Both the position numbers and the translations under genes were made by a program. Below are positions 1 through 64,000 of a DNA stretch of 64,000 bases, piece after piece (positions within the stretch are counted from its first letter, which is position 1; the number at the start of each line of letters is the position of its first letter). This DNA comes from a virus. Lineage: Duplodnaviria; Caudoviricetes. Where the stretch lies: IMG/VR virus record IMGVR_UViG_3300033073_000489, positions 18,781-82,780 of that record; one strand, given 5' to 3'. Under the pieces are notes generated by a model. It was given only the letters and a program-made list of their open reading frames with translations. It had not been told where the DNA came from and made no database searches.

Positions 1-512
1 TTACGATGATTCTTGACCATGTCATATGGTCCAAACTTTTCAATTTCTTTATAGAAGCTACTTGAAGCTTTTGGATGACAGTAGCCGCATTTAAAATTAC
101 ATTCGTTGCCAAATGATATTTCAATGTATTCGGGATTAATGTTAAAGTCTATATCATTAGACTCGATCTCGGACATACGAGCTTCTGTGTAAATGCTCGC
201 GTTGCGCTCGTGTCTGTCACTTATGTAATCAGGACCTAACGCTTCAATGTTCCAACAATACTGACAACCACTCGGTTGTTCACCGTTCAGCATTGCAATT
301 CTTTGATTCTTTTTCTCTTGAGTATTGTGTAGCGCACTTGGGTTTTCTGCTATTTCACTTAATGGAATTGCGTGTGGCGCTGGATGATAACAACTGTGCG
401 TTTCGCCCGTTTGTAGATAGATTGTTGTATGGTGCCATTTGGCTAGGCAAAAGGTTGGACTTATTTTGTCAGTAACGTCTTTGATTTTAATTATACGTTG
501 TTTGTTCATCAT
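1..512 (-). CDS. Radical SAM protein (5' part; runs off window start)
   Basis: Manual translation from ATG at 512: MMNKQRII...TFCLAKW...GCQYCW...ECNFKCGYC (CxxxCxxC). Not in ORF track because no stop lies in the window. Confidence 0.85.
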   Translation of the reverse strand, partial: MMNKQRIIKIKDVTDKISPTFCLAKWHHTTIYLQTGETHSCYHPAPHAIPLSEIAENPSALHNTQEKKNQRIAMLNGEQPSGCQYCWNIEALGPDYISDRHERNASIYTEARMSEIESNDIDFNINPEYIEISFGNECNFKCGYCHPKASSSFYKEIEKFGPYDMVKNHR

Positions 513-542
513 GTATATAGTCAAACAAAAAGGCCCACAGCC

Positions 543-905
543 TCAACTGTGAACCTCTTTGTATTTTTCCAGTGCCAGCGCTCTTATTTGAGCTAGTCTG
601 TCTGTAATGTGTTTAGGTAGTTCCTCGTCATCATCAAATAAGTTGTATTCAATTTTGACAAGTTCCGGACGACGGTAAGCAACAAAAATATCAATTTCGT
701 CGCCATACTCGTCATCCGAGTCGTCTACATCACTTTGACGCTGGCTTAGTAGCTGGTGCTGCTGCCTTTTCGTCCTTGGCAGGAGCACTTTTTGCAGGCT
801 TTGCTGCCTCTTTAGCAGCTGGGGCTGGAGCACTAGCGGCAGGTTTGGCAGCAGGTGCCTTTTCTTCTTTCTTAGCAGGCTCTGCGGCGAACGCTGTAAC
901 TGCAA
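543..905 (-). CDS. Small acidic hypothetical protein, start uncertain
   Basis: Only the C-terminal ~60 aa (DDSDDEYGDEIDIF...DDDEELP) look protein-like; the upstream part overlaps the 730-942 gene in another frame. Confidence 0.35.
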   Translation of the reverse strand: MQLQRSPQSLLRKKKRHLLPNLPLVLQPQLLKRQQSLQKVLLPRTKRQQHQLLSQRQSDVDDSDDEYGDEIDIFVAYRRPELVKIEYNLFDDDEELPKHITDRLAQIRALALEKYKEVHS

Positions 906-942
906 ATGCTGATGCGATTAAAGTTGCGATAAGTTTGTTCAT
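730..942 (-). CDS. Secreted Ala/Lys/Pro-rich low-complexity protein
   Basis: Start moved to MNKLIAT; signal peptide ending AFA-A followed by APAAKP-type repeats. Confidence 0.75.
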   Translation of the reverse strand: MNKLIATLIASAFAVTAFAAEPAKKEEKAPAAKPAASAPAPAAKEAAKPAKSAPAKDEKAAAPATKPASK

Positions 943-953
943 TTTGTTTTCCT

Positions 954-1247
954 TTAAGGTTGATTTTGAACTAATACCAGTCTGTAGCAATTACAGTTAG
1001 CGTCTAAGATGTTTTCGTAGTGATAACCGTATGGTGCAGGTGGCGGTTGTATACTAGGTGGATTTTGTATTACTACTGGTTGCGGCGGCCTGGTGAGTGC
1101 ATACGTTACTACGCCTCCTATCACAAGCGGCGCAACCCAGCCGTAATGATTGTGATAACCATGATGATGACCATGTCTCGGATTTGCCTGGCTTGTCCCA
1201 CTTATTAGGATCAGACTCGCAAGAGCTATAGTTTGTAGCAGTTTCAT
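954..1247 (-). CDS. Secreted His/Pro-rich small protein
   Basis: Signal peptide, HGHHHGYHNH tract, Pro-rich linker, C-terminal DANCNCYR. Confidence 0.7.
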   Translation of the reverse strand: MKLLQTIALASLILISGTSQANPRHGHHHGYHNHYGWVAPLVIGGVVTYALTRPPQPVVIQNPPSIQPPPAPYGYHYENILDANCNCYRLVLVQNQP

Positions 1248-1306
1248 ACATAATGCCTCCTAGCATATATATACAACGCCTTAGCTAACTATAAAGTTGA
1301 CATAAA

Positions 1307-1882
1307 TTATGATATTTTATGTCCAATTTGCTGATACATGTAGTATTGTGCCGCAAAGGTGATTCTTAAGTTATTACTCACAGGATCAGTTGCTCTATGA
1401 TAGATATTACTAGGGAAAATAACAGCTCGATTCTTCTTATACTCACACCGCATGATTTCAGTAGTCTGATCGTCATCGAAGAACAATAGATCCCCGTCGC
1501 TATCATTTACAAAATAAACAATAGTCCACTGCGATGTATGGTCATGCGAGTCAGCATCATTATCCCTGTGTATGCTAGGGCAATGACCTTTTATTGTTCC
1601 GTTCCACCGTATACCAAAAAAACCAGTAATCTTAACATTGGGAACTGTTCTAGGTATAAGATCTATAGTGAGTGCATCGTTTATGATCTCAGTCATGCCA
1701 ATTCGATCACTCGGATCGTTGTGGTTATTATATGATAGTGTAGCTTCCGTATATGTAGGAGAGTGGACACGTTCGCGAAACTCCCAGGGAATTAACCGTG
1801 CCCGCCTTTCAATATGAGTTTGAAACCATTCCGGAAACGCATTGTCAACTATAAAAACTTTATTAAGGTCTATCATGTCCAC
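1307..1882 (-). CDS. 2OG-Fe(II) oxygenase
   Basis: H-x-D (IHRD), IVYFVN, FPSNIYH and RITFA motifs. Confidence 0.8.
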   Translation of the reverse strand: MDMIDLNKVFIVDNAFPEWFQTHIERRARLIPWEFRERVHSPTYTEATLSYNNHNDPSDRIGMTEIINDALTIDLIPRTVPNVKITGFFGIRWNGTIKGHCPSIHRDNDADSHDHTSQWTIVYFVNDSDGDLLFFDDDQTTEIMRCEYKKNRAVIFPSNIYHRATDPVSNNLRITFAAQYYMYQQIGHKIS

Positions 1883-2712
1883 AATCCATGTCTTACTTTA
1901 ATTAGACGAATCATCATTTCTTCATCTTCTTTTTCGTAAGCGGCTTCTATCTTTTGAAGAAGCTTGTGTGCTTTATCGCCTTGTTTCTTTAGGTCTTTAT
2001 TCTTAGTTTGTGCAAGGCTTAACCAGATTTTACTACCAGTTTCATCTCGGCAAGCATCACAATAAGCAGTCCAGCCACTTGCTTCCATAGGCTCTGGACG
2101 ATTGCGATAAGTCTCAGTCCACCACTTGTAAAGGTCTAGGATTTCTTGCGCTTTGATTGCCTGCGGAGTAAGTTTGCCAAGTTCTTTATGGTCTGGACCA
2201 ACTTCGTCTTCCTTCCAACGTAGATTACGTTGCCATTCAAGGTTGTCAAGGCCGGCTTGAGGACAACGCCATGTGCGCCAGCGGAACCAACCACTAGCCC
2301 AAAAAGGTGCTTTGTATTTTTCTTTTTCATCTTTGTCTGCCCATGCGATATGCCACCATGCTAGTTCAACTTCGACAAAATCCTGTAGCTCATTAAATAG
2401 GCAAGGGAGAAAACGATTTCCTACATCGGTCCAAGTGCCTGGCTTAATATCGCGGGGATTGGCAGTGAGAGCGTGAGTGCGAGTAACCCAACGGTTATTG
2501 ATATAGTATTTTGCGGCATAAATTTTATCCGGAATAAACATAACAATGTTTTGTAGCATGTCTAGCCCTTCTTCGGCAAGCCACCAACGGATAGGATAAT
2601 CTGCCTTGGCACGGGTTTCCCATTCGTGCCAGCCTTCGGCAGTTTTGGCGCCACCCTTGGTAGTGCCACGAATCCAATCTGCAAATGTGCTACAAGTCCA
2701 ATAGTTTCTCAT
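1873..2712 (-). CDS. Hypothetical phage protein (Trp-rich)
   Basis: 279-aa ORF in the operon; no recognisable motif. Confidence 0.75.
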   Translation of the reverse strand: MRNYWTCSTFADWIRGTTKGGAKTAEGWHEWETRAKADYPIRWWLAEEGLDMLQNIVMFIPDKIYAAKYYINNRWVTRTHALTANPRDIKPGTWTDVGNRFLPCLFNELQDFVEVELAWWHIAWADKDEKEKYKAPFWASGWFRWRTWRCPQAGLDNLEWQRNLRWKEDEVGPDHKELGKLTPQAIKAQEILDLYKWWTETYRNRPEPMEASGWTAYCDACRDETGSKIWLSLAQTKNKDLKKQGDKAHKLLQKIEAAYEKEDEEMMIRLIKVRHGLWT

Positions 2713-2834
2713 AATTTATATAACTCACTAAATGATTCAAATGGCAACTTACTCCAAAAGGTCATAGCTTCGTTAAACGTTTCAAACTCTTTTGATCTGC
2801 GTTTGTTCATCCTATAGAAAACTACACGAAACAT
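2709..2834 (-). CDS. Small hypothetical protein (41 aa)
   Basis: MFRVVFYRMNK...ELYKL fills the gap and overlaps both neighbours at start/stop. Confidence 0.55.
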   Translation of the reverse strand: MFRVVFYRMNKRRSKEFETFNEAMTFWSKLPFESFSELYKL

Positions 2835-3523
2835 CAATCTTTCTTTTCACCAAACAGTTGGAGCAAATTAAGGAATAGGTTAATGAAATCCAAATACAAA
2901 GTTAATGCTCCTGTAACTTCGGCAATGCCATCATTTTCAACGCTAACTTCTTCACGGATTTGCTGTGTGTCGTAAGCAGTCAAACCAAGGAAGATGAGAA
3001 TTGCAATGGCACTAATGACCATTTGGAATACTGTGCTACCAATAAAGATATTAATGATAGACGCAATAATCAAAGCAATTAATCCGACAAACAATAGAGA
3101 GCCGAGTCCACTAAGATCTTTCTTAGTAAAGTATCCGTAACCACTCATTACCCCAAACAAAACTGCGCCTGCCATAAACGCACTTACAATACTGCCCATA
3201 TTATAAATTACAAAGATCGTAGCAAAGCTCAAGCCCATGAGCGCGGCAAAACCATGTAGCATTAATTGGGCTCCAAGTTTACTTGGGCCTGCATTGAGAG
3301 CAATAGTGATGCCAAAGATTGCTACTAGCGGTGCAAAGATAACAATCCATTTCATAATACCTGTAAAGAAGAACGCCATTAAGCCGGCATTACTTCCAAC
3401 CTGATAACTAACAAACATTGACACTAGAACCGCTAGCGCCATATGCCCGTAGACTCTACCCATTGCAGAATTAATCTGTTCGGCAGAGCGATACTCGTTT
3501 CCTGTATAAGTTGTTCCAAACAT
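2834..3523 (-). CDS. Bax inhibitor-1/YccA family membrane protein
   Basis: About 7 TM helices, YDTQQI and GALTLYLDFINLFL family motifs. Confidence 0.9.
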   Translation of the reverse strand: MFGTTYTGNEYRSAEQINSAMGRVYGHMALAVLVSMFVSYQVGSNAGLMAFFFTGIMKWIVIFAPLVAIFGITIALNAGPSKLGAQLMLHGFAALMGLSFATIFVIYNMGSIVSAFMAGAVLFGVMSGYGYFTKKDLSGLGSLLFVGLIALIIASIINIFIGSTVFQMVISAIAILIFLGLTAYDTQQIREEVSVENDGIAEVTGALTLYLDFINLFLNLLQLFGEKKD

Positions 3524-3525
3524 AA

Positions 3526-3912
3526 TTACTCCTTAGTAATAAAAGGTTTCAAATCCGGTGCAACCCAACCGGTAGGTTTTAAAACTTTACCATCCTCACG
3601 TTTTCGAACTTTGCCAGTTTCTTTGTCAATTTTAGCAAAGTTAGTCTTCATAACTTCTTTCCAGCCGCCATCACCGTCTGCACCCATAGAGTGAATAGCA
3701 CCGATAGTGACAACTATAATGTCTTCTAATGCATCTAGGATTTCTACAGGATCGCAAGCATCGATTGCTTCTTGTAGTTCCTTACGTTCTTCGTCAATTA
3801 GATCGACGTATAGTTTAAATTGTTCTTGATTCCAACCTTCGACTGTTTGGTCGCAGGCTCGCATAAATTTTTCTTGATCTCGAAACGGGTTTGTCATTTG
3901 TATTTGTTCCAT
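3526..3912 (-). CDS. MazG-like/HisE-like NTP pyrophosphohydrolase
   Basis: EERKEL...EILDALEDII and N..K...RKREDGKVLKP motifs. Confidence 0.8.
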   Translation of the reverse strand: MEQIQMTNPFRDQEKFMRACDQTVEGWNQEQFKLYVDLIDEERKELQEAIDACDPVEILDALEDIIVVTIGAIHSMGADGDGGWKEVMKTNFAKIDKETGKVRKREDGKVLKPTGWVAPDLKPFITKE

Positions 3913-3914
3913 GT

Positions 3915-4100
3915 TTATTCTGGTAGGGGGCTAAATCGTTGGAGGAAACTTTCTTCATAGCAACTATACTCTCTCGGAGGAGATCCAACTTCGTCCCTGT
4001 AATGAACCCAAGTATGCCCATCCTGCTCAATCGTGTGTAGCACTACAAATACTTTTCGATCATATGCACCCCAGCGACTTCCTTCTTTAATTGTTTTCAT
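3915..4100 (-). CDS. Hypothetical protein
   Basis: 61-aa ORF tightly packed in the operon. Confidence 0.6.
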   Translation of the reverse strand: MKTIKEGSRWGAYDRKVFVVLHTIEQDGHTWVHYRDEVGSPPREYSCYEESFLQRFSPLPE

Positions 4101-4345
4101 TTTAACGCATCCATTGTTTGTCGTTTAGCTTCTTCTTTGACTTCTTCTCTGTGAATCGTTTGTAATCCGCGAAACATTTCTTCAACAACATGTATAATAG
4201 CAGCCTTGCCATCATCTGTCAAGTGACTATATTCAGGACTGACTGAACTTTCATGCCAAACTTTTTGATTCTTTGCTAACTCGAGCATCGCCCCATACAA
4301 CATGTCTTTATGCATGGACCGACGAATATCAAATTTTCTCCCCAT
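4097..4345 (-). CDS. Hypothetical protein
   Basis: Start moved to MGRKFDIR (4345); the longer track ORF lies inside the ligase gene. Confidence 0.6.
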   Translation of the reverse strand: MGRKFDIRRSMHKDMLYGAMLELAKNQKVWHESSVSPEYSHLTDDGKAAIIHVVEEMFRGLQTIHREEVKEEAKRQTMDALK

Positions 4346-5657
4346 TCTCAAACCCTCTAAAATGTAAGAACCTCGGAAAGCGTAAAGAATAGCTTCCATC
4401 CTGGTTTTGTGTGATAGCGTCAGCACGGATTTCAACAACTTGACCAATAAGGGTTTCACGACTGCTCCAAAAAGTATCACGGTCGGAATCACTAAAGCCA
4501 GAACCGCAGTTAACTCGAATTGACTTTCCATCATCTTCACCTTCGCATACTAATGCACCTAACTTACCAATGTTCTTGCCGGTGCCTTCTTCTACTGCAA
4601 CAACACTAAGGCTTACTTCAATAAATGGTTTGAGCTTGAGCCAAGCCACACTACGTTTACACTTATAACCTGCATCAACATCTTTGAGCATAATGCCTTC
4701 GTATCCACCGGCAATAGCCTGTGAATTGATTTCCTTATACCTCTTTTGACCTTCGTTAGTGTCAAGGTCAACAAGTTCGTTGCCTACAACTGCTACATTG
4801 GGCATTTCGTCTTTGTATGTTTTATGCCAGTGATACAACATAGCACTACGTTCTTCTTGACCCTTGTCCCATTCGCCTTTTTCAAAATCTGCCAGCGGCA
4901 AGAAGTCAAACAAATGTAGAACAGCATCACCCGATACAACATTGTCTTTACGATGAACTTGCTTCATTAAGTCTTGGAATGAGCTAGACATAACTTCACC
5001 ATCTAGCACAAAGTCAATATTTTTAGTAGTGCCATGCTTTTTAACAACCGCACTAATCTGTTCTGCAATATGGGGGAAGTTTACCAACTCCTTACCGTTT
5101 CGGCTAAACATATCAACCCGGCCATCAGCACGAACAATCGTAATAACGCGAACGCCATCGAGTTTGACTTCAATAAGTTTCTTCCCTGTAACCTTTCCTT
5201 CGTGATTAGCACTATCATGAGCAAGCTGGCAAGTGAAAACAGGAATTGCATATTGTGGCCATTTCTTTTCTACGACTTTATTAACTGTGTTATCGCTGAA
5301 GCCAGCTCGCATATCCTTAATAAGAATGCGTCGATACCATCCATTCCATTCTGCCTTTGTAGCAGTTGACATCATCTGATCAACGGCATCCCTAGCAGAG
5401 TTGCCGGTGAGTTCGCGATTGCGTAGGCGAGTAGCAACATCGTTGAAACAAGCCCAAGATAGGCCAGGGCCATCTTCATCATTTTTTTCCTTAATTTGTT
5501 TGAGACCAAACGTGATCATAGAATCATAGCATAGACGCAAGCCTTTAAAAAATACGTCATTGCCGGCTTCTGCCTGCGCAAGAATGATTTGTTCTTTGTT
5601 CAAACGACTAGGATGATCTTCCAAACTGGAAATAACATACTGGCAGGGATCGCTCAT
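4329..5657 (-). CDS. lig: ATP-dependent DNA ligase
   Basis: Motif I EVKLDGVR, LDGE, EGIMLK, WLKLK, SLRFPRF. Confidence 0.95.
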   Translation of the reverse strand: MSDPCQYVISSLEDHPSRLNKEQIILAQAEAGNDVFFKGLRLCYDSMITFGLKQIKEKNDEDGPGLSWACFNDVATRLRNRELTGNSARDAVDQMMSTATKAEWNGWYRRILIKDMRAGFSDNTVNKVVEKKWPQYAIPVFTCQLAHDSANHEGKVTGKKLIEVKLDGVRVITIVRADGRVDMFSRNGKELVNFPHIAEQISAVVKKHGTTKNIDFVLDGEVMSSSFQDLMKQVHRKDNVVSGDAVLHLFDFLPLADFEKGEWDKGQEERSAMLYHWHKTYKDEMPNVAVVGNELVDLDTNEGQKRYKEINSQAIAGGYEGIMLKDVDAGYKCKRSVAWLKLKPFIEVSLSVVAVEEGTGKNIGKLGALVCEGEDDGKSIRVNCGSGFSDSDRDTFWSSRETLIGQVVEIRADAITQNQDGSYSLRFPRFLHFRGFENGEKI

Positions 5658-5687
5658 GTTTAGACCTTAGTTAATTGTAATGTAACT

Positions 5688-5716
5688 ATTATACAGTCTA
5701 ATTATCAGTATGTCAA
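5688..5716 (-). promoter_or_regulatory. sigma70-type promoter
   Basis: TTGACA-N17-TATAAT directly upstream of the ligase gene. Confidence 0.85.
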
Positions 5717-6433
5717 GTAGTTAGTAGTCTTAAATGGCTTACCAATGTAAGCATATTCTAATTGTTTTAGAATCTTTTGTTTCATTTGGCGAACTTTTGG
5801 ATGATTGTGGTTCCAATCAAATGCAGCCAAATATCTATGATAGGTAGTTTTTTTGTGTCGTTTGGCTTGCATACTGTCCATATATTTTTGGATAGTTCTG
5901 CGATCAGGTCCAAATCGATCAATCATATCACATGCAATGTTGAAACTAAAAGCACCCATTTCATCTCGGTCGCCATAATACTCTTGATCCACACGTTGTT
6001 TATGATAATGGGCTGTGCTTTCGTAACCAGGAATTGGTTTAAAGTTTCTGCTACGATACTGCCTCATGTGGATAACTTCGTGCAAAATAGTATCTGCAAA
6101 AAGCGCACAGAGTCTAGCCCAACGATAGTCAGTTACCTTAATCTTATCATCTAATGGATGGTAGCAAAGTATTACTTCAATAAAACGGGTATAGCCTTTC
6201 CTGTCCAAGTCGCTGTAGTAAGTGCCGCCCATATAAATTAGGCCGCGCTTTTGCGAATAGTCGTTTTGCTTACGAATAACTTTTACGGGCAAATACTGCT
6301 TAATCTGCGCACTTATTAATTTTTGCAGATCCTTAACTGGTAGCTTTTTGCCAACAATATCCCTACCAGCGTTGTATAACACGCTATATAGGTTTTCACG
6401 GGTTAAAAGACTCCAGTTAAAATCTTCACGCAC
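5705..6433 (-). CDS. HExxH metallopeptidase-like hypothetical protein
   Basis: ILHEVIHMRQ plus downstream YYGDRDEMGA. Confidence 0.65.
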   Translation of the reverse strand: MREDFNWSLLTRENLYSVLYNAGRDIVGKKLPVKDLQKLISAQIKQYLPVKVIRKQNDYSQKRGLIYMGGTYYSDLDRKGYTRFIEVILCYHPLDDKIKVTDYRWARLCALFADTILHEVIHMRQYRSRNFKPIPGYESTAHYHKQRVDQEYYGDRDEMGAFSFNIACDMIDRFGPDRRTIQKYMDSMQAKRHKKTTYHRYLAAFDWNHNHPKVRQMKQKILKQLEYAYIGKPFKTTNYLTY

Positions 6434-6484
6434 GATTATCTCCCAACGGGCTCAAAGTATTTAGTAGCCCGCCTAAGAAACAAA

Positions 6485-7105
6485 TTATGGGCGTTTTTCG
6501 ATAACTTTATCCGCTAAACCGTATGCTACCGCTTCTTCCGCACTCAAAAATGTGTCAAATTTCATGGTCTCGAACAGTTCTTCGTAAGTTTTGCCCGCAG
6601 TATTGTGGCGCACGTATAGCTCTGTTAGTCGTTTGTTAATACGGACAGATTCTTCAAAACTACGTTTTGCGTCTTCGAACTGCAAATCCTGCACATGGAC
6701 TGAACCACGGGTTCCGGGTGTTCCAGAACTAACACGGTGAATCATTGTGCGCGATTCAGGCAGGACAAACCGCTTTCCTCTTGCGCCGGCTTGAGCAAGG
6801 AATGAGCCCATACTACAAGCCTGTCCGAGAACGTAAGTTGCGACGTCGGGTTTAATAAACTGCATGGTGTCGTAAATAGCAAGGCCAGCAGTAACGGACC
6901 CACCAGGGCTATTAATAAAGAAGGTAATGTCTTCATTTCCTTGACTCTCCAAAAAGAGCAACTGTGCAACGATCACACTAGAAGTATGCTCATTAACATC
7001 CGTATCTAACATTACAATACGGTCCTTGAGCAAACGACTATAAATGTCGTAAGCTCGTTCACCTTTTGGTTCTGATTCAATGACTGTTGGAATAAGTCGT
7101 GTCAT
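6485..7105 (-). CDS. clpP: ClpP protease proteolytic subunit
   Basis: AYDIYSRLLKDRI, FINSPGGSVTAGLAIYDTMQ, ACSMGS (Ser), MIH (His), FLSAEEAVAYGLAD. Confidence 0.95.
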   Translation of the reverse strand: MTRLIPTVIESEPKGERAYDIYSRLLKDRIVMLDTDVNEHTSSVIVAQLLFLESQGNEDITFFINSPGGSVTAGLAIYDTMQFIKPDVATYVLGQACSMGSFLAQAGARGKRFVLPESRTMIHRVSSGTPGTRGSVHVQDLQFEDAKRSFEESVRINKRLTELYVRHNTAGKTYEELFETMKFDTFLSAEEAVAYGLADKVIEKRP

Positions 7106-7117
7106 TTGTTTCCTTGA

Positions 7118-7657
7118 TTACTCTAGTTCTTTAAAGGCTTCAGTAGAGCGCTTTGCAGCCAACTCTTGAATCCTTTGATTTTCTTTTGCGCGGCGCAATA
7201 CGTTTGCATCACCAGTTGGCAGGGCTAGCAATACATAAGCACGATATTTGTTACCTTCGGTGATGATTTTCTTTTCGGAAACTTCAACACCTGTGATGTC
7301 AACTTCCTTACATGAAGACCGTGACACGGACTCACTAAGGGTAGTTGATTCTGTTTTGTAAGTTTTCATACGCTGGCTAGCAGTTCCGCCTGCAGCCATA
7401 CACAACTTGTCATATGCATCTTGTCGTGCAATTTTAAAAGCCATAGAATAGTCCATAGCAGAGCCTGTTCCTGCAGAATATACTGCACTCTTGCTAGTAG
7501 GAACTTCTAGCATCCATTTAGGTGCTTTGTCAATTACACGCTCAACATAACGTTCTTGACGTTCACGTTCAGCATCTGCACGTTTTGCATACGGATCAGT
7601 AGAACCGCAAGCGGCAAGCATTGCAACAACAGGAATTAGTGTTAGAATCTTTTTCAT
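7118..7657 (-). CDS. Lipoprotein (LPP20-like)
   Basis: Lipobox LAAC; APKWM and AVYSAGTG segments. Confidence 0.7.
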   Translation of the reverse strand: MKKILTLIPVVAMLAACGSTDPYAKRADAERERQERYVERVIDKAPKWMLEVPTSKSAVYSAGTGSAMDYSMAFKIARQDAYDKLCMAAGGTASQRMKTYKTESTTLSESVSRSSCKEVDITGVEVSEKKIITEGNKYRAYVLLALPTGDANVLRRAKENQRIQELAAKRSTEAFKELE

Positions 7658-7779
7658 TATTTTCCACCCATCTTTTCTTTAGTCCAGTCAGCGGCTGACG
7701 AAATGTCTTTGCCTACACCTGACACAGTTGAACATGCGGCCAAGAAACTAGCCAGAATTAAAACTGCAACTATTTTCAT
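7657..7779 (-). CDS. Entericidin EcnA/B-like lipoprotein (40 aa)
   Basis: MKIVAVLILASFLAACSTVSGVGKDISSAADWTKEKMGGK: lipobox plus TVSGVGKDI. Confidence 0.75.
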   Translation of the reverse strand: MKIVAVLILASFLAACSTVSGVGKDISSAADWTKEKMGGK

Positions 7780-7916
7780 TTTGCCATCTCCACAGATTGT
7801 GTTTTAACTGTGTCGACGCCTTTGTCCATAAGTTTAGCAACACCGTTAACTACGCCGGAAAAACCGACTGTAGCAACTGCAATGCCAAAGATGGTGCCTG
7901 CGATAAATGCCTTCAT
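7776..7916 (-). CDS. Small membrane protein (46 aa)
   Basis: MKAFIAGTIFGIAVATVGFSG..., ATGA overlap with next gene. Confidence 0.6.
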   Translation of the reverse strand: MKAFIAGTIFGIAVATVGFSGVVNGVAKLMDKGVDTVKTQSVEMAK

Positions 7917-7948
7917 TGTGTGCCTCTATGTGTGTTGAACATGTGTAT

Positions 7949-7977
7949 ATTATAACTGAACTCAGTTCAATCGTCAA
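7949..7977 (-). promoter_or_regulatory. sigma70-type promoter
   Basis: TTGACG-N17-TATAAT; spacer holds inverted repeat TGAACT-C-AGTTCA. Confidence 0.8.
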
Positions 7978-7994
7978 TACTCAAGTTAGCCAAA

Positions 7995-8852
7995 TTAAAA
8001 AGTGATCATTTTATCTTCGAGCCCTTTAATAAACACTTTGGCTACTTCGACAGCCTTTTCCATTGTATCCGCTGGCTCTCCGTTTACATAACCTCTGCGA
8101 CTTTGGAATTTGGCTTCGTAGCCATTTTGGTCGCAAACTTCCTTAAATGTTTTTCGGAACTCGTCAGTATTGGCTTTACCGGCATGCCAAATTTCAACAA
8201 ATGCGCCCGAAGTCTTATACGGGCAAATAGCAACAGTAAGACCAGTGCCGCCTACGTTAGTTTTACTAACATAGTATTTGGCTACGTTTGTAAAGATTCC
8301 CGGATTGTTATCGTAGATGGATTGACATTGTTCCGAAATGATATTGTCCGATTCAGTGCTAGGGCTAGACCTTCTTACAATTTTCTTATCTTTAGTTTGA
8401 GTTGGGCGGATAAGGGGAATGAATTCGCAGTAAGGATTCTTACCGTTTTCATAAATTACAACGCCCACAAGGGTAATGCGAAGAGGCGTATTTTCGTTAA
8501 GCCAGCGAACAAATCCTTTGATATGTTCATCTGCATCTTCACAAATAAGAACACCATCATCGCATTTTTTATCATACATATAATATGTGATTTTACTTGC
8601 GTGAATAGAATCTAGCCAACCAGAAGCATCCTGGCTTTCAATTACAAGGAATGTATCGCCGTCACGGTCTCGAACAATAAGGTCGACACGTTTGTCGTGG
8701 ACTGTATGTTCCTCTGGCGTAACACTATAATCTTCTTCGTCAAGATCTAACGCATTGAGCAAACGCTTAGATGTTTCTAAATCTGAAGCAATGAATTTGG
8801 TAAAAGGAACCTCACCACCGAACGCAGATTTAATGTCTAATCTTTTTACCAT
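7995..8852 (-). CDS. PD-(D/E)xK nuclease-like protein (DUF4268-type)
   Basis: RVDLIVRD...LVIESQ motif; start moved to MVKRLDIK. Confidence 0.55.
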   Translation of the reverse strand: MVKRLDIKSAFGGEVPFTKFIASDLETSKRLLNALDLDEEDYSVTPEEHTVHDKRVDLIVRDRDGDTFLVIESQDASGWLDSIHASKITYYMYDKKCDDGVLICEDADEHIKGFVRWLNENTPLRITLVGVVIYENGKNPYCEFIPLIRPTQTKDKKIVRRSSPSTESDNIISEQCQSIYDNNPGIFTNVAKYYVSKTNVGGTGLTVAICPYKTSGAFVEIWHAGKANTDEFRKTFKEVCDQNGYEAKFQSRRGYVNGEPADTMEKAVEVAKVFIKGLEDKMITF

Positions 8853-9190
8853 TTGTCTACCACTAACCAATTTGTGTCGCTATTGTCAACTTGACAAATA
8901 ACGCCGTTGTAAACTCGCAACTTACCTTTGACTGTTTGGTTCTCCATGAACAATCTGCAACGACTATTTCGGTAATTGAAATAACCAACATCTACCCGAG
9001 ACTTGTTTACTTCACTTTCCAAAATAACATCGCCCTTTTTGATCTTTGGAAATTCCCCAACGCCCTCTTTGCAAACTGTAAGAGTTTCGTTAGCAACGAT
9101 ACCTTCGCGCTCAATTGATGCAGATGTTTGGCGGCAGTCTGCAAATGCAGAAGTGCAAAGGACTGCAAGAACTACAGTAAGGTATTTCAT
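8846..9190 (-). CDS. Secreted hypothetical protein
   Basis: Signal peptide (SAFA-D), four Cys. Confidence 0.65.
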   Translation of the reverse strand: MKYLTVVLAVLCTSAFADCRQTSASIEREGIVANETLTVCKEGVGEFPKIKKGDVILESEVNKSRVDVGYFNYRNSRCRLFMENQTVKGKLRVYNGVICQVDNSDTNWLVVDKW

Positions 9191-9462
9191 GATTTTTCAC
9201 ACCTGTAGGCATACCACCAGATGGTAGCTTTCAAACGACTATTAAAGATACGATCCTCTTCGCTGAGCATATCGGGATCAGAATGAAACCCCTTTTGAGC
9301 TTGCAAATTGTGTAGCTCGGCAAGTTGTTTATCGGCACGATCACAGCTAACAGGGTAATCGACTAATTGTTGGTAAGTCATTACCTTGGGAGTGTATTCT
9401 TCGCTTTGACGTTCACTGCATCCAGCTAGCACTAGTGCCAGCACAATCAGGGCTCGTTTCAT
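9187..9462 (-). CDS. Lipoprotein
   Basis: Start MKRALIV, lipobox LAGC. Confidence 0.65.
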   Translation of the reverse strand: MKRALIVLALVLAGCSERQSEEYTPKVMTYQQLVDYPVSCDRADKQLAELHNLQAQKGFHSDPDMLSEEDRIFNSRLKATIWWYAYRCEKS

Positions 9463-9905
9463 CCGTGTCTTTCTACAAGTTCCGTTGAAGTTAATTGGGC
9501 AAGTGTTTGAAACTTTTCCCAAGCCATTTTAAGTGTAGGGTTTGCATCGAGCTCTTCACTGGGCAAAACAGTCTCAAGCCAAATGTAGGGCAAGCGGCGA
9601 GGGTGTGCGCCAAATTGGCGAGGCTGATGGAATTTGCCGCTTTCCCACAACTCGATGCTCACTGAACGGAAACGATCTTCGTCTTCGTCTGAGTAGTTTG
9701 CCCATTCAGGGAAACTACTGCTAAAAATGCCACGCAAGGAGTTACCGTCAGACCCGCCACCGTATCCCTGCCAGATACTTTTCCACTGTTTGTCATCGTG
9801 TGGATCGAAATCAGTTCTTGCAATAATTAGCAAAACATCGTCAATGTCCACTTTGCCGTCGATGATATCTCGAACACATCGACTGTAACTGAGCCCGATT
9901 TTCAT
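9459..9905 (-). CDS. Hypothetical phage protein
   Basis: 148-aa ORF in the operon. Confidence 0.7.
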   Translation of the reverse strand: MKIGLSYSRCVRDIIDGKVDIDDVLLIIARTDFDPHDDKQWKSIWQGYGGGSDGNSLRGIFSSSFPEWANYSDEDEDRFRSVSIELWESGKFHQPRQFGAHPRRLPYIWLETVLPSEELDANPTLKMAWEKFQTLAQLTSTELVERHG

Positions 9906-10206
9906 ATTTTTCCTTTAGCGAATAAAGCTCGCGACCACGATCTCTAATTAATGATTTTGCACCAATTGGGTCGTCTTCAAACAGTTTGGCAAACTCTTTA
10001 GCAGTAACACCATCAACTGTTATAGAATAAACTTCAAATGGTTCTCTTTCTTGTGCATGTATTATAGCACGTCTGAACTCTGCGAGCAAGCCAATTGGCT
10101 CGTTTCCTTTGAGTGTTTCCCACATGGCTTTCTTATCGTAGCCCGAAACATCTGCAACCCAATCCAATTTATCGTCAGTCCACTTGACAATAAATGTAGA
10201 TTCCAT
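9841..10206 (-). CDS. Hypothetical protein
   Basis: 121-aa ORF; C-terminus overlaps next gene by 65 nt. Confidence 0.6.
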   Translation of the reverse strand: MESTFIVKWTDDKLDWVADVSGYDKKAMWETLKGNEPIGLLAEFRRAIIHAQEREPFEVYSITVDGVTAKEFAKLFEDDPIGAKSLIRDRGRELYSLKEKYENRAQLQSMCSRYHRRQSGH

Positions 10207-10207
10207 T

Positions 10208-10447
10208 TTATCCCCTTGAGCCCGTTTGGGTTTTGCTTATTTTTGGACCATTGCTAATAAAGTCCATTCCTGCCATTCTTCCCTCGTATACTCGCCCGTT
10301 CCAATTCATTAAGAGCTTGACACTTTTGTTCATAACAACGGTAAGGTTACGACCCTCGTTGAAGGCCATAACCGTTGCTTCCACTTGTCGTTTAGTTGCT
10401 TCTTGAATAACGGTGCAAGTTTCGCTATGTCTCGTCACTGTGCTCAA
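10208..10447 (-). CDS. Hypothetical protein
   Basis: 79-aa ORF in the operon. Confidence 0.65.
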   Translation of the reverse strand: MSTVTRHSETCTVIQEATKRQVEATVMAFNEGRNLTVVMNKSVKLLMNWNGRVYEGRMAGMDFISNGPKISKTQTGSRG

Positions 10448-10748
10448 ATTCTTCTCCGATTGTTATTTTTACATTTTTAATGCTGTCCCATCGAAAACTT
10501 TTCCAATGTTTAGATTCAAGATCGTAAACTGGCATAACATCTTCGTTGACTTTCTTTTCTCGCTTAGGTGTAGCATTTTCAACAACCGGCTCTTGAGGCA
10601 CAAGATCCGAACTGGTAGTGCAAAGCATAACCCGTTCGGTCCCGTCCTTTTTAGTAAAAGCTACAGTAACTTCGCCCATTGCTAACATGCTTCTAAGCCA
10701 TGGCTTAAACTTTGCCATGTCCTTTTCAGTAAAGTTACTGACTATCAT
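10425..10748 (-). CDS. SH3/WYL-like phage protein (DUF2693-type)
   Basis: VTVAFTKKDGTERVMLCT...VYDLE..WKSFRWD pattern. Confidence 0.7.
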   Translation of the reverse strand: MIVSNFTEKDMAKFKPWLRSMLAMGEVTVAFTKKDGTERVMLCTTSSDLVPQEPVVENATPKREKKVNEDVMPVYDLESKHWKSFRWDSIKNVKITIGEEFEHSDET

Positions 10749-10905
10749 GTGCAGCCTCTAGCTCTGAAACACGTTCGGTTAGTCGTGCAACTTCCATTTC
10801 TAGTTGCTCAATATGAGCAGCCACTTGCTCCATAAATTGAGAGGTATTTGCACCAGTAATTCTAAGCATAGTAGGCACGCTCGGTTTCAAGTCTTCGTTA
10901 CTCAT
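10735..10905 (-). CDS. Small coiled-coil protein (56 aa)
   Basis: MSNEDLKP...IEQLEMEVARLTERVSELE fills the gap. Confidence 0.55.
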   Translation of the reverse strand: MSNEDLKPSVPTMLRITGANTSQFMEQVAAHIEQLEMEVARLTERVSELEAAHDSQ

Positions 10906-11760
10906 TTAAATCTCCAAAATTAAGTTAGGGTTCCAGCCGGTTTCCTCGCTGTAACCATCATTTTCGTAACCACGTGGGTTACATACAACTCGTGTCTCAC
11001 CGATCATGTAATCAAACGGATGATGGGTGTGTCCGTGCGTCCACAGTTTAATCTGCGGATGATCTAAAATGAACTCACTCAAATCGCTGTGATATCCACC
11101 GTTCATAAGTGTTTCATGTTTGTAAGATTCATGCACACTTTGGAAGCTAGGACTGTGATGTCCAACAACAACAAATTTCTTGTCATGTTGTTCAGCTAGC
11201 ACACTTCTAAAGTATTGCAAAGTCTTACGGTGACGGACAGTAACATCGATAGCACTCATAGGGGCAAAACTACGTTTGTCATTGCGAATGATTCGGAAGT
11301 CGTTCATCATGCCTTCGATGGCATGCATGGTCAAAGGATCACCTTTGTTCATGTCAGTCCAAAGAGTGCCGCCGATGAATGTTACATCGTCGATTACTTT
11401 AGTGTCGCACTCTAACATATAGATGTTAGGAAATTTGGCACACTCTTCTCTCATGTGTTCGATACTGTCGTAGAACCGACCGTGGTAGAACTCGTGATTG
11501 CCCATGATGTAGATAACATGTGGGAACTGAAACGAACAACGCTTTAGAAAATCACGAAAGCGAGCTACTCTTTGTTGTTTACGACCAAGTGCTTCAAACG
11601 CACCATGCTGGTATGGATTAAAATCAAATGTAGGATGGTCGTGCAGATCTGCGGCAATCATAATATCACCACCGAGGATAAGCACGTCAGCGCCTTCATC
11701 ATTTTTAATATTGATATCCGAAAACTCTAAATGGAGGTCGGATACAAGTTTAATCTTCAT
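10906..11760 (-). CDS. Calcineurin-like metallophosphoesterase
   Basis: SDLH, GGD, GNHE, GHH, HGHTH motifs. Confidence 0.9.
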   Translation of the reverse strand: MKIKLVSDLHLEFSDINIKNDEGADVLILGGDIMIAADLHDHPTFDFNPYQHGAFEALGRKQQRVARFRDFLKRCSFQFPHVIYIMGNHEFYHGRFYDSIEHMREECAKFPNIYMLECDTKVIDDVTFIGGTLWTDMNKGDPLTMHAIEGMMNDFRIIRNDKRSFAPMSAIDVTVRHRKTLQYFRSVLAEQHDKKFVVVGHHSPSFQSVHESYKHETLMNGGYHSDLSEFILDHPQIKLWTHGHTHHPFDYMIGETRVVCNPRGYENDGYSEETGWNPNLILEI

Positions 11761-12313
11761 TTATAAACCTTCTGGCTTTCTCTCTGAGCTTGTCAGGGTC
11801 TTTGTCAAATTCTTCGATTGCGTTTACTAGCGCACGTTCAACTAGTTCATTAAAAGTAATGTCTAGTTCATGTGCCATTTTCATATATTGTAACAGTTCT
11901 TCGTCCGAGAAGTCAACCGGAACTTTAACACGGGTGTCATAGTCTTTATTGTTAACTATAGCATTAATCTTTTCCAAGATATCCTCTGCTACATCCAAAT
12001 CAATGTAGTTGCGTCCGTCCATAGATTCGTAAACATCTACATCATGTTTGGCACATGCTTTCATGTGGGCTTTAACGTAGGCAGGATTAATCCAACGATA
12101 TTCTCTATCATTAATGTAGTCCCAAAGTTCGATAGCATAAACAGTTTGGTCTACGCTGTCGTAGATAGCATGAATGCTGTAAGCGCCACCGTGGCCTTCT
12201 TTTTCGTGGCAATCTAGATAGCGAGCATTTTCGCCGTAGCATTTCCAGCAATACTCACTGCCGGCAGAAATTTTATACTGAATAGCTTCCAAATAATCTT
12301 TTAGAGTAATCAT
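11750..12313 (-). CDS. Hypothetical phage protein
   Basis: 187-aa ORF in the operon. Confidence 0.7.
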   Translation of the reverse strand: MITLKDYLEAIQYKISAGSEYCWKCYGENARYLDCHEKEGHGGAYSIHAIYDSVDQTVYAIELWDYINDREYRWINPAYVKAHMKACAKHDVDVYESMDGRNYIDLDVAEDILEKINAIVNNKDYDTRVKVPVDFSDEELLQYMKMAHELDITFNELVERALVNAIEEFDKDPDKLREKARRFINED

Positions 12314-12747
12314 AGTTCCAAGCCATCCTTTCTTGCTTGTTCTTCGATACGAGCTTGACGCTCCAATTCATGTTGATCGCATAGTGTGCGGACCCATCCG
12401 CCTCCTCTGCGCTTGCCAATACCGCCACATTCTTCACAAGCAATACCTGCCCAGGACTCGGCCATGCTCACTAGTCCGTGAACATAGTCATCCCCGCCTT
12501 GATAGTAAAAACGAAGTCCGCCGAACTTTTCTTTGATCTGTTCTACAACAACTTGTGGACAAACTTCTTCGTTCTTGTTCACATGTTCAATATGTTGCTG
12601 GATGCTGGCGCACAGTCTTTCAAGGATTGGATACCAACCCTTGCCCACAGCAAATCCACCGTATGCCCCAGGAAACATTTTAGGATAGGATTTCTCCATC
12701 CGTTGTGCAAACTTTTCATATTCTATAAATTCTTGATCTTCGTTCAT
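12310..12747 (-). CDS. Hypothetical phage protein with C-terminal Cys cluster
   Basis: QIKEKFGGLRFY and CEECG...TLC pattern. Confidence 0.7.
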   Translation of the reverse strand: MNEDQEFIEYEKFAQRMEKSYPKMFPGAYGGFAVGKGWYPILERLCASIQQHIEHVNKNEEVCPQVVVEQIKEKFGGLRFYYQGGDDYVHGLVSMAESWAGIACEECGGIGKRRGGGWVRTLCDQHELERQARIEEQARKDGLEL

Positions 12748-13451
12748 TGAAATGCCTTTACATAATTTAATCTAGTTACAGGAACATCTTGATGCTTCCA
12801 ATGCGTAGAATGGTCTTTTACTTTGCCTTTTATAATTACGCAGGCCCCCAATTTTAGGTCAACTTTACTCATCCATGAAACCATCATATTGTTGATTATA
12901 GCATCAATATTAAACGCATCAAAGTTCTTTGAACGTTTTGAACTAATAACATCGCAGTCCAAATCTAAAACTTCAGCACCAACAGGAGCCAAGTAGCCAA
13001 TGTCTACAGTCTTAATACGCTTTTCAAATTGAGTCTTTGCATAGTCACGCTTGTATGTGCTAGGCAAACAGGCAATAAACCCAAACTTGTTTAGAGGAAC
13101 ATCTTCTGCATTTAACAGTGAGTTCACTTCTGTTTGAAACTCGTTGTCACCCTGAATAGCAGAAAACATCAACCTCTTATAAAACTTTTGGATTTCAGTT
13201 GCTAACTCTCTATCATCCAAGTTAGTTGAAATTAGCTGTGGCATTGTTTTTGGATCTGCGTAGGTTGTTTTGTCCTCGCCTAAGGCCACGAGCATTAAAG
13301 TTTTATTAGCGTGTTTGTATGCTACGGTTACTCCGTCGCTAGCTGTAACGGCTTCAACGCTTTTGATATAATCTTTATTTGATCGTTGGGCGGCGCAAGC
13401 CAATTCGAGCACCGTTTGCAATGGATAACGATTTACGGCTTCTTTTGCCAT
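12744..13451 (-). CDS. Hypothetical phage protein
   Basis: 235-aa ORF; possible OB-like C-terminus. Confidence 0.7.
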   Translation of the reverse strand: MAKEAVNRYPLQTVLELACAAQRSNKDYIKSVEAVTASDGVTVAYKHANKTLMLVALGEDKTTYADPKTMPQLISTNLDDRELATEIQKFYKRLMFSAIQGDNEFQTEVNSLLNAEDVPLNKFGFIACLPSTYKRDYAKTQFEKRIKTVDIGYLAPVGAEVLDLDCDVISSKRSKNFDAFNIDAIINNMMVSWMSKVDLKLGACVIIKGKVKDHSTHWKHQDVPVTRLNYVKAFQ

Positions 13452-13484
13452 TTTAAGTCCAAGTGGTTAATTTATACTTGTATT

Positions 13485-14150
13485 TTACATGAAAATAGAA
13501 TCTTCGTCAACCTTCATTAATCGAACGTATACTTTTTTGGCTAATTCACGTAGGACTGCACTATTAACATTTTCAAAATGGGATACGTATTCTAATAAAT
13601 TTGGACTAGCGTAATTGCCGCTGACCTTTAATCTGCTAAGGCTAGTAAATTTGGACATATATCTCAACGCCCTGCCTTTGCCCAAACTTCTGCAGAGTTC
13701 GATCGCAATGCTTAATGCATACGCATCAATCTCGTCAGGGTCTCCCAGATATCGATAAATGCTACCGCTACTGTCCCAATAAGTTTTATAGTGGCGTTTT
13801 CTACTTTGCCTTTGGTGTTTAAATTCGTGGACTACTGCATCAAAAATTTGTATTAGCAAGTTACCAACATGAAACTGATCCCATTCTAAATCTTTAGGAA
13901 AGTTGTGATGGATAATAACTTCTATTGCAGTATCTTTATTTTTATCGTCTTCAGGGTCATAATATGCGTTAACATAAAATTCTTCCTGATTCATTCTATT
14001 AGATCTTGCTGATCTAAGTTTTAAATCAATCCCCTGCGTTCTAAACTCTTTGCGAGTTTTAGTTAACAGGTTTTGGAAACTAGTTGTAGGTTTGCAACTG
14101 TCTTTAACTGTCTTGCAGATCTGCGCAACTAGTTCCAATACCGAGTTCAT
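13485..14150 (-). CDS. HExxH metallopeptidase-like protein (resembles 5705-6433)
   Basis: VVHEFKHQRQ and YLGDPDEIDAY. Confidence 0.65.
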   Translation of the reverse strand: MNSVLELVAQICKTVKDSCKPTTSFQNLLTKTRKEFRTQGIDLKLRSARSNRMNQEEFYVNAYYDPEDDKNKDTAIEVIIHHNFPKDLEWDQFHVGNLLIQIFDAVVHEFKHQRQSRKRHYKTYWDSSGSIYRYLGDPDEIDAYALSIAIELCRSLGKGRALRYMSKFTSLSRLKVSGNYASPNLLEYVSHFENVNSAVLRELAKKVYVRLMKVDEDSIFM

Positions 14151-14151
14151 A

Positions 14152-14370
14152 TTATAACCTATAAGTTACTCTGCCCTTTGTTAAGTCGTATGGGCTGACT
14201 TCTACTTTAACGCTATCCCCTAGGATAACTTTAATCTTATGTTGTTTCAACTTACCGCCCATGTAGCATAGTAGCACATGGCTTTGTCCGTCAACTTTTA
14301 CCCTAAACATATTACCCGGAAGGACTTCTTCAACCTTACCGGTTAGTTCAATTAAATCTTGCTTGCTCAT
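14152..14370 (-). CDS. infA: Translation initiation factor IF-1
   Basis: 72 aa; GKVEEVLPGNMFRV, GDSVKVEVSPYDLTKGRVTYR. Confidence 0.95.
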   Translation of the reverse strand: MSKQDLIELTGKVEEVLPGNMFRVKVDGQSHVLLCYMGGKLKQHKIKVILGDSVKVEVSPYDLTKGRVTYRL

Positions 14371-14537
14371 GGTTTAGTAATAATTAGTGCGCCGTTTTCA
14401 ACTGTTATATTCAAAACATCTCCCTCTTTCCATCCCTGAGCTTCGCATATCTCAGGCGGTATTTTTAGCATGACATTATCGGGGTCGCCGTCAATATCTT
14501 CAAACAGTTCCTCAACTGTGTAGGTTAATTTAGTCAT
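14367..14537 (-). CDS. AbrB/MazE/SpoVT-like DNA-binding protein (56 aa)
   Basis: Manual ORF: LKIPPEICEAQGWKEGDVLNITVENGALII. Confidence 0.7.
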   Translation of the reverse strand: MTKLTYTVEELFEDIDGDPDNVMLKIPPEICEAQGWKEGDVLNITVENGALIITKP

Positions 14538-14548
14538 CGTGTATTTAC

Positions 14549-14938
14549 TTAAACAAAATCGTCATCGTAAGGAACTGGAAACCATCCTAGCTTGTCAAGA
14601 TCGTTAAGTATTTCTTCTTTGACTTCGCCCTCGGATGCATAACCTTTTTCGTCCCACCATTCGTTTTCTTTATCGTCATATTCTACATTTCGAATACCAG
14701 AGCAGTAATAGTCCATGTAGTCTTCGCCTGCATTGCGAAGATCTGCAACAATACCGCCGGCACCTCTCCAACTAGCAGACCAATAATTTTCTGCTAGAAT
14801 AGGCCAAGTGTCTCGTTTACACCATTGCATATTACACCATGCCGCATACAAATTTTGGGCATAGCGCCTATCTTCCGCACGAATCTTAGCCATTATTTCA
14901 GGGCAGTTGCGAATGTCTTCAACTAGGTCGTATTTCAT
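14549..14938 (-). CDS. Hypothetical phage protein
   Basis: 129-aa ORF, YAQNLYAA...WSASWRGAG. Confidence 0.7.
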   Translation of the reverse strand: MKYDLVEDIRNCPEIMAKIRAEDRRYAQNLYAAWCNMQWCKRDTWPILAENYWSASWRGAGGIVADLRNAGEDYMDYYCSGIRNVEYDDKENEWWDEKGYASEGEVKEEILNDLDKLGWFPVPYDDDFV

Positions 14939-15252
14939 TAAGGATGCCAGTTTCCGTTAATACAATGGAGTAACTCGTGACCAAGTGTATGTTGATTGGT
15001 AGTTTTGCCAACGATGATAGTGCATTCAGTATCAGTCCAAAAACTACAACCTTGAACTGCATAACCAAATCCGTTATTTCCTACACGTCTACTTTCTCGC
15101 TCGCAGGCTTGCGTAGGATTCTTTTCAAATCTAAAACTTACAGTCATAGTCTTGTTAGGACTTGTAATTCGAACAGGTGTAGTAGGATTATCGTTATATG
15201 CAAAAGCGCACATCGATATACTTGCCAAAACTGCTGAAATCATTGCCTTCAT
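14938..15252 (-). CDS. Secreted HExxH peptidase-like protein
   Basis: Signal peptide; LGHELLHC. Confidence 0.65.
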   Translation of the reverse strand: MKAMISAVLASISMCAFAYNDNPTTPVRITSPNKTMTVSFRFEKNPTQACERESRRVGNNGFGYAVQGCSFWTDTECTIIVGKTTNQHTLGHELLHCINGNWHP

Positions 15253-15278
15253 TGTATGCCTTTCAAAGTTGCCTAAAA

Positions 15279-15377
15279 TGGTGCAGGCGGTAGGATTCGA
15301 ACCTACAAAGGCGCTCTAAGAGCTAGCCCCGTTCCCTCCCCGAAGGGAGGAGGTCTACCAATTCCACTCACGTCTGC
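15279..15377 (-). ncRNA. tRNA-like RNA without a canonical anticodon loop
   Basis: GCAGACG/CGCCUGC-ACCA acceptor, Leu-like D loop, GUAGG-UUCGAAU-CCUAC T arm; the anticodon arm is CUCCC-UUCG-GGGAG. Confidence 0.75.
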
Positions 15378-15383
15378 ATTTGT

Positions 15384-15412
15384 ATTATATAGTTATTTTG
15401 AGTAAAAGTCAA
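15384..15412 (-). promoter_or_regulatory. sigma70-type promoter for the tRNA-like RNA
   Basis: TTGACT-N17-TATAAT, -10 box 6 nt before the RNA 5' end. Confidence 0.75.
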
Positions 15413-15438
15413 CTCAGTTTGGCTCATTTTGATAGAAC

Positions 15439-15446
15439 TATAAATA
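15439..15446 (+). promoter_or_regulatory. T4-type late promoter
   Basis: TATAAATA 22 nt before the first island gene. Confidence 0.6.
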
Positions 15447-15468
15447 CCCATATTATGAGGAATTAACG

Positions 15469-16410
15469 ATGATTAAATTTATTTTGGCTAGTTTTTTATT
15501 TTGCACGACAGCATTGGCATTTGAACCAATTGGAAAGCCAATTACCATTATCACTGGGTTTGCGCCCGGTGCAACCGATCAAGCATTAAAGCCATATACC
15601 GATGCTTTAGCAAATAGTGGATACACGTTTATAATTGAGCGCAGACCCGGTGCCGGTGGAATGATTGCATTAAATCATTTTGCAAATAATTCACCAGCTG
15701 ATGGGTTTACACTATTTGCTACAGCATCGTCGATGTTTACAGTTGCTCCGTTGTTTACACCCGAAACAGTTGCGCATAACGGTGTTATACCTATAACAAC
15801 ATTAAGCGCCGGGCCGATAGTTTTAGTTGCTAGTCGAGATTCATCGATCAAAACGTTTGATGACTTTAAGAAAACAGTCCAACAAAATACTACGCCTCCT
15901 ATCGCAGTCCCTTCATTATTCTTTCAAGCCGGTGCAGAATATATTGCAACTAAGATTAATAAGAATGCAACAATTACAACGGCAATGTATAAATCTGGGC
16001 CAGATGCGTTACGAGATATCGTAGGAGGACATGCACAACTAGGAGTGATACAGTTATCGGTTGTTGCACCTATGCTAACATCTGATAAAATCTCAATCCT
16101 TGCAATTAGCGGAGAAACTAGATTAGATACCTTAACTAATGTTCCAACATTCTCTGAAAAGATTAAAGGTATTAATCCACGAATTGAAGCTAGCTGGGGT
16201 ATTGCATTGCCGTTGGGAACCCCTCCGGAAATTCAAAAATTTTATAATGATTTTTTCTTACAGGTTGCACAACAAGAATCAACTAAGAAAGCCTTGGCAG
16301 TTAATTACATGATTATTCCAAAGAACTACTTAGGAAGGCAAGCATTTGACAAACGTATTGCAGAAGAAACCGAAATGTGGTCGTCGGTGCTGCACAGGAT
16401 TCCAAAATGA
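15469..16410 (+). CDS. Bug/TctC tripartite tricarboxylate transporter substrate-binding protein
   Basis: Signal peptide; KPITIITGFAPGATD, ERRPGAGGMIA, APADG-like segment, WGIALPLGTPPEI. Confidence 0.85.
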   Translation: MIKFILASFLFCTTALAFEPIGKPITIITGFAPGATDQALKPYTDALANSGYTFIIERRPGAGGMIALNHFANNSPADGFTLFATASSMFTVAPLFTPETVAHNGVIPITTLSAGPIVLVASRDSSIKTFDDFKKTVQQNTTPPIAVPSLFFQAGAEYIATKINKNATITTAMYKSGPDALRDIVGGHAQLGVIQLSVVAPMLTSDKISILAISGETRLDTLTNVPTFSEKIKGINPRIEASWGIALPLGTPPEIQKFYNDFFLQVAQQESTKKALAVNYMIIPKNYLGRQAFDKRIAEETEMWSSVLHRIPK

Positions 16411-16592
16411 GTTTTGAGCAAACTAATCCCTCAGACAATTCTGACCAACAGCCGTATGTTGGCCGCGGTCAAAGTGACTGGGCAGGCAGCGGAGTTGTAA
16501 TCTATCGAAAAGAAGATAAAGGTCGGAAACAAGACCCTCAAACAAATATGCCCGGTGGTTTACCTAATATGGAGACCGGAGATGACGACTAA
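16407..16592 (+). CDS. Small acidic disordered protein (61 aa)
   Basis: ATGA overlap with upstream stop; MSFEQTNPSD...METGDDD. Confidence 0.55.
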   Translation: MSFEQTNPSDNSDQQPYVGRGQSDWAGSGVVIYRKEDKGRKQDPQTNMPGGLPNMETGDDD

Positions 16593-17292
16593 GCAGTATC
16601 TTAACGTAGTAGTCGATCAGGAAACAAAAGGTATTCTAACACGATGTTCAACACCAAGTGTTGCAAATGCTGTTGCTAGAGGAATCCCAAACAGCTCAAT
16701 GATGATAATTGAGTTTCCGTTTATGAAGCACGAGATTGTTAATTATCAAACTGACATAAACTTAAATTATAAACTCTTAAGGAAGTTGTATCCCCAACAT
16801 TCTGATGTGATTCCTCTAGACAGCGAAAGCAATGTGTTTGAAGTAGTTGACGATACACCGTCAGGCCGGCCCTTTGATATAATACCGATGGACGCTACAC
16901 CTGCTTGGATTGAACAACGAAAAATTGCAAATTTTAAAGCATTTGCATTTAATGACTTAGAGAACAGATGTGACAGATATCTAGCACGTATAGAAACATT
17001 TAGTCACGATGAACTATTTTATCAATACCTTGCAAAAGAACTTGAGCAAGTAAACGTTGATGATAATTACTATCCGGTAGGAATCACTGAATGGGCTGAA
17101 ATTAACGACATGAGTAATTTTGCAGCATACCAAGAACTTAAGATGAACTACCAGTCTAATGGAATTATTCTTATGCGCATTCATGCAATATGGAATAGAT
17201 ACCAGGACCTGATTAATGGTATAAGCACATATGATGAGTTATGGAAATTAGTATACCAGGTAGAAACAGAGTTAAGGTTTGGTAAGAGATGA
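16582..17292 (+). CDS. Hypothetical island protein
   Basis: Start moved to MTTKQY (GGAG SD). Confidence 0.7.
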   Translation: MTTKQYLNVVVDQETKGILTRCSTPSVANAVARGIPNSSMMIIEFPFMKHEIVNYQTDINLNYKLLRKLYPQHSDVIPLDSESNVFEVVDDTPSGRPFDIIPMDATPAWIEQRKIANFKAFAFNDLENRCDRYLARIETFSHDELFYQYLAKELEQVNVDDNYYPVGITEWAEINDMSNFAAYQELKMNYQSNGIILMRIHAIWNRYQDLINGISTYDELWKLVYQVETELRFGKR

Positions 17293-18374
17293 AATCAGTT
17301 ACTGCAAGTTTAGCATTAGAGCTTAAGGATCTAAGAGCATTAGACATTATTAAAAATTATCCGGATATTGATATCTACAGACAAACACATGTATTGATAG
17401 GACAGTCTTGGATTCTTGATAGGACGCAAACTGTGCAATTACCATTTCGCAGCACAGTATTAGTTGAACATCAATTACCTGACTTTACGCTTATACCTGA
17501 ATACGACTTATTAGATATTTGCCTCAGACGTGCGGCTGAATTGATTAGCACTAATCGTCAGTTATTCTTCTTCTGGTCTGGCGGCATTGATTCTACGCTA
17601 GGATTAGTTAGTTTTTTAAAATTAGGTATCCCATTAGATCAAGTAACTGTAGTATGTAATAATGATAGCATACGAGAAAATTTAAAATTTTATCAGGATC
17701 ACATTCGTGGAAAATTTAAGTTAATATCGTCTGAATTAATGATGCAACAAATGAAGACTACGCAAATTGACGGAATCATTGTAAGTTCAGAACATGGCGA
17801 CTTAATGTATGGTCAAGATTTTGGCCATGCAATGTTTGAGATGTTTGGGACTAACTATTTGCGTGAAAAGCCAACTCGTGAGAATATTACTAAATTTTTT
17901 AGGCAAGGTAAGATGTCTGACCAAGCTGCTAACTGTTGGTATGATTTATATATGGATAGTGCAAAAATGTCGCCTAGACCGATAGACACAACTTATGACT
18001 TTAGCTGGTGGGCCGGGTTTAATTGGAGGTGGCAATGGGCCAAAGAAAAAATTAAAATTAGGACTGCAATTGACCTAGACATTAGAACTTTCTTTTCAAC
18101 GCACGAGTTTCAAAAATGGTCTGTAAATCATACACAGTCAGACATGAAAAATAAACGAGATATTAAAATAGAGTTTAAGAAAATTATATTAGACTATACA
18201 CACGACCAGACATACTTTGACACTAAGATCAAACATCCGTCTGTTACAATGTATTATGGCGGAAATTCTTTTGTAGCAATTGATGAGCAAGGAAAGAAAA
18301 TATCTGCAAACGACTTTACAATATTAGACTATTACCAGAGTGATAATTTTATAGCAAACTGGCTCAAGTCATAG
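17289..18374 (+). CDS. AsnB-like / PP-loop adenylating enzyme
   Basis: FFWSGGIDST PP-loop, SSEHGDLMYG, DFSWW. Confidence 0.75.
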   Translation: MKSVTASLALELKDLRALDIIKNYPDIDIYRQTHVLIGQSWILDRTQTVQLPFRSTVLVEHQLPDFTLIPEYDLLDICLRRAAELISTNRQLFFFWSGGIDSTLGLVSFLKLGIPLDQVTVVCNNDSIRENLKFYQDHIRGKFKLISSELMMQQMKTTQIDGIIVSSEHGDLMYGQDFGHAMFEMFGTNYLREKPTRENITKFFRQGKMSDQAANCWYDLYMDSAKMSPRPIDTTYDFSWWAGFNWRWQWAKEKIKIRTAIDLDIRTFFSTHEFQKWSVNHTQSDMKNKRDIKIEFKKIILDYTHDQTYFDTKIKHPSVTMYYGGNSFVAIDEQGKKISANDFTILDYYQSDNFIANWLKS

Positions 18375-18399
18375 AAAAAGGACCCGAAGGTCCTTTTCT
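18373..18399. terminator. Bidirectional intrinsic terminator
   Basis: AAAAGGACC-CGAA-GGTCCTTTT between convergent genes. Confidence 0.85.
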
Positions 18400-18413
18400 A
18401 TTAGTGTTACTAA

Positions 18414-19439
18414 TTAATCTGCTTTCTTGATTTCTTTAACCAATTGCTCACTACCTGGAACATAATGATATGCTCTAAAGTATTGTTGAGGAGCAGCTTC
18501 TCTTAGAGTAGCTGTTTCTTCTGCAGAAATTTCTTTAATTGTTACACCGTTAGCTACAGCATTGTCTTCGTATGCTTGCGCATCATCTAACGACCACTGA
18601 CGTTCTAACTTAGCAACAACCTTTGCTGCTTTCTTAAACACAGCTTGTTGTTCTGCTGTTAACGAATCAAAGAATGGTCCACCAACTAAGATAGTTGTTA
18701 AGAACATGCTGTGGTTTGTTTTGAGAACATTTTTACCTGCAAAGCGTAGATAAGTAGTTTCAATAGCACCACCTTTAGCTACTTGCTCTGCTGTTTGATC
18801 AATCTTCTGATTCATTCTGCTAGTTGCCTTAGCAGTAAATCTTTCAAAGAATGTGCGAGTCATTGGTGTTGTAGTAATGTCTACAGTCTTTAATGCTTCA
18901 ACACTTTCAATTGGGTGATTAGATCCAACAATGCGATATCCACCTGAGTAAGTAAATGCTAGGCCTTTGACGTTAGTCTTGTCTCCTAGTTCCTTACATA
19001 GTGAATCACCGATTTCACCGTCTAATACTTTGCTAACGTGATCGTGACTGTTAAACAAGAAAGGCAAATCTAAAGTAGCAAACTTATCGTGCAAGTGTCC
19101 GCCGATAACTGTTACTTGTGTTTGGCTTAAATGAATCTTACCGTCGCGCATGCCGTTAAACATTGCAGCCCATTTCTTAGTTACGTCTTTCCATTCAATA
19201 GGAGTAAAGAAGTCACTGTTAGGCAACGACTCGATCCCGTCGACTGTTCCTGGGCGCATTTGAAGTTCTGGAATATCTCCATACTTTTCAATATACTGTT
19301 TCATGGTTAAAATTTCAATCTCAAACTGCCCTGGTAATTCTTTTTCTAGTTCAGCAGCAAATGCTTCTGCTGTTCTAACAAACAAATAGGCAGGTTGGTG
19401 AGCAATTAACCAACGTAGTTTCATAGGTCCTTGAGACAT
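18414..19439 (-). CDS. TRAP DctP-like solute-binding protein, no signal peptide
   Basis: LDLPFLFNSHDH, GLAFTYSGGYR, FDSLTAEQQAVFKKAA. Confidence 0.8.
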   Translation of the reverse strand: MSQGPMKLRWLIAHQPAYLFVRTAEAFAAELEKELPGQFEIEILTMKQYIEKYGDIPELQMRPGTVDGIESLPNSDFFTPIEWKDVTKKWAAMFNGMRDGKIHLSQTQVTVIGGHLHDKFATLDLPFLFNSHDHVSKVLDGEIGDSLCKELGDKTNVKGLAFTYSGGYRIVGSNHPIESVEALKTVDITTTPMTRTFFERFTAKATSRMNQKIDQTAEQVAKGGAIETTYLRFAGKNVLKTNHSMFLTTILVGGPFFDSLTAEQQAVFKKAAKVVAKLERQWSLDDAQAYEDNAVANGVTIKEISAEETATLREAAPQQYFRAYHYVPGSEQLVKEIKKAD

Positions 19440-19451
19440 ATCTGCTCCTAA

Positions 19452-20408
19452 TTAATGTAGTTGAATCTTGCTAACAAGTCCTGGAGTAAAGTAGTCGGCA
19501 TACATGTCGTATACTTGGCTAGTTACTTCCTTAAACTTATTAACTTCATCGCCTGACATAGTTACAACTTCAACACCTTCTGATTCGCATTGTGCTAAAA
19601 TATTTGGAATATCTGCAACTGACTCACGACGCTCTGCGCGAGCTGCATTGAATGCGGCTGTTGCAAAAATTTCTTGAGTTGCTTGATCAAATTGAGACAT
19701 GAAGTCTTTGTTTACAATAATAGAAGTTAAGAACAAGCTGTGTGCTGTGTCGTTAACAACTTTGAAACTCTTGTGCTGATCTAGAGGGAACACACGAACG
19801 TATGTTGACTCACCAGCTTCGATGATACCTTGATCAGCAGCAGCGTTCATCTGCTCTAATTCAATACCTTCAAATGGGACAGCACCTAATAGCTTAAATG
19901 TATCAACTGCTACAGGGCTACGGCTTGTGCGAACTTTCTTGCCTGCCCAAGCAGCAACAGTATCACCACGGAAGTTAGCAGGAACAACACGATAGCCACC
20001 GCTATATGTAAAGCTCATTGCGTGAATGTTACTATTCTTAGAAACACCAGCTAATAGCTCTGCACCAATTTCACCTTCTAAAACGCGATCAGCGTGTGCG
20101 TGATCTTGGAATAGGAATGGTAGATCTAAAGCATGTAGATCTTTATTGTAGTCAGCTAGCCATGTTGTGTAGATGTGGCTCATCTCGATTGTGCCGTCAT
20201 TGATTAGGCCCATCAAGTCATTCTTAGTAATTTTCTTACCATCATTATATTTTGTAGCATAGTCGCTTAGTGACAATACTTCAATATCAAACTTACCACC
20301 AGTTTTTTCGTTCACTTCTTGTGCGAAACGATTTGCTACTTTTAGGAAAAGTCCAATTGGTTCATGGGCGATTACCCAACGAATTTTTGTGCTCATATGA
20401 TTCTCCAT
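19452..20408 (-). CDS. TRAP DctP-like solute-binding protein, no signal peptide
   Basis: LDLPFLFQDHAH, SFTYSGGYR, GKKVRT; paralog of 18414-19439. Confidence 0.85.
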   Translation of the reverse strand: MENHMSTKIRWVIAHEPIGLFLKVANRFAQEVNEKTGGKFDIEVLSLSDYATKYNDGKKITKNDLMGLINDGTIEMSHIYTTWLADYNKDLHALDLPFLFQDHAHADRVLEGEIGAELLAGVSKNSNIHAMSFTYSGGYRVVPANFRGDTVAAWAGKKVRTSRSPVAVDTFKLLGAVPFEGIELEQMNAAADQGIIEAGESTYVRVFPLDQHKSFKVVNDTAHSLFLTSIIVNKDFMSQFDQATQEIFATAAFNAARAERRESVADIPNILAQCESEGVEVVTMSGDEVNKFKEVTSQVYDMYADYFTPGLVSKIQLH

Positions 20409-20446
20409 TTAACGTTAAATTGGGCAGGTCATGACTCTGCTCAAAG

Positions 20447-20454
20447 TATTTATA
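20447..20454 (-). promoter_or_regulatory. T4-type late promoter
   Basis: TATAAATA upstream of the DctP pair. Confidence 0.55.
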
Positions 20455-20707
20455 CTTTTGGAACTTCTAAGCTGTTATCTGCTAGTTTTTTGCCCCAATC
20501 GGCTATGTTCCATGCACGTTCGTGGAAGAAATAAAGTATGCTGTTAACTACTAGGGCAAAGCTAACGACACCTAGACCAACCATCCAGCTACCGCTTGCT
20601 AACCATCCGCCGATGAAATTAGTAATAGTTACTAAGATACGCCAGGTAATGACCTTGGCAACTGAGCGAGGGATGCGCTCTTGGAATTTAGTTTTAATAT
20701 TGAACAT
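20450..20707 (-). CDS. DUF2061 small membrane protein
   Basis: RSVAKVITWR...YFFHERAW signature. Confidence 0.8.
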   Translation of the reverse strand: MFNIKTKFQERIPRSVAKVITWRILVTITNFIGGWLASGSWMVGLGVVSFALVVNSILYFFHERAWNIADWGKKLADNSLEVPKV

Positions 20708-20781
20708 TATGTCTCCTTTGTAATTAAAACTGATTCCTAACCAAAATGCTTTCGTAAAAGCACTTCAGATAAGAATTTCTC

Positions 20782-21666
20782 TTACTTGCTGCTGTTAATT
20801 TTATCTTTATATTTGACTTGTAGAGATTTAACTTGCCCTACAGATCTAGTATAAAACTCTTCAGCAGTGACATTGTCAAACTGCGGCGGGCGCATTGCAG
20901 ATAGATTATAGATCTCTTGCTCGCCTACTTTAGCAGTGGCATTGGTTAAAATCATTGCAATAGCTTTACGTCTTGCTTCTGGCATAGATTTATGTGCAAC
21001 AGTAATATTAAAAACATATGGTGCATCAATTCCTAGTTGTTTTAATGTTTTTACATTGGGTGCTTGTTTTAACCTAGTAGGGCAACTGGCAGCAACCATT
21101 TGAAGTTTAGCGTTTTTCGTCTTTAATGCTTCATAGCTTTCAAACTTGTCAATTACAAATTCAACCCCGTTGTTTCCTGCCATATTGATCAAAGCATCGT
21201 TGTTACTCTTAAACACAATGTATCTAACATCAAACTTATACTTGTCACCTAGTGCTAGGGCAGTTAAGTGTGCAGCATTGCCATAGCCAACTCCCCCGAC
21301 TACAAATTCTTTTTGCCCTTTTAAAGGTTTGTTAGTTACCACTGCCCAACAGGCATCACCGAAAGCGTGTAACGGAATATAGTCTGCTTCGTTTAGCTTA
21401 CCCGACTCTACATTTTCTACGTAAGCGGGGGCAATAATTGCAAGGCTGTTTTCATCTAAACTCTTCACAGCAATAATTTGATTACCACCTGGTTTAAATT
21501 CTACAATAAATTTGTAGATAGATTGACTAGCGTTAGCTTCGTCCACAACCCTGTGTAGTGCAGGAGTAGCACTATGTCCAGGACTGTAGGGGCTATAAAT
21601 TTTAATTGTTTCTGCAAATAGAGAGTTGCTAAAAAGGATCATTAATCCAAGGATAATTTTTTTCAT
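20782..21666 (-). CDS. Bug/TctC-like substrate-binding protein
   Basis: Signal peptide; YSPYSPG, EFKPGGNQIIA, NVKTLKQLGI. Confidence 0.7.
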   Translation of the reverse strand: MKKIILGLMILFSNSLFAETIKIYSPYSPGHSATPALHRVVDEANASQSIYKFIVEFKPGGNQIIAVKSLDENSLAIIAPAYVENVESGKLNEADYIPLHAFGDACWAVVTNKPLKGQKEFVVGGVGYGNAAHLTALALGDKYKFDVRYIVFKSNNDALINMAGNNGVEFVIDKFESYEALKTKNAKLQMVAASCPTRLKQAPNVKTLKQLGIDAPYVFNITVAHKSMPEARRKAIAMILTNATAKVGEQEIYNLSAMRPPQFDNVTAEEFYTRSVGQVKSLQVKYKDKINSSK

Positions 21667-22913
21667 GTATCTGTCCAGTTGATTGAGTAATTAATAATGT
21701 GATGTCTAAAGTATTCTCTTACACTAGGATCTTCCATTGAAAGCATTTCATAATCTTTGCTCAGTGCTAGGTTAGACTGCCACGGAAGAATTGCCTTACC
21801 TTTAATTAGTAAATTGCCTAACGATTCTAATTTAGTTTTAAAATGAAAATACCAATCATTTTTATCATAGTTATGTATGTATTCACGAGCTACGTATTTG
21901 TAAGTCCCCACGGTATTTCTAATCTTACAACCGTTGTTATTATTGGCCATACTCCATAGTTGGTAGTCGGTTCCGTTAAACCAGTTAATTGTAGAATCTA
22001 TACATTCACGTTTAGGCATTTCCATATTGAAATATAATGCACCGCGAACAGAACAGTTTAGATACTTAACATTAAAAATTAACCACCAAAAGAAATCATG
22101 TAATGTATGGACTGGAACTCTTGCAGTATTAATGTTATGGCGATACTTTTCGTATAACAATCTACCAAACTCTAATCCTTCGGGCGTATGATCATATGCC
22201 AAGTGTCTTACAATAATGTCTTTGTAAACACTAAAATGCACTTCGCCGGTTGCTATTTTATATTTTAATGGTCGCAGTCTTTCTCTAGTTTCTGGACTCA
22301 AATGTCTAATATACGCATCGTAGTTGTGATATAGTTCCAACCCAATACTAGTCCCCATAATGCAATCACCTTCGTCAGAAGTAATTGGCATGTATCCTGC
22401 ATTAATGAGATCGTCATACCAATATTTGTGAGAGTCAAGTATTGTAAACTTACCAAAGATATATTTTTCCCACACATAGGGGTTTTCTATAATAACGTGA
22501 ACGCTTGCACATATTACTACAGACTTTAGTTCTTCTGTGGTTAAGTTCTTTAATAGTGCAATTAATACTAGTGTGCTATCCATGCCCCCAGAGTAAAGTA
22601 GTGCAAACTTTTTCCCTGCATTAATTAAGGCTTTAATTTCCAGGGCACGGGCGTCGGTAACTTCTTCGAATGTTTTTTCAAACCTAGGGTTATACTCGGG
22701 CATAGCAAAGTCGGGTATAATTTCTTGCTTCCATGGCAAGCTCCACTCGCTATCATTTCTACTTACAAAACGATTTAACGGAAAACGCCTAGCAATGTCT
22801 AGGTAAAATTTGCCACCGGGTCCTGCCTCTTCTCTAATACTGTTCCAGAAGTCCCACGGTGCAAAGTGATCGCCGCGAATATTATGGAAGTATATAGTAT
22901 CATCTAAATTCAT
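21663..22913 (-). CDS. AsnB-like / PP-loop adenylating enzyme
   Basis: LLYSGGMDST, ITSDEGDCIMG, HDFFWW. Confidence 0.75.
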   Translation of the reverse strand: MNLDDTIYFHNIRGDHFAPWDFWNSIREEAGPGGKFYLDIARRFPLNRFVSRNDSEWSLPWKQEIIPDFAMPEYNPRFEKTFEEVTDARALEIKALINAGKKFALLYSGGMDSTLVLIALLKNLTTEELKSVVICASVHVIIENPYVWEKYIFGKFTILDSHKYWYDDLINAGYMPITSDEGDCIMGTSIGLELYHNYDAYIRHLSPETRERLRPLKYKIATGEVHFSVYKDIIVRHLAYDHTPEGLEFGRLLYEKYRHNINTARVPVHTLHDFFWWLIFNVKYLNCSVRGALYFNMEMPKRECIDSTINWFNGTDYQLWSMANNNNGCKIRNTVGTYKYVAREYIHNYDKNDWYFHFKTKLESLGNLLIKGKAILPWQSNLALSKDYEMLSMEDPSVREYFRHHIINYSINWTDT

Positions 22914-23665
22914 CTTTTTCTAATCAATGGAATTAATATTTTTGCAGAGCTGTCAAACTCCCACCATTTCTCACCAAAGTTGGCAGCACCAGCATTATAA
23001 TGATGATTGTTATGCCAGCCGTGTCCCCATATAAACAATCCAGTAAACCAATTGTTAACTGAGTTATCGTCAGTATTATGATTCCTATATCCCATTGAAG
23101 GCAAATGCCCTACTAGGTTTACTAGGTTATCCTGATGGTGACTTATTAGAATTGCAGGAATTAACATACCTAATGCAAATTGCCAAGAGATTAAAGTAGC
23201 AATAATTATAGTTCCCCAGAATACTTTATTATGGTTTTCGTGTAAGAACATTAGATACGGATCTTTCATAATGTCTCTGGCCGATAGTAAATTTACAGTC
23301 TCTGGATTGATCTTGACCTGCCATGTAATAAACGCACTTAGCTTGCCGTGTATTGGACTGTGAAGGTCTTGCTCTTTATCAGCATATCTATGATGACTTC
23401 CCCTATGTAACGCCACCCAAAACGGCAAACTTCCGTCTGCACTCATGAGTCCTAAGTATGCTAATATCTTAGCAATGATAGGATATGTTTCAAAACTTTT
23501 GTGAGCAAAATATCTATGATAACCAACTGCAACACCGTATCCGCCTATAAGAGTCCATAGAATAAAAATCCCAACAGCGTTTACCCATGTATAGTCTATA
23601 AAAAACAAACTAATAAAAAAAATTGCATGTAGCGGATAACTTACTTCATGTAAATGTTTATTCAT
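22910..23665 (-). CDS. Membrane fatty-acid desaturase (delta9-like)
   Basis: His boxes HRYFAH, HRGSHH, HNNHH; DLHSP. Confidence 0.9.
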   Translation of the reverse strand: MNKHLHEVSYPLHAIFFISLFFIDYTWVNAVGIFILWTLIGGYGVAVGYHRYFAHKSFETYPIIAKILAYLGLMSADGSLPFWVALHRGSHHRYADKEQDLHSPIHGKLSAFITWQVKINPETVNLLSARDIMKDPYLMFLHENHNKVFWGTIIIATLISWQFALGMLIPAILISHHQDNLVNLVGHLPSMGYRNHNTDDNSVNNWFTGLFIWGHGWHNNHHYNAGAANFGEKWWEFDSSAKILIPLIRKR

Positions 23666-24224
23666 TTTTATAACACCACCTCACTGTTTGGTCTACTGGA
23701 AATACAAGCTGATTGACTAGGTTATTTATGAGTATGCTATCTACCCGTTTATTTTTAGGAATAAGGCACATGTCAAAAACTTTATACTTTCTTAATTCTG
23801 CAGAGTGGTCTCGAGTGTTTGCACTAGAAGTAAAGCTAGTCGGTTGCACATAGATAAAATTATGAATATTGTGTGATTCCCAATAAGGTATAGCAGTATC
23901 GTAAAGCGCAGCTATACCATTAGTTGCTGCATCGAATCTAGTATTGCCTTTCTTACACACTACTAGGCTCATATACCATGCAGGTAAAAATAATAGTCGC
24001 TTGGTTACCATAAAAGATATAAGCTCGTGATTATCATCGAAGCAGCCAAATGTTATCACATCCATTGTTAGGATACGTTTAACATCGGAGGCGGACATGC
24101 GGTTCTGCAAAACACGCCTGCTAAATTTATGATGCTCTAAACATAGATTATGAATTTTTTGAAAATCATGATCGTCGCATACTCTTACATACATTCGTTG
24201 ACCCTCTTGGTAAGTTCTTCCCAA
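23658..24224 (-). CDS. GNAT-like hypothetical protein
   Basis: TFGCFDDNHELISFM pattern shared with 32787-33434; fold is inferred. Confidence 0.5.
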   Translation of the reverse strand: MGRTYQEGQRMYVRVCDDHDFQKIHNLCLEHHKFSRRVLQNRMSASDVKRILTMDVITFGCFDDNHELISFMVTKRLLFLPAWYMSLVVCKKGNTRFDAATNGIAALYDTAIPYWESHNIHNFIYVQPTSFTSSANTRDHSAELRKYKVFDMCLIPKNKRVDSILINNLVNQLVFPVDQTVRWCYKNE

Positions 24225-24760
24225 CTTATGCTTGGAACAAAGGTTGCCGAAATAGTTAATCTCGGCAACGTATTTTTACTTACATCTAAGACATGCGGAT
24301 ACTCTGTGCGAACAAACGCACCGGACATTGATAACGTTTCTTGATGTAGCGCAGGTTCTATAATTGGGAGAATAAACGCACCAGAATGGTTGTCAAACGA
24401 TTTAATATCAAAGTCGTCAGGTATAGCATGCCAAGATATAATACCCGGTTCGCCACCGACATAAAAGGCTAGTCGAAAACGGAGAGGCCCCTCAACAGTA
24501 TTCCCATCTATATGATTGCTAGTAACAGTTCCGGGTCTGGCAGTAAATGCATTAATCTTTGCTACTCTCAAACCTAGTTTTCTAGCAAGCTCTGTTAGAT
24601 TTTTTCCAAACTGTGTTTTTAAGATAGTTCTTAAATTTAAATATCCGTGGTATTCTAACTGTTTGGTTGAATCGTGTTCATGGAGCATTGCCTGTATTAA
24701 TGCAACATCTTCTTGAGATGGAGTAAAACTTGTAAAGGGTATTAGGAAGTTTTCTCTCAT
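24185..24760 (-). CDS. 2OG-Fe(II)/cupin oxygenase-like protein
   Basis: NHID, RTEYPHVL, RLTIS. Confidence 0.65.
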   Translation of the reverse strand: MRENFLIPFTSFTPSQEDVALIQAMLHEHDSTKQLEYHGYLNLRTILKTQFGKNLTELARKLGLRVAKINAFTARPGTVTSNHIDGNTVEGPLRFRLAFYVGGEPGIISWHAIPDDFDIKSFDNHSGAFILPIIEPALHQETLSMSGAFVRTEYPHVLDVSKNTLPRLTISATFVPSISWEELTKRVNECM

Positions 24761-26019
24761 CAGTTTGGCCAGTCTATTTGATAGTTAGTAATTTTGTTTC
24801 TAAAGAAGTCTGCAACACCGGGTTCGTCGAAGCACAGCCATTCGTATTTGTTATTAACACCTAGAATATGCCTATCTTGGAATCGCATATTGTGTATCTT
24901 ACCTTTGGTGCGCAAGTTGCTTAACGATTCTAATTTAGTTTTGAAATGAAAATACCATTCATTGTTATCAACATCTTTAATATATTCTCTTGCGGCATAC
25001 TTGTATGTTGCAACAGTATTGCGGATCTTCTGACCATTATTGTTATTGGCCATACTCCATCGCTGATAGTCTGCACCATTAAACCAGTTAATAGTCTGAT
25101 CTATGCATTCCTTAATTTCTAATGAATCGTTAAAGAAAATTGCACCGCGAACAGAGCAGTTCAAATATTTAACGTTAAAAATTAACCACCAAAAGAAATC
25201 ATGTAGTGTATGCACTGGCACATTAGATGTATTTGCGTTATGCACATATTTTTCATATAGCAATCTACCAAATTCTAATCCTTCAGGTGTTTGGTTGTAT
25301 GCCAGATGTTTGACAATAATGTCTTTGTAAACACTAAAATGAACTTCGCCTGTTGCTATCTTATATTTTAATGGTCGCAGTTTTTGTTTAGTTTCGGGAC
25401 TTAGATTATGAATGTAAGCATCATAGTTATGATAAACTTGTAACCCTATGCTAGTCCCCATAATGCAATCGCCTTCGTCGGCAGTAATTGGCATGTATCC
25501 AGCGTTAATAATATCATCATACCAATTGTAGAGTGATTCAATAATAGTAAACTTACCTTGAATATATTTGTTCCATACGTGCGGGTTTTCAAGCATAGCA
25601 TGAACGCTTGTTGAAACAGCAACCGACTTTAATTCTTCTTCAGATAAATTCTTAATTAGAGATAACAATACTAAGGTGCTGTCCATACCGCCCGAATACA
25701 TTACTGCAACCTTTTTGCCCTGCCTTATTAAATCTCTAACATAGAGCGCCCGTTCGTCAGTTACTTCTGCAAATGATTTTGAAAAGTTAGGATCGTATAC
25801 CGGCATTTCAAAACCTGGCATTAATTCTTGATTCCATGGCAATGACCATTCACCTGCTCTAGCAACAAAGCGGCTAGGACTTAGTCGCTTTCCTAGATCA
25901 ATAAAAAACTTTCCACCAGCACTTGATTGCGCTCTTACTTCGTCCCAAAAGGCTACAGGCCCAAAGCGATTTTCGTAGCGAACATTTCCAAAGTATAAGA
26001 TTTCATTTGGTTGTATCAT
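24760..26019 (-). CDS. AsnB-like / PP-loop adenylating enzyme (close paralog of 21663-22913)
   Basis: VMYSGGMDST; start moved to MIQPNE (ATGA overlap). Confidence 0.75.
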   Translation of the reverse strand: MIQPNEILYFGNVRYENRFGPVAFWDEVRAQSSAGGKFFIDLGKRLSPSRFVARAGEWSLPWNQELMPGFEMPVYDPNFSKSFAEVTDERALYVRDLIRQGKKVAVMYSGGMDSTLVLLSLIKNLSEEELKSVAVSTSVHAMLENPHVWNKYIQGKFTIIESLYNWYDDIINAGYMPITADEGDCIMGTSIGLQVYHNYDAYIHNLSPETKQKLRPLKYKIATGEVHFSVYKDIIVKHLAYNQTPEGLEFGRLLYEKYVHNANTSNVPVHTLHDFFWWLIFNVKYLNCSVRGAIFFNDSLEIKECIDQTINWFNGADYQRWSMANNNNGQKIRNTVATYKYAAREYIKDVDNNEWYFHFKTKLESLSNLRTKGKIHNMRFQDRHILGVNNKYEWLCFDEPGVADFFRNKITNYQIDWPN

Positions 26020-26744
26020 GCAGGACCATTCATTGTAAAGTTGTGTTTTTCGTCTATAAGAGTATAATAGTAATCTGCCATCCACCATACTTTGTCATAG
26101 TTTTCTCTCCAGATTGTTTCAATCTTAGATTTAGCTTCTTCAAGTGTTTGACTGAAATATAAAATCTTCTTAATTTCTTGAGTAATTCCGTTTGAAAAAT
26201 CTGACCTATCGGTATACGAGCTAACAGTATCTAACCATTCTTTAGGTAGGAACTCTTGCGCTACAGTATTATTATCGTGGAAGTTTGCGGCTGCGTTACA
26301 CACGCTAGTTGCATACATTGACTTGTGAACATAGTCTGCATATTCTTTAATCTTTGTAAGCATTTCTAAAGGCCTACCAAACTTGTAGTCTGCCGGTAAA
26401 CCTTGATAATCGAGCTGTAGCGGATTATCAATAATTCTTACCATAGGGAGCTGTCCTGCAATCAAGTCTGCAACACCTGCTTTCTTTTGTCTAGTCTTAT
26501 CAAACAACATAAAATGTAAGCAGTTCTCGTTTGTCACTTTGCCGATCGATGCTGGCAAAACATACACCATCGAAGCAATCTTTGATGATAGCACTCTTGC
26601 GGTCTGAAGAGTAGTCCAAAGATCGTATTGATCGATTATCAGCCATCTATCAAAGACTTGACAGTAAATCCCGTAGTTCTTTCGGTTGCCGTCTTTATCA
26701 AAGTAGTAATGATGATATGCTGGCAAATTTGGTCCCCATTCCAT
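26016..26744 (-). CDS. Hypothetical island protein
   Basis: 242-aa ORF coupled to the AsnB-like gene. Confidence 0.7.
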   Translation of the reverse strand: MEWGPNLPAYHHYYFDKDGNRKNYGIYCQVFDRWLIIDQYDLWTTLQTARVLSSKIASMVYVLPASIGKVTNENCLHFMLFDKTRQKKAGVADLIAGQLPMVRIIDNPLQLDYQGLPADYKFGRPLEMLTKIKEYADYVHKSMYATSVCNAAANFHDNNTVAQEFLPKEWLDTVSSYTDRSDFSNGITQEIKKILYFSQTLEEAKSKIETIWRENYDKVWWMADYYYTLIDEKHNFTMNGPA

Positions 26745-26825
26745 TAATTAAAGTCCTATATTATAGGAAATATTTAGTGTGCGATGAATTTCAAGATAAA
26801 TATTGTGACTAAAGGAGTCAAATAT

Positions 26826-27119
26826 ATGACCTATCAACATACAACTATCTTAATTAGACCGGACACTAGTTCGGAATTTTTTACGTTTACCCCTTCTGTC
26901 CAGGCATATGTTAAAGCAACATACGAAGACACAGGCAAGGTTCAAAACGTTTATACAGTTTCCCCAGACGGCCTATCAAAAACTTTACAAAAGACATGGG
27001 TTGATCACGAAGCATCTTTACAGTTTGCACATGATCCTGCACTTCAGGAAGAGTTTGCAAGACGCGATGCATACATGATTGAGCGCGGTCACACTTACAG
27101 ATCATTTCCAACACCCTAA
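26826..27119 (+). CDS. Small hypothetical protein
   Basis: Start moved to MTYQ (AAGGAG SD). Confidence 0.65.
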   Translation: MTYQHTTILIRPDTSSEFFTFTPSVQAYVKATYEDTGKVQNVYTVSPDGLSKTLQKTWVDHEASLQFAHDPALQEEFARRDAYMIERGHTYRSFPTP

Positions 27120-27133
27120 TTTGAAAGGCGAGC

Positions 27134-27961
27134 ATGTTCCAACAGGAAGTATTAGCACATAAATCAGCAATTAAAGATAAGAATTTTGTTGTTCCGGACT
27201 ATATCCTTAACAAAGGCGAAACAAACGTAAATTTGTTTAACAGGCATTGTCCACATAGGATGTATCCTTTAGCAGAACCGGGACAACACGTAGAAAATAT
27301 TCTGTGCGAACTGCACGGATTTGAATGGACTAAATCTGGAATTCCTATCAACAACGATCGAAAGATTGGTTGCGGTAGTGCTAATATTGGTAAGTCTGGA
27401 CTTGTGTTAAAAAACTTTACAGAGCCCAATCATAAATGGGTTGATGTGTTAGCCAGCGAAACTGGCTTAGAATATAGTCACATGTGTAAGGGTGCCAGCA
27501 ACGGCAACTGGTTATTCATGATGGATATTCAAGCAGATTTGTTTCATATTAGAAAAGGCGGTGTCCACCCTGGCCTATCAGAAGAGACAAACTTAGACGA
27601 AGTTACATTAGATCAGGGCGATGGTTGGGTCATACAATACTGCGCAACTGGGTTCTGGCTTGTAATTTATCCATACACTTTTATCGAATGGAGTCCCGGT
27701 TGCCTGGCGATAAACTATGTTACGCCTAACGACCCTGCAAGCGAATTTGGATTTACTTGGAATACACAGTTCTACTATGATCCTGCAACTACCTTAGAAA
27801 AACGTAAACAGTTTGAAACACTAGAAGATGTTTTTAAGGAAGACGTTGGAGCGATCGAAAAGATAAAAGGAAAATTCTTTCCTGTTATGAAATCAGAGAG
27901 TCCACTTGAGGATCACTGTGTTCACTTTGGCCAGTGGTTGTTTCAGAACAGAGTGCGGTAA
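27134..27961 (+). CDS. Rieske [2Fe-2S] oxygenase (ring-hydroxylating alpha-like)
   Basis: CPHR...CELHG Rieske motif; DLFH..GVHP mononuclear-iron His pair; EDVGAIE. Confidence 0.8.
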   Translation: MFQQEVLAHKSAIKDKNFVVPDYILNKGETNVNLFNRHCPHRMYPLAEPGQHVENILCELHGFEWTKSGIPINNDRKIGCGSANIGKSGLVLKNFTEPNHKWVDVLASETGLEYSHMCKGASNGNWLFMMDIQADLFHIRKGGVHPGLSEETNLDEVTLDQGDGWVIQYCATGFWLVIYPYTFIEWSPGCLAINYVTPNDPASEFGFTWNTQFYYDPATTLEKRKQFETLEDVFKEDVGAIEKIKGKFFPVMKSESPLEDHCVHFGQWLFQNRVR

Positions 27962-28865
27962 GTAGCTGCTCTTCTGTATAGATATAAGTGTTAGACCTAA
28001 CTTTAGCAACAATATTTTTTGCACCAAAGTCTAACATAAAGCGAGGCTTTGACATTACCCCTGGGTCTTGTTCCCCTTCAAAGCCTACCATCTTTGGTCT
28101 CACTTCAATACTTGGCCACCACTCTTGATGTATAATTGCCTTACTACTGTTAATTGACAGTTTCCCTGGGATATTGTCGTTAAGCAAGGCCTGAACCATA
28201 GGTAGACGAGTATGTGCTACAATTAGCTCAGGCGAATACTCATACCAGTCAGTAATAGCCGGACGACCTATAGTTTTATGATAAACAGCCCAGTGCTTTG
28301 GCCCTTCTGCTAGTTCAAACACCCACGGATATTTTTTAGTCATATCTCGACTAGTTCTGCGCCAGTAAGATTCCCCACTTCCAAATATAGGAGTTCCATC
28401 TAGATATTCAGTCATCTTCATATGCGGTAACCAACCTGTGCTATTTGCATAGCACTTGGACCAAATATCATACGCTTCTTGTTCAAAGAATTTTTCTAGA
28501 TTAAAATCTATCACTTTAGGAGTAACATTTAATTCTTGACAAATTTTAATAGCACGATCAAACTCTCTATAGTTGTAGTTGTTTTCGTATTTGAAGATGT
28601 AAACATTAATTGGTATTTTTAAATCGTGGTAGATTCGTAAAATAATTTCGCTGTCAATTCCACCGGAGAACAACAGATCTAGATCACCTGAGAATGTATC
28701 GCGAATAAGGGTAGCGTTTGCAGCTAATTCTTCGTAGTAGCTTCTTACAGGGCCGGTTACTATATTTTTAAGTTTAATGTTAAATCTGCTAGTTGGCTTT
28801 AGTTTAGGCCCGTATGGCTCTGCATTATCGTAGTTCCATTCTAACCAATTATCTTTATAAAACAT
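27885..28865 (-). CDS. AsnB-like / PP-loop adenylating enzyme
   Basis: LLFSGGIDSE; start moved to MFYKDNW. Confidence 0.7.
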   Translation of the reverse strand: MFYKDNWLEWNYDNAEPYGPKLKPTSRFNIKLKNIVTGPVRSYYEELAANATLIRDTFSGDLDLLFSGGIDSEIILRIYHDLKIPINVYIFKYENNYNYREFDRAIKICQELNVTPKVIDFNLEKFFEQEAYDIWSKCYANSTGWLPHMKMTEYLDGTPIFGSGESYWRRTSRDMTKKYPWVFELAEGPKHWAVYHKTIGRPAITDWYEYSPELIVAHTRLPMVQALLNDNIPGKLSINSSKAIIHQEWWPSIEVRPKMVGFEGEQDPGVMSKPRFMLDFGAKNIVAKVRSNTYIYTEEQLLTALCSETTTGQSEHSDPQVDSLIS

Positions 28866-28885
28866 GTTTTGTCCTGTAAGTGAGA

Positions 28886-28893
28886 TATTTATA
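28886..28893 (-). promoter_or_regulatory. T4-type late promoter
   Basis: TATAAATA 20 nt before ATG 28865. Confidence 0.6.
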
Positions 28894-28938
28894 GGGCTAG
28901 TTAAAGCTGTAGATAAATACTGAATAAAGGAATTCAAT

Positions 28939-29736
28939 ATGTCAATCACAGCTAGCAAGATTAAATCATTATGGTATCCACGAGAGTGGTTCTTTATTCT
29001 AATGCAATTATTAGCCGCAGGATCGTTTGTGTGGGCATTACTTAATCCTGCAGGATTAGACTATTGGTTGCTGTCCCTATTGGGTTATTTTCTAATCACG
29101 TGTTTAGGCATTACTGTTACATTTCACAGACTGTTAACACATCGCTCTTATGTGCTAGCTAAACCGTTAGAAAGACTGTTTAGTTTCTTTGGCAACATTG
29201 GCTGCACCGGCAGTTCAGTTGGGTGGGTCTTTGTCCACAGGGCTCATCACAAACATGCAGATCAAGCAGGTGACCCGCACAGTCCAGTAACCTTAGGACC
29301 TGTTGGGGCTATAGTTGGTGACTACGGCGGTCCATTTAATAAATGGTTAGTTAAGGATATCATCAACGATCCAGTTCAGCGCTTTATGCACGAATACTAT
29401 ATTGCAATGATCCTTGCTCTGTTAGCAGGATTGTTCATTGTTAATCCGTTAGTTGCAGTATACTTGTTTTTAATTCCAGTATTCTTTAATACGATTGCAT
29501 CACGTTTTAGTAATTGGATTGATCACGATCCTAAGTTTGGAACTCGCCCTGTAGAAACTAAAGATGCTTCACACAACGTTTGGTGGTGGGCATATTTGAC
29601 ATTTGGCGAAGGTTGGCACAACAACCATCACGCACGACCCGGCGATTATCAAATTGGTAAAAAATGGTATCAGTTCGATCCGGGCAGATATGTTATTGAG
29701 TTGTTGATGCTTTTAAAACTAGCACATCCTAGATAA
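28939..29736 (+). CDS. Membrane fatty-acid desaturase
   Basis: HRLLTH, HRAHH, GEGWHNNHH; DPHSP. Confidence 0.9.
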   Translation: MSITASKIKSLWYPREWFFILMQLLAAGSFVWALLNPAGLDYWLLSLLGYFLITCLGITVTFHRLLTHRSYVLAKPLERLFSFFGNIGCTGSSVGWVFVHRAHHKHADQAGDPHSPVTLGPVGAIVGDYGGPFNKWLVKDIINDPVQRFMHEYYIAMILALLAGLFIVNPLVAVYLFLIPVFFNTIASRFSNWIDHDPKFGTRPVETKDASHNVWWWAYLTFGEGWHNNHHARPGDYQIGKKWYQFDPGRYVIELLMLLKLAHPR

Positions 29737-29739
29737 CTA

Positions 29740-30288
29740 ATGCGGTATTTTAAAGAAATTGATATAGATTTTTATGACGAAATTGTTAAGAAATCTATAG
29801 AATATGTATTATCACAACCCTTTGTAACAGAAGAGAAGATAGACAATTTTTTTAAATTAGATTTAAAATCATATTTTAATTATTGTCCAGAAGCCCTTAA
29901 GGCGTTTAGTAAACTAGGCCTTACGCCTATGATGGTTGCAGTTTACTATACTGTTAAAGACGAAGAGAGTCCTATACATATAGACTATCCAACTCCCGAT
30001 TGTAGAATAAACATTCCTTTAATAAACTGCGACAGTTCTGCTACAGTATTTTATGAAGCACCACTTACTACTAAAGAGCAACAAAACAATGGTTTGAATT
30101 TTTATTTGTGCGATGCCGACGCTGCTGTTGAAGTTGCAAGAGTTACTATTAGAAAAGCAACAGTTATTCGTGTTAATAAACCTCACAAGGTTCATATGTT
30201 TAAAAAAGGTGCTCCGCGTATGTGCCTAACTGTTCGATTTGTGCAAGATCCTAAGTTTTTATTAGAAGACGACGATGAGATATTATAA
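29740..30288 (+). CDS. 2OG-Fe(II)/cupin oxygenase-like protein
   Basis: IHID, RINIPL, PHKV, RMCLT. Confidence 0.7.
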   Translation: MRYFKEIDIDFYDEIVKKSIEYVLSQPFVTEEKIDNFFKLDLKSYFNYCPEALKAFSKLGLTPMMVAVYYTVKDEESPIHIDYPTPDCRINIPLINCDSSATVFYEAPLTTKEQQNNGLNFYLCDADAAVEVARVTIRKATVIRVNKPHKVHMFKKGAPRMCLTVRFVQDPKFLLEDDDEIL

Positions 30289-30838
30289 TAAAATTGATTT
30301 AGATAATATAGATATCATTATCGAAAAGAGTCTAAACTATGTAAAACTTCAAACAGATGTTTATCTTAGAAAGAAAGATGCTTCATTCTATTGGCTTAAT
30401 GCATCTGAGTTACTTGAAGCATGTCCGGAAATTAATCAGAGCTTTTCTAAGTTTGGATTAACTTGCAATTATGCTGCGGTGTATATTACCTATAAGAAAT
30501 CAGATGCAACAATACATGTTGACGATTACTATCACAAAGCGAGAATAAACATTCCCCTGTTAAATTGCAAAGGTAGCTTTACAAATTTTTATAGTAATGT
30601 TAAATTTGAGAAAGTGATTAATGAATTTACAAAGTGCCCGTATCTTCGAGTTGTAAATGATGATTACAAGTTAGAGGATCGTGTTGAAATAGACCAAGCA
30701 ACTGTCATTTTAACAAGCGAAGCACATATGGTAGACATGAACATTGCCGAATCTCCTAGGATTGCTCTTACACTAGGATTTGATAAAGATCCAGCGTTCC
30801 TTATTCCACAAGACACTACGGTTATTCGTAGTGAATAA
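30275..30838 (+). CDS. 2OG-Fe(II)/cupin oxygenase-like protein
   Basis: IHVD, RINIPL, AHMV, RIALT; tandem paralog of 29740-30288. Confidence 0.7.
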   Translation: MRYYNKIDLDNIDIIIEKSLNYVKLQTDVYLRKKDASFYWLNASELLEACPEINQSFSKFGLTCNYAAVYITYKKSDATIHVDDYYHKARINIPLLNCKGSFTNFYSNVKFEKVINEFTKCPYLRVVNDDYKLEDRVEIDQATVILTSEAHMVDMNIAESPRIALTLGFDKDPAFLIPQDTTVIRSE

Positions 30839-31430
30839 AGTCAGGGTATCTTGCCTGGCTTTCTTCGATTAACTTTTTATAATAGTCTGTTTTAAAAGAA
30901 CCGTAATAAACAATAAGTTGTTTATGGTGCCCATACCAGAAGTCTGTGCCGTGTTGCGACTTGTTATCCCAATACAACCAAGTATTTGAATCAGGGGGCA
31001 ATCGCTGATACTTTTGTTCTTCATTTACTTTGTAATAAAATGTAGGTTTGAAATTATTATCATAAAGCATTGAGCGAACACTAATTGCTGGAACTGTATG
31101 ATCATTGTGCGGAATAACTGTAGCTAAACTAGACACTACTCGCATTGCTTTAATCTCAACTGGAAACGCATCTAGGTTATTAAACAAGGTTGGAAACAAA
31201 TCTGGACAGTCAACATTTGGTGCAGAATATCCAGTTAGTGCTTCTGTATCGACACCGGGGGCTACATACACATCAAATCCGCGCCATTCTGCTCCAGTCT
31301 CATTATGATTTTTATTAACCTTTGGTATTCGTTTACCTTCAGTTAACCAAAGGCGCCACCAGCGCGGCCAATCTACTGGCTGTATCTTTGGCCATACTAT
31401 CGGAGCTGAAATTATTTTTAAGTCGTCCAT
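30822..31430 (-). CDS. Asp/Asn beta-hydroxylase-like 2OG oxygenase
   Basis: IPHND and SQHG motifs. Confidence 0.55.
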   Translation of the reverse strand: MDDLKIISAPIVWPKIQPVDWPRWWRLWLTEGKRIPKVNKNHNETGAEWRGFDVYVAPGVDTEALTGYSAPNVDCPDLFPTLFNNLDAFPVEIKAMRVVSSLATVIPHNDHTVPAISVRSMLYDNNFKPTFYYKVNEEQKYQRLPPDSNTWLYWDNKSQHGTDFWYGHHKQLIVYYGSFKTDYYKKLIEESQARYPDFIHYE

Positions 31431-31435
31431 GTGGT

Positions 31436-31443
31436 TATAAATA
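31436..31443 (+). promoter_or_regulatory. T4-type late promoter
   Basis: TATAAATA 17 nt before ATG 31461. Confidence 0.6.
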
Positions 31444-31460
31444 GTTGTATATAATTATTT

Positions 31461-32051
31461 ATGACCATGAAAGAACTCTATAAAAATATTGTAATTCCAA
31501 ATTTTGAATCAATTCAACAAGAGCTACTTGCCTGTATTGATCACGATTACAAAGCAGATACAAAACCTCATGCGTTTACTTATAGTGAACAATACATGTC
31601 AGAAAAGTGTCCGCAGTTTATGAGCTGGCTACGTCCAAGGTGCAAACTGCCAATCAGACTCTTAAGATTTTATATAACGCCACCACATCAAAAGCTAGGC
31701 GCACATATAGACGGTGGCGGCAGAAGCCCTGTAGTTCCGTTAGGATTAAACATACCAGTTGCAGGTTCAACAAATACGTTTATGACATGGTATGAGTGTA
31801 AGCCTGAAAATTTACGCACAGACAACCCAGATGGATACTTAGGCGGAGTTCATCCTAAAGATTATACGCAACTAGTTCCGATTGAATCTATTGAAATCAC
31901 TAAACCGTGCTTTACTAATAATTCAATCATGCACGGTGTTGAAAACAAGAGTGACGAATACCGAGTTATGTTTACCGTTCGATGGGTGCTAGATCATTTT
32001 ATTGGAAGAACTATTGAGGACTGTATTAAAACCGAAGGGCTATTTGAATGA
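31461..32051 (+). CDS. 2OG-Fe(II)/cupin oxygenase-like protein
   Basis: AHID, LNIPV, MHGVEN, RVMFT. Confidence 0.7.
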   Translation: MTMKELYKNIVIPNFESIQQELLACIDHDYKADTKPHAFTYSEQYMSEKCPQFMSWLRPRCKLPIRLLRFYITPPHQKLGAHIDGGGRSPVVPLGLNIPVAGSTNTFMTWYECKPENLRTDNPDGYLGGVHPKDYTQLVPIESIEITKPCFTNNSIMHGVENKSDEYRVMFTVRWVLDHFIGRTIEDCIKTEGLFE

Positions 32052-32809
32052 GATATCTAGCAGCTAGTGCCAACACTATTACAAATGTTCAATTATTTAC
32101 AGGCGTTGCTTCTGTTATAGGATTGTTCTTTGCCGACTTTACACTAACAAATATATTAATTACTATTGCGTTCTTTTATATCTATAGTATTTTAGGTATC
32201 AGTATTACGCTACACAGGTATTATACTCACAAGGCGTTTGAATTTAAACATCCTGCTCTTAAATGGTTGTTTACTTTGTTTGCTTTGTTAGCAGGCCGTG
32301 CAAGTATACTAGGTTGGGTATATGTCCACAGACTGCACCATGCTAACACAGATAACGACAAAGATCCGCACTCGCCCCTAACTATTGGATATAAACTATT
32401 TGGGTTTAAACACATAGAAGAAAAGTCAGAGAAGATGAAAATTTTCCTAGTCAAAGATTTAATGACCAAGGAGCACATCTGGATCAATAACTATTACCTA
32501 ACAGTTATTATAAGTTGGATTATACTAATGGGACTAATCAATCCTAGTCTAATTTACTTTACTTGGATCTTACCAGCATTTATCGTTCAGCTTAGTCAAA
32601 ATAATTTTAACTACTTTGCACACAAGAACGGGTATAGGAACTTTGAAACTAAAGACATGAGCACAAATAATGCTTGGTTGTTTCCGTTTATTCTAGGCGA
32701 TGCTTGGCATAACAATCATCACGGTAGACCTGCTGTTTCAACTACAAAAGTAAAATGGTGGGAAATTGATCCAGCTGAATGGATTATTACTTTGGTAAAG
32801 AAGGCTTAG
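32048..32809 (+). CDS. Membrane fatty-acid desaturase
   Basis: HRYYTH, HRLHH, GDAWHNNHH; ends in TAG. Confidence 0.9.
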   Translation: MRYLAASANTITNVQLFTGVASVIGLFFADFTLTNILITIAFFYIYSILGISITLHRYYTHKAFEFKHPALKWLFTLFALLAGRASILGWVYVHRLHHANTDNDKDPHSPLTIGYKLFGFKHIEEKSEKMKIFLVKDLMTKEHIWINNYYLTVIISWIILMGLINPSLIYFTWILPAFIVQLSQNNFNYFAHKNGYRNFETKDMSTNNAWLFPFILGDAWHNNHHGRPAVSTTKVKWWEIDPAEWIITLVKKA

Positions 32810-33434
32810 CCTGTAGTTCTTCTACGGAATATGGGCTAGCGCCTTGCTCTAAAGGACTAACATTATCGTAATCTTTTCTGAACTCGGGGCGCAAACTCCG
32901 GTGTTTGACAGTCATGTCAGTGGGCTTAACTTGTTCACCTAACAGCCTGTAAACAAATCTAGGCTCTGGGATAGTATTTGCTGGAACACGAGCATATGTT
33001 TCTAAGTCATATCTTCCGGTATCTACCCAGGGATTCTTCATCCATTGACGCTGATAAACATGTTCTAGTCGCGATGCTAGTGTGTAAAAGTAGTCCCAAT
33101 ATTTTCTATGTTCTGCAATTTCAAAACAGCCTTTCATTAAGTATCCCATCTCGGGCTTATCAAATGATAGGATATTACTAAATCGATTAGACCATAACGA
33201 TGTAATAGTCCAGATGTTCATGTCGTCTTGTTTTCCAAAACGTAGAGTTGCCCAGCTAATCATCTTATCTTCTTCGTAATACCCAAGGGCCAATGCAATC
33301 GGGCTAGTTGTAAAATAATAGTAGTAGCGTTTGTCTAACTGATCAGATGGTGCTGTTCCGCCGTGACGTGACTTTAACGAAGTCATTTTTATTGCTTCGT
33401 CAAAATCCATTATGTTTAATACTTTTAATCTCAT
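32787..33434 (-). CDS. GNAT-like hypothetical protein
   Basis: Start moved to MRLKV; ALGYYEEDKMISWA resembles 23658-24224. Confidence 0.5.
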   Translation of the reverse strand: MRLKVLNIMDFDEAIKMTSLKSRHGGTAPSDQLDKRYYYYFTTSPIALALGYYEEDKMISWATLRFGKQDDMNIWTITSLWSNRFSNILSFDKPEMGYLMKGCFEIAEHRKYWDYFYTLASRLEHVYQRQWMKNPWVDTGRYDLETYARVPANTIPEPRFVYRLLGEQVKPTDMTVKHRSLRPEFRKDYDNVSPLEQGASPYSVEELQAKPSLPK

Positions 33435-33461
33435 GCCTGCAATCTCATAATAAGTATATGT

Positions 33462-34070
33462 ATGTATATGATCCACGAATATAAACAGTTTGATCAAGAG
33501 CGATTTTTTCATTTTTTAAAAAAAGAACATCTTGATATTAAACACCCTGCACACATTAACATGTGGCATGATGATTGGAAAACTCACAATAATACGCTTC
33601 CTTATCTCTTAGAACAGACTAACAGATTCGTAGAGCCCAAAGGTAATTTTTATATTCTTACAGATAATGATACTATTGTAGGTTGTAGCGGAGTCTATAT
33701 CAGTGACTTCAGTGATAAAGTGGCGATGGCCGGAACTCGATCGTGGATTACTAAAGAATATCGAAATAGGGGATTGCTAAAAGATTATCTCTTACCTGAA
33801 CACAAAGATTGGGCTATTGCAAATAAATGTGAACAAGTTGCACTATGCTTTAATGATTATAACAAGAATTTAATTGAAGTGTTTAATAGAACTCGGCTAG
33901 CGGAACCCGTTAATAGAATAACATCAAGGTCTGATCGTAACTTATTTTATTCAGGTCTTCATCGAGTTCCATTTCGTGTAAACATACAATACACACCTCA
34001 GTGGGTCATCTACGAAACTATTGCACCCGGTGAAAGTTTTAGCTGGGAAACGATTCGTAATCTAGACTAA
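33462..34070 (+). CDS. GNAT acetyltransferase-like protein
   Basis: IVGCSG...WITKEYRNRGL (motif A R-x-x-G). Confidence 0.6.
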   Translation: MYMIHEYKQFDQERFFHFLKKEHLDIKHPAHINMWHDDWKTHNNTLPYLLEQTNRFVEPKGNFYILTDNDTIVGCSGVYISDFSDKVAMAGTRSWITKEYRNRGLLKDYLLPEHKDWAIANKCEQVALCFNDYNKNLIEVFNRTRLAEPVNRITSRSDRNLFYSGLHRVPFRVNIQYTPQWVIYETIAPGESFSWETIRNLD

Positions 34071-34081
34071 GCAGTCAAAAA

Positions 34082-34103
34082 AATAGGACCCGGAGGTCCT
34101 ATT
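34082..34103. terminator. Bidirectional terminator
   Basis: AATAGGACC-CGGA-GGTCCTATT at the island's right border. Confidence 0.8.
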
Positions 34104-34566
34104 ATTCTGCATACCAAATTTCTGTAAAACCTTCGTCTTCGGTTGGCATTTCAAACCCAGCAATCATACTAGCAATAACGTGCTCTGGAATTTCTTTCCC
34201 AGGACGACTCCACAGTCTACGAATCAACTCCTTATGCTCTGGTGTCTTGAACACGACGGCAATATGCTCGTAGTTTGGCAGAGTGTTAAACTTACGCTTA
34301 CGGCTAGCAATAGTTGTTGAAGTTTGATCCCAGATTACATCTAAGTTGTTTGCTTGACAGACCAACGCTTGGTTTGCCATTAACCGAACAGCGATTGGCA
34401 TGTATTCAGTAAACACTTCAGAGTAAGTCTTACCTTGCTCCTTAGCGTATGCTTCTACAAAGTTGTCAGTAGACACTACAGGAATATCCTTAGCCCAGTC
34501 TTGGTTGTTAATCCAAGTAGACTTTCCAGATCCTGGAACACCGACTAATTGATAACACTTTGGCAT
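34102..34566 (-). CDS. P-loop kinase, polynucleotide-kinase-like (AAA_33)
   Basis: GVPGSGKST, WDQT...RK. Confidence 0.8.
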   Translation of the reverse strand: MPKCYQLVGVPGSGKSTWINNQDWAKDIPVVSTDNFVEAYAKEQGKTYSEVFTEYMPIAVRLMANQALVCQANNLDVIWDQTSTTIASRKRKFNTLPNYEHIAVVFKTPEHKELIRRLWSRPGKEIPEHVIASMIAGFEMPTEDEGFTEIWYAE

Positions 34567-34739
34567 TTTTGTAACCTTTCTATTTCATCAGCTGCCTCTT
34601 CCAGCAGGTCTGCTATACGATCTCTTGCACCTTCTTCAACACTCTTACGGCCAGGTATCTGTCGTCTAATCTCCGCCCGTTTGCGCAAACGGAAGACTAG
34701 ACTTTGTTCAGATACTGGCAAGTGACTTTCATCTTTCAT
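34545..34739 (-). CDS. Small hypothetical protein
   Basis: Start MKDES; LVFRLRKRAEIRRQI...DLLEEAADEI. Confidence 0.65.
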   Translation of the reverse strand: MKDESHLPVSEQSLVFRLRKRAEIRRQIPGRKSVEEGARDRIADLLEEAADEIERLQKCQSVIN

Positions 34740-35635
34740 GCTAATTGTTCCCTTACCCATGCTAGACGAGCTTGCTCGTCCATTGCTGTGTATTCTACTA
34801 TGTTAGCACGGATTGCGTCAACCAGTGGATAGTATTCTTCATCTAGATTGTGCTTAATGTCCTTGTTCAAGTCTACTAACTTATCTGTGCGTGGATTGCG
34901 AGCAACCCACTTTGAAGTTAGGTAGTATGGTGACTTGATCTTAGCACTCACACCTTCGTCAGTATAGAATACATAACCTTCATGCTTACATTCCTTAGCC
35001 AACTGTTCCAAACGTGCCATGTTAGTTGTAACACTTTCTGCCCAGAAACAGTTTAGGCTACGAGCAAAGTCCATTAGGATGTATGGGTCATGTAAGATCT
35101 TAGAGCCGAACACGTTTTCGCGCCAGCCTAACAAATACATACCCGACTTTTCTGGAATGATATGTGGATCACTTGGATGCACACATTCAAACATAAAAGT
35201 CACTCCCTTGCACTCTGCGTTGCCTAGTGCCATTTGCCAGTCAGCCCAGCACATATGAGTTAGCATCATTTCTTTTGCCATTGCTACATATGGGCTGTCT
35301 GTGCTACCAGTAGTAGACACTAGGATGTCTCCGTTGTGCCAAGTCATAGCAACCATGAACCCGTTTATCTTACGGAACGCTGTAACCTTAGTATCGCCGG
35401 ATAGCTTTGGAGCTTCCTTTTCAATACCGTAGTTATAGATCTTTGTGAATGGATATGTAACTAGGTTAAAATCCTTGTCCACAATAGACCCACGACATTC
35501 TGCAATGTAGTCGTTCCACAAGTTGTCGTAGAATACCTTCTTCTTATACTTTAATACAAAGAGCCCGTCACTACATTCCTTCATGTTAACCAATCCAGAA
35601 GTAGCAACGTAGTTCTTTAACTCATCCTTAAACAT
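34736..35635 (-). CDS. RNA ligase (T4 Rnl1-like)
   Basis: ECRG, PFTKIYNY, motif I RKINGFM, FECVHP, HEGYV, KIKSPYY. Confidence 0.85.
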   Translation of the reverse strand: MFKDELKNYVATSGLVNMKECSDGLFVLKYKKKVFYDNLWNDYIAECRGSIVDKDFNLVTYPFTKIYNYGIEKEAPKLSGDTKVTAFRKINGFMVAMTWHNGDILVSTTGSTDSPYVAMAKEMMLTHMCWADWQMALGNAECKGVTFMFECVHPSDPHIIPEKSGMYLLGWRENVFGSKILHDPYILMDFARSLNCFWAESVTTNMARLEQLAKECKHEGYVFYTDEGVSAKIKSPYYLTSKWVARNPRTDKLVDLNKDIKHNLDEEYYPLVDAIRANIVEYTAMDEQARLAWVREQLA

Positions 35636-36176
35636 GATGACCCTTAATTTCTTTGTCCTTGATCATACGTATAGCACGATCCAAGCCAATTACAATTTCT
35701 CCAGTTGAGTCCATACCCACATCTAATGCGCGATACTTTTCCAACCCGCTTACACCACCGTGCAAGTGTCCATGAAAATGCAAAGCTCCTCTGTGCATTT
35801 GATCCCACTCAGCGATTGGATAGTGGAACATAACAATCTTGTGACCGTCATACGTCATATCCAAATACTTGTGAACTTCCTTAAATGCATTACGGAAAGT
35901 TACATCCATCAATGTCTTGCGATCGTGGTTACCTTCAATCAAAATCTTTGTGCCGTTCAAACGATTAATCATTCTACCAGCATCGCTACCTGACATGAAC
36001 GCTACATCACCTAAGATGTAAACTGTGTCTTCGGGTTGAACCTTGTGGTTCCATTCCTCAACCATAGCATTATTCATGTAGGTAACATCGTCATTAAAAC
36101 GTGCTCGCGTCTGTGGGCAGAACTTCATAATGTTCTTATGCCCAAAGTGCAAGTCACTTGTAATCCATGTTTTCAT
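35628..36176 (-). CDS. Calcineurin-like phosphoesterase
   Basis: SDLHFGH, LGD, GNHD, HYP, HGHLH, DVG. Confidence 0.9.
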   Translation of the reverse strand: MKTWITSDLHFGHKNIMKFCPQTRARFNDDVTYMNNAMVEEWNHKVQPEDTVYILGDVAFMSGSDAGRMINRLNGTKILIEGNHDRKTLMDVTFRNAFKEVHKYLDMTYDGHKIVMFHYPIAEWDQMHRGALHFHGHLHGGVSGLEKYRALDVGMDSTGEIVIGLDRAIRMIKDKEIKGHHV

Positions 36177-36374
36177 TTATTCACCTACAAATTCTTTTAC
36201 CCATTCAAAATGAGTTTCGCTGGCCTTAACCCACTTAAACTGCTCTCGACGTCTGTTGATCTTGTCGAAGTCAAAGCAAATAAAGATCCAGCCCTTTTCT
36301 TCTGAGAACTGCACAGATTCAGCAACCCGAACAATCTGCACAATCCTGTCCTTAAACTTTGCTACGATCATCAT
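36177..36374 (-). CDS. Hypothetical protein
   Basis: 65-aa ORF in the operon. Confidence 0.6.
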   Translation of the reverse strand: MMIVAKFKDRIVQIVRVAESVQFSEEKGWIFICFDFDKINRRREQFKWVKASETHFEWVKEFVGE

Positions 36375-36383
36375 ACTGGCTCC

Positions 36384-36665
36384 TTACATGGACCAGTAAG
36401 TCTCCGAAGCTGGATTGCAACACCAAGGAGTGTCGCGATCAATTTGGACATCTTTACCGGTCATCAAATTCTTAACTGTTTTCATTGTTGGGAAATATTC
36501 AAAACGATAGCCCAACTTTGCAGGATACAAACTAAACAATTCGGCGCATTCACGCTTCATGCTCGCTTCATCGCGGGCTTGCCAAACTGTAGTAGAAACA
36601 AGACGCTCACCTCGCTTAGTGCGCTTGTCCAATTTGTAGATATACAATGTCCAATCTTGTTTCAT
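36384..36665 (-). CDS. Hypothetical phage protein
   Basis: YKLDKRTKRGER...TPWCCNPASETYWSM. Confidence 0.7.
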   Translation of the reverse strand: MKQDWTLYIYKLDKRTKRGERLVSTTVWQARDEASMKRECAELFSLYPAKLGYRFEYFPTMKTVKNLMTGKDVQIDRDTPWCCNPASETYWSM

Positions 36666-36696
36666 TTCGCTCTCCTATGTGTTTCAGTATATGTAT

Positions 36697-36725
36697 ATTA
36701 TATGCTCAAACGGCTAAGGCGTCAA
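36697..36725 (-). promoter_or_regulatory. sigma70-type promoter of the RNA-repair operon
   Basis: TTGACG-N17-TATAAT. Confidence 0.8.
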
Positions 36726-36754
36726 CCAGAGAGTTGTTGTATTAATACAACACT

Positions 36755-36946
36755 TTACCAATCTTCGACACCGCTAATCTCAATGTTAAACGAGCCCTGT
36801 AGCCCGCCAGCATCAAGTGGAAATGTCATCGTAGTGACGCTTCCAATTCCACTGCTAGAATCTTGGTCTAGTTCAAAAATTTCTACTTCTGGAAACTTAT
36901 CCAAAACTTCTTGAATTTTGTCGATGTCTTTTCTAGTTAAGTGCAT
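36755..36946 (-). CDS. Hypothetical protein
   Basis: 63 aa, DSSSGIGS. Confidence 0.65.
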   Translation of the reverse strand: MHLTRKDIDKIQEVLDKFPEVEIFELDQDSSSGIGSVTTMTFPLDAGGLQGSFNIEISGVEDW

Positions 36947-37413
36947 CAGTCTATACTCCTAAATGTGCGCCAATCATCAAGATTGGGCTTTTCGTTTTCG
37001 TCGTATGTCCAGCCCAATGCCTTCATCATACGATGCTTGACTAACAAGTTAGGGCTACGGAAACGACCAGTATCCTGGAAGCCCATCATGACACCAACTT
37101 CACAAACTGCACCCGAACGGCAGATACCTGCAAAGCAATGAACAACAACGTTCATGTGGTTGTCCTTTGCGTGTTGCAACAGGCGAACTAGCTCGTCGGC
37201 TTGTTCTTGACTGCAACGCATTTCTTCGTCGTCTACGTGATCATTCTTTTCTACATCCAAGAATTCAAAGTTATGAATTTCCTTGAACTTGTGCGCAGGA
37301 GTAGGACGCCAGCTTGCAGGATCAGTAATACTGATCAGCATACTGTTCTCCCCTGCTTCGTGATGGAACCGCTTTGGAATGTCATCAGCGGCGACATTTT
37401 CAATCCATGGCAT
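36946..37413 (-). CDS. Cys-based protein/tyrosine phosphatase-like protein
   Basis: VHCFAGICRS (CX5R). Confidence 0.8.
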   Translation of the reverse strand: MPWIENVAADDIPKRFHHEAGENSMLISITDPASWRPTPAHKFKEIHNFEFLDVEKNDHVDDEEMRCSQEQADELVRLLQHAKDNHMNVVVHCFAGICRSGAVCEVGVMMGFQDTGRFRSPNLLVKHRMMKALGWTYDENEKPNLDDWRTFRSID

Positions 37414-37434
37414 TTACTGCTCCTTTAAAGTTAA

Positions 37435-37463
37435 ATTATACTAGATGTTTTGGACTACGTCAA
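37435..37463 (-). promoter_or_regulatory. sigma70-type promoter
   Basis: TTGACG-N17-TATAAT. Confidence 0.8.
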
Positions 37464-37471
37464 CCTAAAAA

Positions 37472-37493
37472 AATAGCACCCGAAGGTGCTATT
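37472..37493 (-). terminator. Intrinsic terminator after the TROVE-like gene
   Basis: AATAGCACC-UUCG-GGTGCTATT followed by U tract. Confidence 0.85.
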
Positions 37494-37508
37494 AAAAAGT
37501 AATACTTT

Positions 37509-38918
37509 TTAGCTAAGGTCGTAGCGTGGGACCATTACAGTCTTAAGCATGATACCTTCTGGAGTGAATTGGTCCAGATCAGCGGACAGCAAAGCTGTCA
37601 TGATGCTTGGGCTAAATCCGCTAACTAGAGCGGCTCCAGACTTGTCTGACTTAACAGGAACGTTACCGCTACTGTTCAAGTTCCAGAACACAACTTGTGG
37701 TGCGGTATAACCCGCATCAGCATACTTGCGTTCGATCATTTCCATTGCGCTGTCGTCGAAACGAGCGCATTGGTTGAACTGCATGTCTGACAAGATTAGC
37801 AACATCTTTGGCATGTCGCTAGCTGGGACGTTACCCTTAACTGCAACGCTTAGGATCTTGTCCATAGCGGCATGCAAGTTAGTGCTCATTTCCCAGTTGC
37901 TGGTCGACATTTGTTCGACCTTTTGAACAATGTTACCCTTTAGAGTAACAAGTTGTGGCTTGCTAGAGAAAGTCAAGAATGTGTCCTTGAACACGCCCTT
38001 GTTCTTGTCTGCAAGATACAAACCTAGTCCAACCGCTACATCCAAACAACGAACAGTCGAACCTGGAACAGATGTTGTCATCGAACCAGATACGTCAACT
38101 AGAGGCAGGATACTTGCGTCACCTACGTAGTTAGGCAGAGCGTCCCATTGTGCGATCACATGGTCTGTTTCTGTCTTGTTCAGCTTGGTGTAGCTGTGTG
38201 CAATGCCCTTCAACACATCATGTGGGTAGATTGCTGAGGCGTTAACCTTAACAGTCTTATCACCACTTGTCAACTTGGCCACATACTCTGCGAACGCAGG
38301 TGTGTGACGGTTGAATGCCTTCTTGTAGTTGCGAGCAGCCACAGAAGGAACGTGTGAGAAGTTGATGTTATCCCAGTCGTTGGCACACATTTGTGTTTCA
38401 ACAACCTTGGTAAGTGCCACAAGGCTCTTACGATATTGCTTTGGAGTCATTCCAAAGAACGCACGGATTTCCTGTGCGATTTGACCCTTACGAGGAGTCC
38501 ACTTTGCAGCCAAGCCATTACGAGCACGAAGTGCATCGCCTAGCATAGTGTAAGCGGCGCTCTTAAGAGCAGGAGTAGAGAAGACAAAGATGTCGTCCCA
38601 ACGTCCCACTTCAGGCGCCTTCTTTAGCAAAGCCAAAGCGGCGTCTGGGTCACGCTTTTCCAAGTGAACAAGAATGTCACGGAAAAGTTGACGTTCACCC
38701 GCACCACCACGGACATCACGTGCCCATTGTGCGATGCGTAGAGCAACGTCTTGGTTTTCAACATAAGCGGCTGTAAAGTCGCCTACGATGTTCTTACCAC
38801 GGCTTGCGCCAATGTTGTAAAACAGGTCAACTGTAGCCTTGGCTGTTGACTTACGTGCCTTCATACCGTTAGCGGTGCGGGCTTCTTGATTTGCTACTGC
38901 GTTTACAAATGCGTTCAT
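37509..38918 (-). CDS. DUF2828 / TROVE(Ro60)-like protein with vWA domain
   Basis: RDVRGGAGER, WDD, AAKWTPR, vWA MIDAS DVSGSM, ILSDMQF, VFWNL, VSGFS; Ro60 relationship is inferred. Confidence 0.8.
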   Translation of the reverse strand: MNAFVNAVANQEARTANGMKARKSTAKATVDLFYNIGASRGKNIVGDFTAAYVENQDVALRIAQWARDVRGGAGERQLFRDILVHLEKRDPDAALALLKKAPEVGRWDDIFVFSTPALKSAAYTMLGDALRARNGLAAKWTPRKGQIAQEIRAFFGMTPKQYRKSLVALTKVVETQMCANDWDNINFSHVPSVAARNYKKAFNRHTPAFAEYVAKLTSGDKTVKVNASAIYPHDVLKGIAHSYTKLNKTETDHVIAQWDALPNYVGDASILPLVDVSGSMTTSVPGSTVRCLDVAVGLGLYLADKNKGVFKDTFLTFSSKPQLVTLKGNIVQKVEQMSTSNWEMSTNLHAAMDKILSVAVKGNVPASDMPKMLLILSDMQFNQCARFDDSAMEMIERKYADAGYTAPQVVFWNLNSSGNVPVKSDKSGAALVSGFSPSIMTALLSADLDQFTPEGIMLKTVMVPRYDLS

Positions 38919-38931
38919 TTTAATTACCTTT

Positions 38932-38988
38932 CAGAATGTGTTTTTTTTTCGATATGCTTGAAAATTTAAAGTTGCTGTTAACATTCTA
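38932..38988 (-). ncRNA. CAGCAA-scaffold RNA copy A (5' UTR of TROVE-like gene)
   Basis: AGAAUGU-UAA-CAGCAA...ACAUUCUG directly followed by AAAGG SD and AUG. Confidence 0.7.
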
Positions 38989-38997
38989 TGTTTCTAG

Positions 38998-39236
38998 CAG
39001 GATGAGCGGAACAGTTTTTATTTTCTGGTTGGCCCCATCCCCTGTATATTGGTTCAGTTCCCCAACCCTAGCTGTCCTTGTGTCTGCGACAGCGCATATA
39101 TGTCTTTCCATAAGTCAACAGTTCCATTAGCGTTATGGTTTATACATTTCTGTATTGCCACTACAGCCGTTCCACGGGCCGCCGTCTACTGCATGAACGG
39201 TTTCAGTATAAAGTTAAAGTTGCTGTAATCATCCTA
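38998..39236 (-). ncRNA. CAGCAA-scaffold RNA copy B (long, GGA-rich insert)
   Basis: AGGAUGA-UUA-CAGCAA...UCAUCCUG. Confidence 0.75.
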
Positions 39237-39243
39237 TGATTAA

Positions 39244-39408
39244 CAGGATCGTTGTTGACTGCTTTTATTAGACTCAGGCCATCACTCTGAGCTTGTTGGT
39301 CTATTTCAATAGCAACCTTCAACGTCTCCAGGCGAACCTTTTGACTCCAGCCGACTACCATAGGGTCCAACGATCCATAGTAATATGAATGTTGCTGATA
39401 CGATCCTA
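39244..39408 (-). ncRNA. CAGCAA-scaffold RNA copy C
   Basis: AGGAUCGU-AU-CAGCAA...ACGAUCCUG. Confidence 0.75.
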
Positions 39409-39440
39409 AAACTCTCTGCAAGTTGCCTTGCTATGTGTCT

Positions 39441-39469
39441 ATTATAGTATAGATCAAACTGCTTGTCTA
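39441..39469 (-). promoter_or_regulatory. sigma70-type promoter for copies C, B, A and the TROVE-like gene
   Basis: TAGACA-N17-TATAAT. Confidence 0.7.
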
Positions 39470-39493
39470 GCCTTTTGGCTAAACTGAATAAAA

Positions 39494-39607
39494 CAGGATA
39501 CTATTCTTTGACGAATGCTCTACCTAATGAGCTATTTTTCCCTAGCGGAAAAAGATGGAATCGAACCACCTACCTATCGTTTGGATAGTTTTGCTGTGAG
39601 TATCCTA
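39494..39607 (-). ncRNA. CAGCAA-scaffold RNA copy D, YrlA-like permuted tRNA mimic
   Basis: AGGAUACU/AGUAUCCU encloses a hairpin, T arm GGUGG-UUCGAUU-CCAUC, loop-closed acceptor stem UUUUUCC/GGAAAAA and D arm GCUC-AUUAGGUA-GAGC. Confidence 0.85.
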
Positions 39608-39610
39608 AAT

Positions 39611-39685
39611 TGGAGGTCAGGGTAGGGGTCAAACCTACCTGTATCCGGTTTGCAATCGGAAGCATAGTCGCTCTGCCACCTGACC
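39611..39685 (-). tRNA. tRNA-Cys(GCA)
   Basis: Cloverleaf, loop UUGCAAA, U73, CCA encoded. Confidence 0.9.
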
Positions 39686-39691
39686 ATTGCT

Positions 39692-39766
39692 TGGTGGATC
39701 GTGTAGGGATCGAACCTACGACCTACGCCGTGTAAAGGCGGAGCTCTACCGCTGAGCTAACGATCC
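39692..39766 (-). tRNA. tRNA-Val(UAC)
   Basis: Cloverleaf, loop UUUACAC, CCA. Confidence 0.92.
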
Positions 39767-40192
39767 AATATGCTTTACTTCAATCCCGGACTTTTCCAGG
39801 AAATTTATTCCGCTATCATCCCGATAGTGGCTACCAAAAAATACACGAGCAATACCTGACTGATGGATAAGTTTGGCGCACTCAATGCAAGGACTGTGAG
39901 TGACAAATAAATCAGCACCCAAGCCACTATTACTAGACTTTGCCAACTTAGCAATCGCATTAGATTCTGCATGTAATACCTCTGGCTTTGTTTTCAACGA
40001 AGTTGTATCATCAGAATGTTGTATAACATCTTCGCAGTTGTTATCCCAACCGGCTGGCATACCATTGTAGCCATAACTGATGACACAGTCGTCTTTAACA
40101 ATAACGGCTCCGACTTGCAAACGTTTTGCGTGACTTAGCTGAGTCAGGCGTGTAGCCCAATCCATGTATAAGTCTATATACTTTTGCTTCAT
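39746..40192 (-). CDS. dCMP deaminase
   Basis: VGAVIV, GYNG, HAESNAI, SPCIEC. Confidence 0.92.
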   Translation of the reverse strand: MKQKYIDLYMDWATRLTQLSHAKRLQVGAVIVKDDCVISYGYNGMPAGWDNNCEDVIQHSDDTTSLKTKPEVLHAESNAIAKLAKSSNSGLGADLFVTHSPCIECAKLIHQSGIARVFFGSHYRDDSGINFLEKSGIEVKHIGSLAQR

Positions 40193-40419
40193 ACCCGTTT
40201 TAAATACTCTTTACCGACTTTACCAGCTTGGATTTCTTCCAATGCTGTTAGCGCACTATGCACATGTTCACGCTTGTCGCTTTCGCGATGTTGACGTTTA
40301 ATTTCACGTGCCCTAGCAGCCGCAATTAAAACAAGATCAAATCGATTACCGCCTGCGTTTTCTACGCACTTCTCAGTGTCTACATTTGGTCCACGACTTA
40401 AAAATTTTGATTGCAACAT
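40189..40419 (-). CDS. rpoZ: RNA polymerase omega subunit homolog
   Basis: NRFDLVLIAAARAREI...ALEEIQAGK. Confidence 0.85.
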   Translation of the reverse strand: MLQSKFLSRGPNVDTEKCVENAGGNRFDLVLIAAARAREIKRQHRESDKREHVHSALTALEEIQAGKVGKEYLKRV

Positions 40420-40438
40420 ACGCTGTCCTTAATGTTTA

Positions 40439-40467
40439 ATTATATAGCAATGTTTGACAAGTGTCAA
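40439..40467 (-). promoter_or_regulatory. sigma70-type promoter
   Basis: TTGACA-N17-TATAAT upstream of rpoZ. Confidence 0.85.
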
Positions 40468-40476
40468 CATTTAAAT

Positions 40477-40551
40477 TGGTCTCGTAGCCCGGAATCGAAC
40501 CAGGATCTACTCTTTAGGAGAGAGCCGTTCTGTCCATTGAACTACAACGAG
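40477..40551 (-). tRNA. tRNA-Arg(CCU)
   Basis: Loop CUCCUAA, CCA. Confidence 0.9.
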
Positions 40552-40552
40552 C

Positions 40553-40651
40553 TGGTCCCTCTGGCAGGACTCGAACCTGCACACTCAGGCTTATCTGGCC
40601 TGTGCTTTGGCGAGGTATAAGCTCGCGTCTTTACCATTAAGCTACAGAGGG
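40553..40651 (-). tRNA. tRNA-Ile(UAU) with 29-nt extra arm
   Basis: GCGAG-CUUAUAC-CUCGC; extra arm AGGC-CAGAUAA-GCCU. Confidence 0.75.
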
Positions 40652-40655
40652 AAAT

Positions 40656-40733
40656 TGGTCGGGGTGGTGGGATTCGAACTCACGACCCTCTGCTCCCAAA
40701 GCAGATGCGCTAACCAGACTGCGCTACACCCCG
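40656..40733 (-). tRNA. tRNA-Pro(UGG)
   Basis: Loop UUUGGGA, CCA. Confidence 0.93.
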
Positions 40734-40740
40734 AATAAAC

Positions 40741-41334
40741 TTAGACTAGGTTAGGACCACATACCCAACCGACTAGCGTTTTTCTTACCCCTTTAGTTAC
40801 AGGAGTAACGCTGTGCGGTATGTATGATGGAAACAAAACCATCTCACCTTTTTGCAAGTTAGCAGAATACGGCTCTTTGCTAACATGAAATAATAAATCA
40901 CCGCCTTCGAACTCGCTAGGATCATTTAACAATATGCTAAAAGATATCTTGCGATTGAAGCCATTTGTATTTCTTAATTGTGTATCACAATGAATATCGT
41001 AAAACCCAAGATTTGAACTTTCGTAAACCGAGTATTGCAACACTTCGGTATAGTTTAAACTGTATCTAAAATGTGTTGTGTTAACACTTAACACAACGTC
41101 AAATACCTTTGTGTATAATCCAGAAAACACTTCCATGTCATGTAAGAACATAACACTGGACCTACGATAGTCTGTGTCTACAGGGTCGTTATCAGTTCTA
41201 ACTTCCGCCTCTACTAGTTGGTCCGGAAACGCACTCGCGTAATTTTCAATAACTTTGATCTCTTCATCGGACAATACATTTGGGATCTTATAATCCCATC
41301 CGATAATTTGATCAGGTGGTTCGAACCAAATCAT
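40741..41334 (-). CDS. 2OG-Fe(II) oxygenase (PKHD/P4H-like)
   Basis: YDIHCD, RKISFS, FEGGDL, FPSYIPHSVTPV..G.RK.LVGW. Confidence 0.9.
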   Translation of the reverse strand: MIWFEPPDQIIGWDYKIPNVLSDEEIKVIENYASAFPDQLVEAEVRTDNDPVDTDYRRSSVMFLHDMEVFSGLYTKVFDVVLSVNTTHFRYSLNYTEVLQYSVYESSNLGFYDIHCDTQLRNTNGFNRKISFSILLNDPSEFEGGDLLFHVSKEPYSANLQKGEMVLFPSYIPHSVTPVTKGVRKTLVGWVCGPNLV

Positions 41335-41921
41335 AAAGAATCCTTATATATAAATTTAATGTTAAACGATATTGATATACGTGTGTTATCAGTATTGTTC
41401 ATCATAACTGCATGTTCTAAAAACGACGGAAATAACAACAACTTACCTTGTAGCGGTTTATGTGCCACATACTTGTTTAATAGAATTGAACTTGATATAT
41501 GTGCAGACGACGGGGACTTAAATTTAATATCACCATCTTCAACAGTTGATTGATAATAGTAGCAACCAGAGATATCTGAGAATGTATGCGAGTGATAATT
41601 TTGATATCCACCACGATCGGAAAAATTAATCCACGAGTCTGTTATTTTAAAATCAATAACAGGTAGCTTCGGGTTAACTTCTGCAAAATATTGTATCATA
41701 TGATTACGAATTGCTTCTTTAAAGATAGGAGTTTGTTCAACAAAGTTCCTAGGAGCATTATAATCAAATGATGACTTAACAGTATCATCCCACGGATTCT
41801 TTAAACTGTCGATGTCTAATGAACTAATAGCTGTAGCAATTTCTGATTGCACAAGTTTATATTCTTCGTTCTTAACTATATCAGAATAGATTGGAATTGG
41901 AAATAAATTTTCTACAGGCAC
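41331..41921 (-). CDS. Putative 2OG-Fe(II) oxygenase
   Basis: LFPIPI, HSH, ISGCYY, LFPSFLEHAV, RISISFN. Confidence 0.85.
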   Translation of the reverse strand: MPVENLFPIPIYSDIVKNEEYKLVQSEIATAISSLDIDSLKNPWDDTVKSSFDYNAPRNFVEQTPIFKEAIRNHMIQYFAEVNPKLPVIDFKITDSWINFSDRGGYQNYHSHTFSDISGCYYYQSTVEDGDIKFKSPSSAHISSSILLNKYVAHKPLQGKLLLFPSFLEHAVMMNNTDNTRISISFNIKFIYKDSL

Positions 41922-41937
41922 ACTAGTCTCTTTAAAA

Positions 41938-42011
41938 TGGAGCGGGGTAAGAGAATCGAACTCTCAGCATTAGCTTGGAAGGCTAAGGTATTACCACTAT
42001 ACGAACCCCGC
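41938..42011 (-). tRNA. tRNA-Gly(UCC)
   Basis: Loop CUUCCAA, U73. Confidence 0.93.
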
Positions 42012-42014
42012 ATA

Positions 42015-42158
42015 TTATCTTCTTGTCACTTTGCGAATTAAAATTAACCAGTAATATTTAATACCGCGGAATGTTGGCATCCAACTAAAGTCAAAGTTGA
42101 TTCCAACTTCCTTTGGAATGCTGCCATACGCTTTTTGTAATGTTTCATCTGGTTTCAT
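42015..42158 (-). CDS. Small hypothetical protein (47 aa)
   Basis: AAGGA SD; MKPDETLQKAYGSIPKEVG... Confidence 0.55.
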   Translation of the reverse strand: MKPDETLQKAYGSIPKEVGINFDFSWMPTFRGIKYYWLILIRKVTRR

Positions 42159-42174
42159 CAACATTCCTTTTGTT

Positions 42175-42249
42175 TGGTGCCGGTTGTCGGGATTGAACTG
42201 ACGACCTACCGCTTACAAGGCGGTTGCTCTACCACTGAGCTAAACCGGC
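42175..42249 (-). tRNA. tRNA-Thr(UGU)
   Basis: Loop CUUGUAA. Confidence 0.93.
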
Positions 42250-42264
42250 ATAATCTTACTTATA

Positions 42265-42531
42265 TTAAACAGGATTACCGGTTGCGTCTTCTTGATTAGT
42301 CATATACTTTTCAAGTGCTTCTTTATATTGGTCCTCATTTAAACCATGCCAACCGATACACTTACCAGTTGGGCTACGACCGCAACCGCATTTACCAATT
42401 TCGCTTGAATCTTCTTGAACTCTTACTTGCACAGGTTTATCCTTTTTAAAAATTCTATCCCAGTTAGTGTCAAATTCTTTTTGACTGATACTAAAAGGTC
42501 TCGGGCTATCACCCTTACCGCCATCACCCAT
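42265..42531 (-). CDS. CDGSH-type iron-sulfur-binding small protein
   Basis: CGCGRS...KCIGWH matches CxCxxS...CxGxH. Confidence 0.7.
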   Translation of the reverse strand: MGDGGKGDSPRPFSISQKEFDTNWDRIFKKDKPVQVRVQEDSSEIGKCGCGRSPTGKCIGWHGLNEDQYKEALEKYMTNQEDATGNPV

Positions 42532-42552
42532 AAAATCTCCTAACTAATACTT

Positions 42553-42628
42553 TGGTGGAGGTGACAGGACTTGAACCCGCTACCTTCTGAATGCAAATCA
42601 GACGCTCTCCCAGGTGAGCTACACCCCC
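42553..42628 (-). tRNA. tRNA-Ala(UGC)
   Basis: G3:U70, loop UUUGCAU. Confidence 0.93.
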
Positions 42629-42632
42629 AAAT

Positions 42633-42709
42633 TGGTTGCGGAGGCTGGATTCGAACCAGCGATTCTTGGCTTATGAGACCAAGCGGATAGACCACTTCCA
42701 TACACCGCG
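42633..42709 (-). tRNA. tRNA-Met(CAU), initiator-like
   Basis: C1:A72 mismatch, loop CUCAUAA; lacks the three G:C anticodon-stem pairs. Confidence 0.8.
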
Positions 42710-42711
42710 AT

Positions 42712-42992
42712 AATTTTTAGTATGCACATCTCTTTCACCAACGGAGCCTGTCTTATGTGCAGGGCGCGATATACATACTAAAAATGTCTAGCCACTCCCA
42801 CCACAGGAGCCCTAAACTGAGCTGTTACTCTGTCCACACCTTTTTCCATTTAGACGGCTAGTGTTGCCGCCTTTGTGATTTCTCAAGTCGTTCCTAAAGA
42901 GAACCTTGCGGTAGATCCAATGCACCGTGCTGTTCTCGCTTACAGCAATCGCGCACTTTAGTTAACGTAAAAGTGTAAAACGGGGTCTGTTA
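42712..42992 (-). ncRNA. Candidate ~280-nt multi-hairpin ncRNA
   Basis: No ORF; 16-bp stem UUUUUAGUAUGUAUAU/AUGUGCAUACUAAAAA, ACC-GCAA-GGU, GGCGGC/GCCGUC, UGCUGU/ACAGCA. Confidence 0.65.
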
Positions 42993-42993
42993 T

Positions 42994-43167
42994 TTACTCA
43001 GCAGCCTTGCGTTCTGCTTTAGATTTGACAACCACACGCGATGCAAGCTCTGCACCGATCATTGCGTGTTTCCATGCATGTCGATCTTCTGCGTTTCGAA
43101 ATTTTCCTAATGCAAGCATTGTTTTTGTTGGCTTGCTCATTTTGTAAGTTGCTGTTGGTTTTAGCAT
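42994..43167 (-). CDS. Small basic hypothetical protein (57 aa)
   Basis: Manual ORF MLKPTATYKMSKPTKTMLAL...KAAE. Confidence 0.6.
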   Translation of the reverse strand: MLKPTATYKMSKPTKTMLALGKFRNAEDRHAWKHAMIGAELASRVVVKSKAERKAAE

Positions 43168-43177
43168 TTTGGTCCTT

Positions 43178-43185
43178 TATAAATA
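43178..43185 (+). promoter_or_regulatory. T4-type late promoter
   Basis: TATAAATA 5 nt before ATG 43191. Confidence 0.6.
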
Positions 43186-43190
43186 ACGTT

Positions 43191-43994
43191 ATGCTTGATT
43201 ATACATTCCATAGACTGAATCACCGCAATAAAACGGAACAATGGCATCAATCTGATAGAGAAGATCAATATAAGACTGAAAATGTTTTCGGTCCTAATAT
43301 ATATACACCTGAATCATTTGACTATAAATTTAACAGTTACGGTTTTCGCTGTGACGAGTTTGATTTGCCTAGTGATGTGCCTATTGTATTTTTAGGTTGC
43401 AGTTTTACAGAAGGTGAAGGCCTACCAGTTGATAAGACTTGGGCGTATGTTCTACTAGAACACATAAGAAACAAAACTAAAAAGAACATTCCGTTTTGGA
43501 ATCTGGCTATATCTGGCGGAAGCACTGATATTAATGCAGGTGTTCTTGCTAATTTTATTGATCAACTTCGTCCTAGATATGTTTTTTATCTTCGACCACC
43601 GTGGATGCGTAGAGCAATCTTTGTAGAAAAAGATCATCTTCAAAACTGGATCCCTGGCTATCTTGGCTCTCCCCATCCATGGATGCTACCTACACACTTC
43701 ACAGAAACTCTAATCCACGAAGATTTTGCAATACAACAAGCTGATCGCAGTCTAACTATAATTGACTTACTTGCAGAAAGATACAACACTAAAGTCTATC
43801 ACTTTCCGTGGCAATTAGGTGAGTCTGAAAATGCAATACAGCCTTCTATCAATAGATTGAAAAATTTTTACAAATTATCAGTGCCTTGGTTAGAAAATAT
43901 AGATATGGCGCGAGATTCTCTGCATCCCGGACCAGCTACTCACAAAATGGTTGCTGATCGTCTGTGGGAGTTTGATGTGAAACATTTATTTTAA
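43191..43994 (+). CDS. SGNH-like hypothetical protein (lone plus-strand gene in the tRNA array)
   Basis: YKFNSYGFR, FLGCSFTEG (block I), NLAISG, ARDSLHPG (DxxH). Confidence 0.7.
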   Translation: MLDYTFHRLNHRNKTEQWHQSDREDQYKTENVFGPNIYTPESFDYKFNSYGFRCDEFDLPSDVPIVFLGCSFTEGEGLPVDKTWAYVLLEHIRNKTKKNIPFWNLAISGGSTDINAGVLANFIDQLRPRYVFYLRPPWMRRAIFVEKDHLQNWIPGYLGSPHPWMLPTHFTETLIHEDFAIQQADRSLTIIDLLAERYNTKVYHFPWQLGESENAIQPSINRLKNFYKLSVPWLENIDMARDSLHPGPATHKMVADRLWEFDVKHLF

Positions 43995-43995
43995 A

Positions 43996-44072
43996 TGGCT
44001 GGCATACCTGGGCTCGAACCAGGGACCCTTTGATTAACAGTCAAATGCTACTACCAACTGAGCTATATGCCA
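43996..44072 (-). tRNA. tRNA-Asn(GUU)
   Basis: U1-A72, loop CUGUUAA, G73. Confidence 0.92.
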
Positions 44073-44078
44073 ATAACC

Positions 44079-44168
44079 TGGCGGAGTGACTGGGACTTGA
44101 ACCCAGAAGCCTGCTTTCGCAAACCGACGGATTAGCAATCCGCTCCAATACCATTATGGGACCACTCC
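44079..44168 (-). tRNA. tRNA-Ser(GCU)
   Basis: Long extra arm, G73. Confidence 0.92.
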
Positions 44169-44174
44169 AATGTT

Positions 44175-44259
44175 TGGTGCGCCTAGCCGGAATCGAACCA
44201 GCACGCCTTACGGCGGGAGATTTTAAGTCTCCTGTGTCTACCTATTTCACCATAGGCGC
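44175..44259 (-). tRNA. tRNA-Leu(UAA)
   Basis: Loop CUUAAAA, long extra arm, A73. Confidence 0.93.
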
Positions 44260-44265
44260 ATAATC

Positions 44266-44466
44266 TTATATTCTACGCTTTTTCCACGTATAGTCAATAC
44301 CATCTGGGCATTTTCCATCTTCGATAGAGTCCGCACCAAACATACCGACAATTTCCATTCCGTTACCACTTATGGTGACAAAAATTCCTAATTCCTTAGC
44401 ATAAGCCATTGCTTGATCTAAGTTAACGAATTCTGTTTCTTCTTCTTTGTTTATTACTTTATACAT
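44266..44466 (-). CDS. Small hypothetical protein
   Basis: 66 aa, EIVGMFGADSI...YTWKKRR. Confidence 0.65.
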   Translation of the reverse strand: MYKVINKEEETEFVNLDQAMAYAKELGIFVTISGNGMEIVGMFGADSIEDGKCPDGIDYTWKKRRI

Positions 44467-44517
44467 TGTTAATTTTACTTTCTTTTCTCTCTCATCACAA
44501 CAATGACGACATTAATT

Positions 44518-44591
44518 TGGCATCCCGGCAGGGACTCGAACCCCGACCAACAGTTTTGGAGACTGGTATGCTGCCATTACACTACCGAGAT
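44518..44591 (-). tRNA. tRNA-Trp(CCA)
   Basis: Loop CUCCAAA, G73. Confidence 0.9.
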
Positions 44592-44598
44592 ATAAATG

Positions 44599-44740
44599 AA
44601 TTTGTTTACCGCTACACGCTGTCCAAGTCGTGCGCTGAACTTACGCTTTGTAAGTCTGTCACACGCATCAGGTTCATTAGAAAGTGTCTTGGGCGACTCT
44701 CTAATCACATATGGTATCCGTGTGCCCACATAAACAAAAC
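44599..44740 (-). ncRNA. Candidate ~140-nt structured RNA
   Basis: Closing stem UUUGUUUAU/GUAAACAAA; hairpins ACUUAC/GUAAGU and UUAGA/UCUAA. Confidence 0.5.
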
Positions 44741-44816
44741 TGGCGCCCCGTAGGGGTTTCGATCCCCTTACCTCCGCAGTGACAGTGCGGTGCTCTCCCG
44801 ATTGAGCTAACAGAGC
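44741..44816 (-). tRNA. tRNA-Asp(GUC)
   Basis: Loop CUGUCAC, G73; T loop AUCGAAA. Confidence 0.88.
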
Positions 44817-44821
44817 TAATA

Positions 44822-44911
44822 TGGCGGAAACGGTGAGATTCGAACTCACGGAGCATTTCTACTCGGCAGTTTTCAAGACTGCTGCAATAAACCGGACTCT
44901 GCCACATTTCC
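44822..44911 (-). tRNA. tRNA-Ser(UGA)
   Basis: Loop CUUGAAA, long extra arm, G73. Confidence 0.93.
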
Positions 44912-44918
44912 GTGTATT

Positions 44919-45004
44919 TGGTGGAGACGACTGGACTTGAACCAGTAATGCCATAAGGCGGCGGATTTACAGTCCACTGGGGTTACCAATTTTCCTACAT
45001 CTCC
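44919..45004 (-). tRNA. tRNA-Tyr(GUA)
   Basis: Loop CUGUAAA, long extra arm. Confidence 0.92.
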
Positions 45005-45008
45005 ATAT

Positions 45009-45091
45009 TGGTGCCCCAGGACGGACTCGAACCGTCACGCTCGCGCACTGGCTTCTAAGACCAGCGTGTCTACCAATTTCACCACCAGGGC
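45009..45091 (-). tRNA. tRNA-Leu(UAG)
   Basis: Loop CUUAGAA. Confidence 0.93.
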
Positions 45092-45100
45092 ATAAACTTT

Positions 45101-45223
45101 CCATTGTTGAATATTCTGCACTATTTGCCTATTCTCAACAGCTTTACTCGAGTTTACTGTTTATTGAATAAGTTACATAACGCACGATCTAAGCCTCTGA
45201 GCTTACAGAATACTCAACAATGG
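45101..45223 (-). ncRNA. Structured spacer whose 18-bp stem begins with the CCA of tRNA-Glu
   Basis: CCAUUGUUGAGUAUUCUG / CAGAAUAUUCAACAAUGG with two internal hairpins. Confidence 0.65.
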
Positions 45224-45295
45224 AGACCCATAGGAGAATCGAACTCCTCTTGCCAGGATGAAAACCTAGTGTCCTAACCGATAGACGAATGGGTC
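45221..45295 (-). tRNA. tRNA-Glu(UUC)
   Basis: Loop UUUUCAU. Confidence 0.9.
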
Positions 45296-45350
45296 ATTGT
45301 CACTTCAAATTTTTAAGGAACGTTGCTAACAGTTGCTAGCGTATGTATCT

Positions 45351-45379
45351 ATTATATAGCTTAAATGCAGTATTGTCAA
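45351..45379 (-). promoter_or_regulatory. Internal sigma70-type promoter of the tRNA array
   Basis: TTGACA-N17-TATAAT. Confidence 0.85.
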
Positions 45380-45410
45380 CTACTTTTTGGCTAAACTAAC
45401 AAATATATTT

Positions 45411-45484
45411 TGGTGCTCTTAGAAAGAATCGAACTTTCATTACCTCCATACCAAAGAGGCGTTCTACCATTTAACTATAAGAGC
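45411..45484 (-). tRNA. tRNA-Thr(GGU)
   Basis: Loop UUGGUAU. Confidence 0.88.
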
Positions 45485-45488
45485 AAAA

Positions 45489-45597
45489 CAGGATGATGTA
45501 GTATTGCCGGGAATCGAACCCCAATTTCAACTACGGTCCCCAATTGGACGGCCTGGCAGAACAATGGCGCCAAAAAGTGTTTGCTGGATTCATCCTA
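45489..45597 (-). ncRNA. CAGCAA-scaffold RNA copy E (partial tRNA-like insert)
   Basis: AGGAUGA-AUC-CAGCAA...UCAUCCUG; insert has GGG-UUCGAUU-CCC. Confidence 0.75.
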
Positions 45598-45601
45598 AAC
45601 T

Positions 45602-45676
45602 TGGCCGGGCCTGAGAGGATCGAACTCCCACCCTCTGGTTCGAAGCCAGAGATGATATCCATTTCACCAAAGCCCG
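45602..45676 (-). tRNA. tRNA-Arg(UCG)
   Basis: Loop CUUCGAA. Confidence 0.88.
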
Positions 45677-45683
45677 AAATACA

Positions 45684-45761
45684 TGGTGCCCCATCTCTGA
45701 TTCGAACAGAGAGAACTTCTCCTTTTGAGAGAGACGACTTTACCAATTTGTCCAATGGGGC
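45684..45761 (-). tRNA. tRNA-Leu(CAA), short extra arm
   Basis: Loop CUCAAAA; only a 6-nt variable region. Confidence 0.82.
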
Positions 45762-45768
45762 ATTATAG

Positions 45769-45929
45769 GTTTTCGAAGTGCCCAACTATCCTCCTGGGAA
45801 GACTCGCTGGATTGTCTCGAACAGGCAAGTTTAAACAAACCGGCTTCAGTCATACTGTAGTGTCAACACAGTCAACCCCACTGTGCCTAGACTGGCAGGG
45901 ACTCAAACCCATCGTCTAACTTCGAAACT
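45769..45929 (-). ncRNA. Candidate ~160-nt structured RNA with T-arm-like element
   Basis: Closing stem GUUUCGAAGU/ACUUCGAAAAC; GGG-UUUGAGU-CCC; GCACAGU/ACUGUGU. Confidence 0.55.
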
Positions 45930-46018
45930 TGGAGGAGGGATAGTAGAATCGAACTCTAACCGCTTTCGCAGTCCATCTGTTTTCAAGACAGTGCTGGGCC
46001 CAGCCCAGATAACCCTCC
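45930..46018 (-). tRNA. Atypical tRNA-Ser(UGA)
   Basis: Loop CUUGAAA, long extra arm, CUGGG/CCCAG D stem, bulged T stem, U73. Confidence 0.65.
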
Positions 46019-46109
46019 ATAATAAAAACGCACTCGTCACTTTTCACGACGGTGGTGTGCAGTCCTTACAACCTAACTTATAGCTAGGTCAAGTGCGTTT
46101 TTATTATGG
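46017..46109 (-). ncRNA. Structured spacer pairing the upstream tRNA CCA with the downstream tRNA 5' GG
   Basis: CCAUAAUAAAAACGCACU / AGUGCGUUUUUAUUAUGG, perfect 18 bp. Confidence 0.7.
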
Positions 46110-46227
46110 CCCCGCCCCGTGGATTCGAACCACGATCTCGTCCTTGACATGGAATTGTGTATTATGCTGACTGTATCCTTAACAGGATAACCTTTTAATA
46201 CGTGTGCTACCATTACACCAAGGCGGG
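46107..46227 (-). tRNA. 121-nt tRNA-like gene with expanded anticodon domain
   Basis: Normal acceptor, D and T arms, G73-CCA; insert carries UAUCC-UGUUAA-GGAUA and UCC-AUGUCAA-GGA. Confidence 0.7.
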
Positions 46228-46235
46228 TTAAATTG

Positions 46236-46310
46236 TGGTCTCGCCTGCAGGAATCGAACCCACATTCACAGGGTAGAAGCCTATTGTATTTTCCATTATA
46301 CGAAAGCGAG
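46236..46310 (-). tRNA. tRNA-Arg(UCU)
   Basis: Loop CUUCUAC. Confidence 0.88.
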
Positions 46311-46317
46311 AATTGAA

Positions 46318-46512
46318 TTTGTAAGCATTGCGTCCCTCATATCGCAAACATTTTCCCTTGTAATAAAGCCGGCAGGGTCAAGATACGTCATTACAGTTAC
46401 TCATCCAACGCTTCTATATTTGTGCTAGGGTATTGCGCCCCTCGTTGTTTACCTAATCTTTGGCTGGCCAGCTACTCGAGTTGGTGACTTTCACTTACTG
46501 ACACTTACAAAA
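46318..46512 (-). ncRNA. Candidate ~195-nt structured RNA
   Basis: Closing stem UUUGUAAG/CUUACAAA; AGGG-GCGCAAUA-CCCU, UGUAAUGA/UUAUUACA, UUGCG/CGCAA. Confidence 0.55.
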
Positions 46513-46514
46513 CT

Positions 46515-46589
46515 TGGCGCCCGCATATGGAATCGAACCACAATCCCCGGCTTCGTAGACCAGTGTATTATCCATTATACTATGCGGGC
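46515..46589 (-). tRNA. tRNA-Arg(ACG)
   Basis: Loop CUACGAA. Confidence 0.9.
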
Positions 46590-46597
46590 AAATTAAA

Positions 46598-46656
46598 CAG
46601 GATGCATTTACTTTTTTCCGAATAAAAGAAATGTAATGTTTGCTGTTAGCATCCTA
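46598..46656 (-). ncRNA. CAGCAA-scaffold RNA copy F (short)
   Basis: AGGAUGC-UAA-CAGCAA...GCAUCCUG. Confidence 0.75.
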
Positions 46657-46660
46657 AAAC

Positions 46661-46736
46661 TGGGGAGTTATATGAGGATCGAACTCATACTAGCGGAATC
46701 ACAACCCGCGGTGCAGACCACTACACTAATAACTCC
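46661..46736 (-). tRNA. tRNA-His(GUG)
   Basis: G-1:C73, loop UUGUGAU. Confidence 0.92.
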
Positions 46737-46744
46737 ATAGAACT

Positions 46745-46819
46745 TGGTAGTTCCTACTGGTGTCGAACCAGTCACCTCTACAATGTCAATGTAGCGTTCT
46801 ACCGATGAACTAAGGAACT
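46745..46819 (-). tRNA. tRNA-Val(GAC)
   Basis: Loop UUGACAU. Confidence 0.9.
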
Positions 46820-46821
46820 GT

Positions 46822-46899
46822 TGGTGCGGGATAGGAGATTCGAACTCCTTCTTGCTGGGTGGAAGCCAACTGTGCTAGGCCGTTAAACACTAATCACGC
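46822..46899 (-). tRNA. tRNA-Gly(UCC) variant
   Basis: Loop CUUCCAC; A73. Confidence 0.8.
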
Positions 46900-46905
46900 A
46901 TAACT

Positions 46906-46979
46906 TGGTGCGGGGTAAGGGAGTCGAACCCTTGACTAAACGTTGGCAACGTTTGATTTTACCGTTAAACTAACCACGC
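46906..46979 (-). tRNA. tRNA-Gly(GCC)
   Basis: Loop UUGCCAA; A73. Confidence 0.85.
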
Positions 46980-46986
46980 ATTAAAT

Positions 46987-47061
46987 TGGTAGCCATGGAC
47001 AATTTTGAAATGTCGACCCTCGCCTTATCAAGACGATGCTCTTCCTCTGAGCTACACGGCT
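46987..47061 (-). tRNA. tRNA-Ile(GAU) variant
   Basis: Loop UUGAUAA; atypical T arm GACAU-UUCAAAA-UUGUC. Confidence 0.78.
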
Positions 47062-47062
47062 A

Positions 47063-47136
47063 TGGTTCCTCCAACAAGAATTGAACTTGTAATGACCGGT
47101 TATCAGCCGATTGTTATACCATTTAACTATAGAGGA
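47063..47136 (-). tRNA. tRNA-Ile(GAU)
   Basis: Loop CUGAUAA. Confidence 0.88.
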
Positions 47137-47142
47137 ATAATT

Positions 47143-47217
47143 TGGTGGTGAAGGTGAGATTCGAACTCACACCTTGCTCCGTATGAAGGAGGTGCACAAC
47201 CATTATGCTACTTCACC
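47143..47217 (-). tRNA. tRNA-Met/Ile2(CAU)
   Basis: Loop UUCAUAC; identity not resolvable by eye. Confidence 0.82.
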
Positions 47218-47298
47218 ATATGGAAACACACTAGCCTGCAGGACTACTATTAACTCCACGGGTTCGCCGCTGTTAATAGGTAATGTGTTTTCATATGG
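47216..47298 (-). ncRNA. Structured spacer pairing the upstream tRNA CCA with the downstream tRNA 5' GG
   Basis: CCAUAUG-A-AAACACA / UGUGUUU-C-CAUAUGG plus CUAUUAAC/GUUAAUAG hairpin. Confidence 0.65.
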
Positions 47299-47370
47299 TC
47301 GGAGCACGGGGATTCGAACCCCGAACTGGCGGATTAAAAGTCCGCTGTGATACCATTTCACCATACTCCG
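47296..47370 (-). tRNA. tRNA-Lys(UUU)
   Basis: Loop CUUUUAA. Confidence 0.92.
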
Positions 47371-47374
47371 TATA

Positions 47375-47449
47375 TGGTCCCTCCAGACGGATTCGAACCG
47401 TCACCTCATCGGGTAAGAGCCGAGTATGCTACCATAACACCTCGAAGGG
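47375..47449 (-). tRNA. tRNA-Lys(CUU)
   Basis: Loop CUCUUAC. Confidence 0.85.
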
Positions 47450-47543
47450 ATAGCTTGTATTAAAAAGATCTTTAACATCTTACACTCAGTTAAAGAGTTC
47501 TTTAATGTGCCATCCCGGACCAATACGGAGTCTCAGGATGACA

Positions 47544-47567
47544 CTATCGTTTCATTGAACGTTTCAT
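47544..47567 (-). CDS. Micro-ORF MKRSMKR-amber followed by a hairpin
   Basis: GGAG SD 6 nt upstream; ATG AAA CGT TCA ATG AAA CGA TAG, then an 8-bp stem. Confidence 0.4.
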   Translation of the reverse strand: MKRSMKR

Positions 47568-47590
47568 GTCATTCTCCAAAAAAAAAAATG

Positions 47591-47666
47591 TGGTGCCGCC
47601 TCTAGGGATCGAACCTAGTTCCTCGGTGCTTCAAACCGGTGCTATGACCACATCAGCTAAAGCGGC
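47591..47666 (-). tRNA. tRNA-Phe(GAA)
   Basis: Loop UUGAAGC. Confidence 0.85.
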
Positions 47667-47674
47667 AAATAAAA

Positions 47675-47738
47675 CAGGATGTATTTTTACGGTTTAGATT
47701 AAAAGTCTAATGTATAAATTTTTGCTGTTAACATCCTA
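47675..47738 (-). ncRNA. CAGCAA-scaffold RNA copy G carrying a Lys(UUU)-type anticodon stem-loop
   Basis: AGGAUGU-UAA-CAGCAA...UUAGA-CUUUUAA-UCUAA...ACAUCCUG. Confidence 0.8.
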
Positions 47739-47743
47739 AAACT

Positions 47744-47817
47744 TGGTGCTCCATCGAGGAATCGAACCACGATTGCCGGACTACAAAACCGGAGTATTAC
47801 CATTATACTAATAGAGC
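47744..47817 (-). tRNA. tRNA-Thr(UGU) variant
   Basis: Loop UUUGUAG. Confidence 0.85.
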
Positions 47818-47824
47818 ATTAACT

Positions 47825-47902
47825 TGGTCTCCACGGTAGGATTCGAACCTACAGCCTCCTGACTCCAGATCAGGCCGTCTACCAGATTGACATTACGCAG
47901 AG
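47825..47902 (-). tRNA. tRNA-Pro(UGG) variant
   Basis: Loop UCUGGAG (C33). Confidence 0.8.
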
Positions 47903-47909
47903 ATAAACT

Positions 47910-47983
47910 TGGTGCTTCGTAAAGGAATCGAACCTCTATCTACGGTATGTAACACCGTGGCCCTGCCATTAGACGAACGAAGC
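47910..47983 (-). tRNA. tRNA-Val(UAC) variant
   Basis: Loop GUUACAU (G32). Confidence 0.82.
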
Positions 47984-47988
47984 ATATT

Positions 47989-48075
47989 TGGTGGATAGCA
48001 ACAGAATCGAACTGTTACCCTTTTCAGGGTAGACCGGTTTAGCAAACCAGCTCGTTACCATAAACACTACTATCC
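47989..48075 (-). tRNA. tRNA-Ser(GCU) variant
   Basis: Loop UUGCUAA, long extra arm, A73. Confidence 0.78.
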
Positions 48076-48081
48076 ATAACT

Positions 48082-48156
48082 TGGTGGAAGCCGAGGGAAT
48101 CGAACCCTTCTAGACACGATGCTTGCAAGGCAACGCCGTAGCCCACTACTGCCCCC
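48082..48156 (-). tRNA. tRNA-Ala(UGC) variant with reduced D arm
   Basis: G3:U70, D arm GUAG-UGGG-CUAC, loop CUUGCAA. Confidence 0.75.
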
Positions 48157-48162
48157 AAATTT

Positions 48163-48236
48163 TGGCACCCCCACCAGGATTCGAACCTGGAACGACTGAG
48201 TCAAAGTCAGTTGTGTTACCATTACACCATGGAGGA
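48163..48236 (-). tRNA. tRNA-Gln(UUG)
   Basis: Loop CUUUGAC, G73. Confidence 0.88.
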
Positions 48237-48247
48237 ACAGATTAAAA

Positions 48248-48371
48248 CAGGATAGAATTTAACATAGTGCTACCGTTACACCAAACACCGCCTAAGCGAT
48301 GCCGCGGAGTCGAACCGCTCCCTTACTTTTCAAGAGTAGTAGTTGTTATTAATTTTGCTGTTACTATCCTA
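48248..48371 (-). ncRNA. CAGCAA-scaffold RNA copy H, YrlA-like permuted tRNA mimic
   Basis: AGGAUAG/CUAUCCU encloses UACU-CUUGAAA-AGUA, T arm GCGG-UUCGACU-CCGC, closed acceptor GGCAUCGC-UUAG-GCGGUGUU and D arm GUG-UAACGGUAG-CAC. Confidence 0.85.
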
Positions 48372-48382
48372 AAACTTCTTTG

Positions 48383-48458
48383 CTCCGCATTTGAGAATCG
48401 AACTCAACTAACCACTGATTAACAGTCAGGTCCATGCACCTTGCTCGGATTTTGCGGA
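48383..48458 (-). tRNA. tRNA-Asn(GUU) variant without encoded CCA
   Basis: Loop CUGUUAA, G73; leader CUUCUUCGC pairs with trailer GCAAAGAAG. Confidence 0.65.
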
Positions 48459-48537
48459 GCGAAGAAGTCTTTGCATTAGTTTCTATATCCCCCATTGAAA
48501 CTAACAAACATTGAGTGTATTGCTACACTATTTGCCC

Positions 48538-48612
48538 TGGCGCCGTAGACGAGAATCGAACTCGCCTTAGTCGGATAGACAATCCGTTGCCCTCCCAGAG
48601 AACTACTACGGC
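48538..48612 (-). tRNA. tRNA-Asp(GUC) variant
   Basis: Loop UUGUCUA (U37), G73. Confidence 0.8.
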
Positions 48613-48617
48613 ATATA

Positions 48618-48695
48618 TGGTGCAGCCAAAGGACTCGAACCTTTGCGGGAAACTAGTATGCGGCGCACAGGGCGCCTACCCCATTCCATTGCTGC
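48618..48695 (-). ncRNA. Aberrant tRNA-like RNA (acceptor, T arm and CCA; no canonical D or anticodon arm)
   Basis: GCAGC/GCUGC-ACCA, AAAGG-UUCGAGU-CCUUU; internal GGCGC-CCUGU-GCGCC. Confidence 0.6.
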
Positions 48696-48700
48696 AAAAT

Positions 48701-48775
48701 TGGTATCGCGGACGGGAATCGAACCCGCCTCTTTGGCTTGAAGGGCCAAGGACCTACCCAGAAGTCCACCGCGAT
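48701..48775 (-). tRNA. tRNA-Glu(UUC) variant
   Basis: Loop CCUUCAA (C33), A73. Confidence 0.78.
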
Positions 48776-48780
48776 ATAAC

Positions 48781-48857
48781 TGGAACACCGGGTGGGACTC
48801 AAACCCACGGCTTTACGGATTTGCAATCCGCTACATTGGTCGCTCTGTCACCGGTGC
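48781..48857 (-). tRNA. tRNA-Cys(GCA)
   Basis: Loop UUGCAAA, U73. Confidence 0.88.
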
Positions 48858-48864
48858 ATACATA

Positions 48865-48952
48865 TGGTGGAGCCTGATGGAATCGAACCACTTGCCGCCA
48901 CCCCACTTAATAATGGCTACCGGGTTACAGCCGGCAATGGGGAACAAGCTCC
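48865..48952 (-). tRNA. Atypical D-armless tRNA-Tyr(GUA)-like RNA
   Basis: GGAGCUU/AGGCUCC-ACCA, CCGG-CUGUAAC-CCGG, long extra region; D region reduced to ~11 nt. Confidence 0.6.
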
Positions 48953-48960
48953 ATAATCTT

Positions 48961-49166
48961 CACACACTCTTTCGAATGTGTCGTATAAAATAAGCTAGTT
49001 CATCCCGTCAAAGGGGAAACGTTATACGATTCCTAACTTACTTTATACGCTACCTTTTTACGCATTCTAGTTATCGCCTAGAACTTACCATCCGGTAGGC
49101 CGCCCACATTAAGCCGATGTTTATAGTGCCAGCAGGGTCGCGTTCCCTATACACACTTTTTCGAAA
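48961..49166 (-). ncRNA. Candidate ~205-nt structured RNA at the head of the tRNA array
   Basis: Bracketed by UUCGAAARAGUGUGU direct repeats; hairpins UUCUAG/CUAGAA, AGGG/CCCU, UCCC/GGGA. Confidence 0.6.
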
Positions 49167-49170
49167 TCTT

Positions 49171-49208
49171 AAAAAGCAAAAACCCCAGGGTGTTTAGTCC
49201 TGGGGTCC
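49171..49208 (-). terminator. Attenuator terminator upstream of the tRNA array
   Basis: ACCCCAGG-ACUAAACAC-CCUGGGGU-UUUUGCUUUUU. Confidence 0.85.
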
Positions 49209-49231
49209 TTTTGGGTAAAATTGTGTAGTGT

Positions 49232-49381
49232 TTAGTTACACGATCCTCCAATGGACCCCGGGGTAATCCCCTCTGGTGTGCGATCATAAGACAGACTATT
49301 AATCGCTAACCAGCATGAGGGCATAAAGCCTACATGTTTGGCTATCGTATTAAATTGTTGTTGTCTGTTAAACGATTGCAT
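49232..49381 (-). CDS. Putative leader peptide (49 aa)
   Basis: MQSFNRQQQFNTIAKHVGFMPSCWLAINSLSYDRTPEGITPGSIGGSCN; contains CCGGGGUCC, complementary to the terminator 5' arm. Confidence 0.6.
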   Translation of the reverse strand: MQSFNRQQQFNTIAKHVGFMPSCWLAINSLSYDRTPEGITPGSIGGSCN

Positions 49382-49442
49382 TTTGTTTTCTCTTTAAAAT
49401 CCTTGTTTGTTAACAAGCACCATTGCTTGCTAACTAGTCTCT

Positions 49443-49471
49443 ATTGTAGTGCCTTTCGGCACCTATGTCAA
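49443..49471 (-). promoter_or_regulatory. sigma70 promoter P1 of the tRNA operon
   Basis: TTGACA-N17-TACAAT then AGAGACTAGTTAG; spacer hairpin GTGCC-GAAA-GGCAC. Confidence 0.85.
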
Positions 49472-49541
49472 CAACTTTTGGTAAATCTTTTTGTTGTATT
49501 TTTACAACGCTTAGAAGCACCTTGCTTGCTAACATGTCTCT

Positions 49542-49570
49542 ATTGTATAGTTATTTAGTTCCTGTGTCAA
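49542..49570 (-). promoter_or_regulatory. sigma70 promoter P2 of the tRNA operon
   Basis: TTGACA-N17-TACAAT then AGAGACATGTTAG. Confidence 0.85.
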
Positions 49571-49624
49571 CCTGGTTTTGCAAATTTGAGCAAAAAGATT
49601 GTGCTGACTATCTAACTAGTCTCT

Positions 49625-49653
49625 ATTGTATTGTATATAGTCTCTTCTGTCAA
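49625..49653 (-). promoter_or_regulatory. sigma70 promoter P3 of the tRNA operon
   Basis: TTGACA-N17-TACAAT then AGAGACTAGTTAG. Confidence 0.85.
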
Positions 49654-49709
49654 GACCTATGTTGAAATAGGCGAATTTTGTTGTTTTTTGACAACTGTAA
49701 ACTTTTGTT

Positions 49710-50330
49710 TTAAATCCTGCCCGGGTCGGTGAGCGACAGTTGTTCAAACCCCCACGACCGTTCGTTACAGCCGTTGCATTGATTACACCTTCCAATCTCC
49801 TGTGCCGAACAACTATGAGTGATGTAAAACAACGACTCTAGTTGTAACTGAGAACAAAGATCAACAATATGACTTTTATTTAATTTTGAAAGTGGTGCTT
49901 TAAATTTATCAGTCTCGGTGTAAGGGATTGGTTGCCAACCTACCATATGTTGCGGTAATTGTTGAATTAAACCAGTATATGCTCGATCAAATTGTAAGCG
50001 CCATGCATCATGAACACCAGATTTGACTTGTTGTTCTTCGGGCAAGGTGTTATTGCCCACAATTATCGGGTCAATGTATGGAAGGTCAAACATTGATCGA
50101 ACGTGGGCAATAACTGGTTTAGCAAAATGCTTAGACCCTTCTTTTCGCAAAACAGTAAGAGGAACAATGTCGTGAACTCCGCCTACCCGTCTATTTTCTT
50201 CTAATAACAAGTAATATAAAACTGCACTATCTAAGCCACCGCTTATAAAAATTGCAATCTTTAACGGGTCAAATGGCAACTCTAGTTCAAACGTTCTCCG
50301 ATCTGTTTCGCAACCACAAGCCAGTATCAT
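49710..50330 (-). CDS. QueC-like PP-loop ATPase
   Basis: ISGGLDS, APL..LNK, THSC...CNQCNGC. Confidence 0.7.
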   Translation of the reverse strand: MILACGCETDRRTFELELPFDPLKIAIFISGGLDSAVLYYLLLEENRRVGGVHDIVPLTVLRKEGSKHFAKPVIAHVRSMFDLPYIDPIIVGNNTLPEEQQVKSGVHDAWRLQFDRAYTGLIQQLPQHMVGWQPIPYTETDKFKAPLSKLNKSHIVDLCSQLQLESLFYITHSCSAQEIGRCNQCNGCNERSWGFEQLSLTDPGRI

Positions 50331-50335
50331 AGCGT

Positions 50336-50842
50336 TTAACTATTCAACACCTTAGCAACAGAGTTCATTACTGCGGCAATACGTCCAATGTCACGAAGTT
50401 GTTCTACTGTGTAGCCTTCCTTCTTGAGTGTGTCGTAATGGGCTTTCACACAAAAATGACACTTGCCAACAATACTTGCGGCAAGACTAAACGCTTCAAA
50501 GTTTGCCTTAGTAGTTCCGCCATGTGACGCAATAGCATTCATGCGTAACTGTGCTGGCAGGCCCTTTAGTTGTTCATCATCTGCCATTTCAACGTAAGGA
50601 TACCATACATTGTTCTGTGCCATAATGCTAGCGGCAGTCATTGCGGCTTCTGCATAAACTGGCGCATCTGCTAACATAATGCTTAGAACTTTGCCGTTGC
50701 CTGTTGCGGCCAATGCAGCCACAGCACAACCCATAGCAACATCTGGGTCCAGTGTGCTACGCAAAAGGACAGCGTCCAAGTTTAGTTTGGTGTCCTTTGC
50801 GTATTCTGGCAACGCACCTTTAATAGTGTCGTTGAATGCCAT
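50336..50842 (-). CDS. ahpD: Alkyl hydroperoxide reductase AhpD
   Basis: LPEYAKDTKLNL, CHFCVKAH. Confidence 0.9.
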   Translation of the reverse strand: MAFNDTIKGALPEYAKDTKLNLDAVLLRSTLDPDVAMGCAVAALAATGNGKVLSIMLADAPVYAEAAMTAASIMAQNNVWYPYVEMADDEQLKGLPAQLRMNAIASHGGTTKANFEAFSLAASIVGKCHFCVKAHYDTLKKEGYTVEQLRDIGRIAAVMNSVAKVLNS

Positions 50843-51381
50843 TATAGAGTCTCCCCGCCTACTGTGCGGTTACATGCACATAGCTCGCCTGTTTGTAGCG
50901 CATCTAGAACACGAAGTGTTTCTTCTGGGCTACGACCAACGTTCAAGTTGTTAACAGTAACGTGCTGGATAACGTTTTCTGGGTCAACGATGAATGTTGC
51001 GCGAAGTGCGGCACCTGCTGGAGCATAGAATACACCTAGTTGTTCGATCAAGCTCAACTCGCCGCGCTGTGTGTCTGCGAACTGTGTATGTGTAATCTTC
51101 TGTAGGTCTGGGTGTGCTTTTTGCCATGCTACTTTGCAGAACTCATTGTCTGTGCTACCTGTGAGCAATACTGCATCACGGTCAGCAAAGTCGCCTGCTA
51201 GTTTGTCATAGGCTACAATTTCTGTAGGACAAACGAATGTGAAGTCTTTTGGATAGTAAACGATTACTTTCCACTTGCCAGCAAAACTTTCATCGGTAAT
51301 ATCGAAGAAAGCATCTTCTGGTTGTCCTGGCTTAACACCAGTAATTGCGAATTTTTCTAATTTATGTCCAACTGTTTTCAT
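50842..51381 (-). CDS. ahpC: Peroxiredoxin AhpC
   Basis: YPKDFTFVCPTE, VGRSPEETLRVLDALQT. Confidence 0.95.
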   Translation of the reverse strand: MKTVGHKLEKFAITGVKPGQPEDAFFDITDESFAGKWKVIVYYPKDFTFVCPTEIVAYDKLAGDFADRDAVLLTGSTDNEFCKVAWQKAHPDLQKITHTQFADTQRGELSLIEQLGVFYAPAGAALRATFIVDPENVIQHVTVNNLNVGRSPEETLRVLDALQTGELCACNRTVGGETL

Positions 51382-51528
51382 ATCATTCTCCTTTTAGTGT
51401 GTGTTGAAAACTTTAAGAACTGTTTGTTCCATGTTCTTATTGTAATAGTATTTAATAATTAAATCAACGGTTTTTATAGATTTTTTCAATAATTATTTTA
51501 ATAACGCTTATAGGAAAAATCAATAACA

Positions 51529-51550
51529 AAAAGGGCCCGAAGGCCCTTTT
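51529..51550 (-). terminator. Intrinsic terminator
   Basis: AAAAGGGCC-UUCG-GGCCCTTTT. Confidence 0.85.
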
Positions 51551-51564
51551 GAATCTAAGTTTGA

Positions 51565-52017
51565 TTAGAACGAATATTTCAAACCAGCAGTTACAACGTT
51601 ACCGTCGAACGAGCTAACACGGTTCTGACCGTATTGACGATCAACTGACAAAGTTGCCGCTACATTTTTTGCAAGCGGAGCAACTGCGCCAACACCAACT
51701 GTGACAGCCGAACCGTCTTCGCCAGTTTGGTTATTCAAGTAAGCATAGCCAACACGGCCTGTTAGGCTAACTGGACCTGCTTTGAATACCTCACGACTAC
51801 CGACCAATGTAACACGAGTTTGGTCGTTAGCTTCGCGATTGAAGCGGCTAAGACCTGCGGTTACATTGTAAGCGCCAAAGTTCTCACCAACGGTGACACC
51901 ATAACCATAACGGTTTGGATTTGGAGTTGTTTGGTCAACTGCGGTAACGCCTACTTCGATTGCTGAAGCTGCGATTGCGGCTGTTGCCAAGATTGTTGCG
52001 ATTGCAAATTTTTTCAT
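51565..52017 (-). CDS. Outer-membrane beta-barrel protein
   Basis: Signal peptide, alternating beta strands, C-terminal KYSF. Confidence 0.8.
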   Translation of the reverse strand: MKKFAIATILATAAIAASAIEVGVTAVDQTTPNPNRYGYGVTVGENFGAYNVTAGLSRFNREANDQTRVTLVGSREVFKAGPVSLTGRVGYAYLNNQTGEDGSAVTVGVGAVAPLAKNVAATLSVDRQYGQNRVSSFDGNVVTAGLKYSF

Positions 52018-52101
52018 AATACTTCCTTTAAAACATGACTCTGTGTCATTGCGTTATTATATAGTAGTAAAACTACAAGAGCAAGATATTTTCACTCCAA
52101 A

Positions 52102-52674
52102 TTAACTATACTCAAATGGTGTGCTAGGGTGTCCATAGTCTACCTTAATGTCATCGCCTTTAATGTTATCATACTCTGTATAATAAGACTCATTTGGCTT
52201 TACTTCATGCCAGTCATTGTATTTGATTTGAGCTAGCATGACTTCCTTTTTACTCAAGAGATCACAAATAATAAATGTGCTAGAACATCGACCTTGGATA
52301 GTTTTAAATGGGCTATGTTTGTATTCGTTTTGTAACAGTCCTTTATGGATGCCACTACCGGGACGAAACATAATCCGTGTGATGCCCAACTTCTGATTGC
52401 GAAGTCTAAATTTATCGTAGATGGTGAGTTCTGTTAATGTAGCTTCGTTGTCATCGCTAACACGCAGGAGTGCGTTCTTAACTTTGATGCTACCTTTGGT
52501 ATGACTGTTGTCGGGTGTTTCCTTAGTGCTCCAAGGAATGCTACAGTCTACATGATTGACATATAATGTCTCCCCATGAAATTTTAAGACCCACATGGGA
52601 ACAGTTTGGTCTTCTAAGTGTTTTTTATTAAAATGGAACACTACGTCCTTACAAGCATATTCAATCTATTTCAT
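52102..52674 (-). CDS. Conserved-looking phage protein with in-frame TAG at codon 3
   Basis: GGAGA-N6-ATG AAA TAG ATT GAA TAT GCT TGT AAG GAC GTA GTG TTC CAT, in frame with track ORF 52102-52641. Confidence 0.6.
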
Positions 52675-52677
52675 TTT

Positions 52678-52824
52678 TTATCTCCAAGTTTTTTGTGCGA
52701 TCCAATGTTGGATCTCCTGAACCTTCCATGCTAGCCCCCATGGCAACATGAAAGGAATTTTATTTCCATTAGGAGTATACATAGTTTTACCATCGTTGTC
52801 GACGCCCATCAATCCAATAAACAT
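52678..52824 (-). CDS. Small hypothetical protein (48 aa)
   Basis: GGGAGA SD; MFIGLMGVDNDGK...KTWR. Confidence 0.55.
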   Translation of the reverse strand: MFIGLMGVDNDGKTMYTPNGNKIPFMLPWGLAWKVQEIQHWIAQKTWR

Positions 52825-53011
52825 AAGTTTCTCCCTTGTTGGATATTTAGTATAACATCTTATTTAAAATAAGCAAGAACGGCTTTTATCAAAAGTAAGG
52901 CTCCGAATATTGCCATTAAGCAAATTCCCCAAATGATCATTATAGCTTTAATAATTCCGTTATCTGCTAATCTATATAGCCATCGTTGATGTGTTGGTTT
53001 ATCGTGGTGAC

Positions 53012-53794
53012 TCATCTTCCGGTCCATATTTTTGGCTCTGCATCTCTTCTTCTTTGTTCCTCAGTCTTAGGCATCCAACCAGTTCCTAAGTGCGGATATT
53101 TCTGTATACGATCTTCTACCACTAAAGCAAATGCTACTCCAACGGATGATGCAAGGAATAGAGCGCCTACTCCTAATGCAATATCAATATGTATACGGTC
53201 CATACGCTTTCTACGTTTAAGTCTAGCCGCATACTCATCTTTCATTTGTTTGGCAATGAGCACTTCTTGCTCAGCCCCCATTACTTTCATCATCTCAGAT
53301 ACTTCAGTGTATAGTGCGCCTAGCTCTGGAGGACTTTGATAAACCATTAGTTCACGAAGTTCTGTCCCCATTTGCTCTAATTGCTTACGCATTAGAATAC
53401 GTTGCAAGGCACGTTTGCCTATACTAGCATCACCTGTGTAGACTTCGTTATGGGCACGTTTTTCTTCTTCGTTAAAAATAGCAAGACACTTGTAATAGTT
53501 GTCGTAGTATTGACCTAAGTGTTCGCCAATCTCTGCGTAGACGCCAGTTGTTTCTCCAGCGTTAGCTTTTTTGTTAAGTTCAATAACTTCATTCTTTTGT
53601 TTAATAAAGTTATTCTTTTGTTCAACCGTAGGAGGTTTGTCTGGAGGATGCAATTTCTTAAATTGCTCATCCATATCTTTGATGACGTCCTTAACTTCCC
53701 CGGCCGCACCTTTAATATCTCTATATAGTTTACACCCTGCCTTAACTGCTGAAACCGCTCCGTTAGCAAGGGCAAATAGCGTCATTGGATCCAT
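53012..53794 (-). CDS. Coiled-coil membrane-anchored hypothetical protein
   Basis: MDPMTLFALANGAVSAVK N-terminus, helical core, C-terminal TM segment. Confidence 0.7.
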   Translation of the reverse strand: MDPMTLFALANGAVSAVKAGCKLYRDIKGAAGEVKDVIKDMDEQFKKLHPPDKPPTVEQKNNFIKQKNEVIELNKKANAGETTGVYAEIGEHLGQYYDNYYKCLAIFNEEEKRAHNEVYTGDASIGKRALQRILMRKQLEQMGTELRELMVYQSPPELGALYTEVSEMMKVMGAEQEVLIAKQMKDEYAARLKRRKRMDRIHIDIALGVGALFLASSVGVAFALVVEDRIQKYPHLGTGWMPKTEEQRRRDAEPKIWTGR

Positions 53795-53831
53795 TATACC
53801 GCTCCTGGATCATAATACTATTATTTAATAA

Positions 53832-53853
53832 AAAAGGGCCCGAAGGCCCTTTT
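53832..53853 (-). terminator. Intrinsic terminator
   Basis: AAAAGGGCC-UUCG-GGCCCTTTT, same as 51529. Confidence 0.85.
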
Positions 53854-53873
53854 AGGATAGTTAAGTGCGTATA

Positions 53874-54638
53874 TTACGCAAATATTTCTAATGCAGTTCC
53901 GCACTCGACACAAAACTTAGCATGAGCTTTGTTTTGCTTGCCGCAAGTTACACACTTGGGCTTATGCTTAACTGTAACAGGTTTTACTACAGGTTTGTTA
54001 TCACCCAAGTCGCCGACTAGTTTCAACACAATGTTGTGAATAGTAGGATCAAGTGCGCCCATTGTAACTGTAGTGAAGCTCTGTGTTGACTTACTACCGG
54101 GAACAGTAATACCAGTTTCGTTCTTAAAGCTAGCGGCTTGTGCTGATACATTTACACTATTGAGTGTAGCACCGGATGCTGTAACAGAACTATAGGTTGC
54201 GCTCATTGGACCGGCCCAGTCTCCTGTGCTACCGCTAATACCACGAAGGGTAGTATTACTCCACAAAGGTTGGATGACAGGGCGTGAGATCTCAAATTGA
54301 TATTCGATGCGAACAAGGCCATCTTCTAGTTTAATGCCGCGTGGGCCGTCTTCGATTGCCTGTGTGCGTTCAATGAACTTAAATTTGTTACCTTCGGAGA
54401 GATTGCCGTTTTTAATCCAACGCTCTAAGTCGACAGTCCGACCCGGGTCTACAACCAATCCGCCGGGAACGACATTCTCTCCGTCGATAAACACATTTAC
54501 GACAGCACGAACAGTATTGAGGTTTTTGAGTAAGATGCTATATTCGCTTGCAAATGGAATATAGACTGTGTCCTTAAATTCACGTAGGACTTTTCCGTTG
54601 GCTTTTACGCTCGCCACGAGCTTTTGATTATACATCAT
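53874..54638 (-). CDS. Hypothetical protein with C-terminal zinc ribbon
   Basis: EYSILLKN N-domain; CVTCG...FCVECG. Confidence 0.75.
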   Translation of the reverse strand: MMYNQKLVASVKANGKVLREFKDTVYIPFASEYSILLKNLNTVRAVVNVFIDGENVVPGGLVVDPGRTVDLERWIKNGNLSEGNKFKFIERTQAIEDGPRGIKLEDGLVRIEYQFEISRPVIQPLWSNTTLRGISGSTGDWAGPMSATYSSVTASGATLNSVNVSAQAASFKNETGITVPGSKSTQSFTTVTMGALDPTIHNIVLKLVGDLGDNKPVVKPVTVKHKPKCVTCGKQNKAHAKFCVECGTALEIFA

Positions 54639-54723
54639 TTTTCTTCCTTTTTACTGGCTACACTCTAAAGCCATATTAATTTAAAGAGTGTTGGTTGCGG
54701 ACCTTCCGCAAATTTATTTAGTA

Positions 54724-54963
54724 TTACATTAGAGAACCAGGTATAACATTGAACAATGCATCTCCTGCTCTTTGATCAAAAGGAACACCGTTTCCTGCAA
54801 TATATTGTGCATCAGAACGTTCGTTCTGTCCTTGACCGACACCAATGTAGTATTTGAAGTTAGCTTCACCGGTTTGGCGGTATGTATCGCGTTCATGCTC
54901 TTGAACAATCTGCACAATGCCAATACACTCGTTACCTGCAAACCAAATTTGATTAGTAATCAT
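54724..54963 (-). CDS. Hypothetical protein
   Basis: 79 aa, CIGIVQ...KYYIG. Confidence 0.6.
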   Translation of the reverse strand: MITNQIWFAGNECIGIVQIVQEHERDTYRQTGEANFKYYIGVGQGQNERSDAQYIAGNGVPFDQRAGDALFNVIPGSLM

Positions 54964-54976
54964 ATAAAATGTTTAG

Positions 54977-55051
54977 TGGTGCGCTAGACAGGATTCGAAC
55001 CTGCTACACGGCGGTTTAGAGTCGCCTACCCTTCCAACGGGAGACTAGCGC
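54977..55051 (-). tRNA. Amber suppressor tRNA (anticodon CUA)
   Basis: GCGCUAG/CUAGCGC-ACCA, GGCGA-CUCUAAA-CCGCC, canonical T arm. Confidence 0.85.
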
Positions 55052-55058
55052 ACGTTAA

Positions 55059-56030
55059 TTACTTTTGAGCAAAGGGCCAAGCACCTGCTTCAACTTTTGC
55101 TGTTGTATAGCGATAACGTTCGTTGCCGCCATACTTGCGATCGTCTGTGCCTTTTTCAAAGCCTTCGCGGTAGTCACGACGGTCTTTACCAAAGTGGTCA
55201 TCAGTTGCATTGTAGCTACCTTGCCAACCTGCTGAATAGCCTGCATAGAACGGGCTGTTACCCAACTTAGGACCTGCATATACAGGCTTGCTACCGACTG
55301 CTGTAGACTGCACAGGCTTAGTGAACGCATCTTCCGGCTCAACGTTCAGTTCACCGATCACCTCGTAGCGGCAAGCACGACCCTTAGCTTGATTGTAGTC
55401 GCTTGGGATACTGACAACGTCACGTGGGTTAACCTTGACAATAACTGTGCGAGCACCACCGAAGCTAGACAAGTAGCTCATGCCACAGAAGTGCAAACCT
55501 GTTGAACAAGTTTCGTCTTTGTTGTCGTTAACTTCGTGGCGTTCCATCTCAACAACATTACCAACGGAGTTATCCATTGTGCCGCTATGAACGTCAAAGT
55601 AGTTATCACGAACTTTCTTGTATGCCAGGAAGTGGCCGTCTGGAGTAATCGGCAATGCGTTCTTTTCCAAGAAGCCATACAGTTCTGTAACTGCACGGTG
55701 ACTTGGGTTTTGATACAAGTTCTCCATGAAGTTAACCATTGGCTCAATTGGGAAGCCATCTTGCAACATTTGGATCATACGCACCGACAAGCCAGTGTTC
55801 AGTTCCTTACCTTTCCAGAACAACGTTTCACCTTGGATAGACACATTGCCTTGTCCGTAGTTCAACACGACCTTCTTAGGTTCGATAATATCGGGCAAGG
55901 CATCCCAGTCCTCTGCCTTGATTGCGTCCAACACCTTTTGATAAGTGATGTGCGTCTTGCTAACGGTGTGCGATTTATTGCCAATAACGACAACAATGTT
56001 ATTACCTTGAATCAAATATGGGTAAGCCAT
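55059..56030 (-). CDS. rIIB-like protein
   Basis: Start MAYPYL; PITPDGHFLAYKKV, CSTGLHFC, VKVNPRDVVSIPSDY...RACRYEV. Confidence 0.85.
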   Translation of the reverse strand: MAYPYLIQGNNIVVVIGNKSHTVSKTHITYQKVLDAIKAEDWDALPDIIEPKKVVLNYGQGNVSIQGETLFWKGKELNTGLSVRMIQMLQDGFPIEPMVNFMENLYQNPSHRAVTELYGFLEKNALPITPDGHFLAYKKVRDNYFDVHSGTMDNSVGNVVEMERHEVNDNKDETCSTGLHFCGMSYLSSFGGARTVIVKVNPRDVVSIPSDYNQAKGRACRYEVIGELNVEPEDAFTKPVQSTAVGSKPVYAGPKLGNSPFYAGYSAGWQGSYNATDDHFGKDRRDYREGFEKGTDDRKYGGNERYRYTTAKVEAGAWPFAQK

Positions 56031-56031
56031 T

Positions 56032-58203
56032 TTAAATACCTTTCTGTGTGTCAACCATGTTAACATATTCGGCAACTTCTGCGTTAGGGGCACTACGCAA
56101 GTAGGCCAGCAACGGATACCGTTTGTCAATGGTTGCACATTCATCAACAAACTTTTGAACAAAAGCCTCTGGGCTAAAGTTAACGCCGGGGGCATAACGA
56201 TTGCACAAACGCTTCAAACTGTGTTCGCTATAACGAATCTTTTCGTAGCCCTTAAATTGATTAACCAATTTCAAATATGGGCTATTAGGATTAGCAATAG
56301 CGTCAACGATATTAGCAGTATAACTGAGCAAGTTAAAATTGTCAACAGCCTGCATTACCAAACTCATCATTAATTTATGATCAACGACTTTCAATTGGCT
56401 TGCAATGTGAGTTTCAATGTTAACCCAATTCTTCTTGTTCTTGATAGCGTTGATATCGCTCTTACGAACACCGTAGATAGTCTGCTTCAGACCAGTAACA
56501 CCGCACTCCTTCAAATCGTTGTAAAACTCTTTGACATTAGACATGCTGTAGTTACTTTGAACTGTGTAGCCGCTCAAAGGCAAGTAGTAGAAAGTTTCTT
56601 GGTCGCTGAATGTGTCCAGCTTGCCTGCATCTTTCCAAACCATTTCTTTTTCACGATAGTATCCACCGTAGCCACGTTCTTGCATTACCAAGATTGTAAC
56701 GTTCTTGCCCAAGCCAGAATCAACACGATCTTTCTTCAAAAGCGCACTCGCCACATGACGTGTATTTTCAGGTGGGTTAGACAGCATCTTAAAGAATGCC
56801 TTTGTGTTTACAGGCTTAGTCCGGTCATATGCTTCGATAACAAACACTGATTGGCTATATGGGCCGTTAGGATCAGCAACTGTGTTTCTCCAGTGATACT
56901 TAGCACGTTCCAACGCACCAACATTTGTATCGTTTACAACAAAATTAATACCTGCTTGAACAGGAATAACCCAAGAATAAATTGTCTTCACAGGAGTTGT
57001 GGAACGATCGTGTTCAACACACTCTTTCAAAGAAGAACAAGCGGCATTACCGCGGCTCTTTGTAAAGCCACGAATAATCATATTGTATTTGGTCTTCAGC
57101 ATGTCAACATCCAAGTTGAAACGCTTCAAAGCATTATAGCCACCGTGCTTGCCAGGTGCATACAATTCAAACTTAGTGTCCGCAATGTATTTGTTTACTG
57201 CCGCTTGCCACAAGTATGAGTCGCCTTTCTTTTGCAAGAACAACGCACGATCCCACAGGTTAGTGATAGCATCAGCTTCTTTGGCCAACACAGTAGTCAA
57301 AGCAACATTAAGGGCTTCTAGCTTCTTCTTGATAGCAGCCACAGTTTCTGGAATATAGCTCAAGCCTTCACGTGACGCTTGGAAGTCCAATTCGCCAATG
57401 TCAAAGTGCATTTCCAAACCACAGTTCAACAAGTTGCGAACATGCGCCAATGTTTTGTCTGCGTCTGGGATTTGAATAGGGTATGCAATATTGCCCATAA
57501 TAGCTGTGCTACTACGGGCGCCTTTGTAGGAATGCACACCCGGAATAATATTCTTGCTTTCGTATTCAACATCTGCAAATTTAAAATCTGCATTGCCAGA
57601 AATAACAGGGCGCAATGTAAAGTAAGTGTAAACTTGGCGAGCTTCTTGACGGAACTTGTCAAAGTCGTAACGATCGTTGACGCTGAACTTAACTTCAACG
57701 CCAGCAGGCTCATTGGTCGCTTCAGTCATCATTTGTGCAATACTAGGCACACCTTGCTCGTTAATAAAAGCGGTGTAGATGCCTTTTACGCCATCTTTGA
57801 TAGCGGTTACTGTGAAGTTATCCGTGTAAGAAAATGGTGACTTTGAGCCAAGACCAAGAGCACCAATAAAATCATTGCTACCAGTTTTAGTGGATTCAAA
57901 ATAAGTTGTATAAATGTTTGTAACTTGTTCATGAGAAAGGCCTGTGCCATAGTCGCGAATGGAGAACCAAGGTTCCAACGTATTTGGAAGATGGACATCA
58001 AATGGAGTATCTTGTTTGCCTGCGGCAACGTGTGAGTCAACTGCATTACAAGACAGTTCACGAACGATAGCACGGATCTTGTTAGCATACAAGCCCGAAC
58101 TCAAAATGTTAAATGCTTTCGCAGAATTGCGAATACGGAACTCGCCGATTTCACCAACGTTAGAAACAATAGCTTCGTTAACTGGAGCATTGTTGAGAAT
58201 CAT
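56032..58203 (-). CDS. rIIA-like protein (GHKL ATPase N-domain)
   Basis: RELSCNAVDSH, IRDYGTGLS, STK, GALGLGSKS. Confidence 0.88.
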   Translation of the reverse strand: MILNNAPVNEAIVSNVGEIGEFRIRNSAKAFNILSSGLYANKIRAIVRELSCNAVDSHVAAGKQDTPFDVHLPNTLEPWFSIRDYGTGLSHEQVTNIYTTYFESTKTGSNDFIGALGLGSKSPFSYTDNFTVTAIKDGVKGIYTAFINEQGVPSIAQMMTEATNEPAGVEVKFSVNDRYDFDKFRQEARQVYTYFTLRPVISGNADFKFADVEYESKNIIPGVHSYKGARSSTAIMGNIAYPIQIPDADKTLAHVRNLLNCGLEMHFDIGELDFQASREGLSYIPETVAAIKKKLEALNVALTTVLAKEADAITNLWDRALFLQKKGDSYLWQAAVNKYIADTKFELYAPGKHGGYNALKRFNLDVDMLKTKYNMIIRGFTKSRGNAACSSLKECVEHDRSTTPVKTIYSWVIPVQAGINFVVNDTNVGALERAKYHWRNTVADPNGPYSQSVFVIEAYDRTKPVNTKAFFKMLSNPPENTRHVASALLKKDRVDSGLGKNVTILVMQERGYGGYYREKEMVWKDAGKLDTFSDQETFYYLPLSGYTVQSNYSMSNVKEFYNDLKECGVTGLKQTIYGVRKSDINAIKNKKNWVNIETHIASQLKVVDHKLMMSLVMQAVDNFNLLSYTANIVDAIANPNSPYLKLVNQFKGYEKIRYSEHSLKRLCNRYAPGVNFSPEAFVQKFVDECATIDKRYPLLAYLRSAPNAEVAEYVNMVDTQKGI

Positions 58204-58244
58204 TGTAAAGCCTTTCTGTGCCTGTGTGTTTAATTTATGTATAT

Positions 58245-58273
58245 ATTATAGCAAGGATTGAGCAATGTGTCAA
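58245..58273 (-). promoter_or_regulatory. sigma70-type promoter
   Basis: TTGACA-N17-TATAAT. Confidence 0.85.
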
Positions 58274-58668
58274 TCACTAATTGCTCTGCGGAACACCAAT
58301 TCTTGTTTTGCAAACGCATCTTGTTCCCAGGGCTGATCCAAATATTTGGTTTTTTTGGAAAACTGTTTGCCGTTCCAAATTGTTCCTTTTGGGCCCGATT
58401 TAAGAATCCCCTTAGCCATTTGACGAACATGGACCATTTCGTGCGCAAGGGTAATACCCATTGCTTCAATTTTGGCAGGATTAACTACAACCAAATATGT
58501 GTCAATTTCGTCCATGGGTATAGTAACACCCTGGCTATCGATCTTGTCCGTTTTTACAATTAGAAACTTACGGCTGTTTGTAAGTTTGAGCTGTTTAATC
58601 ATAGAAGGCAAAATGGCTTCAAAAAACTTACGTGTCTTTTGGCTACGTGCTTCAACTACAAATTCCAT
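58270..58668 (-). CDS. HExxH metallopeptidase-like protein
   Basis: TLAHEMVHVRQ...YLDQPWEQDA. Confidence 0.75.
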   Translation of the reverse strand: MEFVVEARSQKTRKFFEAILPSMIKQLKLTNSRKFLIVKTDKIDSQGVTIPMDEIDTYLVVVNPAKIEAMGITLAHEMVHVRQMAKGILKSGPKGTIWNGKQFSKKTKYLDQPWEQDAFAKQELVFRRAISD

Positions 58669-58696
58669 TTTGGACTTTCTTTGTTTCTATGTATGT

Positions 58697-58725
58697 ATTA
58701 TACAGTCAAAAGAACAGGGTGTCAA
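58697..58725 (-). promoter_or_regulatory. sigma70-type promoter overlapped by an inverted repeat
   Basis: TTGACA-N17-TATAAT; ACAGGGTG-TCAAG-CACCCTGT at 58714-58734. Confidence 0.85.
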
Positions 58726-58755
58726 GCACCCTGTCTTATTTTGGACTAGCTCTGA

Positions 58756-59847
58756 TCAAAAAGCATCGTAGTAGCTGTAGCTCTTTTCCTTGACCTTGTT
58801 AAGGACCAAAGTAGTGCCGTCCTTGCTTACAAAGACAAACTTACCAGTTTGGCTGTCAATCTTTGTAAGGTCGGCTGGGCTGAAACGAATTCGTTCCCAA
58901 TCCCAATCAAAGTCTCCTTCGTCGTTCTTTTCGTCATCGTAAGATTTGAAGTGAACGCTGACTTGACCTTGGAGTGGGTTACCGCTCCATTCTTGGCTTT
59001 CCAGATCGGTGTCTTCCAGTTCTTCGCCGTCCTTGATCAACTTGATTGTGAACTTGTTGCCTGAATCAAATTCTGGCTTAACGTTCAACATACGCAGAGC
59101 ATCTTCTGGCGATTCGTCGTAACGGTTCATTTCTTCAACAGTTGCTTTCAACATGTCGAAGTTGAACTGTGCAAACAATGCCGCGATTTGGCACAGTTTT
59201 TCAGTGTGCTTCAACAGAGCCGGCTTCAAATTGTCATTACAATATTCTGTAATGAAGTTTGCATCCAAGCCTTTGTAGTCAATCATATAGAACAAGCGAC
59301 CAGGACGATTACGCATGTGTTGGTCAATACGCCACTTGTCGTTGCAAGTCAAGACAAACAACTTCTTGCTTGGGAATACGCCGTCAAGCAAAGTCAATGC
59401 CTGTTCTTGGCTGTCGCTATCATAGACCTTTTCAAACTCGTCAAACAGGACTACGCATGGTTGTTCGATCATCTGCATGAACGCATTAAACTTGTCACCA
59501 ACCCAAGGAGCATTGATAACGATAGTTGGAATTTCCAAACGCTTTGCGGCTTCAATTGCCAAGTTCTTAGCCAGCAATGACTTACCGGAACCTTTTTCAC
59601 CTGCTAGCATAACACCAGTAGATGAGCTACGATCCATGAACGTATTCAAAATACGGTCAGTGTTCTTGTCAAGGTCGCCGTAACGCTTACCCTTAATTTC
59701 AAATGATTCAATGTGTTCAAGATAAAGAGGACCATCCATTGGCATCTCTTTAACTACGTAATTACCTGCGGGCAACTTTTCGTGAAGATCCATAGCTTCT
59801 TTTGTAGAAACTCGGAACGTGTTACCTGACTTCAGAAAATAAGACAT
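58756..59847 (-). CDS. AAA+ ATPase
   Basis: GEKGSGKS, VLFDEFEK, NRPGR. Confidence 0.9.
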   Translation of the reverse strand: MSYFLKSGNTFRVSTKEAMDLHEKLPAGNYVVKEMPMDGPLYLEHIESFEIKGKRYGDLDKNTDRILNTFMDRSSSTGVMLAGEKGSGKSLLAKNLAIEAAKRLEIPTIVINAPWVGDKFNAFMQMIEQPCVVLFDEFEKVYDSDSQEQALTLLDGVFPSKKLFVLTCNDKWRIDQHMRNRPGRLFYMIDYKGLDANFITEYCNDNLKPALLKHTEKLCQIAALFAQFNFDMLKATVEEMNRYDESPEDALRMLNVKPEFDSGNKFTIKLIKDGEELEDTDLESQEWSGNPLQGQVSVHFKSYDDEKNDEGDFDWDWERIRFSPADLTKIDSQTGKFVFVSKDGTTLVLNKVKEKSYSYYDAF

Positions 59848-59885
59848 GAAAAATCCTTAGTGTGTCTTTGTTAATGTATGCGCTA

Positions 59886-59914
59886 ATTATAACAGGGGCT
59901 CAGGCCCCTGTCAA
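59886..59914 (-). promoter_or_regulatory. sigma70-type promoter with palindromic spacer
   Basis: TTGACA-N17-TATAAT; ACAGGGGC-TCAG-GCCCCTGT. Confidence 0.85.
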
Positions 59915-59928
59915 CTGTATTTTACAGT

Positions 59929-61329
59929 TTATTTGCGAGCGTTAGCTCGAACTTGATCGAAAGTAATTTCGTTTACAAGTTTACCATTACGGAAAACTTC
60001 TTGCAATGCAGGAACCCATCCACCGATGCCTTTGTCAGTCCAACCAGTTGGAGCAGTGACACCGCTAGCAAACTCACCACCACTGTTAGTCCAAAGTTGG
60101 ACACGACCAGCTTTTGACTTCTTGCCAGAGTCAGTAACAGGATCTTTTTGCACATCGACCCATTTACCGTTAATTTCCGCACTCGAGCATTTCATTGCAA
60201 ACTTTTGAGTATCGCGATCTACTTGTTGCAGTAGTGCGCCGCCCATACCAAATGCAATGTTATCGGCACTATAGCCATACACTTGGAATGAACCAAGGAT
60301 ACAACGAATAGTGTGTTCGTTAACACCGTCACCTTGGATAAGGCGAACGTTGTTAAGGACCTTGAAGCCTTTGCTGTTAACAGTAGATCCAAACTTTTGG
60401 TCTAAGATTTGAACAAGTTGTCGACATACAACGTCAGGATCCCCAGAGTCTGGACGGATGACAACAGTAGCGCCACTATCAATAACCTTCTGCTTGAGTT
60501 CTTCACCCCAGAGTTTCGAGGCAGCGTTGAAGATATCATAACTATCGCTAACCACTGCAACGATACTACCAGGCTTAGCAAATTGAGCAAGCATATTTTC
60601 ATAGGCTTTTACCTCACCATCACGGCCCCAGCTAGTAATTGTTGAGTGTTCGGCGGCAGGGATAGAAAAGCCGCTAACCCCAGCATCATAGTATTCGCGA
60701 GCATACAGAACACCAGAAATAGTATCACTACCCATGAAGTTAACCAAGTGTGCCGCACCTCCGATAGCCGCTGATTCCAAGCTAGAAACACCACGAGCAC
60801 CGAAATCGTGCAACTTAAAGTCAATAAGGGAAGGGTCACCTGTTTTCTCCAATGCGTCTAAGATAACCTTGCGGATTGTGTAACTCTGTGTTGCCACAGT
60901 AGTTGGATACCACACGGCACGAAGCAAGGCAGTTTCGAGCCAGGTAGTTAGCCAGAAGCATTCTGGATCAGTGTTTTCAATCGTTGCCAGGACTTGCTTG
61001 ACTGGGACAACTGTGCCTTCAGGGACGGCTCTGATAACAACTGGGAGGTATCCAGAGTGCTTGTCAAGAATGTATTGCCATCCTGCTCTGTTGAAAGGCT
61101 CACCGTGTGCGGTAAGGATCTCGTCAGCAATGTCGATATCGGATTGCGTGATAGGATCGAGCAAGTATTCCTTGATAAAGGCCTGTAGTCCGAACATGAC
61201 AGTTTTGTCATATCGACCGCCTCGCGATTCAATGTAAGAATATACACCAGTAGTTCCTGCTGGATATTGTTTGAACATCGACACTTTGTATGAGTCGGTG
61301 TTGAGAATAATGTTTTTTGCTAGTTTCAT
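59929..61329 (-). CDS. nadV: Nicotinamide phosphoribosyltransferase (NAMPT)
   Basis: TDSYKVS, LHDFGARG, PAAEHS, SDSYD, IRPDSGDP, QGDG, FGMGG. Confidence 0.93.
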   Translation of the reverse strand: MKLAKNIILNTDSYKVSMFKQYPAGTTGVYSYIESRGGRYDKTVMFGLQAFIKEYLLDPITQSDIDIADEILTAHGEPFNRAGWQYILDKHSGYLPVVIRAVPEGTVVPVKQVLATIENTDPECFWLTTWLETALLRAVWYPTTVATQSYTIRKVILDALEKTGDPSLIDFKLHDFGARGVSSLESAAIGGAAHLVNFMGSDTISGVLYAREYYDAGVSGFSIPAAEHSTITSWGRDGEVKAYENMLAQFAKPGSIVAVVSDSYDIFNAASKLWGEELKQKVIDSGATVVIRPDSGDPDVVCRQLVQILDQKFGSTVNSKGFKVLNNVRLIQGDGVNEHTIRCILGSFQVYGYSADNIAFGMGGALLQQVDRDTQKFAMKCSSAEINGKWVDVQKDPVTDSGKKSKAGRVQLWTNSGGEFASGVTAPTGWTDKGIGGWVPALQEVFRNGKLVNEITFDQVRANARK

Positions 61330-61352
61330 GATAAACTCCTTATCAGTTAATC

Positions 61353-61376
61353 ACCCGTTGCGTCTATCGCTTGGGC
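61353..61376 (-). promoter_or_regulatory. Leader hairpin motif 1 (CGAUAGACG)
   Basis: GCCC-AA-GCG-AUAGA-CGC-AAC-GGGU upstream of the AAGGAG SD. Confidence 0.65.
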
Positions 61377-61384
61377 TTAGTTAT

Positions 61385-61413
61385 AGTATAACGTCTACAC
61401 CATGTAGCGTCAA
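61385..61413 (-). promoter_or_regulatory. sigma70-type promoter of NAMPT
   Basis: TTGACG-N17-TATACT. Confidence 0.75.
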
Positions 61414-61614
61414 CTATTTCTTACCACGAATGGCATTTAGCTTGTCCAATCGTTCGTAATCTTCTCTGCACTCTTTTGAGCAAAATGCTCCTTGAGTTGG
61501 TTCTTCACAGGCCAAACAGAATCCAGTTTTCTCTGGAACTTTTGCCCTGTTGCGTAACGCTTCTTGAAATAACATTTCGGTTACTTGTTCCGCGTCTTCT
61601 AACATATCTGCCAT
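61414..61614 (-). CDS. TraR/DksA-like C4 zinc-finger protein
   Basis: Start MADMLEDA; CLAC...FCSKEC; ends in TAG. Confidence 0.65.
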   Translation of the reverse strand: MADMLEDAEQVTEMLFQEALRNRAKVPEKTGFCLACEEPTQGAFCSKECREDYERLDKLNAIRGKK

Positions 61615-61624
61615 TTTATTATCC

Positions 61625-62089
61625 TTATTGCCCAAATTCAACTAATGTAACTGAGCCACCTTGAGCTGTCATTTTGGCTGCAAAATCTTCAATCATTGGA
61701 ATGATGCGATTTGGATCTCCTCCAGCTAACCCCATTCCAATCATTGGCAGACCAATTCGATATTTACCAAATCGTTTTGCCAATTTATCTAGGATTATTT
61801 GGAAACTTGTGTATTCAAATACATCCTCGCCTGGATAGCTTGCTGTGTTATATTGGGTGTAGGCGTTGATAACAACTAAACGTCCTGCCATACCAATTGT
61901 ATAGCAACCCAACTTGTTACGATCGCCGGCTAGCGTTTCTTGATCAGCTAGCCATGCATCTGGAAACTGCTCACGAATGCTTTTGGCAATACCACTACCC
62001 ATTACGTTCCAGCAGTTACAGCCTTGAACAATAATGTCAAACTCGTTTGCCTTACCTAGTGCGAGCAAGTCGCCTTTAACTAATTTCAT
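61625..62089 (-). CDS. Macro domain (ADP-ribose binding/hydrolase) protein
   Basis: KGDLL, QGCNC..MGSGIA, INAYTQ, PMIGMGLAGGD. Confidence 0.9.
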   Translation of the reverse strand: MKLVKGDLLALGKANEFDIIVQGCNCWNVMGSGIAKSIREQFPDAWLADQETLAGDRNKLGCYTIGMAGRLVVINAYTQYNTASYPGEDVFEYTSFQIILDKLAKRFGKYRIGLPMIGMGLAGGDPNRIIPMIEDFAAKMTAQGGSVTLVEFGQ

Positions 62090-62090
62090 G

Positions 62091-63128
62091 TTATGATCCT
62101 AAGAAGTGTTGAATAATTTCGTAGTGGTCTTCAAAGCATTCCTCGCTTCTAACTTCAGCGATAGGAACCCACCGTGCTTTTTCTGCGTCATCGCTACCTT
62201 TTACCTTAGGCAACTCACCGTCGGGAAGTTGAATGTAAAAGGCATGCGTAATTATACGTCCTCTAGGACTTCTGTCAATTGCATCGAACACTTTGCTACG
62301 GACAATACTGCCACGAAGCACAGGAGCAGGAACTTTGATCATCGTTTCTTCACGCAACTCACGAATGGCCGCATCTTCAACTGACTTGTCAGTATTAGCG
62401 TTTACATATCCGCCTGGCAATGCCCACAGGCCTCGACCTGGCTCAGCACGGCGCTTGATAAGCAAGATGTGTCCGCTTTGAATCACAACCGCATCGGCAG
62501 TTGAGAAGATTGGCGGGTAGGGCAAACTTGCATATTGTTTCTTGTAAGTTTCCACAAACTCGCGTTCGCGAATGATTTGTTCGTATTCTGGAGTAGATTT
62601 GAATCGTTCAAGGAAATCAAAAGTGCTTTCTGGAACTACGCCTTTAATGAACTTCATGTTGACATCACGCTTGAAGAACAAGTCACGAATGTTAACGGCT
62701 GACAGGAACTCGATAAGTTCTACATCTTCATATCCCCATTGTGGGAACATATCAAGATAGAAACTACTGTCGTCTTTTTTGTGACCGATGATGCCGACCT
62801 TCATATTTTCTTTGGGACCATAATTGTCCCAAGTGTGTTTGGCTACAAGTTGCTGGACGCGAACTGCCCATGCTTGATCGTTGTAGATAGTATCTGTATT
62901 GGCTTCGATGCTGATCTGCATACTAAGACCTGCTGTAGCGGCACGGATCATATCACGGCGCTCGGCAAAAGTAAATGGGTTCTTATAAGTGCGTGGTTGG
63001 CAAGAACTACCAACGACAATAACCAACTTATCGCACAGGGCCGTGGCACGTTTGATAATCTCTAAGTGAGCACTATGAATTGGTTGAAAACGTCCAATGA
63101 GGACGAGGGTATCGTATTTTTTAGACAT
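62091..63128 (-). CDS. nadM: Bifunctional NMN adenylyltransferase / Nudix ADP-ribose hydrolase
   Basis: GRFQPIHSAH, NPFTFAER, LSAVNIR, Nudix GGYV...AAIRELREET, SDDA. Confidence 0.92.
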   Translation of the reverse strand: MSKKYDTLVLIGRFQPIHSAHLEIIKRATALCDKLVIVVGSSCQPRTYKNPFTFAERRDMIRAATAGLSMQISIEANTDTIYNDQAWAVRVQQLVAKHTWDNYGPKENMKVGIIGHKKDDSSFYLDMFPQWGYEDVELIEFLSAVNIRDLFFKRDVNMKFIKGVVPESTFDFLERFKSTPEYEQIIREREFVETYKKQYASLPYPPIFSTADAVVIQSGHILLIKRRAEPGRGLWALPGGYVNANTDKSVEDAAIRELREETMIKVPAPVLRGSIVRSKVFDAIDRSPRGRIITHAFYIQLPDGELPKVKGSDDAEKARWVPIAEVRSEECFEDHYEIIQHFLGS

Positions 63129-63150
63129 TGAAAAATCCTTTCAATAATGT

Positions 63151-63175
63151 CAGCGCCACGTCTATCGTTTTGCTA
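63151..63175 (-). promoter_or_regulatory. Leader hairpin motif 2 (CGAUAGACG)
   Basis: UAGC-AAA-ACG-AUAGA-CGU-GGC-GCUG upstream of the AAAGGA SD. Confidence 0.65.
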
Positions 63176-63219
63176 TATTTTTATTTATGCCTTAAGTATA
63201 ACACTAAGGCATAAACTGG

Positions 63220-63663
63220 TCAAGCTAATTTGGCTCTAATTTCCATGTAGAATTGATGATACTTAGCCATTCGGGCGATGTCTTTTTCAGTTACCCCTTT
63301 GAGTCTACGGATGTCAGTGTTGTGACGCAGATCAGCCATTTTGACACGCATTGCATCTTCACTAGCAAATACGCCTTCCTTATATTCTTCATAAGTTTGG
63401 CCCGGTTGCTTAGTAAGAGCACGGATACCAGTAATAACACGCTCGCTAATACCAGCTTCACGAAGTTCCTTGTAAGTAACCTTAGTGTCTTCAATAACGT
63501 CATGACCTAATGCCATGCACATCAGTTCTTCGTCGTCGGACTTCAAGTAGTGCATAACTTTGAGAGGGTGGAGAATGTAGGGGTTTCCACCTCTGTCAAA
63601 TTGACCGTGGTGTGCATTAGTTACAATAACTAGCATCTTGTCTAACATTTCGCCTTTTCTCAT
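63220..63663 (-). CDS. HD-domain protein, RelA/SpoT hydrolase-like
   Basis: AHHGQFDRGGNPYILHP, ALGHDVIEDT, VKMADLRHN. Confidence 0.85.
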   Translation of the reverse strand: MRKGEMLDKMLVIVTNAHHGQFDRGGNPYILHPLKVMHYLKSDDEELMCMALGHDVIEDTKVTYKELREAGISERVITGIRALTKQPGQTYEEYKEGVFASEDAMRVKMADLRHNTDIRRLKGVTEKDIARMAKYHQFYMEIRAKLA

Positions 63664-63742
63664 TTTGGACTCCTTTTACTACACTTTTAGTATAACATCA
63701 AAGCTATCTTTGTCAACCGGTGTTGTTTTAAAGCCACAAAAG

Positions 63743-63764
63743 AAAAGCGCCCGAAGGCGCTTTC
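63743..63764 (-). terminator. Intrinsic terminator ending the tmRNA coding piece
   Basis: AAAGCGCC-UUCG-GGCGCUUUU. Confidence 0.85.
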
Positions 63765-63982
63765 TGCTATTTTGGGTGACAAGGTATAACTACCTCGCAA
63801 GTGCAGTTTCTTAGGCTGCTAGTTCGAAACGCTCAGCGTTTGCAGCCTTAGCTACGAATGCTGGCACTTCGAAGTGCTTGAATGTAGATGCTGTTGCATT
63901 TACTAGTTTTGCTTGATTTACGGTCATCGCCTACCGTGTTGCCGTCTTCAATATCTACCCCTGTCGAAACCATGGCAGGCCC
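63765..63982 (-). ncRNA. ssrA: tmRNA, 5'/coding piece (probably permuted two-piece gene)
   Basis: 5' GGGCCUGCCAUGGUUUCGACAGGG; UAAAU before resume GCA; tag ORF 63897-63811 ATASTFKHFEVPAFVAKAANAERFELAA. Confidence 0.85.
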
Positions 63983-64000
63983 ATTATAAAACACACTAGA

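What the first reader, a model, noticed from the sequence alone, without database searches (positions are those of the whole stretch)
38916..38988. Scaffold copy placed on the ribosome-binding site of the TROVE-like gene (autoregulation)
Seen: copy A ends ACAUUCUG-AAAGG-UAAUUAAA-AUG, so its stem abuts the SD. It is the only copy with AGAAU/AUUCU, a compensatory change. Inference: the protein binds its own leader as a translational operator and is titrated by the other seven copies.
Basis: partly seen in the sequence, partly recalled or inferred. Interest (0 to 1): 0.7.

Follow-up and report, generated by a model that had tools for sequence, protein, structure and literature searches.

The report
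Partner-RNA handle on Ro60-like gene's RBS
The messenger of a phage's Ro60-shaped RNA-binding protein carries, right against its ribosome-binding site, a stripped-down copy of the "handle" shared by the phage's own small RNAs; very distant phages keep this layout, so the protein probably binds its own messenger and limits its own synthesis, though binding has not been tested.

Summary
On the minus strand, U38988 to G38932 form an 8-pair stem (UAGAAUGU / ACAUUCUG) followed on its 5' side by UAACAGCAA. The last G of the stem is the first base of the Shine-Dalgarno GAAAGG, 8 nt before the ATG at 38918. It is one of eight copies, and the only one with AGAAU/AUUCU.

A covariance model built without any window sequence finds it at E 8.5e-5. 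The gene (DUF2828 + DUF7788) folds like Ro60.

Nearly all 80 close relatives keep the copy, with 100% pairing and 5 of 8 pairs showing double changes. So do 55 of 69 diverse sources (45-78% protein identity), Aeromonas phage 4_4572 and Synechococcus phage BUCT-ZZ01. Campylobacter CP30A shows one by eye, and Xanthomonas XaC1 has a minimal hairpin there.

Leader copies form a distinct subclass: short, without cargo, and with a different core.

Binding, repression and titration remain inferred. The main rival is a co-transcribed partner RNA with no regulatory role. Herelleviridae, Felix O1, Klebsiella KP13-16, Aeh1 and a mycobacteriophage lack an SD-adjacent copy.

This scan reached the same reading on four other genomes. 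I file it as a new variant of target-mimicry autoregulation, with confidence about 0.55.

The parts
38932..38988 (-). Leader copy ('copy A') of the handle RNA: 5' strand U38988-U38981, UAACAGCAAC 38980-38971, A/U-rich loop with an A-tract, 3' strand A38939-G38932
   Evidence: Sequence. Independent model R2: 29.4 bits, E 8.5e-5. Covariation in 49 close relatives and in 41 diverse copies.
38927..38932 (-). Shine-Dalgarno GAAAGG; its first G is the G of the closing U-G pair of the handle
   Evidence: Sequence. AGG is conserved in the relatives, and the junction between handle and SD varies by only 0-1 nt in the close relatives.
38916..38918 (-). ATG start codon of the Ro60-like gene
   Evidence: ORF list. 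The N-terminus MNAFVNAV is matched from residue 1 in the relatives.
37509..38918 (-). 469-aa gene, Pfam DUF2828 + DUF7788 (vWA-like), PHROG 850 'RNA-binding protein', predicted Ro60/TROVE fold
   Evidence: AlphaFold2 pLDDT 91.7. The top 12 Foldseek PDB matches are all Ro60/TROVE, E 7e-8 to 2e-5, TM up to 0.66.
39441..39469 (-). Sigma-70-like promoter TAGACA-17-TATAAT; it would start a transcript holding copies 39407, 39235, copy A and the gene
   Evidence: 11 of 12 matches. The hexamers recur at -290 to -590 in 35 of 50 distinct close relatives, with varying spacer sequence.
37472..37493 (-). Intrinsic-terminator-like hairpin plus T-run, 15 nt after the stop codon
38998..39236 (-). Handle RNA copy with a long insert (AGGAUGA / UCAUCCU)
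   Evidence: partial model match.
39244..39408 (-). Handle RNA copy with a long insert (AGGAUCGU / ACGAUCCU)
39492..39610 (-). Handle RNA copy carrying a permuted tRNA-like module; weak YrlA match
   Evidence: Rfam RF02553, 31.3 bits, E 1e-4, below the gathering score of 69. R1 22.2 bits. Fold z -3.96.
45487..45600 (-). Free handle RNA copy in the tRNA array (AGGAUGA.. UCCAGCAA ..UCAUCCUG)
46596..46659 (-). Free short handle RNA between tRNA-His and tRNA-Arg (AGGAUGC / GCAUCCU)
   Evidence: RF01414 26.3 bits.
47673..47741 (-). Free short handle RNA after tRNA-Thr (AGGAUGU / ACAUCCU), with an anticodon-arm-like tip
48246..48374 (-). Free handle RNA with a tRNA-like insert (AGGAUAG / CUAUCCU)

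Best explanation
Copy A is a cis-acting, cargo-less copy of the handle that marks this phage's Y-RNA-like small RNAs. The handle is a short terminal helix (U-G, A-U, G-C, N-N, N-N, U-A, N-N, N-N) followed by unpaired (U/A)(U/A)CAGCAA. Copy A lies in the 5' untranslated region of the Ro60-fold DUF2828 gene, with its 3' strand ending on the first base of the Shine-Dalgarno sequence.

Proposed mechanism, by step:
- Inferred: the protein recognises the handle on its free partner RNAs.
- Inferred: once protein exceeds free partner RNA, it binds the same handle on its own messenger. There a roughly 52-kDa ring sitting at -15 to -23 from the start codon lies inside the usual footprint of the 30S subunit and blocks initiation.
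- Inferred consequence: this keeps protein matched to partner RNA, as in autogenous control of ribosomal proteins.

Shown here: the element, its family membership, its position, its conservation with covariation, and its distinctness from the other copies.

Inferred only: binding, repression and titration.
For: (1) The position is exact: the handle's last G is the first G of GAAAGG.

(2) Nearly all 80 close relatives keep the copy. In 49 distinct leaders, 100% of cells pair and 5 of 8 pairs show double changes: AGAAUGU/ACAUUCU, AGAAUGC/GCAUUCU, UGAAUGC/GCAUUCA, AGGUUAU/AUAACCU. The junction between handle and SD changes by only 0-1 nt, while the spacer between SD and AUG diverges freely.

(3) Among 69 diverse sources, whose proteins are 45-78% identical to the window protein, model R1 gives 141 matches. 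All are on the gene's strand. In 55 sources a match ends 7-22 nt before the ATG, and the SD starts 0 to about 14 nt after the handle. In four lineages the handle's G is part of GGAG itself.

(4) Cultured phages show the same layout:
- Aeromonas 4_4572 (40% identity): its fifth tandem copy ends ACAUUCUGAAAGGAG, then ATG.
- Xanthomonas XaC1: AGAAGU-GAACAGCAU..AUUUCU-GAAGGA.
- Erwinia pEa_SNUABM_19: the same stem, then GAGGA.
- Campylobacter CP30A: copy seen by eye, ending 21 nt before the ATG.
- Synechococcus BUCT-ZZ01: AGAAUUG..CAAUUCUG, 11 nt before GGAG.
- Three KVP40-like Vibrio phages: ACAGCAA in the leader.

(5) Leader copies are a distinct subclass:
- 50 of 55 are 75 nt or shorter, and 3 of 55 exceed 90 nt; among the other copies 41 of 86 exceed 90 nt (Fisher 3e-8).
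- A T-arm motif occurs in 1 of 55 against 19 of 86.
- Core position 4 is A/U in 11/42 against 51/21 (3e-8).
- The leader core differs from every other copy of the same locus in 33 of 40 loci.

(6) 85 tRNA genes lie upstream of the gene in 60 loci, yet none sits directly before it; that place is taken by a handle copy in most of them.

(7) Several lineages have a promoter directly before the leader copy (L097, L105, L122), so there it is the messenger's 5' end.

(8) A 134-base contig from an RNA library spans 38859-38988, that is the start of the ORF plus all of copy A. This is weak evidence.

(9) The protein has the Ro60 fold. Ro60 proteins bind a helix of Y RNAs that are encoded beside their genes (PMC4201824, PMC12135203).
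Against: - No binding, footprint, reporter or RNA-end data exist for any member.
- Elements in these arrays lie 2-14 nt apart anyway, so part of the adjacency could be compaction.
- Three leader copies are long, and one (L089) carries a T-arm-like insert, so a leader copy can also be a real partner RNA.
- The complete relatives G003 and G002 give only 2-3 model matches. The leader copy may therefore be a main ligand and not a mimic.
- Listeria, Bacillus and Enterococcus phages keep their copies 73 nt or more away, or behind a terminator and a promoter. Felix O1, Klebsiella KP13-16, Staphylococcus S-CoN_Ph8, Aeh1 and mycobacteriophage Snenia show no SD-adjacent copy.
- The stem alone is too weak to hinder a ribosome.
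- The statistics are not corrected for shared ancestry.
Confidence: 0.55

Rival explanations
1. Copy A is simply the last partner small RNA of a polycistronic precursor (small RNAs followed by the protein gene). It is excised like the others and has no effect on translation. It abuts the SD only because the array is compact.
For: - Y RNAs encoded upstream of the Ro60 gene and processed from one precursor are the known layout in M. smegmatis and D. radiodurans (PMC4201824) and in Thermus phage phiLo (PMC12135203).
- Spacers between copies are as short as the spacer to the SD.
- Some leader copies carry cargo (L088, L089, L091).
- Complete relatives give few model matches, the leader copy being the best-scoring one.
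- Copy A closely resembles the free short copies at 47737 and 46655.
Against: - Leader copies are systematically shorter, cargo-less and different in core from the other copies of the same locus.
- Minimal leader copies of 32-41 nt (L105, L104, L115, XaC1) have little besides the handle.
- No locus with an SD-adjacent copy has a terminator between the copy and the gene.
- Where the handle's G is part of GGAG, excision would have to cut inside or at the SD.
- A tRNA never takes this position, although 85 tRNAs lie upstream in 60 loci.
Confidence: 0.27
2. The leader hairpin is a messenger stability or processing element. It acts as a 5' stem-loop that protects the messenger, or as the boundary at which RNase E or RNase P-type cleavage creates the mature 5' end, whether or not the protein binds it.
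For: - In lineages with a promoter just upstream (L097, L105, L122, L124-L129), the handle would sit at the very 5' end of the transcript.
- Free copies are flanked directly by tRNAs, so their ends are probably made by tRNA-processing enzymes.
- M. smegmatis YrlA is an RNase P substrate (PMC4201824).
Against: - The helix is weak, about -4 kcal/mol, which is poor for a protective 5' hairpin.
- A stability element does not need the invariant unpaired CAGCA motif, nor the invariant G-C and U-A pairs shared with the free small RNAs.
- In this window the copy lies about 500 nt inside the predicted transcript, not at its 5' end.
Confidence: 0.1
3. Copy A is a decaying, functionless duplicate of a handle RNA, or a chance match.
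For: It departs from the AGGAU consensus and has the lowest stability of the short copies.
Against: - The independent model gives E 8.5e-5.
- Pairing is perfect with compensatory changes in 49 relatives.
- The copy is kept at the same place in sources whose proteins are only 40-78% identical.
Confidence: 0.02

Closest known systems
Autogenous translational control by target mimicry: E. coli ribosomal proteins (S8, L1, S15, L20, S4), threonyl-tRNA synthetase operator, phage T4 RegA and gp32, MS2 coat protein (established knowledge, not tested here)
   Same: A copy of the protein's presumed primary RNA ligand lies at the ribosome-binding site of the protein's own messenger. The copy is a reduced version of the ligand. 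Free ligand would compete with the messenger for the protein.
   Different: The protein is a Ro60-fold ring, for which I found no report of autoregulation. The ligands are Y-RNA-like small RNAs processed from tRNA operons. Neither binding nor repression has been shown.
Ro60/Rsr with Y RNAs encoded upstream of the gene: M. smegmatis YrlA/YrlB, D. radiodurans Yrn RNAs (PMC4201824), Thermus phage phiLo Yrl1/Yrl2 (PMC12135203)
   Same: A Ro60-fold protein gene is preceded on the same strand by several small structured RNAs closed by a terminal helix. At least one of them carries a tRNA-like module (39492-39610, weak RF02553 match).
   Different: - The protein matches DUF2828/DUF7788, not Pfam TROVE.
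- The handle has an unpaired CAGCAA where YrlA has a second helix.
- No copy reaches the RF02553 gathering score.
- A conserved cargo-less copy on the SD is not described for those loci.
Class I RNAs of dictyostelid social amoebae (Rfam RF01414; Kjellin et al. 2021, PMC7919456)
   Same: Both are about 55-65 nt, with a short helix joining the 5' and 3' ends that covaries. Both have a conserved motif containing UACAGCAA next to the 5' strand, a variable interior, an A-rich stretch before the 3' strand, and conserved ends (..AG at the start, CUG(U) at the end). RF01414 is the only Rfam family apart from tRNA and tmRNA families and a tRNA-antisense plastid family that recurs on these copies: 21.4, 26.3, 26.6, 28.0, 34.7 and 35.7 bits.
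   Different: All scores lie below the gathering score of 41.5. Class I RNAs are reported only from Dictyostelia, have their own upstream promoter element, and their known direct binder is an RRM protein. No link to a DUF2828 protein is known there, and I could not test for one.

Membership tests
Autoregulatory operator by ligand mimicry | The cis-element resembles the protein's primary RNA ligand | tested here: met
   Copy A scores 29.4 bits, E 8.5e-5, with a model built only from copies in other contigs. The same model finds the free copies of the window. That these RNAs are the protein's ligands is itself inferred.
Autoregulatory operator by ligand mimicry | The element overlaps or abuts the ribosome-binding site of the protein's own messenger | tested here: met
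   G38932 belongs both to the handle and to GAAAGG. In 55 of 69 diverse sources a model match ends 7-22 nt before the ATG.
Autoregulatory operator by ligand mimicry | The protein binds the element | not testable with these tools
   No tool here models protein-RNA binding. This needs a gel-shift, filter-binding or CLIP experiment.
Autoregulatory operator by ligand mimicry | Binding lowers translation, and free ligand relieves it | not testable with these tools
   This needs reporter fusions and toeprinting.
Y RNA / YrlA (Rfam RF02553) | Reaches the family's gathering score (69 bits) | tested here: not met
   Copy A gives no RF02553 match. The copy at 39492-39610 reaches 31.3 bits.
Y RNA / YrlA (Rfam RF02553) | Encoded beside a Ro60 orthologue and closed by a terminal helix | tested here: met
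   The gene has the Ro60 fold. The terminal helix is supported by covariation.
Y RNA / YrlA (Rfam RF02553) | tRNA-like domain (T arm and D arm) | tested here: not met
   Copy A has no such module. It is present in the copies at 39492-39610 and 48246-48374.
Dictyostelid Class I RNA (Rfam RF01414) | Reaches the gathering score (41.5 bits) | tested here: not met
   Copy A scores 21.4 bits, E 0.29, in a 901-base search. The best relative scores 35.7 bits.
Dictyostelid Class I RNA (Rfam RF01414) | Short terminal stem with a conserved motif next to its 5' strand, about 42-65 nt in all | tested here: met
   An 8-pair stem, UAACAGCAA directly after it, 57 nt in all. The features are as described in PMC7919456.
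Ro60 / TROVE protein | Matches Pfam TROVE (PF05731) or a solved Ro60 by sequence | tested here: not met
   Pfam gives DUF2828 and DUF7788 only. No Ro60 chain is found by sequence in the PDB.
Ro60 / TROVE protein | Ring of helical repeats plus a vWA domain (the fold) | tested here: met
   The model has pLDDT 91.7. The top 12 Foldseek matches are all Ro60/TROVE, including Thermus phage phiLo and D. radiodurans Rsr, with E 7e-8 to 2e-5; vWA domains follow.

The most novel reading that the evidence does not exclude
The handle (terminal helix plus UACAGCAA, A-tract, CUGU end) is one ancient RNA class that serves as the docking site of DUF2828 Ro60-fold proteins from phages to eukaryotes. On this reading the orphan Class I RNAs of Dictyostelium are partner RNAs of such a protein. 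The cargo-less copy on the gene's own ribosome-binding site would then be a general feedback sensor that sets the ratio of protein to partner RNA.
Probability: 0.2. Interest if true: 0.85.

Novelty: new variant of a known kind. Interest (0 to 1): 0.66.

Why it matters
Ro60 proteins and their Y RNAs are conserved from bacteria to humans, yet how the cell matches protein to RNA is unknown.

Here a whole branch of Ro60-fold proteins keeps a minimal copy of its partner-RNA handle on its own ribosome-binding site. DUF2828 is widespread: 706 phage records and more than 6,000 clusters at 50% identity.

This gives a simple, testable feedback circuit. It also yields a minimal RNA of 32-57 nt that should suffice for binding, which is useful for structural and biochemical work.

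The circuit can be tested in cultured systems. Aeromonas phage 4_4572 has the same ACAUUCUGAAAGG junction. Xanthomonas XaC1 and Campylobacter CP30A are further candidates.

The resemblance of the handle to Dictyostelium Class I RNAs, whose function is open, widens the reach if it proves to be homology.

Tried and rejected
- Folding energy: copy A (-4 kcal/mol, z +0.56) and the leader hairpins of XaC1, the Erwinia phage, L105 and the Vibrio phage do not differ from shuffled sequence. Energy says nothing here, so I relied on covariation.
- Metatranscriptome contigs: they cover the ORF and 38858-39424. Cover is thin at 39425-39667, upstream of the predicted promoter. Contigs cannot show ends, strand or level, and DNA may be present in the libraries, so the thin cover counts for nothing. 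Only the contig bridging copy A and the ORF start is used, as weak evidence. A joint from 38918 to 39240 in one run (side 29) was not pursued.
- Sequence search of the PDB found no Ro60 chain; the fold search was needed.
- The literature search for DUF2828 found nothing relevant.
- Avesson et al. 2011, on the proteins bound to a Class I RNA, is not held in the library. I therefore could not check whether a DUF2828 protein is among them, nor whether Dictyostelium encodes one.
- The search for related loci with P0015 gave a single locus.
- My regex-and-pairing finder mis-called several loci. The covariance models replaced it. Long-insert copies, such as 39244-39408, are missed by the models.
- KVP40-like Vibrio phages: GACAU before ACAGCAA could pair with AUGUC (start codon plus 2 nt). 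It is only 5 pairs, identical in all three phages, so there is no covariation. It stays a lead, not evidence.
- Felix O1 has a different hairpin over its promoter with no CAGCAA motif. I did not count it as a copy.
Full report
**What is there**

On the minus strand the window reads CAU-AGAAUGU-UAACAGCAAC-(31 nt, A/U-rich with an A-tract)-ACAUUCU-G-AAAGG-UAAUUAAA-AUG.
- U38988-U38981 pair with A38939-G38932, 8 pairs with U-G outermost.
- G38932 is also the first base of the Shine-Dalgarno GAAAGG.
- The ATG at 38918 opens a 469-aa ORF (37509-38918).

Seven more copies of the same scaffold lie on the same strand. The scaffold is a terminal helix beginning (U)AGGAU, then (U/A)(U/A)CAGCAA, and a 3' strand ending AUCCUG.
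- Three are in tandem just upstream: 39236-38998, 39408-39244 and 39610-39492.
- Four lie between tRNA genes, at about 45.5, 46.6, 47.7 and 48.3 kb.
- All seven have AGGAU/AUCCU. Only copy A has AGAAU/AUUCU, changed on both sides.

**Is it more than chance?**

The helix is weak on its own, at -4 kcal/mol with z +0.56, so energy gives no support. Two other lines do.
- Covariance model R2 was built from 36 leader copies of other contigs, with no window sequence and no AGAAUGU-type copy. It scores copy A at 29.4 bits, E 8.5e-5, over the whole window on both strands. Its only other reports are the other copies and one chance-level match (13.1 bits, E 0.84).

**The gene**

- Pfam gives DUF2828 (1e-26) and DUF7788 (3e-49), not TROVE.
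- PHROG 850 is named 'RNA-binding protein'.
- No solved structure matches by sequence.
- An AlphaFold2 model built on 66 sequences has pLDDT 91.7.
- Its 12 best Foldseek matches in the PDB are all Ro60/TROVE: Xenopus Ro60 with RNA, human Ro60, Thermus phage phiLo Ro60 and D. radiodurans Rsr, with E 7e-8 to 2e-5 and TM up to 0.66. vWA domains follow.

'TROVE-like' is therefore right for the fold, though not for the Pfam family. The family is large: 6,211 clusters at 50% identity and 706 phage records.

**Transcription unit**

- A sigma-70-like promoter (TAGACA-17-TATAAT, 11 of 12 matches) lies at 39469-39441, between the first and second tandem copies.
- A terminator lies 15 nt after the stop codon, followed by another promoter.
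- The promoter hexamers recur at -290 to -590 in 35 of 50 distinct close relatives, while the spacer sequence varies.
- No promoter or terminator lies between copy A and the ORF.
- One 134-base contig from an RNA library spans 38859-38988, that is the ORF start plus all of copy A. This is weak, because DNA can be present in such libraries.

Yes.

Close relatives:
- 80 IMG/VR relatives (84-95% protein identity) nearly all keep it.
- In 49 distinct leaders the helix pairs in 100% of cells. Five of 8 pairs show changes on both sides, and no single-sided breaks occur: AGAAUGU/ACAUUCU, AGAAUGC/GCAUUCU, UGAAUGC/GCAUUCA, AGGUUAU/AUAACCU.
- 0 of 500 shuffles reach the observed covariation score or percentage paired.
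- None of these leader copies is AGGAU, while their upstream neighbours end ..AUCCUG.
- The junction between handle and SD varies by only 0-1 nt, while the spacer from SD to AUG diverges freely.
- L041 is an exception, with a diverged copy about 50 nt upstream.

Diverse homologues:
- I then sampled loci fetched with a 54%-identical representative. Their proteins are 45-78% identical to the window protein.
- An alignment of 41 short copies shows G-C and U-A pairs that never vary. The other pairs change freely but stay paired: 75 cells with double changes, and 0 of 500 shuffles reach the score.
- Model R1, built from that alignment, gives 141 matches in 69 sources, all on the strand of the gene.
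- In 55 sources a match ends 7-22 nt before the ATG.
- The SD starts 0 to about 14 nt after the handle. In four lineages the handle's last G is the first G of GGAG.

Cultured phages agree:
- Aeromonas phage 4_4572 (40% identity) has five tandem copies, the last ending ACAUUCUGAAAGGAG before the ATG. This is the same junction as in this window.
- Xanthomonas XaC1 and Erwinia pEa_SNUABM_19 have minimal AGAAGU..AUUUCU hairpins ending on GAAGGA and GAGGA.
- Campylobacter CP30A has a copy, seen by eye, ending 21 nt before the ATG.
- Synechococcus BUCT-ZZ01 has AGAAUUG..CAAUUCUG, 11 nt before GGAG.
- Three KVP40-like Vibrio phages keep ACAGCAA in a short leader.

Exceptions:
- Listeria LMTA-57 and Bacillus PBC2 keep their copies 73 nt or more upstream.
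- Enterococcus PEf771 has a terminator and a promoter between the copy and the gene.
- Felix O1, Klebsiella KP13-16, Staphylococcus S-CoN_Ph8, Aeh1 and mycobacteriophage Snenia have none.

**Operator or just the last partner RNA?**

Y RNAs encoded upstream of Ro60 genes and processed from one precursor are the known layout (PMC4201824; PMC12135203). The elements in these arrays are only 2-14 nt apart. Adjacency alone therefore does not prove regulation.

Three observations favour a specialised role.

(a) Leader copies are cargo-less.
- 50 of 55 are 75 nt or shorter, and 3 exceed 90 nt.
- Among the other copies 41 of 86 exceed 90 nt (Fisher 3e-8).
- A T-arm motif occurs in 1 of 55 against 19 of 86.
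- Some leader copies are reduced to 32-41 nt, little more than the handle.

(b) Their core differs.
- Position 4 is A/U in 11/42 leader copies against 51/21 other copies (3e-8).
- The leader core differs from every other copy of its own locus in 33 of 40 loci. This window's AGAAU against AGGAU is one instance of that rule.

(c) The place directly before the gene is not taken by a tRNA.
- 85 tRNA genes lie upstream of the gene in 60 loci, and none sits directly before it.

These statistics are not corrected for shared ancestry.

Against a pure mimic:
- A few leader copies carry cargo (L088, L089, L091).
- Two complete relatives give only 2-3 model matches, the leader copy being the best. 'Titration by seven copies' is therefore not general.

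The two readings are not exclusive. If the protein binds the handle at all, then binding it on an uncut messenger at -15 to -23 lies within the usual reach of the 30S subunit. That step is established knowledge of initiation complexes, not tested here.

**Verdict on mechanism**

- Most likely (about 0.55): translational feedback by binding of the Ro60-like protein to the handle copy on its own SD, in competition with free handle RNAs, as in ribosomal-protein autogenous control.
- Main rival (about 0.27): a co-transcribed partner RNA with no effect on translation.
- Stability or processing element: about 0.10.
- Chance or a decaying copy: excluded in practice.

**Comparison with known systems**

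- It works like target-mimicry operators (ribosomal proteins, ThrRS, T4 RegA and gp32, MS2 coat). I found no report of such control for a Ro60-type protein.
- It is not a member of RF02553. There is no match for copy A, and 31.3 bits against 69 for the tRNA-like copy. The handle also has unpaired CAGCAA where YrlA has a helix.
- Apart from tRNA and tmRNA families and a plastid family that matches the antisense of tRNA genes, the only Rfam family that recurs on the copies is RF01414, the Class I RNAs of Dictyostelium: 21.4 bits on copy A, then 26.3, 26.6, 28.0, 34.7 and 35.7 bits elsewhere, all below 41.5.
- The published features of that class match in kind: 42-65 nt, a short covarying terminal stem, a conserved motif next to its 5' strand, and conserved ends AAG and CUGU. 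The class is reported from no other organism (PMC7919456). Whether this is homology I could not test.

**Earlier notes of this scan**

Other agents reached the same reading, a handle copy in the DUF2828 leader as probable autoregulation, on four other genomes. The Class I resemblance is noted in 20 findings. These are unchecked AI notes. My scores rest on the tests above.

Noticed in passing
window 38930-38991, 46596-46659; L121:641-693, L147:1424-1480, L167:228-290, L137:1425-1478: Short handle RNAs repeatedly give sub-threshold matches to Rfam RF01414 (Dictyostelium Class I RNA; 21-36 bits, gathering score 41.5). They share its build: a short terminal stem, UACAGCAA next to the 5' strand, an A-tract, and a CUG(U) end. 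DUF2828 proteins also occur in eukaryotes (Atlas cluster with 43% Eukaryota).
   Followed up: partly
L082:4075-4320 (Synechococcus phage BUCT-ZZ01, downstream of the DUF2828 gene): Two tRNA-like genes each carry a near-identical insert of about 35 nt (aaacgcattctgtaaagaatgaattctgcaatc) in the anticodon region. The insert contains CAUUCUGUAAAG, which resembles the 3' end of the leader handle.
   Followed up: no
L083:2455-2510, L172 and L173 (KVP40-like Vibrio phages): The short leader after a TTTAC(A/G)-16-TATAAT promoter keeps GACAU-U(A/U)(A/U)ACAGCAA. GACAU could pair with AUGUC (start codon plus 2 nt), enclosing the SD. It is only 5 pairs, with no covariation among the three phages.
   Followed up: partly
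L085:706-783, L097:109-186, L102:4041-4116, L116:3677-3748, L130:1135-1210: ARAGORN calls tRNAs with anticodon CUA ('tRNA-Pyl', amber-suppressor type) near the DUF2828 gene in several related phage contigs. This may point to TAG read-through or recoding in these phages.
   Followed up: no
window 63811-64000 (-); L085:117-545; L137:2860-3258: Permuted (two-piece type) tmRNA genes are encoded by this phage and by relatives. In two relatives they lie within about 1.5 kb of the DUF2828 gene.
   Followed up: no
window 47673-47741 (-); L085, L093, L094, L097 leader copies; L167:223-292: Many short handle RNAs carry a tip that looks like a tRNA anticodon arm: a 5-pair stem with a 7-nt loop, CUUUUAA (Lys-like) or CUUGUAA (Thr-like). 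In some lineages this includes the leader copy itself.
   Followed up: no
L002:2910-3003: One close relative has a tandem duplication: the 3' half of the leader copy plus the first 15 nt of the ORF, followed by a second SD and ATG. It may be a real duplication or an assembly artefact.
   Followed up: no
window 46107-46227 (-): A tRNA-shaped RNA whose anticodon region holds GGUUAUCCUG-UUA-AGGAUACAG-UCAGCAU, a handle-like sequence of the AGGAU type. It is a ninth, embedded occurrence of the motif, also noted by another agent of this scan.
   Followed up: partly

What the first reader, a model, noticed from the sequence alone, without database searches (positions are those of the whole stretch)
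40553..40651. tRNA-Ile(UAU) carrying a second Ile-type (GAU) loop on its extra arm
Seen: perfect GCGAG-CUUAUAC-CUCGC anticodon arm plus a 29-nt extra arm ending AGGC-CAGAUAA-GCCU, a 7-nt loop with GAU at the anticodon position. Established: Ile tRNAs are class I with a short variable loop, UAU is rare in bacteria, and IleRS reads G/L-A-U. Inference: one loop for synthetase recognition and one for decoding AUA without TilS, or a built-in decoy.
Basis: partly seen in the sequence, partly recalled or inferred. Interest (0 to 1): 0.7.

Follow-up and report, generated by a model that had tools for sequence, protein, structure and literature searches.

The report
Phage isoleucine tRNA with two anticodon arms
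This is a real and widespread phage tRNA for the rare isoleucine codon AUA that carries a second, conserved copy of the normal isoleucine anticodon loop, most likely so the host enzyme will still load it with isoleucine.

Summary
Window 40553-40651 (minus strand) is a 99-nt tRNA gene (Rfam RF00005, 56.8 bits). It has a UAU anticodon arm (loop CUUAUAC) and a second hairpin of 5 bp with the 7-nt loop CAGAUAA.

It belongs to a large family: at least 128 distinct sequences in viral contigs. Members occur in cultured phages of E. coli, Klebsiella, Pectobacterium, Vibrio, Acinetobacter and Xanthomonas, and sporadically in bacterial genomes.

- In scans that left the second loop free, it was YAGAUAA in 91 of 91 distinct sequences, and its stem covaries.
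- In scans that left the first loop free, the anticodon was UAU in 130 of 130.

The second loop matches the canonical tRNA-Ile(GAU) anticodon loop except that position 33 is always A instead of U.

New here: the long forms, including this window's, can fold into two near-isoenergetic cloverleaves. Either arm can take the anticodon-arm position, because the D-stem 5' strand can pair with either of two 3' strands, and both 3' strands covary with it.

E. coli IleRS charges UAU tRNA about 360-fold worse than the natural anticodon (PMC3575796). My best reading (about 0.5) is therefore that the second arm supplies the isoleucine identity and the UAU arm decodes AUA without TilS. No paper describing this was found. 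All function is inferred.

The parts
40553..40651 (-). Whole tRNA gene, 99 nt, with the CCA end encoded
   Evidence: Rfam RF00005 scores 56.8 bits at 40556-40651. The sequence was read. ARAGORN did not call it.
40645..40651 (-). Acceptor stem, 5' strand (CCCUCUG)
   Evidence: Pairs with 40557-40563. All 7 pairs covary and are 100% paired in alignments A1 and A2.
40639..40642 (-). D-stem 5' strand (GCUU), shared by both cloverleaves
   Evidence: Can pair with 40628-40631 (fold A) or with 40604-40607 (fold B).
40628..40631 (-). First candidate D-stem 3' strand (AAGA), giving fold A
   Evidence: Forms 3 of 4 pairs in this gene. The helix is 75.5% paired in A2, and pairs 12 and 13 covary.
40610..40626 (-). 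UAU arm: GCGAG-CUUAUAC-CUCGC, with the loop at 40615-40621 and anticodon UAU
   Evidence: All 5 pairs covary in A1. UUAU was invariant in 130 of 130 distinct sequences from scans that left this loop free.
40604..40607 (-). Second candidate D-stem 3' strand (AAGC), giving fold B
   Evidence: Forms 4 of 4 pairs in this gene. The helix is 92.3% paired in A2, which came from scans that did not impose AAGC. Compensatory changes occur at 3 of 4 pairs.
40586..40602 (-). Second arm: CAGGC-CAGAUAA-GCCUG, with the loop at 40591-40597. It mimics the Ile GAU anticodon loop but has A at position 33.
   Evidence: All 5 pairs covary and are 98.6-99.6% paired. The loop was YAGAUAA in 91 of 91 distinct sequences from scans that left the loop free.
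40581..40585 (-). AGUGU: the 5-nt variable loop of fold B, or the 3' linker of the long extra arm in fold A
   Evidence: Read from the sequence and from alignment A1.
40564..40580 (-). T arm GCAGG-UUCGAGU-CCUGC
   Evidence: 99.8% paired.
40553..40563 (-). Acceptor 3' strand CAGAGGG, discriminator A73 (40556), and CCA (40553-40555)
   Evidence: A73 is present in 128 of 128 distinct family members, and CCA is encoded in 121 of 128.
40477..40551 (-). Neighbouring tRNA-Arg(CCU), another rare-codon tRNA
   Evidence: A tRNA-Arg(UCU or CCU) lies within 150 nt of the family member in 16 of 60 loci examined.

Best explanation
**What it is.** This is a functional tRNA that decodes the rare isoleucine codon AUA with an unmodified-type UAU anticodon. 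That makes it independent of the host enzyme TilS.

**The problem it solves.** Ordinary bacterial IleRS reads G34 (or lysidine), A35, U36, A37 and A38, and it charges UAU tRNAs very poorly. The tRNA therefore carries a second arm the size of an anticodon arm (5 bp plus a 7-nt loop). The loop, Y-A-G-A-U-A-A, reproduces the tRNA-Ile(GAU) anticodon loop, and IleRS reads that arm as the identity element.

**How the arm is presented.** In the long forms, including this gene, the D-stem 5' strand can pair with either of two 3' strands, so the molecule toggles between two cloverleaves.
- Fold B puts the GAU-mimic arm under the D stem, for charging.
- Fold A puts the UAU arm there, for decoding, and the mimic projects like a class II variable arm.

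In the short forms the same swap would have to happen by alternative stacking alone.

**The invariant A33.** It probably keeps the mimic loop from working as an anticodon on the ribosome, so charged molecules are not spent on the common AUU and AUC codons.

**Shown:** the gene, the family, the conservation, the covariation of both pairings, and the near-equal predicted energies.

**Inferred:** Ile charging through the second arm, the conformational switch, and the role of A33.
For: **1. A real tRNA.**
- Rfam scores it 56.8 bits.
- The acceptor and T arms have the 7/5 geometry, and all helices covary.

**2. The second loop is conserved.** When the scan left the loop free, it was YAGAUAA in every distinct sequence.
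- Long type: 61 of 61 (37 C, 24 U at the first position).
- Short type: 30 of 30.
- The stem changes by compensatory pairs.

**3. It matches the canonical Ile loop.** The window's own tRNA-Ile(GAU) genes have loops UUGAUAA and CUGAUAA. The mimic differs only at position 33.

**4. Exclusive coupling to UAU.** When the scan left the first loop free, the anticodon was UAU every time.
- Long type: 68 of 68 distinct sequences.
- Short type: 62 of 62.

**5. Ile-compatible discriminator.** A73 is present in 128 of 128.

**6. The stated need is real.**
- E. coli IleRS kcat/Km is 360-fold lower for UAU than for LAU.
- A single IleRS change (W905R) restores much of the activity (PMC3575796, abstract, results passages and Table 1 read).
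- Family members occur in E. coli, Klebsiella and other gammaproteobacterial phages.

**7. The second arm is the size of an anticodon arm.** In the long forms it is followed by 4-5 nt and then the T arm. Rfam's model aligns it as the anticodon arm.

**8. Both D-stem pairings are selected.**
- On 55 sequences from scans that did not impose AAGC, fold A is 75.5% paired and fold B is 92.3% paired.
- Each fold shows double-sided changes at 3 of 4 pairs.
- Triplets such as GCUU/AAGA/AAGC, GCUC/GAGC/GAGC and GCCG/AGGC/AGGC recur.

**9. The two folds have near-equal predicted energies.**
- E(B)-E(A) has a median of -0.5 kcal/mol over 115 long sequences.
- In this gene the values are -31.8 (A) and -32.3 (B).

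**10. AUA still means Ile here.** At 10 AUA codons of ORF 17289-18374, 73 homologs have I 54%, L 14% and V 8%. That resembles AUU/AUC columns and differs from Leu or Ser columns.

**11. Rare-codon company.** A tRNA-Arg(UCU or CCU) is adjacent in 16 of 60 loci.
Against: - No aminoacylation, structure probing or decoding data exist. Everything about function is inferred.
- The short type cannot form cloverleaf B. Only 1 of 44 sequences has a 4-bp second strand, and 37 of 44 have none. Yet it keeps the same loop, so a strand swap cannot be the general mechanism.
- By recalled structural knowledge, class I synthetases bind the face of the tRNA opposite the variable arm. A mimic held as a variable arm should therefore not reach the anticodon pocket.
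- The invariant A33 is not an IleRS determinant. In S. aureus IleRS1 the tRNA's own U33 contacts U36 (PMC13752280, passage read), so A33 could even weaken recognition.
- Other E. coli Ile identity pairs (C4-G69 and C29-G41, recalled from Nureki 1994 and not read here) are not conserved. Pair 4-69 is AU 41, CG 30, UA 19, GC 9. Pair 29-41 of the second arm is GC 77, CG 21, AU 1.
- In this window the recognisable core genes contain no AUA codons, for example rIIA with 0 of 43 Ile codons. The demand for the tRNA here comes only from a subset of ORFs.
- The compensatory D-stem changes come from a few lineages, so they represent few independent events.
Confidence: 0.5

Rival explanations
1. **Built-in decoy or shield.** The AGAUAA hairpin binds a host factor that targets isoleucine anticodon loops, such as an anticodon nuclease or toxin of a defence system. 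A33 makes the hairpin uncleavable. It would protect this tRNA, or titrate the factor, and would not serve charging.
For: - A33 is invariant where a plain IleRS mimic could keep U33.
- The neighbouring canonical tRNA-Ile(GAU) of Vibrio phage Luma has C33, with loop CCGAUAA. This suggests pressure on position 33 of Ile loops in phages.
- An eLife 2023 paper proposes that phage tRNAs evade anticodon nucleases through loop changes (PMC10264068). I saw only the title and abstract in a search listing, and my term search in its text found nothing on Ile.
Against: - A decoy could ride on any tRNA or stand alone. Here it rides only on UAU tRNAs, in 130 of 130 sequences.
- I know of no nuclease specific for tRNA-Ile(GAU), and none turned up in my searches.
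- A decoy does not explain the anticodon-arm size, the 4-5 nt spacing to the T arm, or the second D-stem strand.
Confidence: 0.12
2. **Handle for a modification enzyme.** The second arm recruits or repels a host enzyme that acts on the real anticodon loop. Examples are the t6A37 machinery, or U34 modifiers whose products would widen wobble and misread AUG. Charging would be affected only indirectly.
For: - UAU tRNA misreads AUG on E. coli ribosomes (PMC3575796, abstract), so control of U34 chemistry matters.
- t6A37 is important for isoleucylation (same paper, passage).
- The real loop usually has C38 rather than A38, in 92 of 128 sequences, which may make it a poor substrate on its own.
Against: - I know of no enzyme that reads a GAU loop in order to modify a different loop.
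- G34' is invariant, and that is most simply an IleRS feature.
- This does not explain the alternative D-stem strand.
Confidence: 0.1
3. **Codon mimic.** A35'-U36'-A37'-A38' of the second loop (AUAA) pairs with U33-U36 (UUAU) of the real anticodon loop, within one molecule or between two. This would mask or pre-order the anticodon.
For: - The two invariant tetranucleotides are exactly complementary (sequence).
- Coupling with UAU is absolute, in 130 of 130 sequences.
Against: - Only four A-U pairs are possible.
- G34' and A33' are also invariant, and pairing does not explain them.
- The stem and linker geometry differs greatly between the short and long types, which argues against one fixed loop-loop contact.
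Confidence: 0.08
4. **Dual decoder.** Both arms work as anticodons in turn, so one tRNA reads AUA in fold A and AUU/AUC in fold B.
For: - There are two near-isoenergetic cloverleaves, each with an Ile anticodon.
- Either way isoleucine is inserted, so there is no miscoding cost.
Against: - A33 replaces the near-universal U33 needed for the U-turn in every member.
- Small phages pair this tRNA with rare-codon Arg tRNAs, not with tRNAs for common codons.
- The short type cannot place the second arm canonically.
Confidence: 0.07
5. **Class II-like missense tRNA.** The long extra arm and A73 make it a substrate of LeuRS or SerRS, as with nematode nev-tRNA(UAU) or allo-tRNA(UAU), so AUA would be read as Leu or Ser.
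For: - nev-tRNA-Ile(UAU) carries a long variable arm and is charged with Leu in vitro (PMC3333845 and PMC4300185, abstracts in a search listing).
- UAU is a predominant anticodon among 8/4 allo-tRNAs (PMC5389517, passage read).
Against: - AUA columns look like Ile columns (I 54%, L 14%, S under 3%) across 73 homologs.
- Hosts such as E. coli decode AUA as Ile anyway.
- The acceptor/T geometry is 7/5, not 8/4.
- Neither LeuRS nor SerRS reads a variable-arm loop sequence, so the invariant AGAUAA would have no explanation.
Confidence: 0.03

Closest known systems
tRNA-Ile2(UAU) of Mycoplasma mobile and other TilS-less bacteria (PMC3575796)
   Same: It uses a UAU anticodon to read AUA without lysidine or TilS.
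   Different: That tRNA is an ordinary class I tRNA. The recognition problem is solved on the enzyme side, by Arg865 in IleRS, and AUG misreading is prevented by the ribosome. Here the host enzyme is unchanged and the tRNA itself carries a second, GAU-type loop.
Canonical bacterial tRNA-Ile2(CAU to lysidine) with TilS
   Same: It has the same task: decoding AUA as Ile in bacteria whose IleRS needs G34 or lysidine at position 34.
   Different: It depends on a modification enzyme and has one anticodon arm and a short variable loop.
Class II tRNAs (Leu, Ser, bacterial Tyr), whose long variable arm can be an identity element
   Same: In fold A, a stem-loop projects between the anticodon arm and the T arm, and an extra arm is proposed to carry identity.
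   Different: Their arms have variable loops of 3-5 nt without a conserved sequence. Here the arm is 5 bp plus 7 nt with an invariant anticodon-loop sequence. In the long type a 7-nt linker precedes it, containing a second D-stem strand.
nev-tRNA(UAU) of nematodes and 8/4 allo-tRNA(UAU) of Acidobacteria
   Same: They combine a UAU anticodon with a long extra arm.
   Different: Those are charged with Leu or Ser, and allo-tRNAs have an 8/4 or 9/3 acceptor/T geometry. Here the geometry is 7/5, the extra loop is Ile-like, and AUA columns are Ile-like.
Anticodon-arm mimics that bind a synthetase, such as the thrS mRNA operator of E. coli (recalled, not looked up here)
   Same: An RNA hairpin copies an anticodon loop and is read by the synthetase's anticodon-binding domain.
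   Different: That mimic sits in an mRNA and represses translation. Here the mimic is built into a tRNA and would promote its charging.

Membership tests
tRNA (Rfam RF00005) | Score at or above the gathering threshold of the covariance model | tested here: met
   56.8 bits against 29, covering model positions 1-71. The model places a 25-nt insertion in the D loop.
tRNA (Rfam RF00005) | 7-bp acceptor stem, 5-bp T stem and a T loop of UUCRANY, supported by covariation | tested here: met
   The acceptor stem is 100% paired with 7 of 7 pairs covarying. The T stem is 99.8-100% paired.
Bacterial tRNA-Ile (substrate of IleRS) | Anticodon loop with G34 or lysidine34, A35, U36, A37 and A38 | tested here: inconclusive
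   The decoding loop is CUUAUAC (U34, C38), so it does not meet the feature. The second loop is CAGAUAA and meets all five positions, but it is not at the canonical place in fold A.
Bacterial tRNA-Ile (substrate of IleRS) | Discriminator A73 | tested here: met
   A73 is present here and in 128 of 128 family members.
Bacterial tRNA-Ile (substrate of IleRS) | E. coli identity pairs C4-G69, U12-A23 and C29-G41 (set recalled from Nureki 1994, not read here) | tested here: not met
   In this gene, 4-69 is U-A and 29-41 is G-C in both arms. U12-A23 is met. Across the family, 4-69 and 29-41 vary.
Bacterial tRNA-Ile (substrate of IleRS) | Charged with isoleucine | not testable with these tools
   There is only indirect support: AUA columns resemble Ile columns.
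Class II tRNA (long variable arm) | A stem-loop of more than 10 nt between the anticodon arm and the T arm | tested here: met
   There are 29 nt here in fold A and 21 nt in the short type. In fold B the variable loop is 5 nt, which is class I.
Class II tRNA (long variable arm) | Leu, Ser or Tyr identity | tested here: not met
   The anticodon is UAU, and AUA columns are Ile-like.
allo-tRNA | 8/4 or 9/3 acceptor/T-stem geometry | tested here: not met
   The geometry is 7/5 in all aligned members.

The most novel reading that the evidence does not exclude
This would be a new structural class of tRNA that separates its two readings. One anticodon-like arm is read by the synthetase and a different one by the ribosome. 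A built-in switch, a D-stem strand swap between two near-isoenergetic cloverleaves, decides which arm is presented. With it, phages and mobile elements could bypass both TilS and the anticodon specificity of IleRS, using a single gene of about 100 nt.
Probability: 0.35. Interest if true: 0.92.

Novelty: new variant of a known kind. Interest (0 to 1): 0.82.

Why it matters
If the reading holds, amino-acid identity and codon reading can sit on two different loops of one tRNA. That breaks the usual rule for anticodon-reading synthetases such as IleRS, where one loop serves both purposes.

It would explain how phages of E. coli-like hosts supply an AUA decoder without depending on TilS. It would also give a natural template for engineering orthogonal or recoded tRNAs, in which identity is kept while the anticodon is changed.

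It matters for annotation too. ARAGORN called only 3 of 32 long-type genes, and only one of them as tRNA-Ile(UAU). Several phage records leave the gene unannotated.

The question is directly testable, because family members sit in cultured E. coli, Klebsiella, Vibrio and Pectobacterium phages.

Tried and rejected
- **Near relatives in the phage collection.** Megablast of 40000-42000 found only tRNA-Pro matches (38 records, none covering 80% of the query), so there is no close cultured relative.
- **A wasted scan.** A mis-specified pattern, with my own spacing error, gave 0 hits. I replaced it.
- **Earlier findings of this scan.** A search by sequence returned nothing.
- **Literature.** Eight full-text searches found no description of a tRNA-Ile(UAU) with an Ile-like second loop. 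The motif search returned 5,718 unrelated papers. A chloroplast paper that mentions 'two anticodon arms' concerns the variable arm of tRNA-Ser and is unrelated.
- **Intron or splicing idea.** Contigs from three RNA libraries in three studies span the whole tRNA, 40553-40650, with no internal joint. Contigs cannot prove transcription, and DNA may be present in those libraries, so this is only a weak hint that both hairpins stay in the RNA.
- **First AUA-meaning test.** I tried it on the NAMPT gene, which turned out to have no AUA codon. I repeated it on ORF 17289-18374.
- **Core gene of Xanthomonadales.** Rejected. The pattern was found in only 4 of 151 genomes sampled from that family.
- **E. 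coli prophages.** There was no match in the collection of complete E. coli genomes at E 1e-8 or better.
- **A crashed script.** One energy script stopped without output. I re-ran it with a guard on the structure strings.

Full report
**1. The observation**

The minus strand of 40553-40651 reads as a 99-nt tRNA. Its parts, in order:
- acceptor CCCUCUG
- U8 A9
- GCUU
- D-loop AAUGGUA
- AAGA, then C
- arm GCGAG-CUUAUAC-CUCGC
- CAAAGCA
- arm CAGGC-CAGAUAA-GCCUG
- AGUGU
- T arm GCAGG-UUCGAGU-CCUGC
- CAGAGGG, A73, CCA

ARAGORN finds 43 tRNA genes in the window, all on the minus strand, but not this one. Rfam's tRNA model finds it at 56.8 bits against a threshold of 29. The second stem is 5 bp rather than 4.

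**2. Two cloverleaves**

Rfam does not align the UAU arm as the anticodon arm. It aligns CAGGC-CAGAUAA-GCCUG there, pairs GCUU with the downstream AAGC, and treats the UAU hairpin as a 25-nt insertion in the D loop. So the gene has two readings.
- **Fold A:** the D stem is GCUU/AAGA (3 pairs), the UAU arm is in the anticodon position, and there is a 29-nt extra arm.
- **Fold B:** the D stem is GCUU/AAGC (4 pairs), the GAU-like arm is in the anticodon position, the variable loop is the 5-nt AGUGU, and the UAU hairpin is looped out.

Nearest-neighbour energies of the two are -31.8 and -32.3 kcal/mol.

**3. The setting**

The window is part of an 82.8-kb viral record rated 23% complete. It carries these genes:
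- rIIA and rIIB
- NAMPT and an NMNAT-Nudix gene
- dCMP deaminase
- 2OG-Fe(II) oxygenases
- DNA ligase

This is a T4-like jumbo phage. NAMPT homologs at 84-91% identity come from contigs of up to about 345 kb. The gene sits at the edge of a roughly 10-kb tRNA cluster, between tRNA-Arg(CCU) and tRNA-Pro(UGG).

**4. A large family**

BLAST against cultured phages found an annotated 88-nt tRNA-Ile in Acinetobacter phage vB_AbaS_qsb1. It has the same CUUAUAC and CAGAUAA loops but a shorter second stem. BLAST also found an unannotated copy in Klebsiella and Escherichia Rogunavirinae phages.

A first pattern scan of IMG/VR gave 106 stretches. I then ran scans that each left one element free.

| Element left free | Type | Result |
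|---|---|---|
| Second loop | Long | 87 stretches, 80 loci read, 61 distinct: 37 CAGAUAA, 24 UAGAUAA |
| Second loop | Short | 50 stretches, 30 distinct: 28 CAGAUAA, 2 UAGAUAA |

So AGAUAA is invariant in 91 of 91 distinct sequences, and the anticodon is UAU in 130 of 130.

The first loops were as follows:
- Long type: CUUAUAC 42. The other 26 were CUUAUAA, UUUAUAC/A/U, CUUAUAU, AUUAUAC, CUUAUUC or UUUAUGC.
- Short type: CUUAUAC 27, UUUAUAU 25, UUUAUAC 7, CUUAUAU 2, CUUAUAA 1.

Pooling everything held gave 128 distinct full-length sequences. All have A73, and 121 have an encoded CCA. One of the 128 was not parsed by my positional test for the first loop.

**5. Covariation**

On 99 long-type sequences (alignment A1):
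- All 5 pairs of the second arm change on both sides and are 98.6% paired.
- All 5 pairs of the UAU arm covary.
- All 7 acceptor pairs covary.
- 0 of 500 shuffles reach the covariation score, and slid controls fall to 36-49% paired.

**6. Which D stem?**

On A1, fold A's D stem is 65.4% paired, with G10 unpaired in 93 of 99. Fold B's is 87.9% paired. However, AAGC had been imposed by two of the scans behind A1.

I therefore built A2 from 54 long-type sequences found by scans that did not impose AAGC, plus the window.
- Fold A is 75.5% paired and fold B is 92.3% paired.
- Both show double-sided changes at 3 of 4 pairs.
- Position 12 is U-A in 51-52 sequences and C-G in 3, with both partner strands.
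- Position 13 is U-A in 27 and C-G in 10, with both partner strands.
- Pair 10-52 is G-C in 54 and U-A in 1.

The triplets make this plain:
- GCUU/AAGA/AAGC
- GCUC/GAGC/GAGC
- GCCG/AGGC/AGGC
- GCUG/AAGC/CAGC

These changes come from a few lineages, so the independent events are few. Even so, both partner strands track the same 5' strand. Over 115 long sequences, E(B)-E(A) has a median of -0.5 kcal/mol: B is lower by more than 0.5 in 55, the two are within 0.5 in 32, and A is lower in 28.

The short type has a normal 4-bp D stem in 41 of 44 sequences and no second strand.

**7. Where it lives**

Cultured phages with the gene:
- Escherichia: Opt-719, Phleasolo, Sadiya, CEB_EC3a, ESCO41, BEK6, ETEP102, UALMA_PCEc3
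- Klebsiella: Opt-79, KP13-26
- Pectobacterium: PhiM1, Arno162, Arno18, Wc4
- Vibrio: River4, Pylo, 12VC501, WD615, henriette 12B8, Luma and many relatives
- Xanthomonas: Xoo-sp13
- Acinetobacter: qsb1
- One record labelled Pseudomonas

A scan of one genome per bacterial species found 42 stretches.
- About 24 are in Xanthomonadales or Lysobacterales.
- Others are in Pyrinomonadaceae, Verrucomicrobiota, Planctomycetota, Burkholderiales, Sulfurovum, Alteromonadaceae, Hoeflea, Gallibacterium and an Oscillospiraceae bin.

In a sample of 151 genomes of the Stenotrophomonas family, only 4 carry it. In one Stenotrophomonas it lies next to KfrA-like and OLD-TOPRIM/UvrD (Gabija-like) genes. In a Pyrinomonadaceae bin it lies in an array of 25 tRNAs. 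It therefore behaves as an accessory, mobile gene. No copy was found in the complete E. coli genomes.

**8. What it most likely does**

- **The mimic.** The window's own canonical tRNA-Ile(GAU) genes have loops UUGAUAA and CUGAUAA. The second loop is that loop with A at position 33.
- **The enzyme.** IleRS reads G34, A35 and U36 (PMC13752280, passages read). E. coli IleRS has a 360-fold lower kcat/Km for UAU than for LAU, and W905R improves the relative value about 10-fold (PMC3575796, abstract, results passages and Table 1 read).
- **The need.** A phage tRNA with UAU avoids TilS but would be poorly charged in such hosts.
- **The fit.** A second arm of exact anticodon-arm size, carrying the five IleRS-read loop positions and found only on UAU tRNAs, fits an identity graft.
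- **The route.** The second D-stem strand offers a simple way to present it: fold B to the enzyme, fold A to the ribosome.
- **A33.** It may keep fold B from being used on the abundant AUU and AUC codons. This is inference.
- **Rare-codon company.** tRNA-Arg(UCU or CCU) is adjacent in 16 of 60 loci. Small 44-55 kb phages carry little else in the stretches I read.

**9. Evidence against, and open points**

- The short type cannot form fold B. By recalled structural knowledge, a variable arm points away from a class I synthetase. For those members the swap would need alternative stacking, which I cannot test.
- A33 is unexplained by IleRS recognition.
- Other recalled E. coli identity pairs are not conserved.
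- In this window, recognisable core genes have no AUA codons at all. A subset of ORFs has 5-10 each.

**10. Rivals**

- **Leu or Ser charging, as in nev-tRNAs or allo-tRNAs.** At 10 AUA codons of ORF 17289-18374, 73 homologs show I 54%, L 14% and V 8%. AUU/AUC columns show I 43% and L 17%. Leu columns show L 39%, and Ser columns show S 57%. Caveat: homolog residues were predicted with the standard code.
- **Decoy against an Ile-loop-targeting factor.** This stays possible. The C33 in a neighbouring phage tRNA-Ile(GAU) is suggestive.
- **Modification handle.** Also possible.
- **Codon mimic.** AUAA is complementary to UUAU.
- **Dual decoder.** Both arms would decode in turn.

None of these explains the exclusive coupling to UAU, the invariant G34', the arm size and the second D-stem strand as economically as the identity graft.

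**11. Expression**

Contigs from three RNA libraries of three studies cover 40553-40650 in one piece with 1-8 differences and no internal joint. They give no cover over the neighbouring protein genes, which a probable DNA run does cover. This is weak evidence. Contigs cannot show transcription, and the pieces come from relatives.

**12. Novelty**

Eight full-text searches found no description of this family or of a tRNA with a synthetase-type second anticodon loop. The library misses most subscription journals, and I did not read supplements.

Annotation is inconsistent.
- The short type is called tRNA-Ile(UAU) in 26 of 28 loci.
- The long type is called in 3 of 32: once as Ile(UAU) and twice as an undetermined tRNA with a 4-nt anticodon.
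- Some bacterial copies are called as a truncated tRNA-Ile(GAU) or as tRNA-Val.

**13. Verdict**

This is a real, conserved and previously undescribed tRNA architecture. The bistable cloverleaf is a new element that makes the idea mechanistically concrete and testable in E. coli phages.

Noticed in passing
window 15279-15377 (-): This is a second 99-nt tRNA-like gene with an encoded CCA. ARAGORN calls it tRNA-Arg(UCG), but Rfam gives only 26 bits, below the threshold of 29. The 'anticodon arm' is a 6-bp hairpin closed by a UUCG tetraloop. It is followed by a second hairpin with a 3-nt loop, so there is no obvious anticodon. BLAST against cultured phages matched only its T-arm end.
   Followed up: partly
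window 54977-55051 (-): A tRNA with anticodon CUA, which would read the amber stop codon. ARAGORN labels it tRNA-Pyl, and Rfam's tRNA model scores it 41.3 bits. It lies just downstream of rIIB.
   Followed up: no
window 63811-64000 (-): A match to permuted (two-piece) tmRNA, RF04321, at 53.9 bits against a threshold of 47. It is cut by the end of the window. This is unusual cargo for a phage.
   Followed up: no
window, whole (examples: 56032-58203 against 17289-18374): AUA use is sharply bimodal.
- Recognisable core genes (rIIA, rIIB, ligase, NAMPT, ATPase) have 0 AUA codons.
- ORFs at 15469-18374, 21663-22913, 24760-26088, 27885-28958 and 43041-43994 have 5-10 each.
- Most of these AUA-rich ORFs have no family match.
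   Followed up: partly
window 27885-28958 (-): An AUA-rich 357-aa ORF with a weak PP-loop match (Pfam QueC, 25.5 bits, residues 96-157). PP-loop ATPases include tRNA-modifying enzymes, TilS among them by recall. I did not examine it further.
   Followed up: no
L366:1-54 (Vibrio phage Luma, PQ768828.1): The canonical tRNA-Ile(GAU) gene just upstream of the two-arm tRNA has the loop CCGAUAA, with C rather than U at position 33.
   Followed up: no
L414:7648-8199 (+) and L415 about 7934-8440 (-): A 183-aa ORF with no Pfam match lies immediately upstream of the two-arm tRNA in both a Stenotrophomonas and a Luteimonas genome, at 44-48% identity by tblastx. On the other side in Stenotrophomonas are KfrA-like and Gabija-like (OLD-TOPRIM ATPase plus UvrD helicase) genes.
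   Followed up: partly
L417 (Pyrinomonadaceae bin), 1295-10064: The short-type two-arm tRNA sits in an array of 25 tRNA genes on a bacterial contig.
   Followed up: no
window 39611-48857 (-): About 40 tRNA genes lie on one strand within roughly 9 kb. Several anticodons occur twice (Ile GAU, Gly UCC, Val UAC, Thr UGU, Pro UGG, Ala UGC, Asp GUC, Glu UUC, Cys GCA, Ser GCU, Met CAU), and the copies differ in sequence.
   Followed up: no
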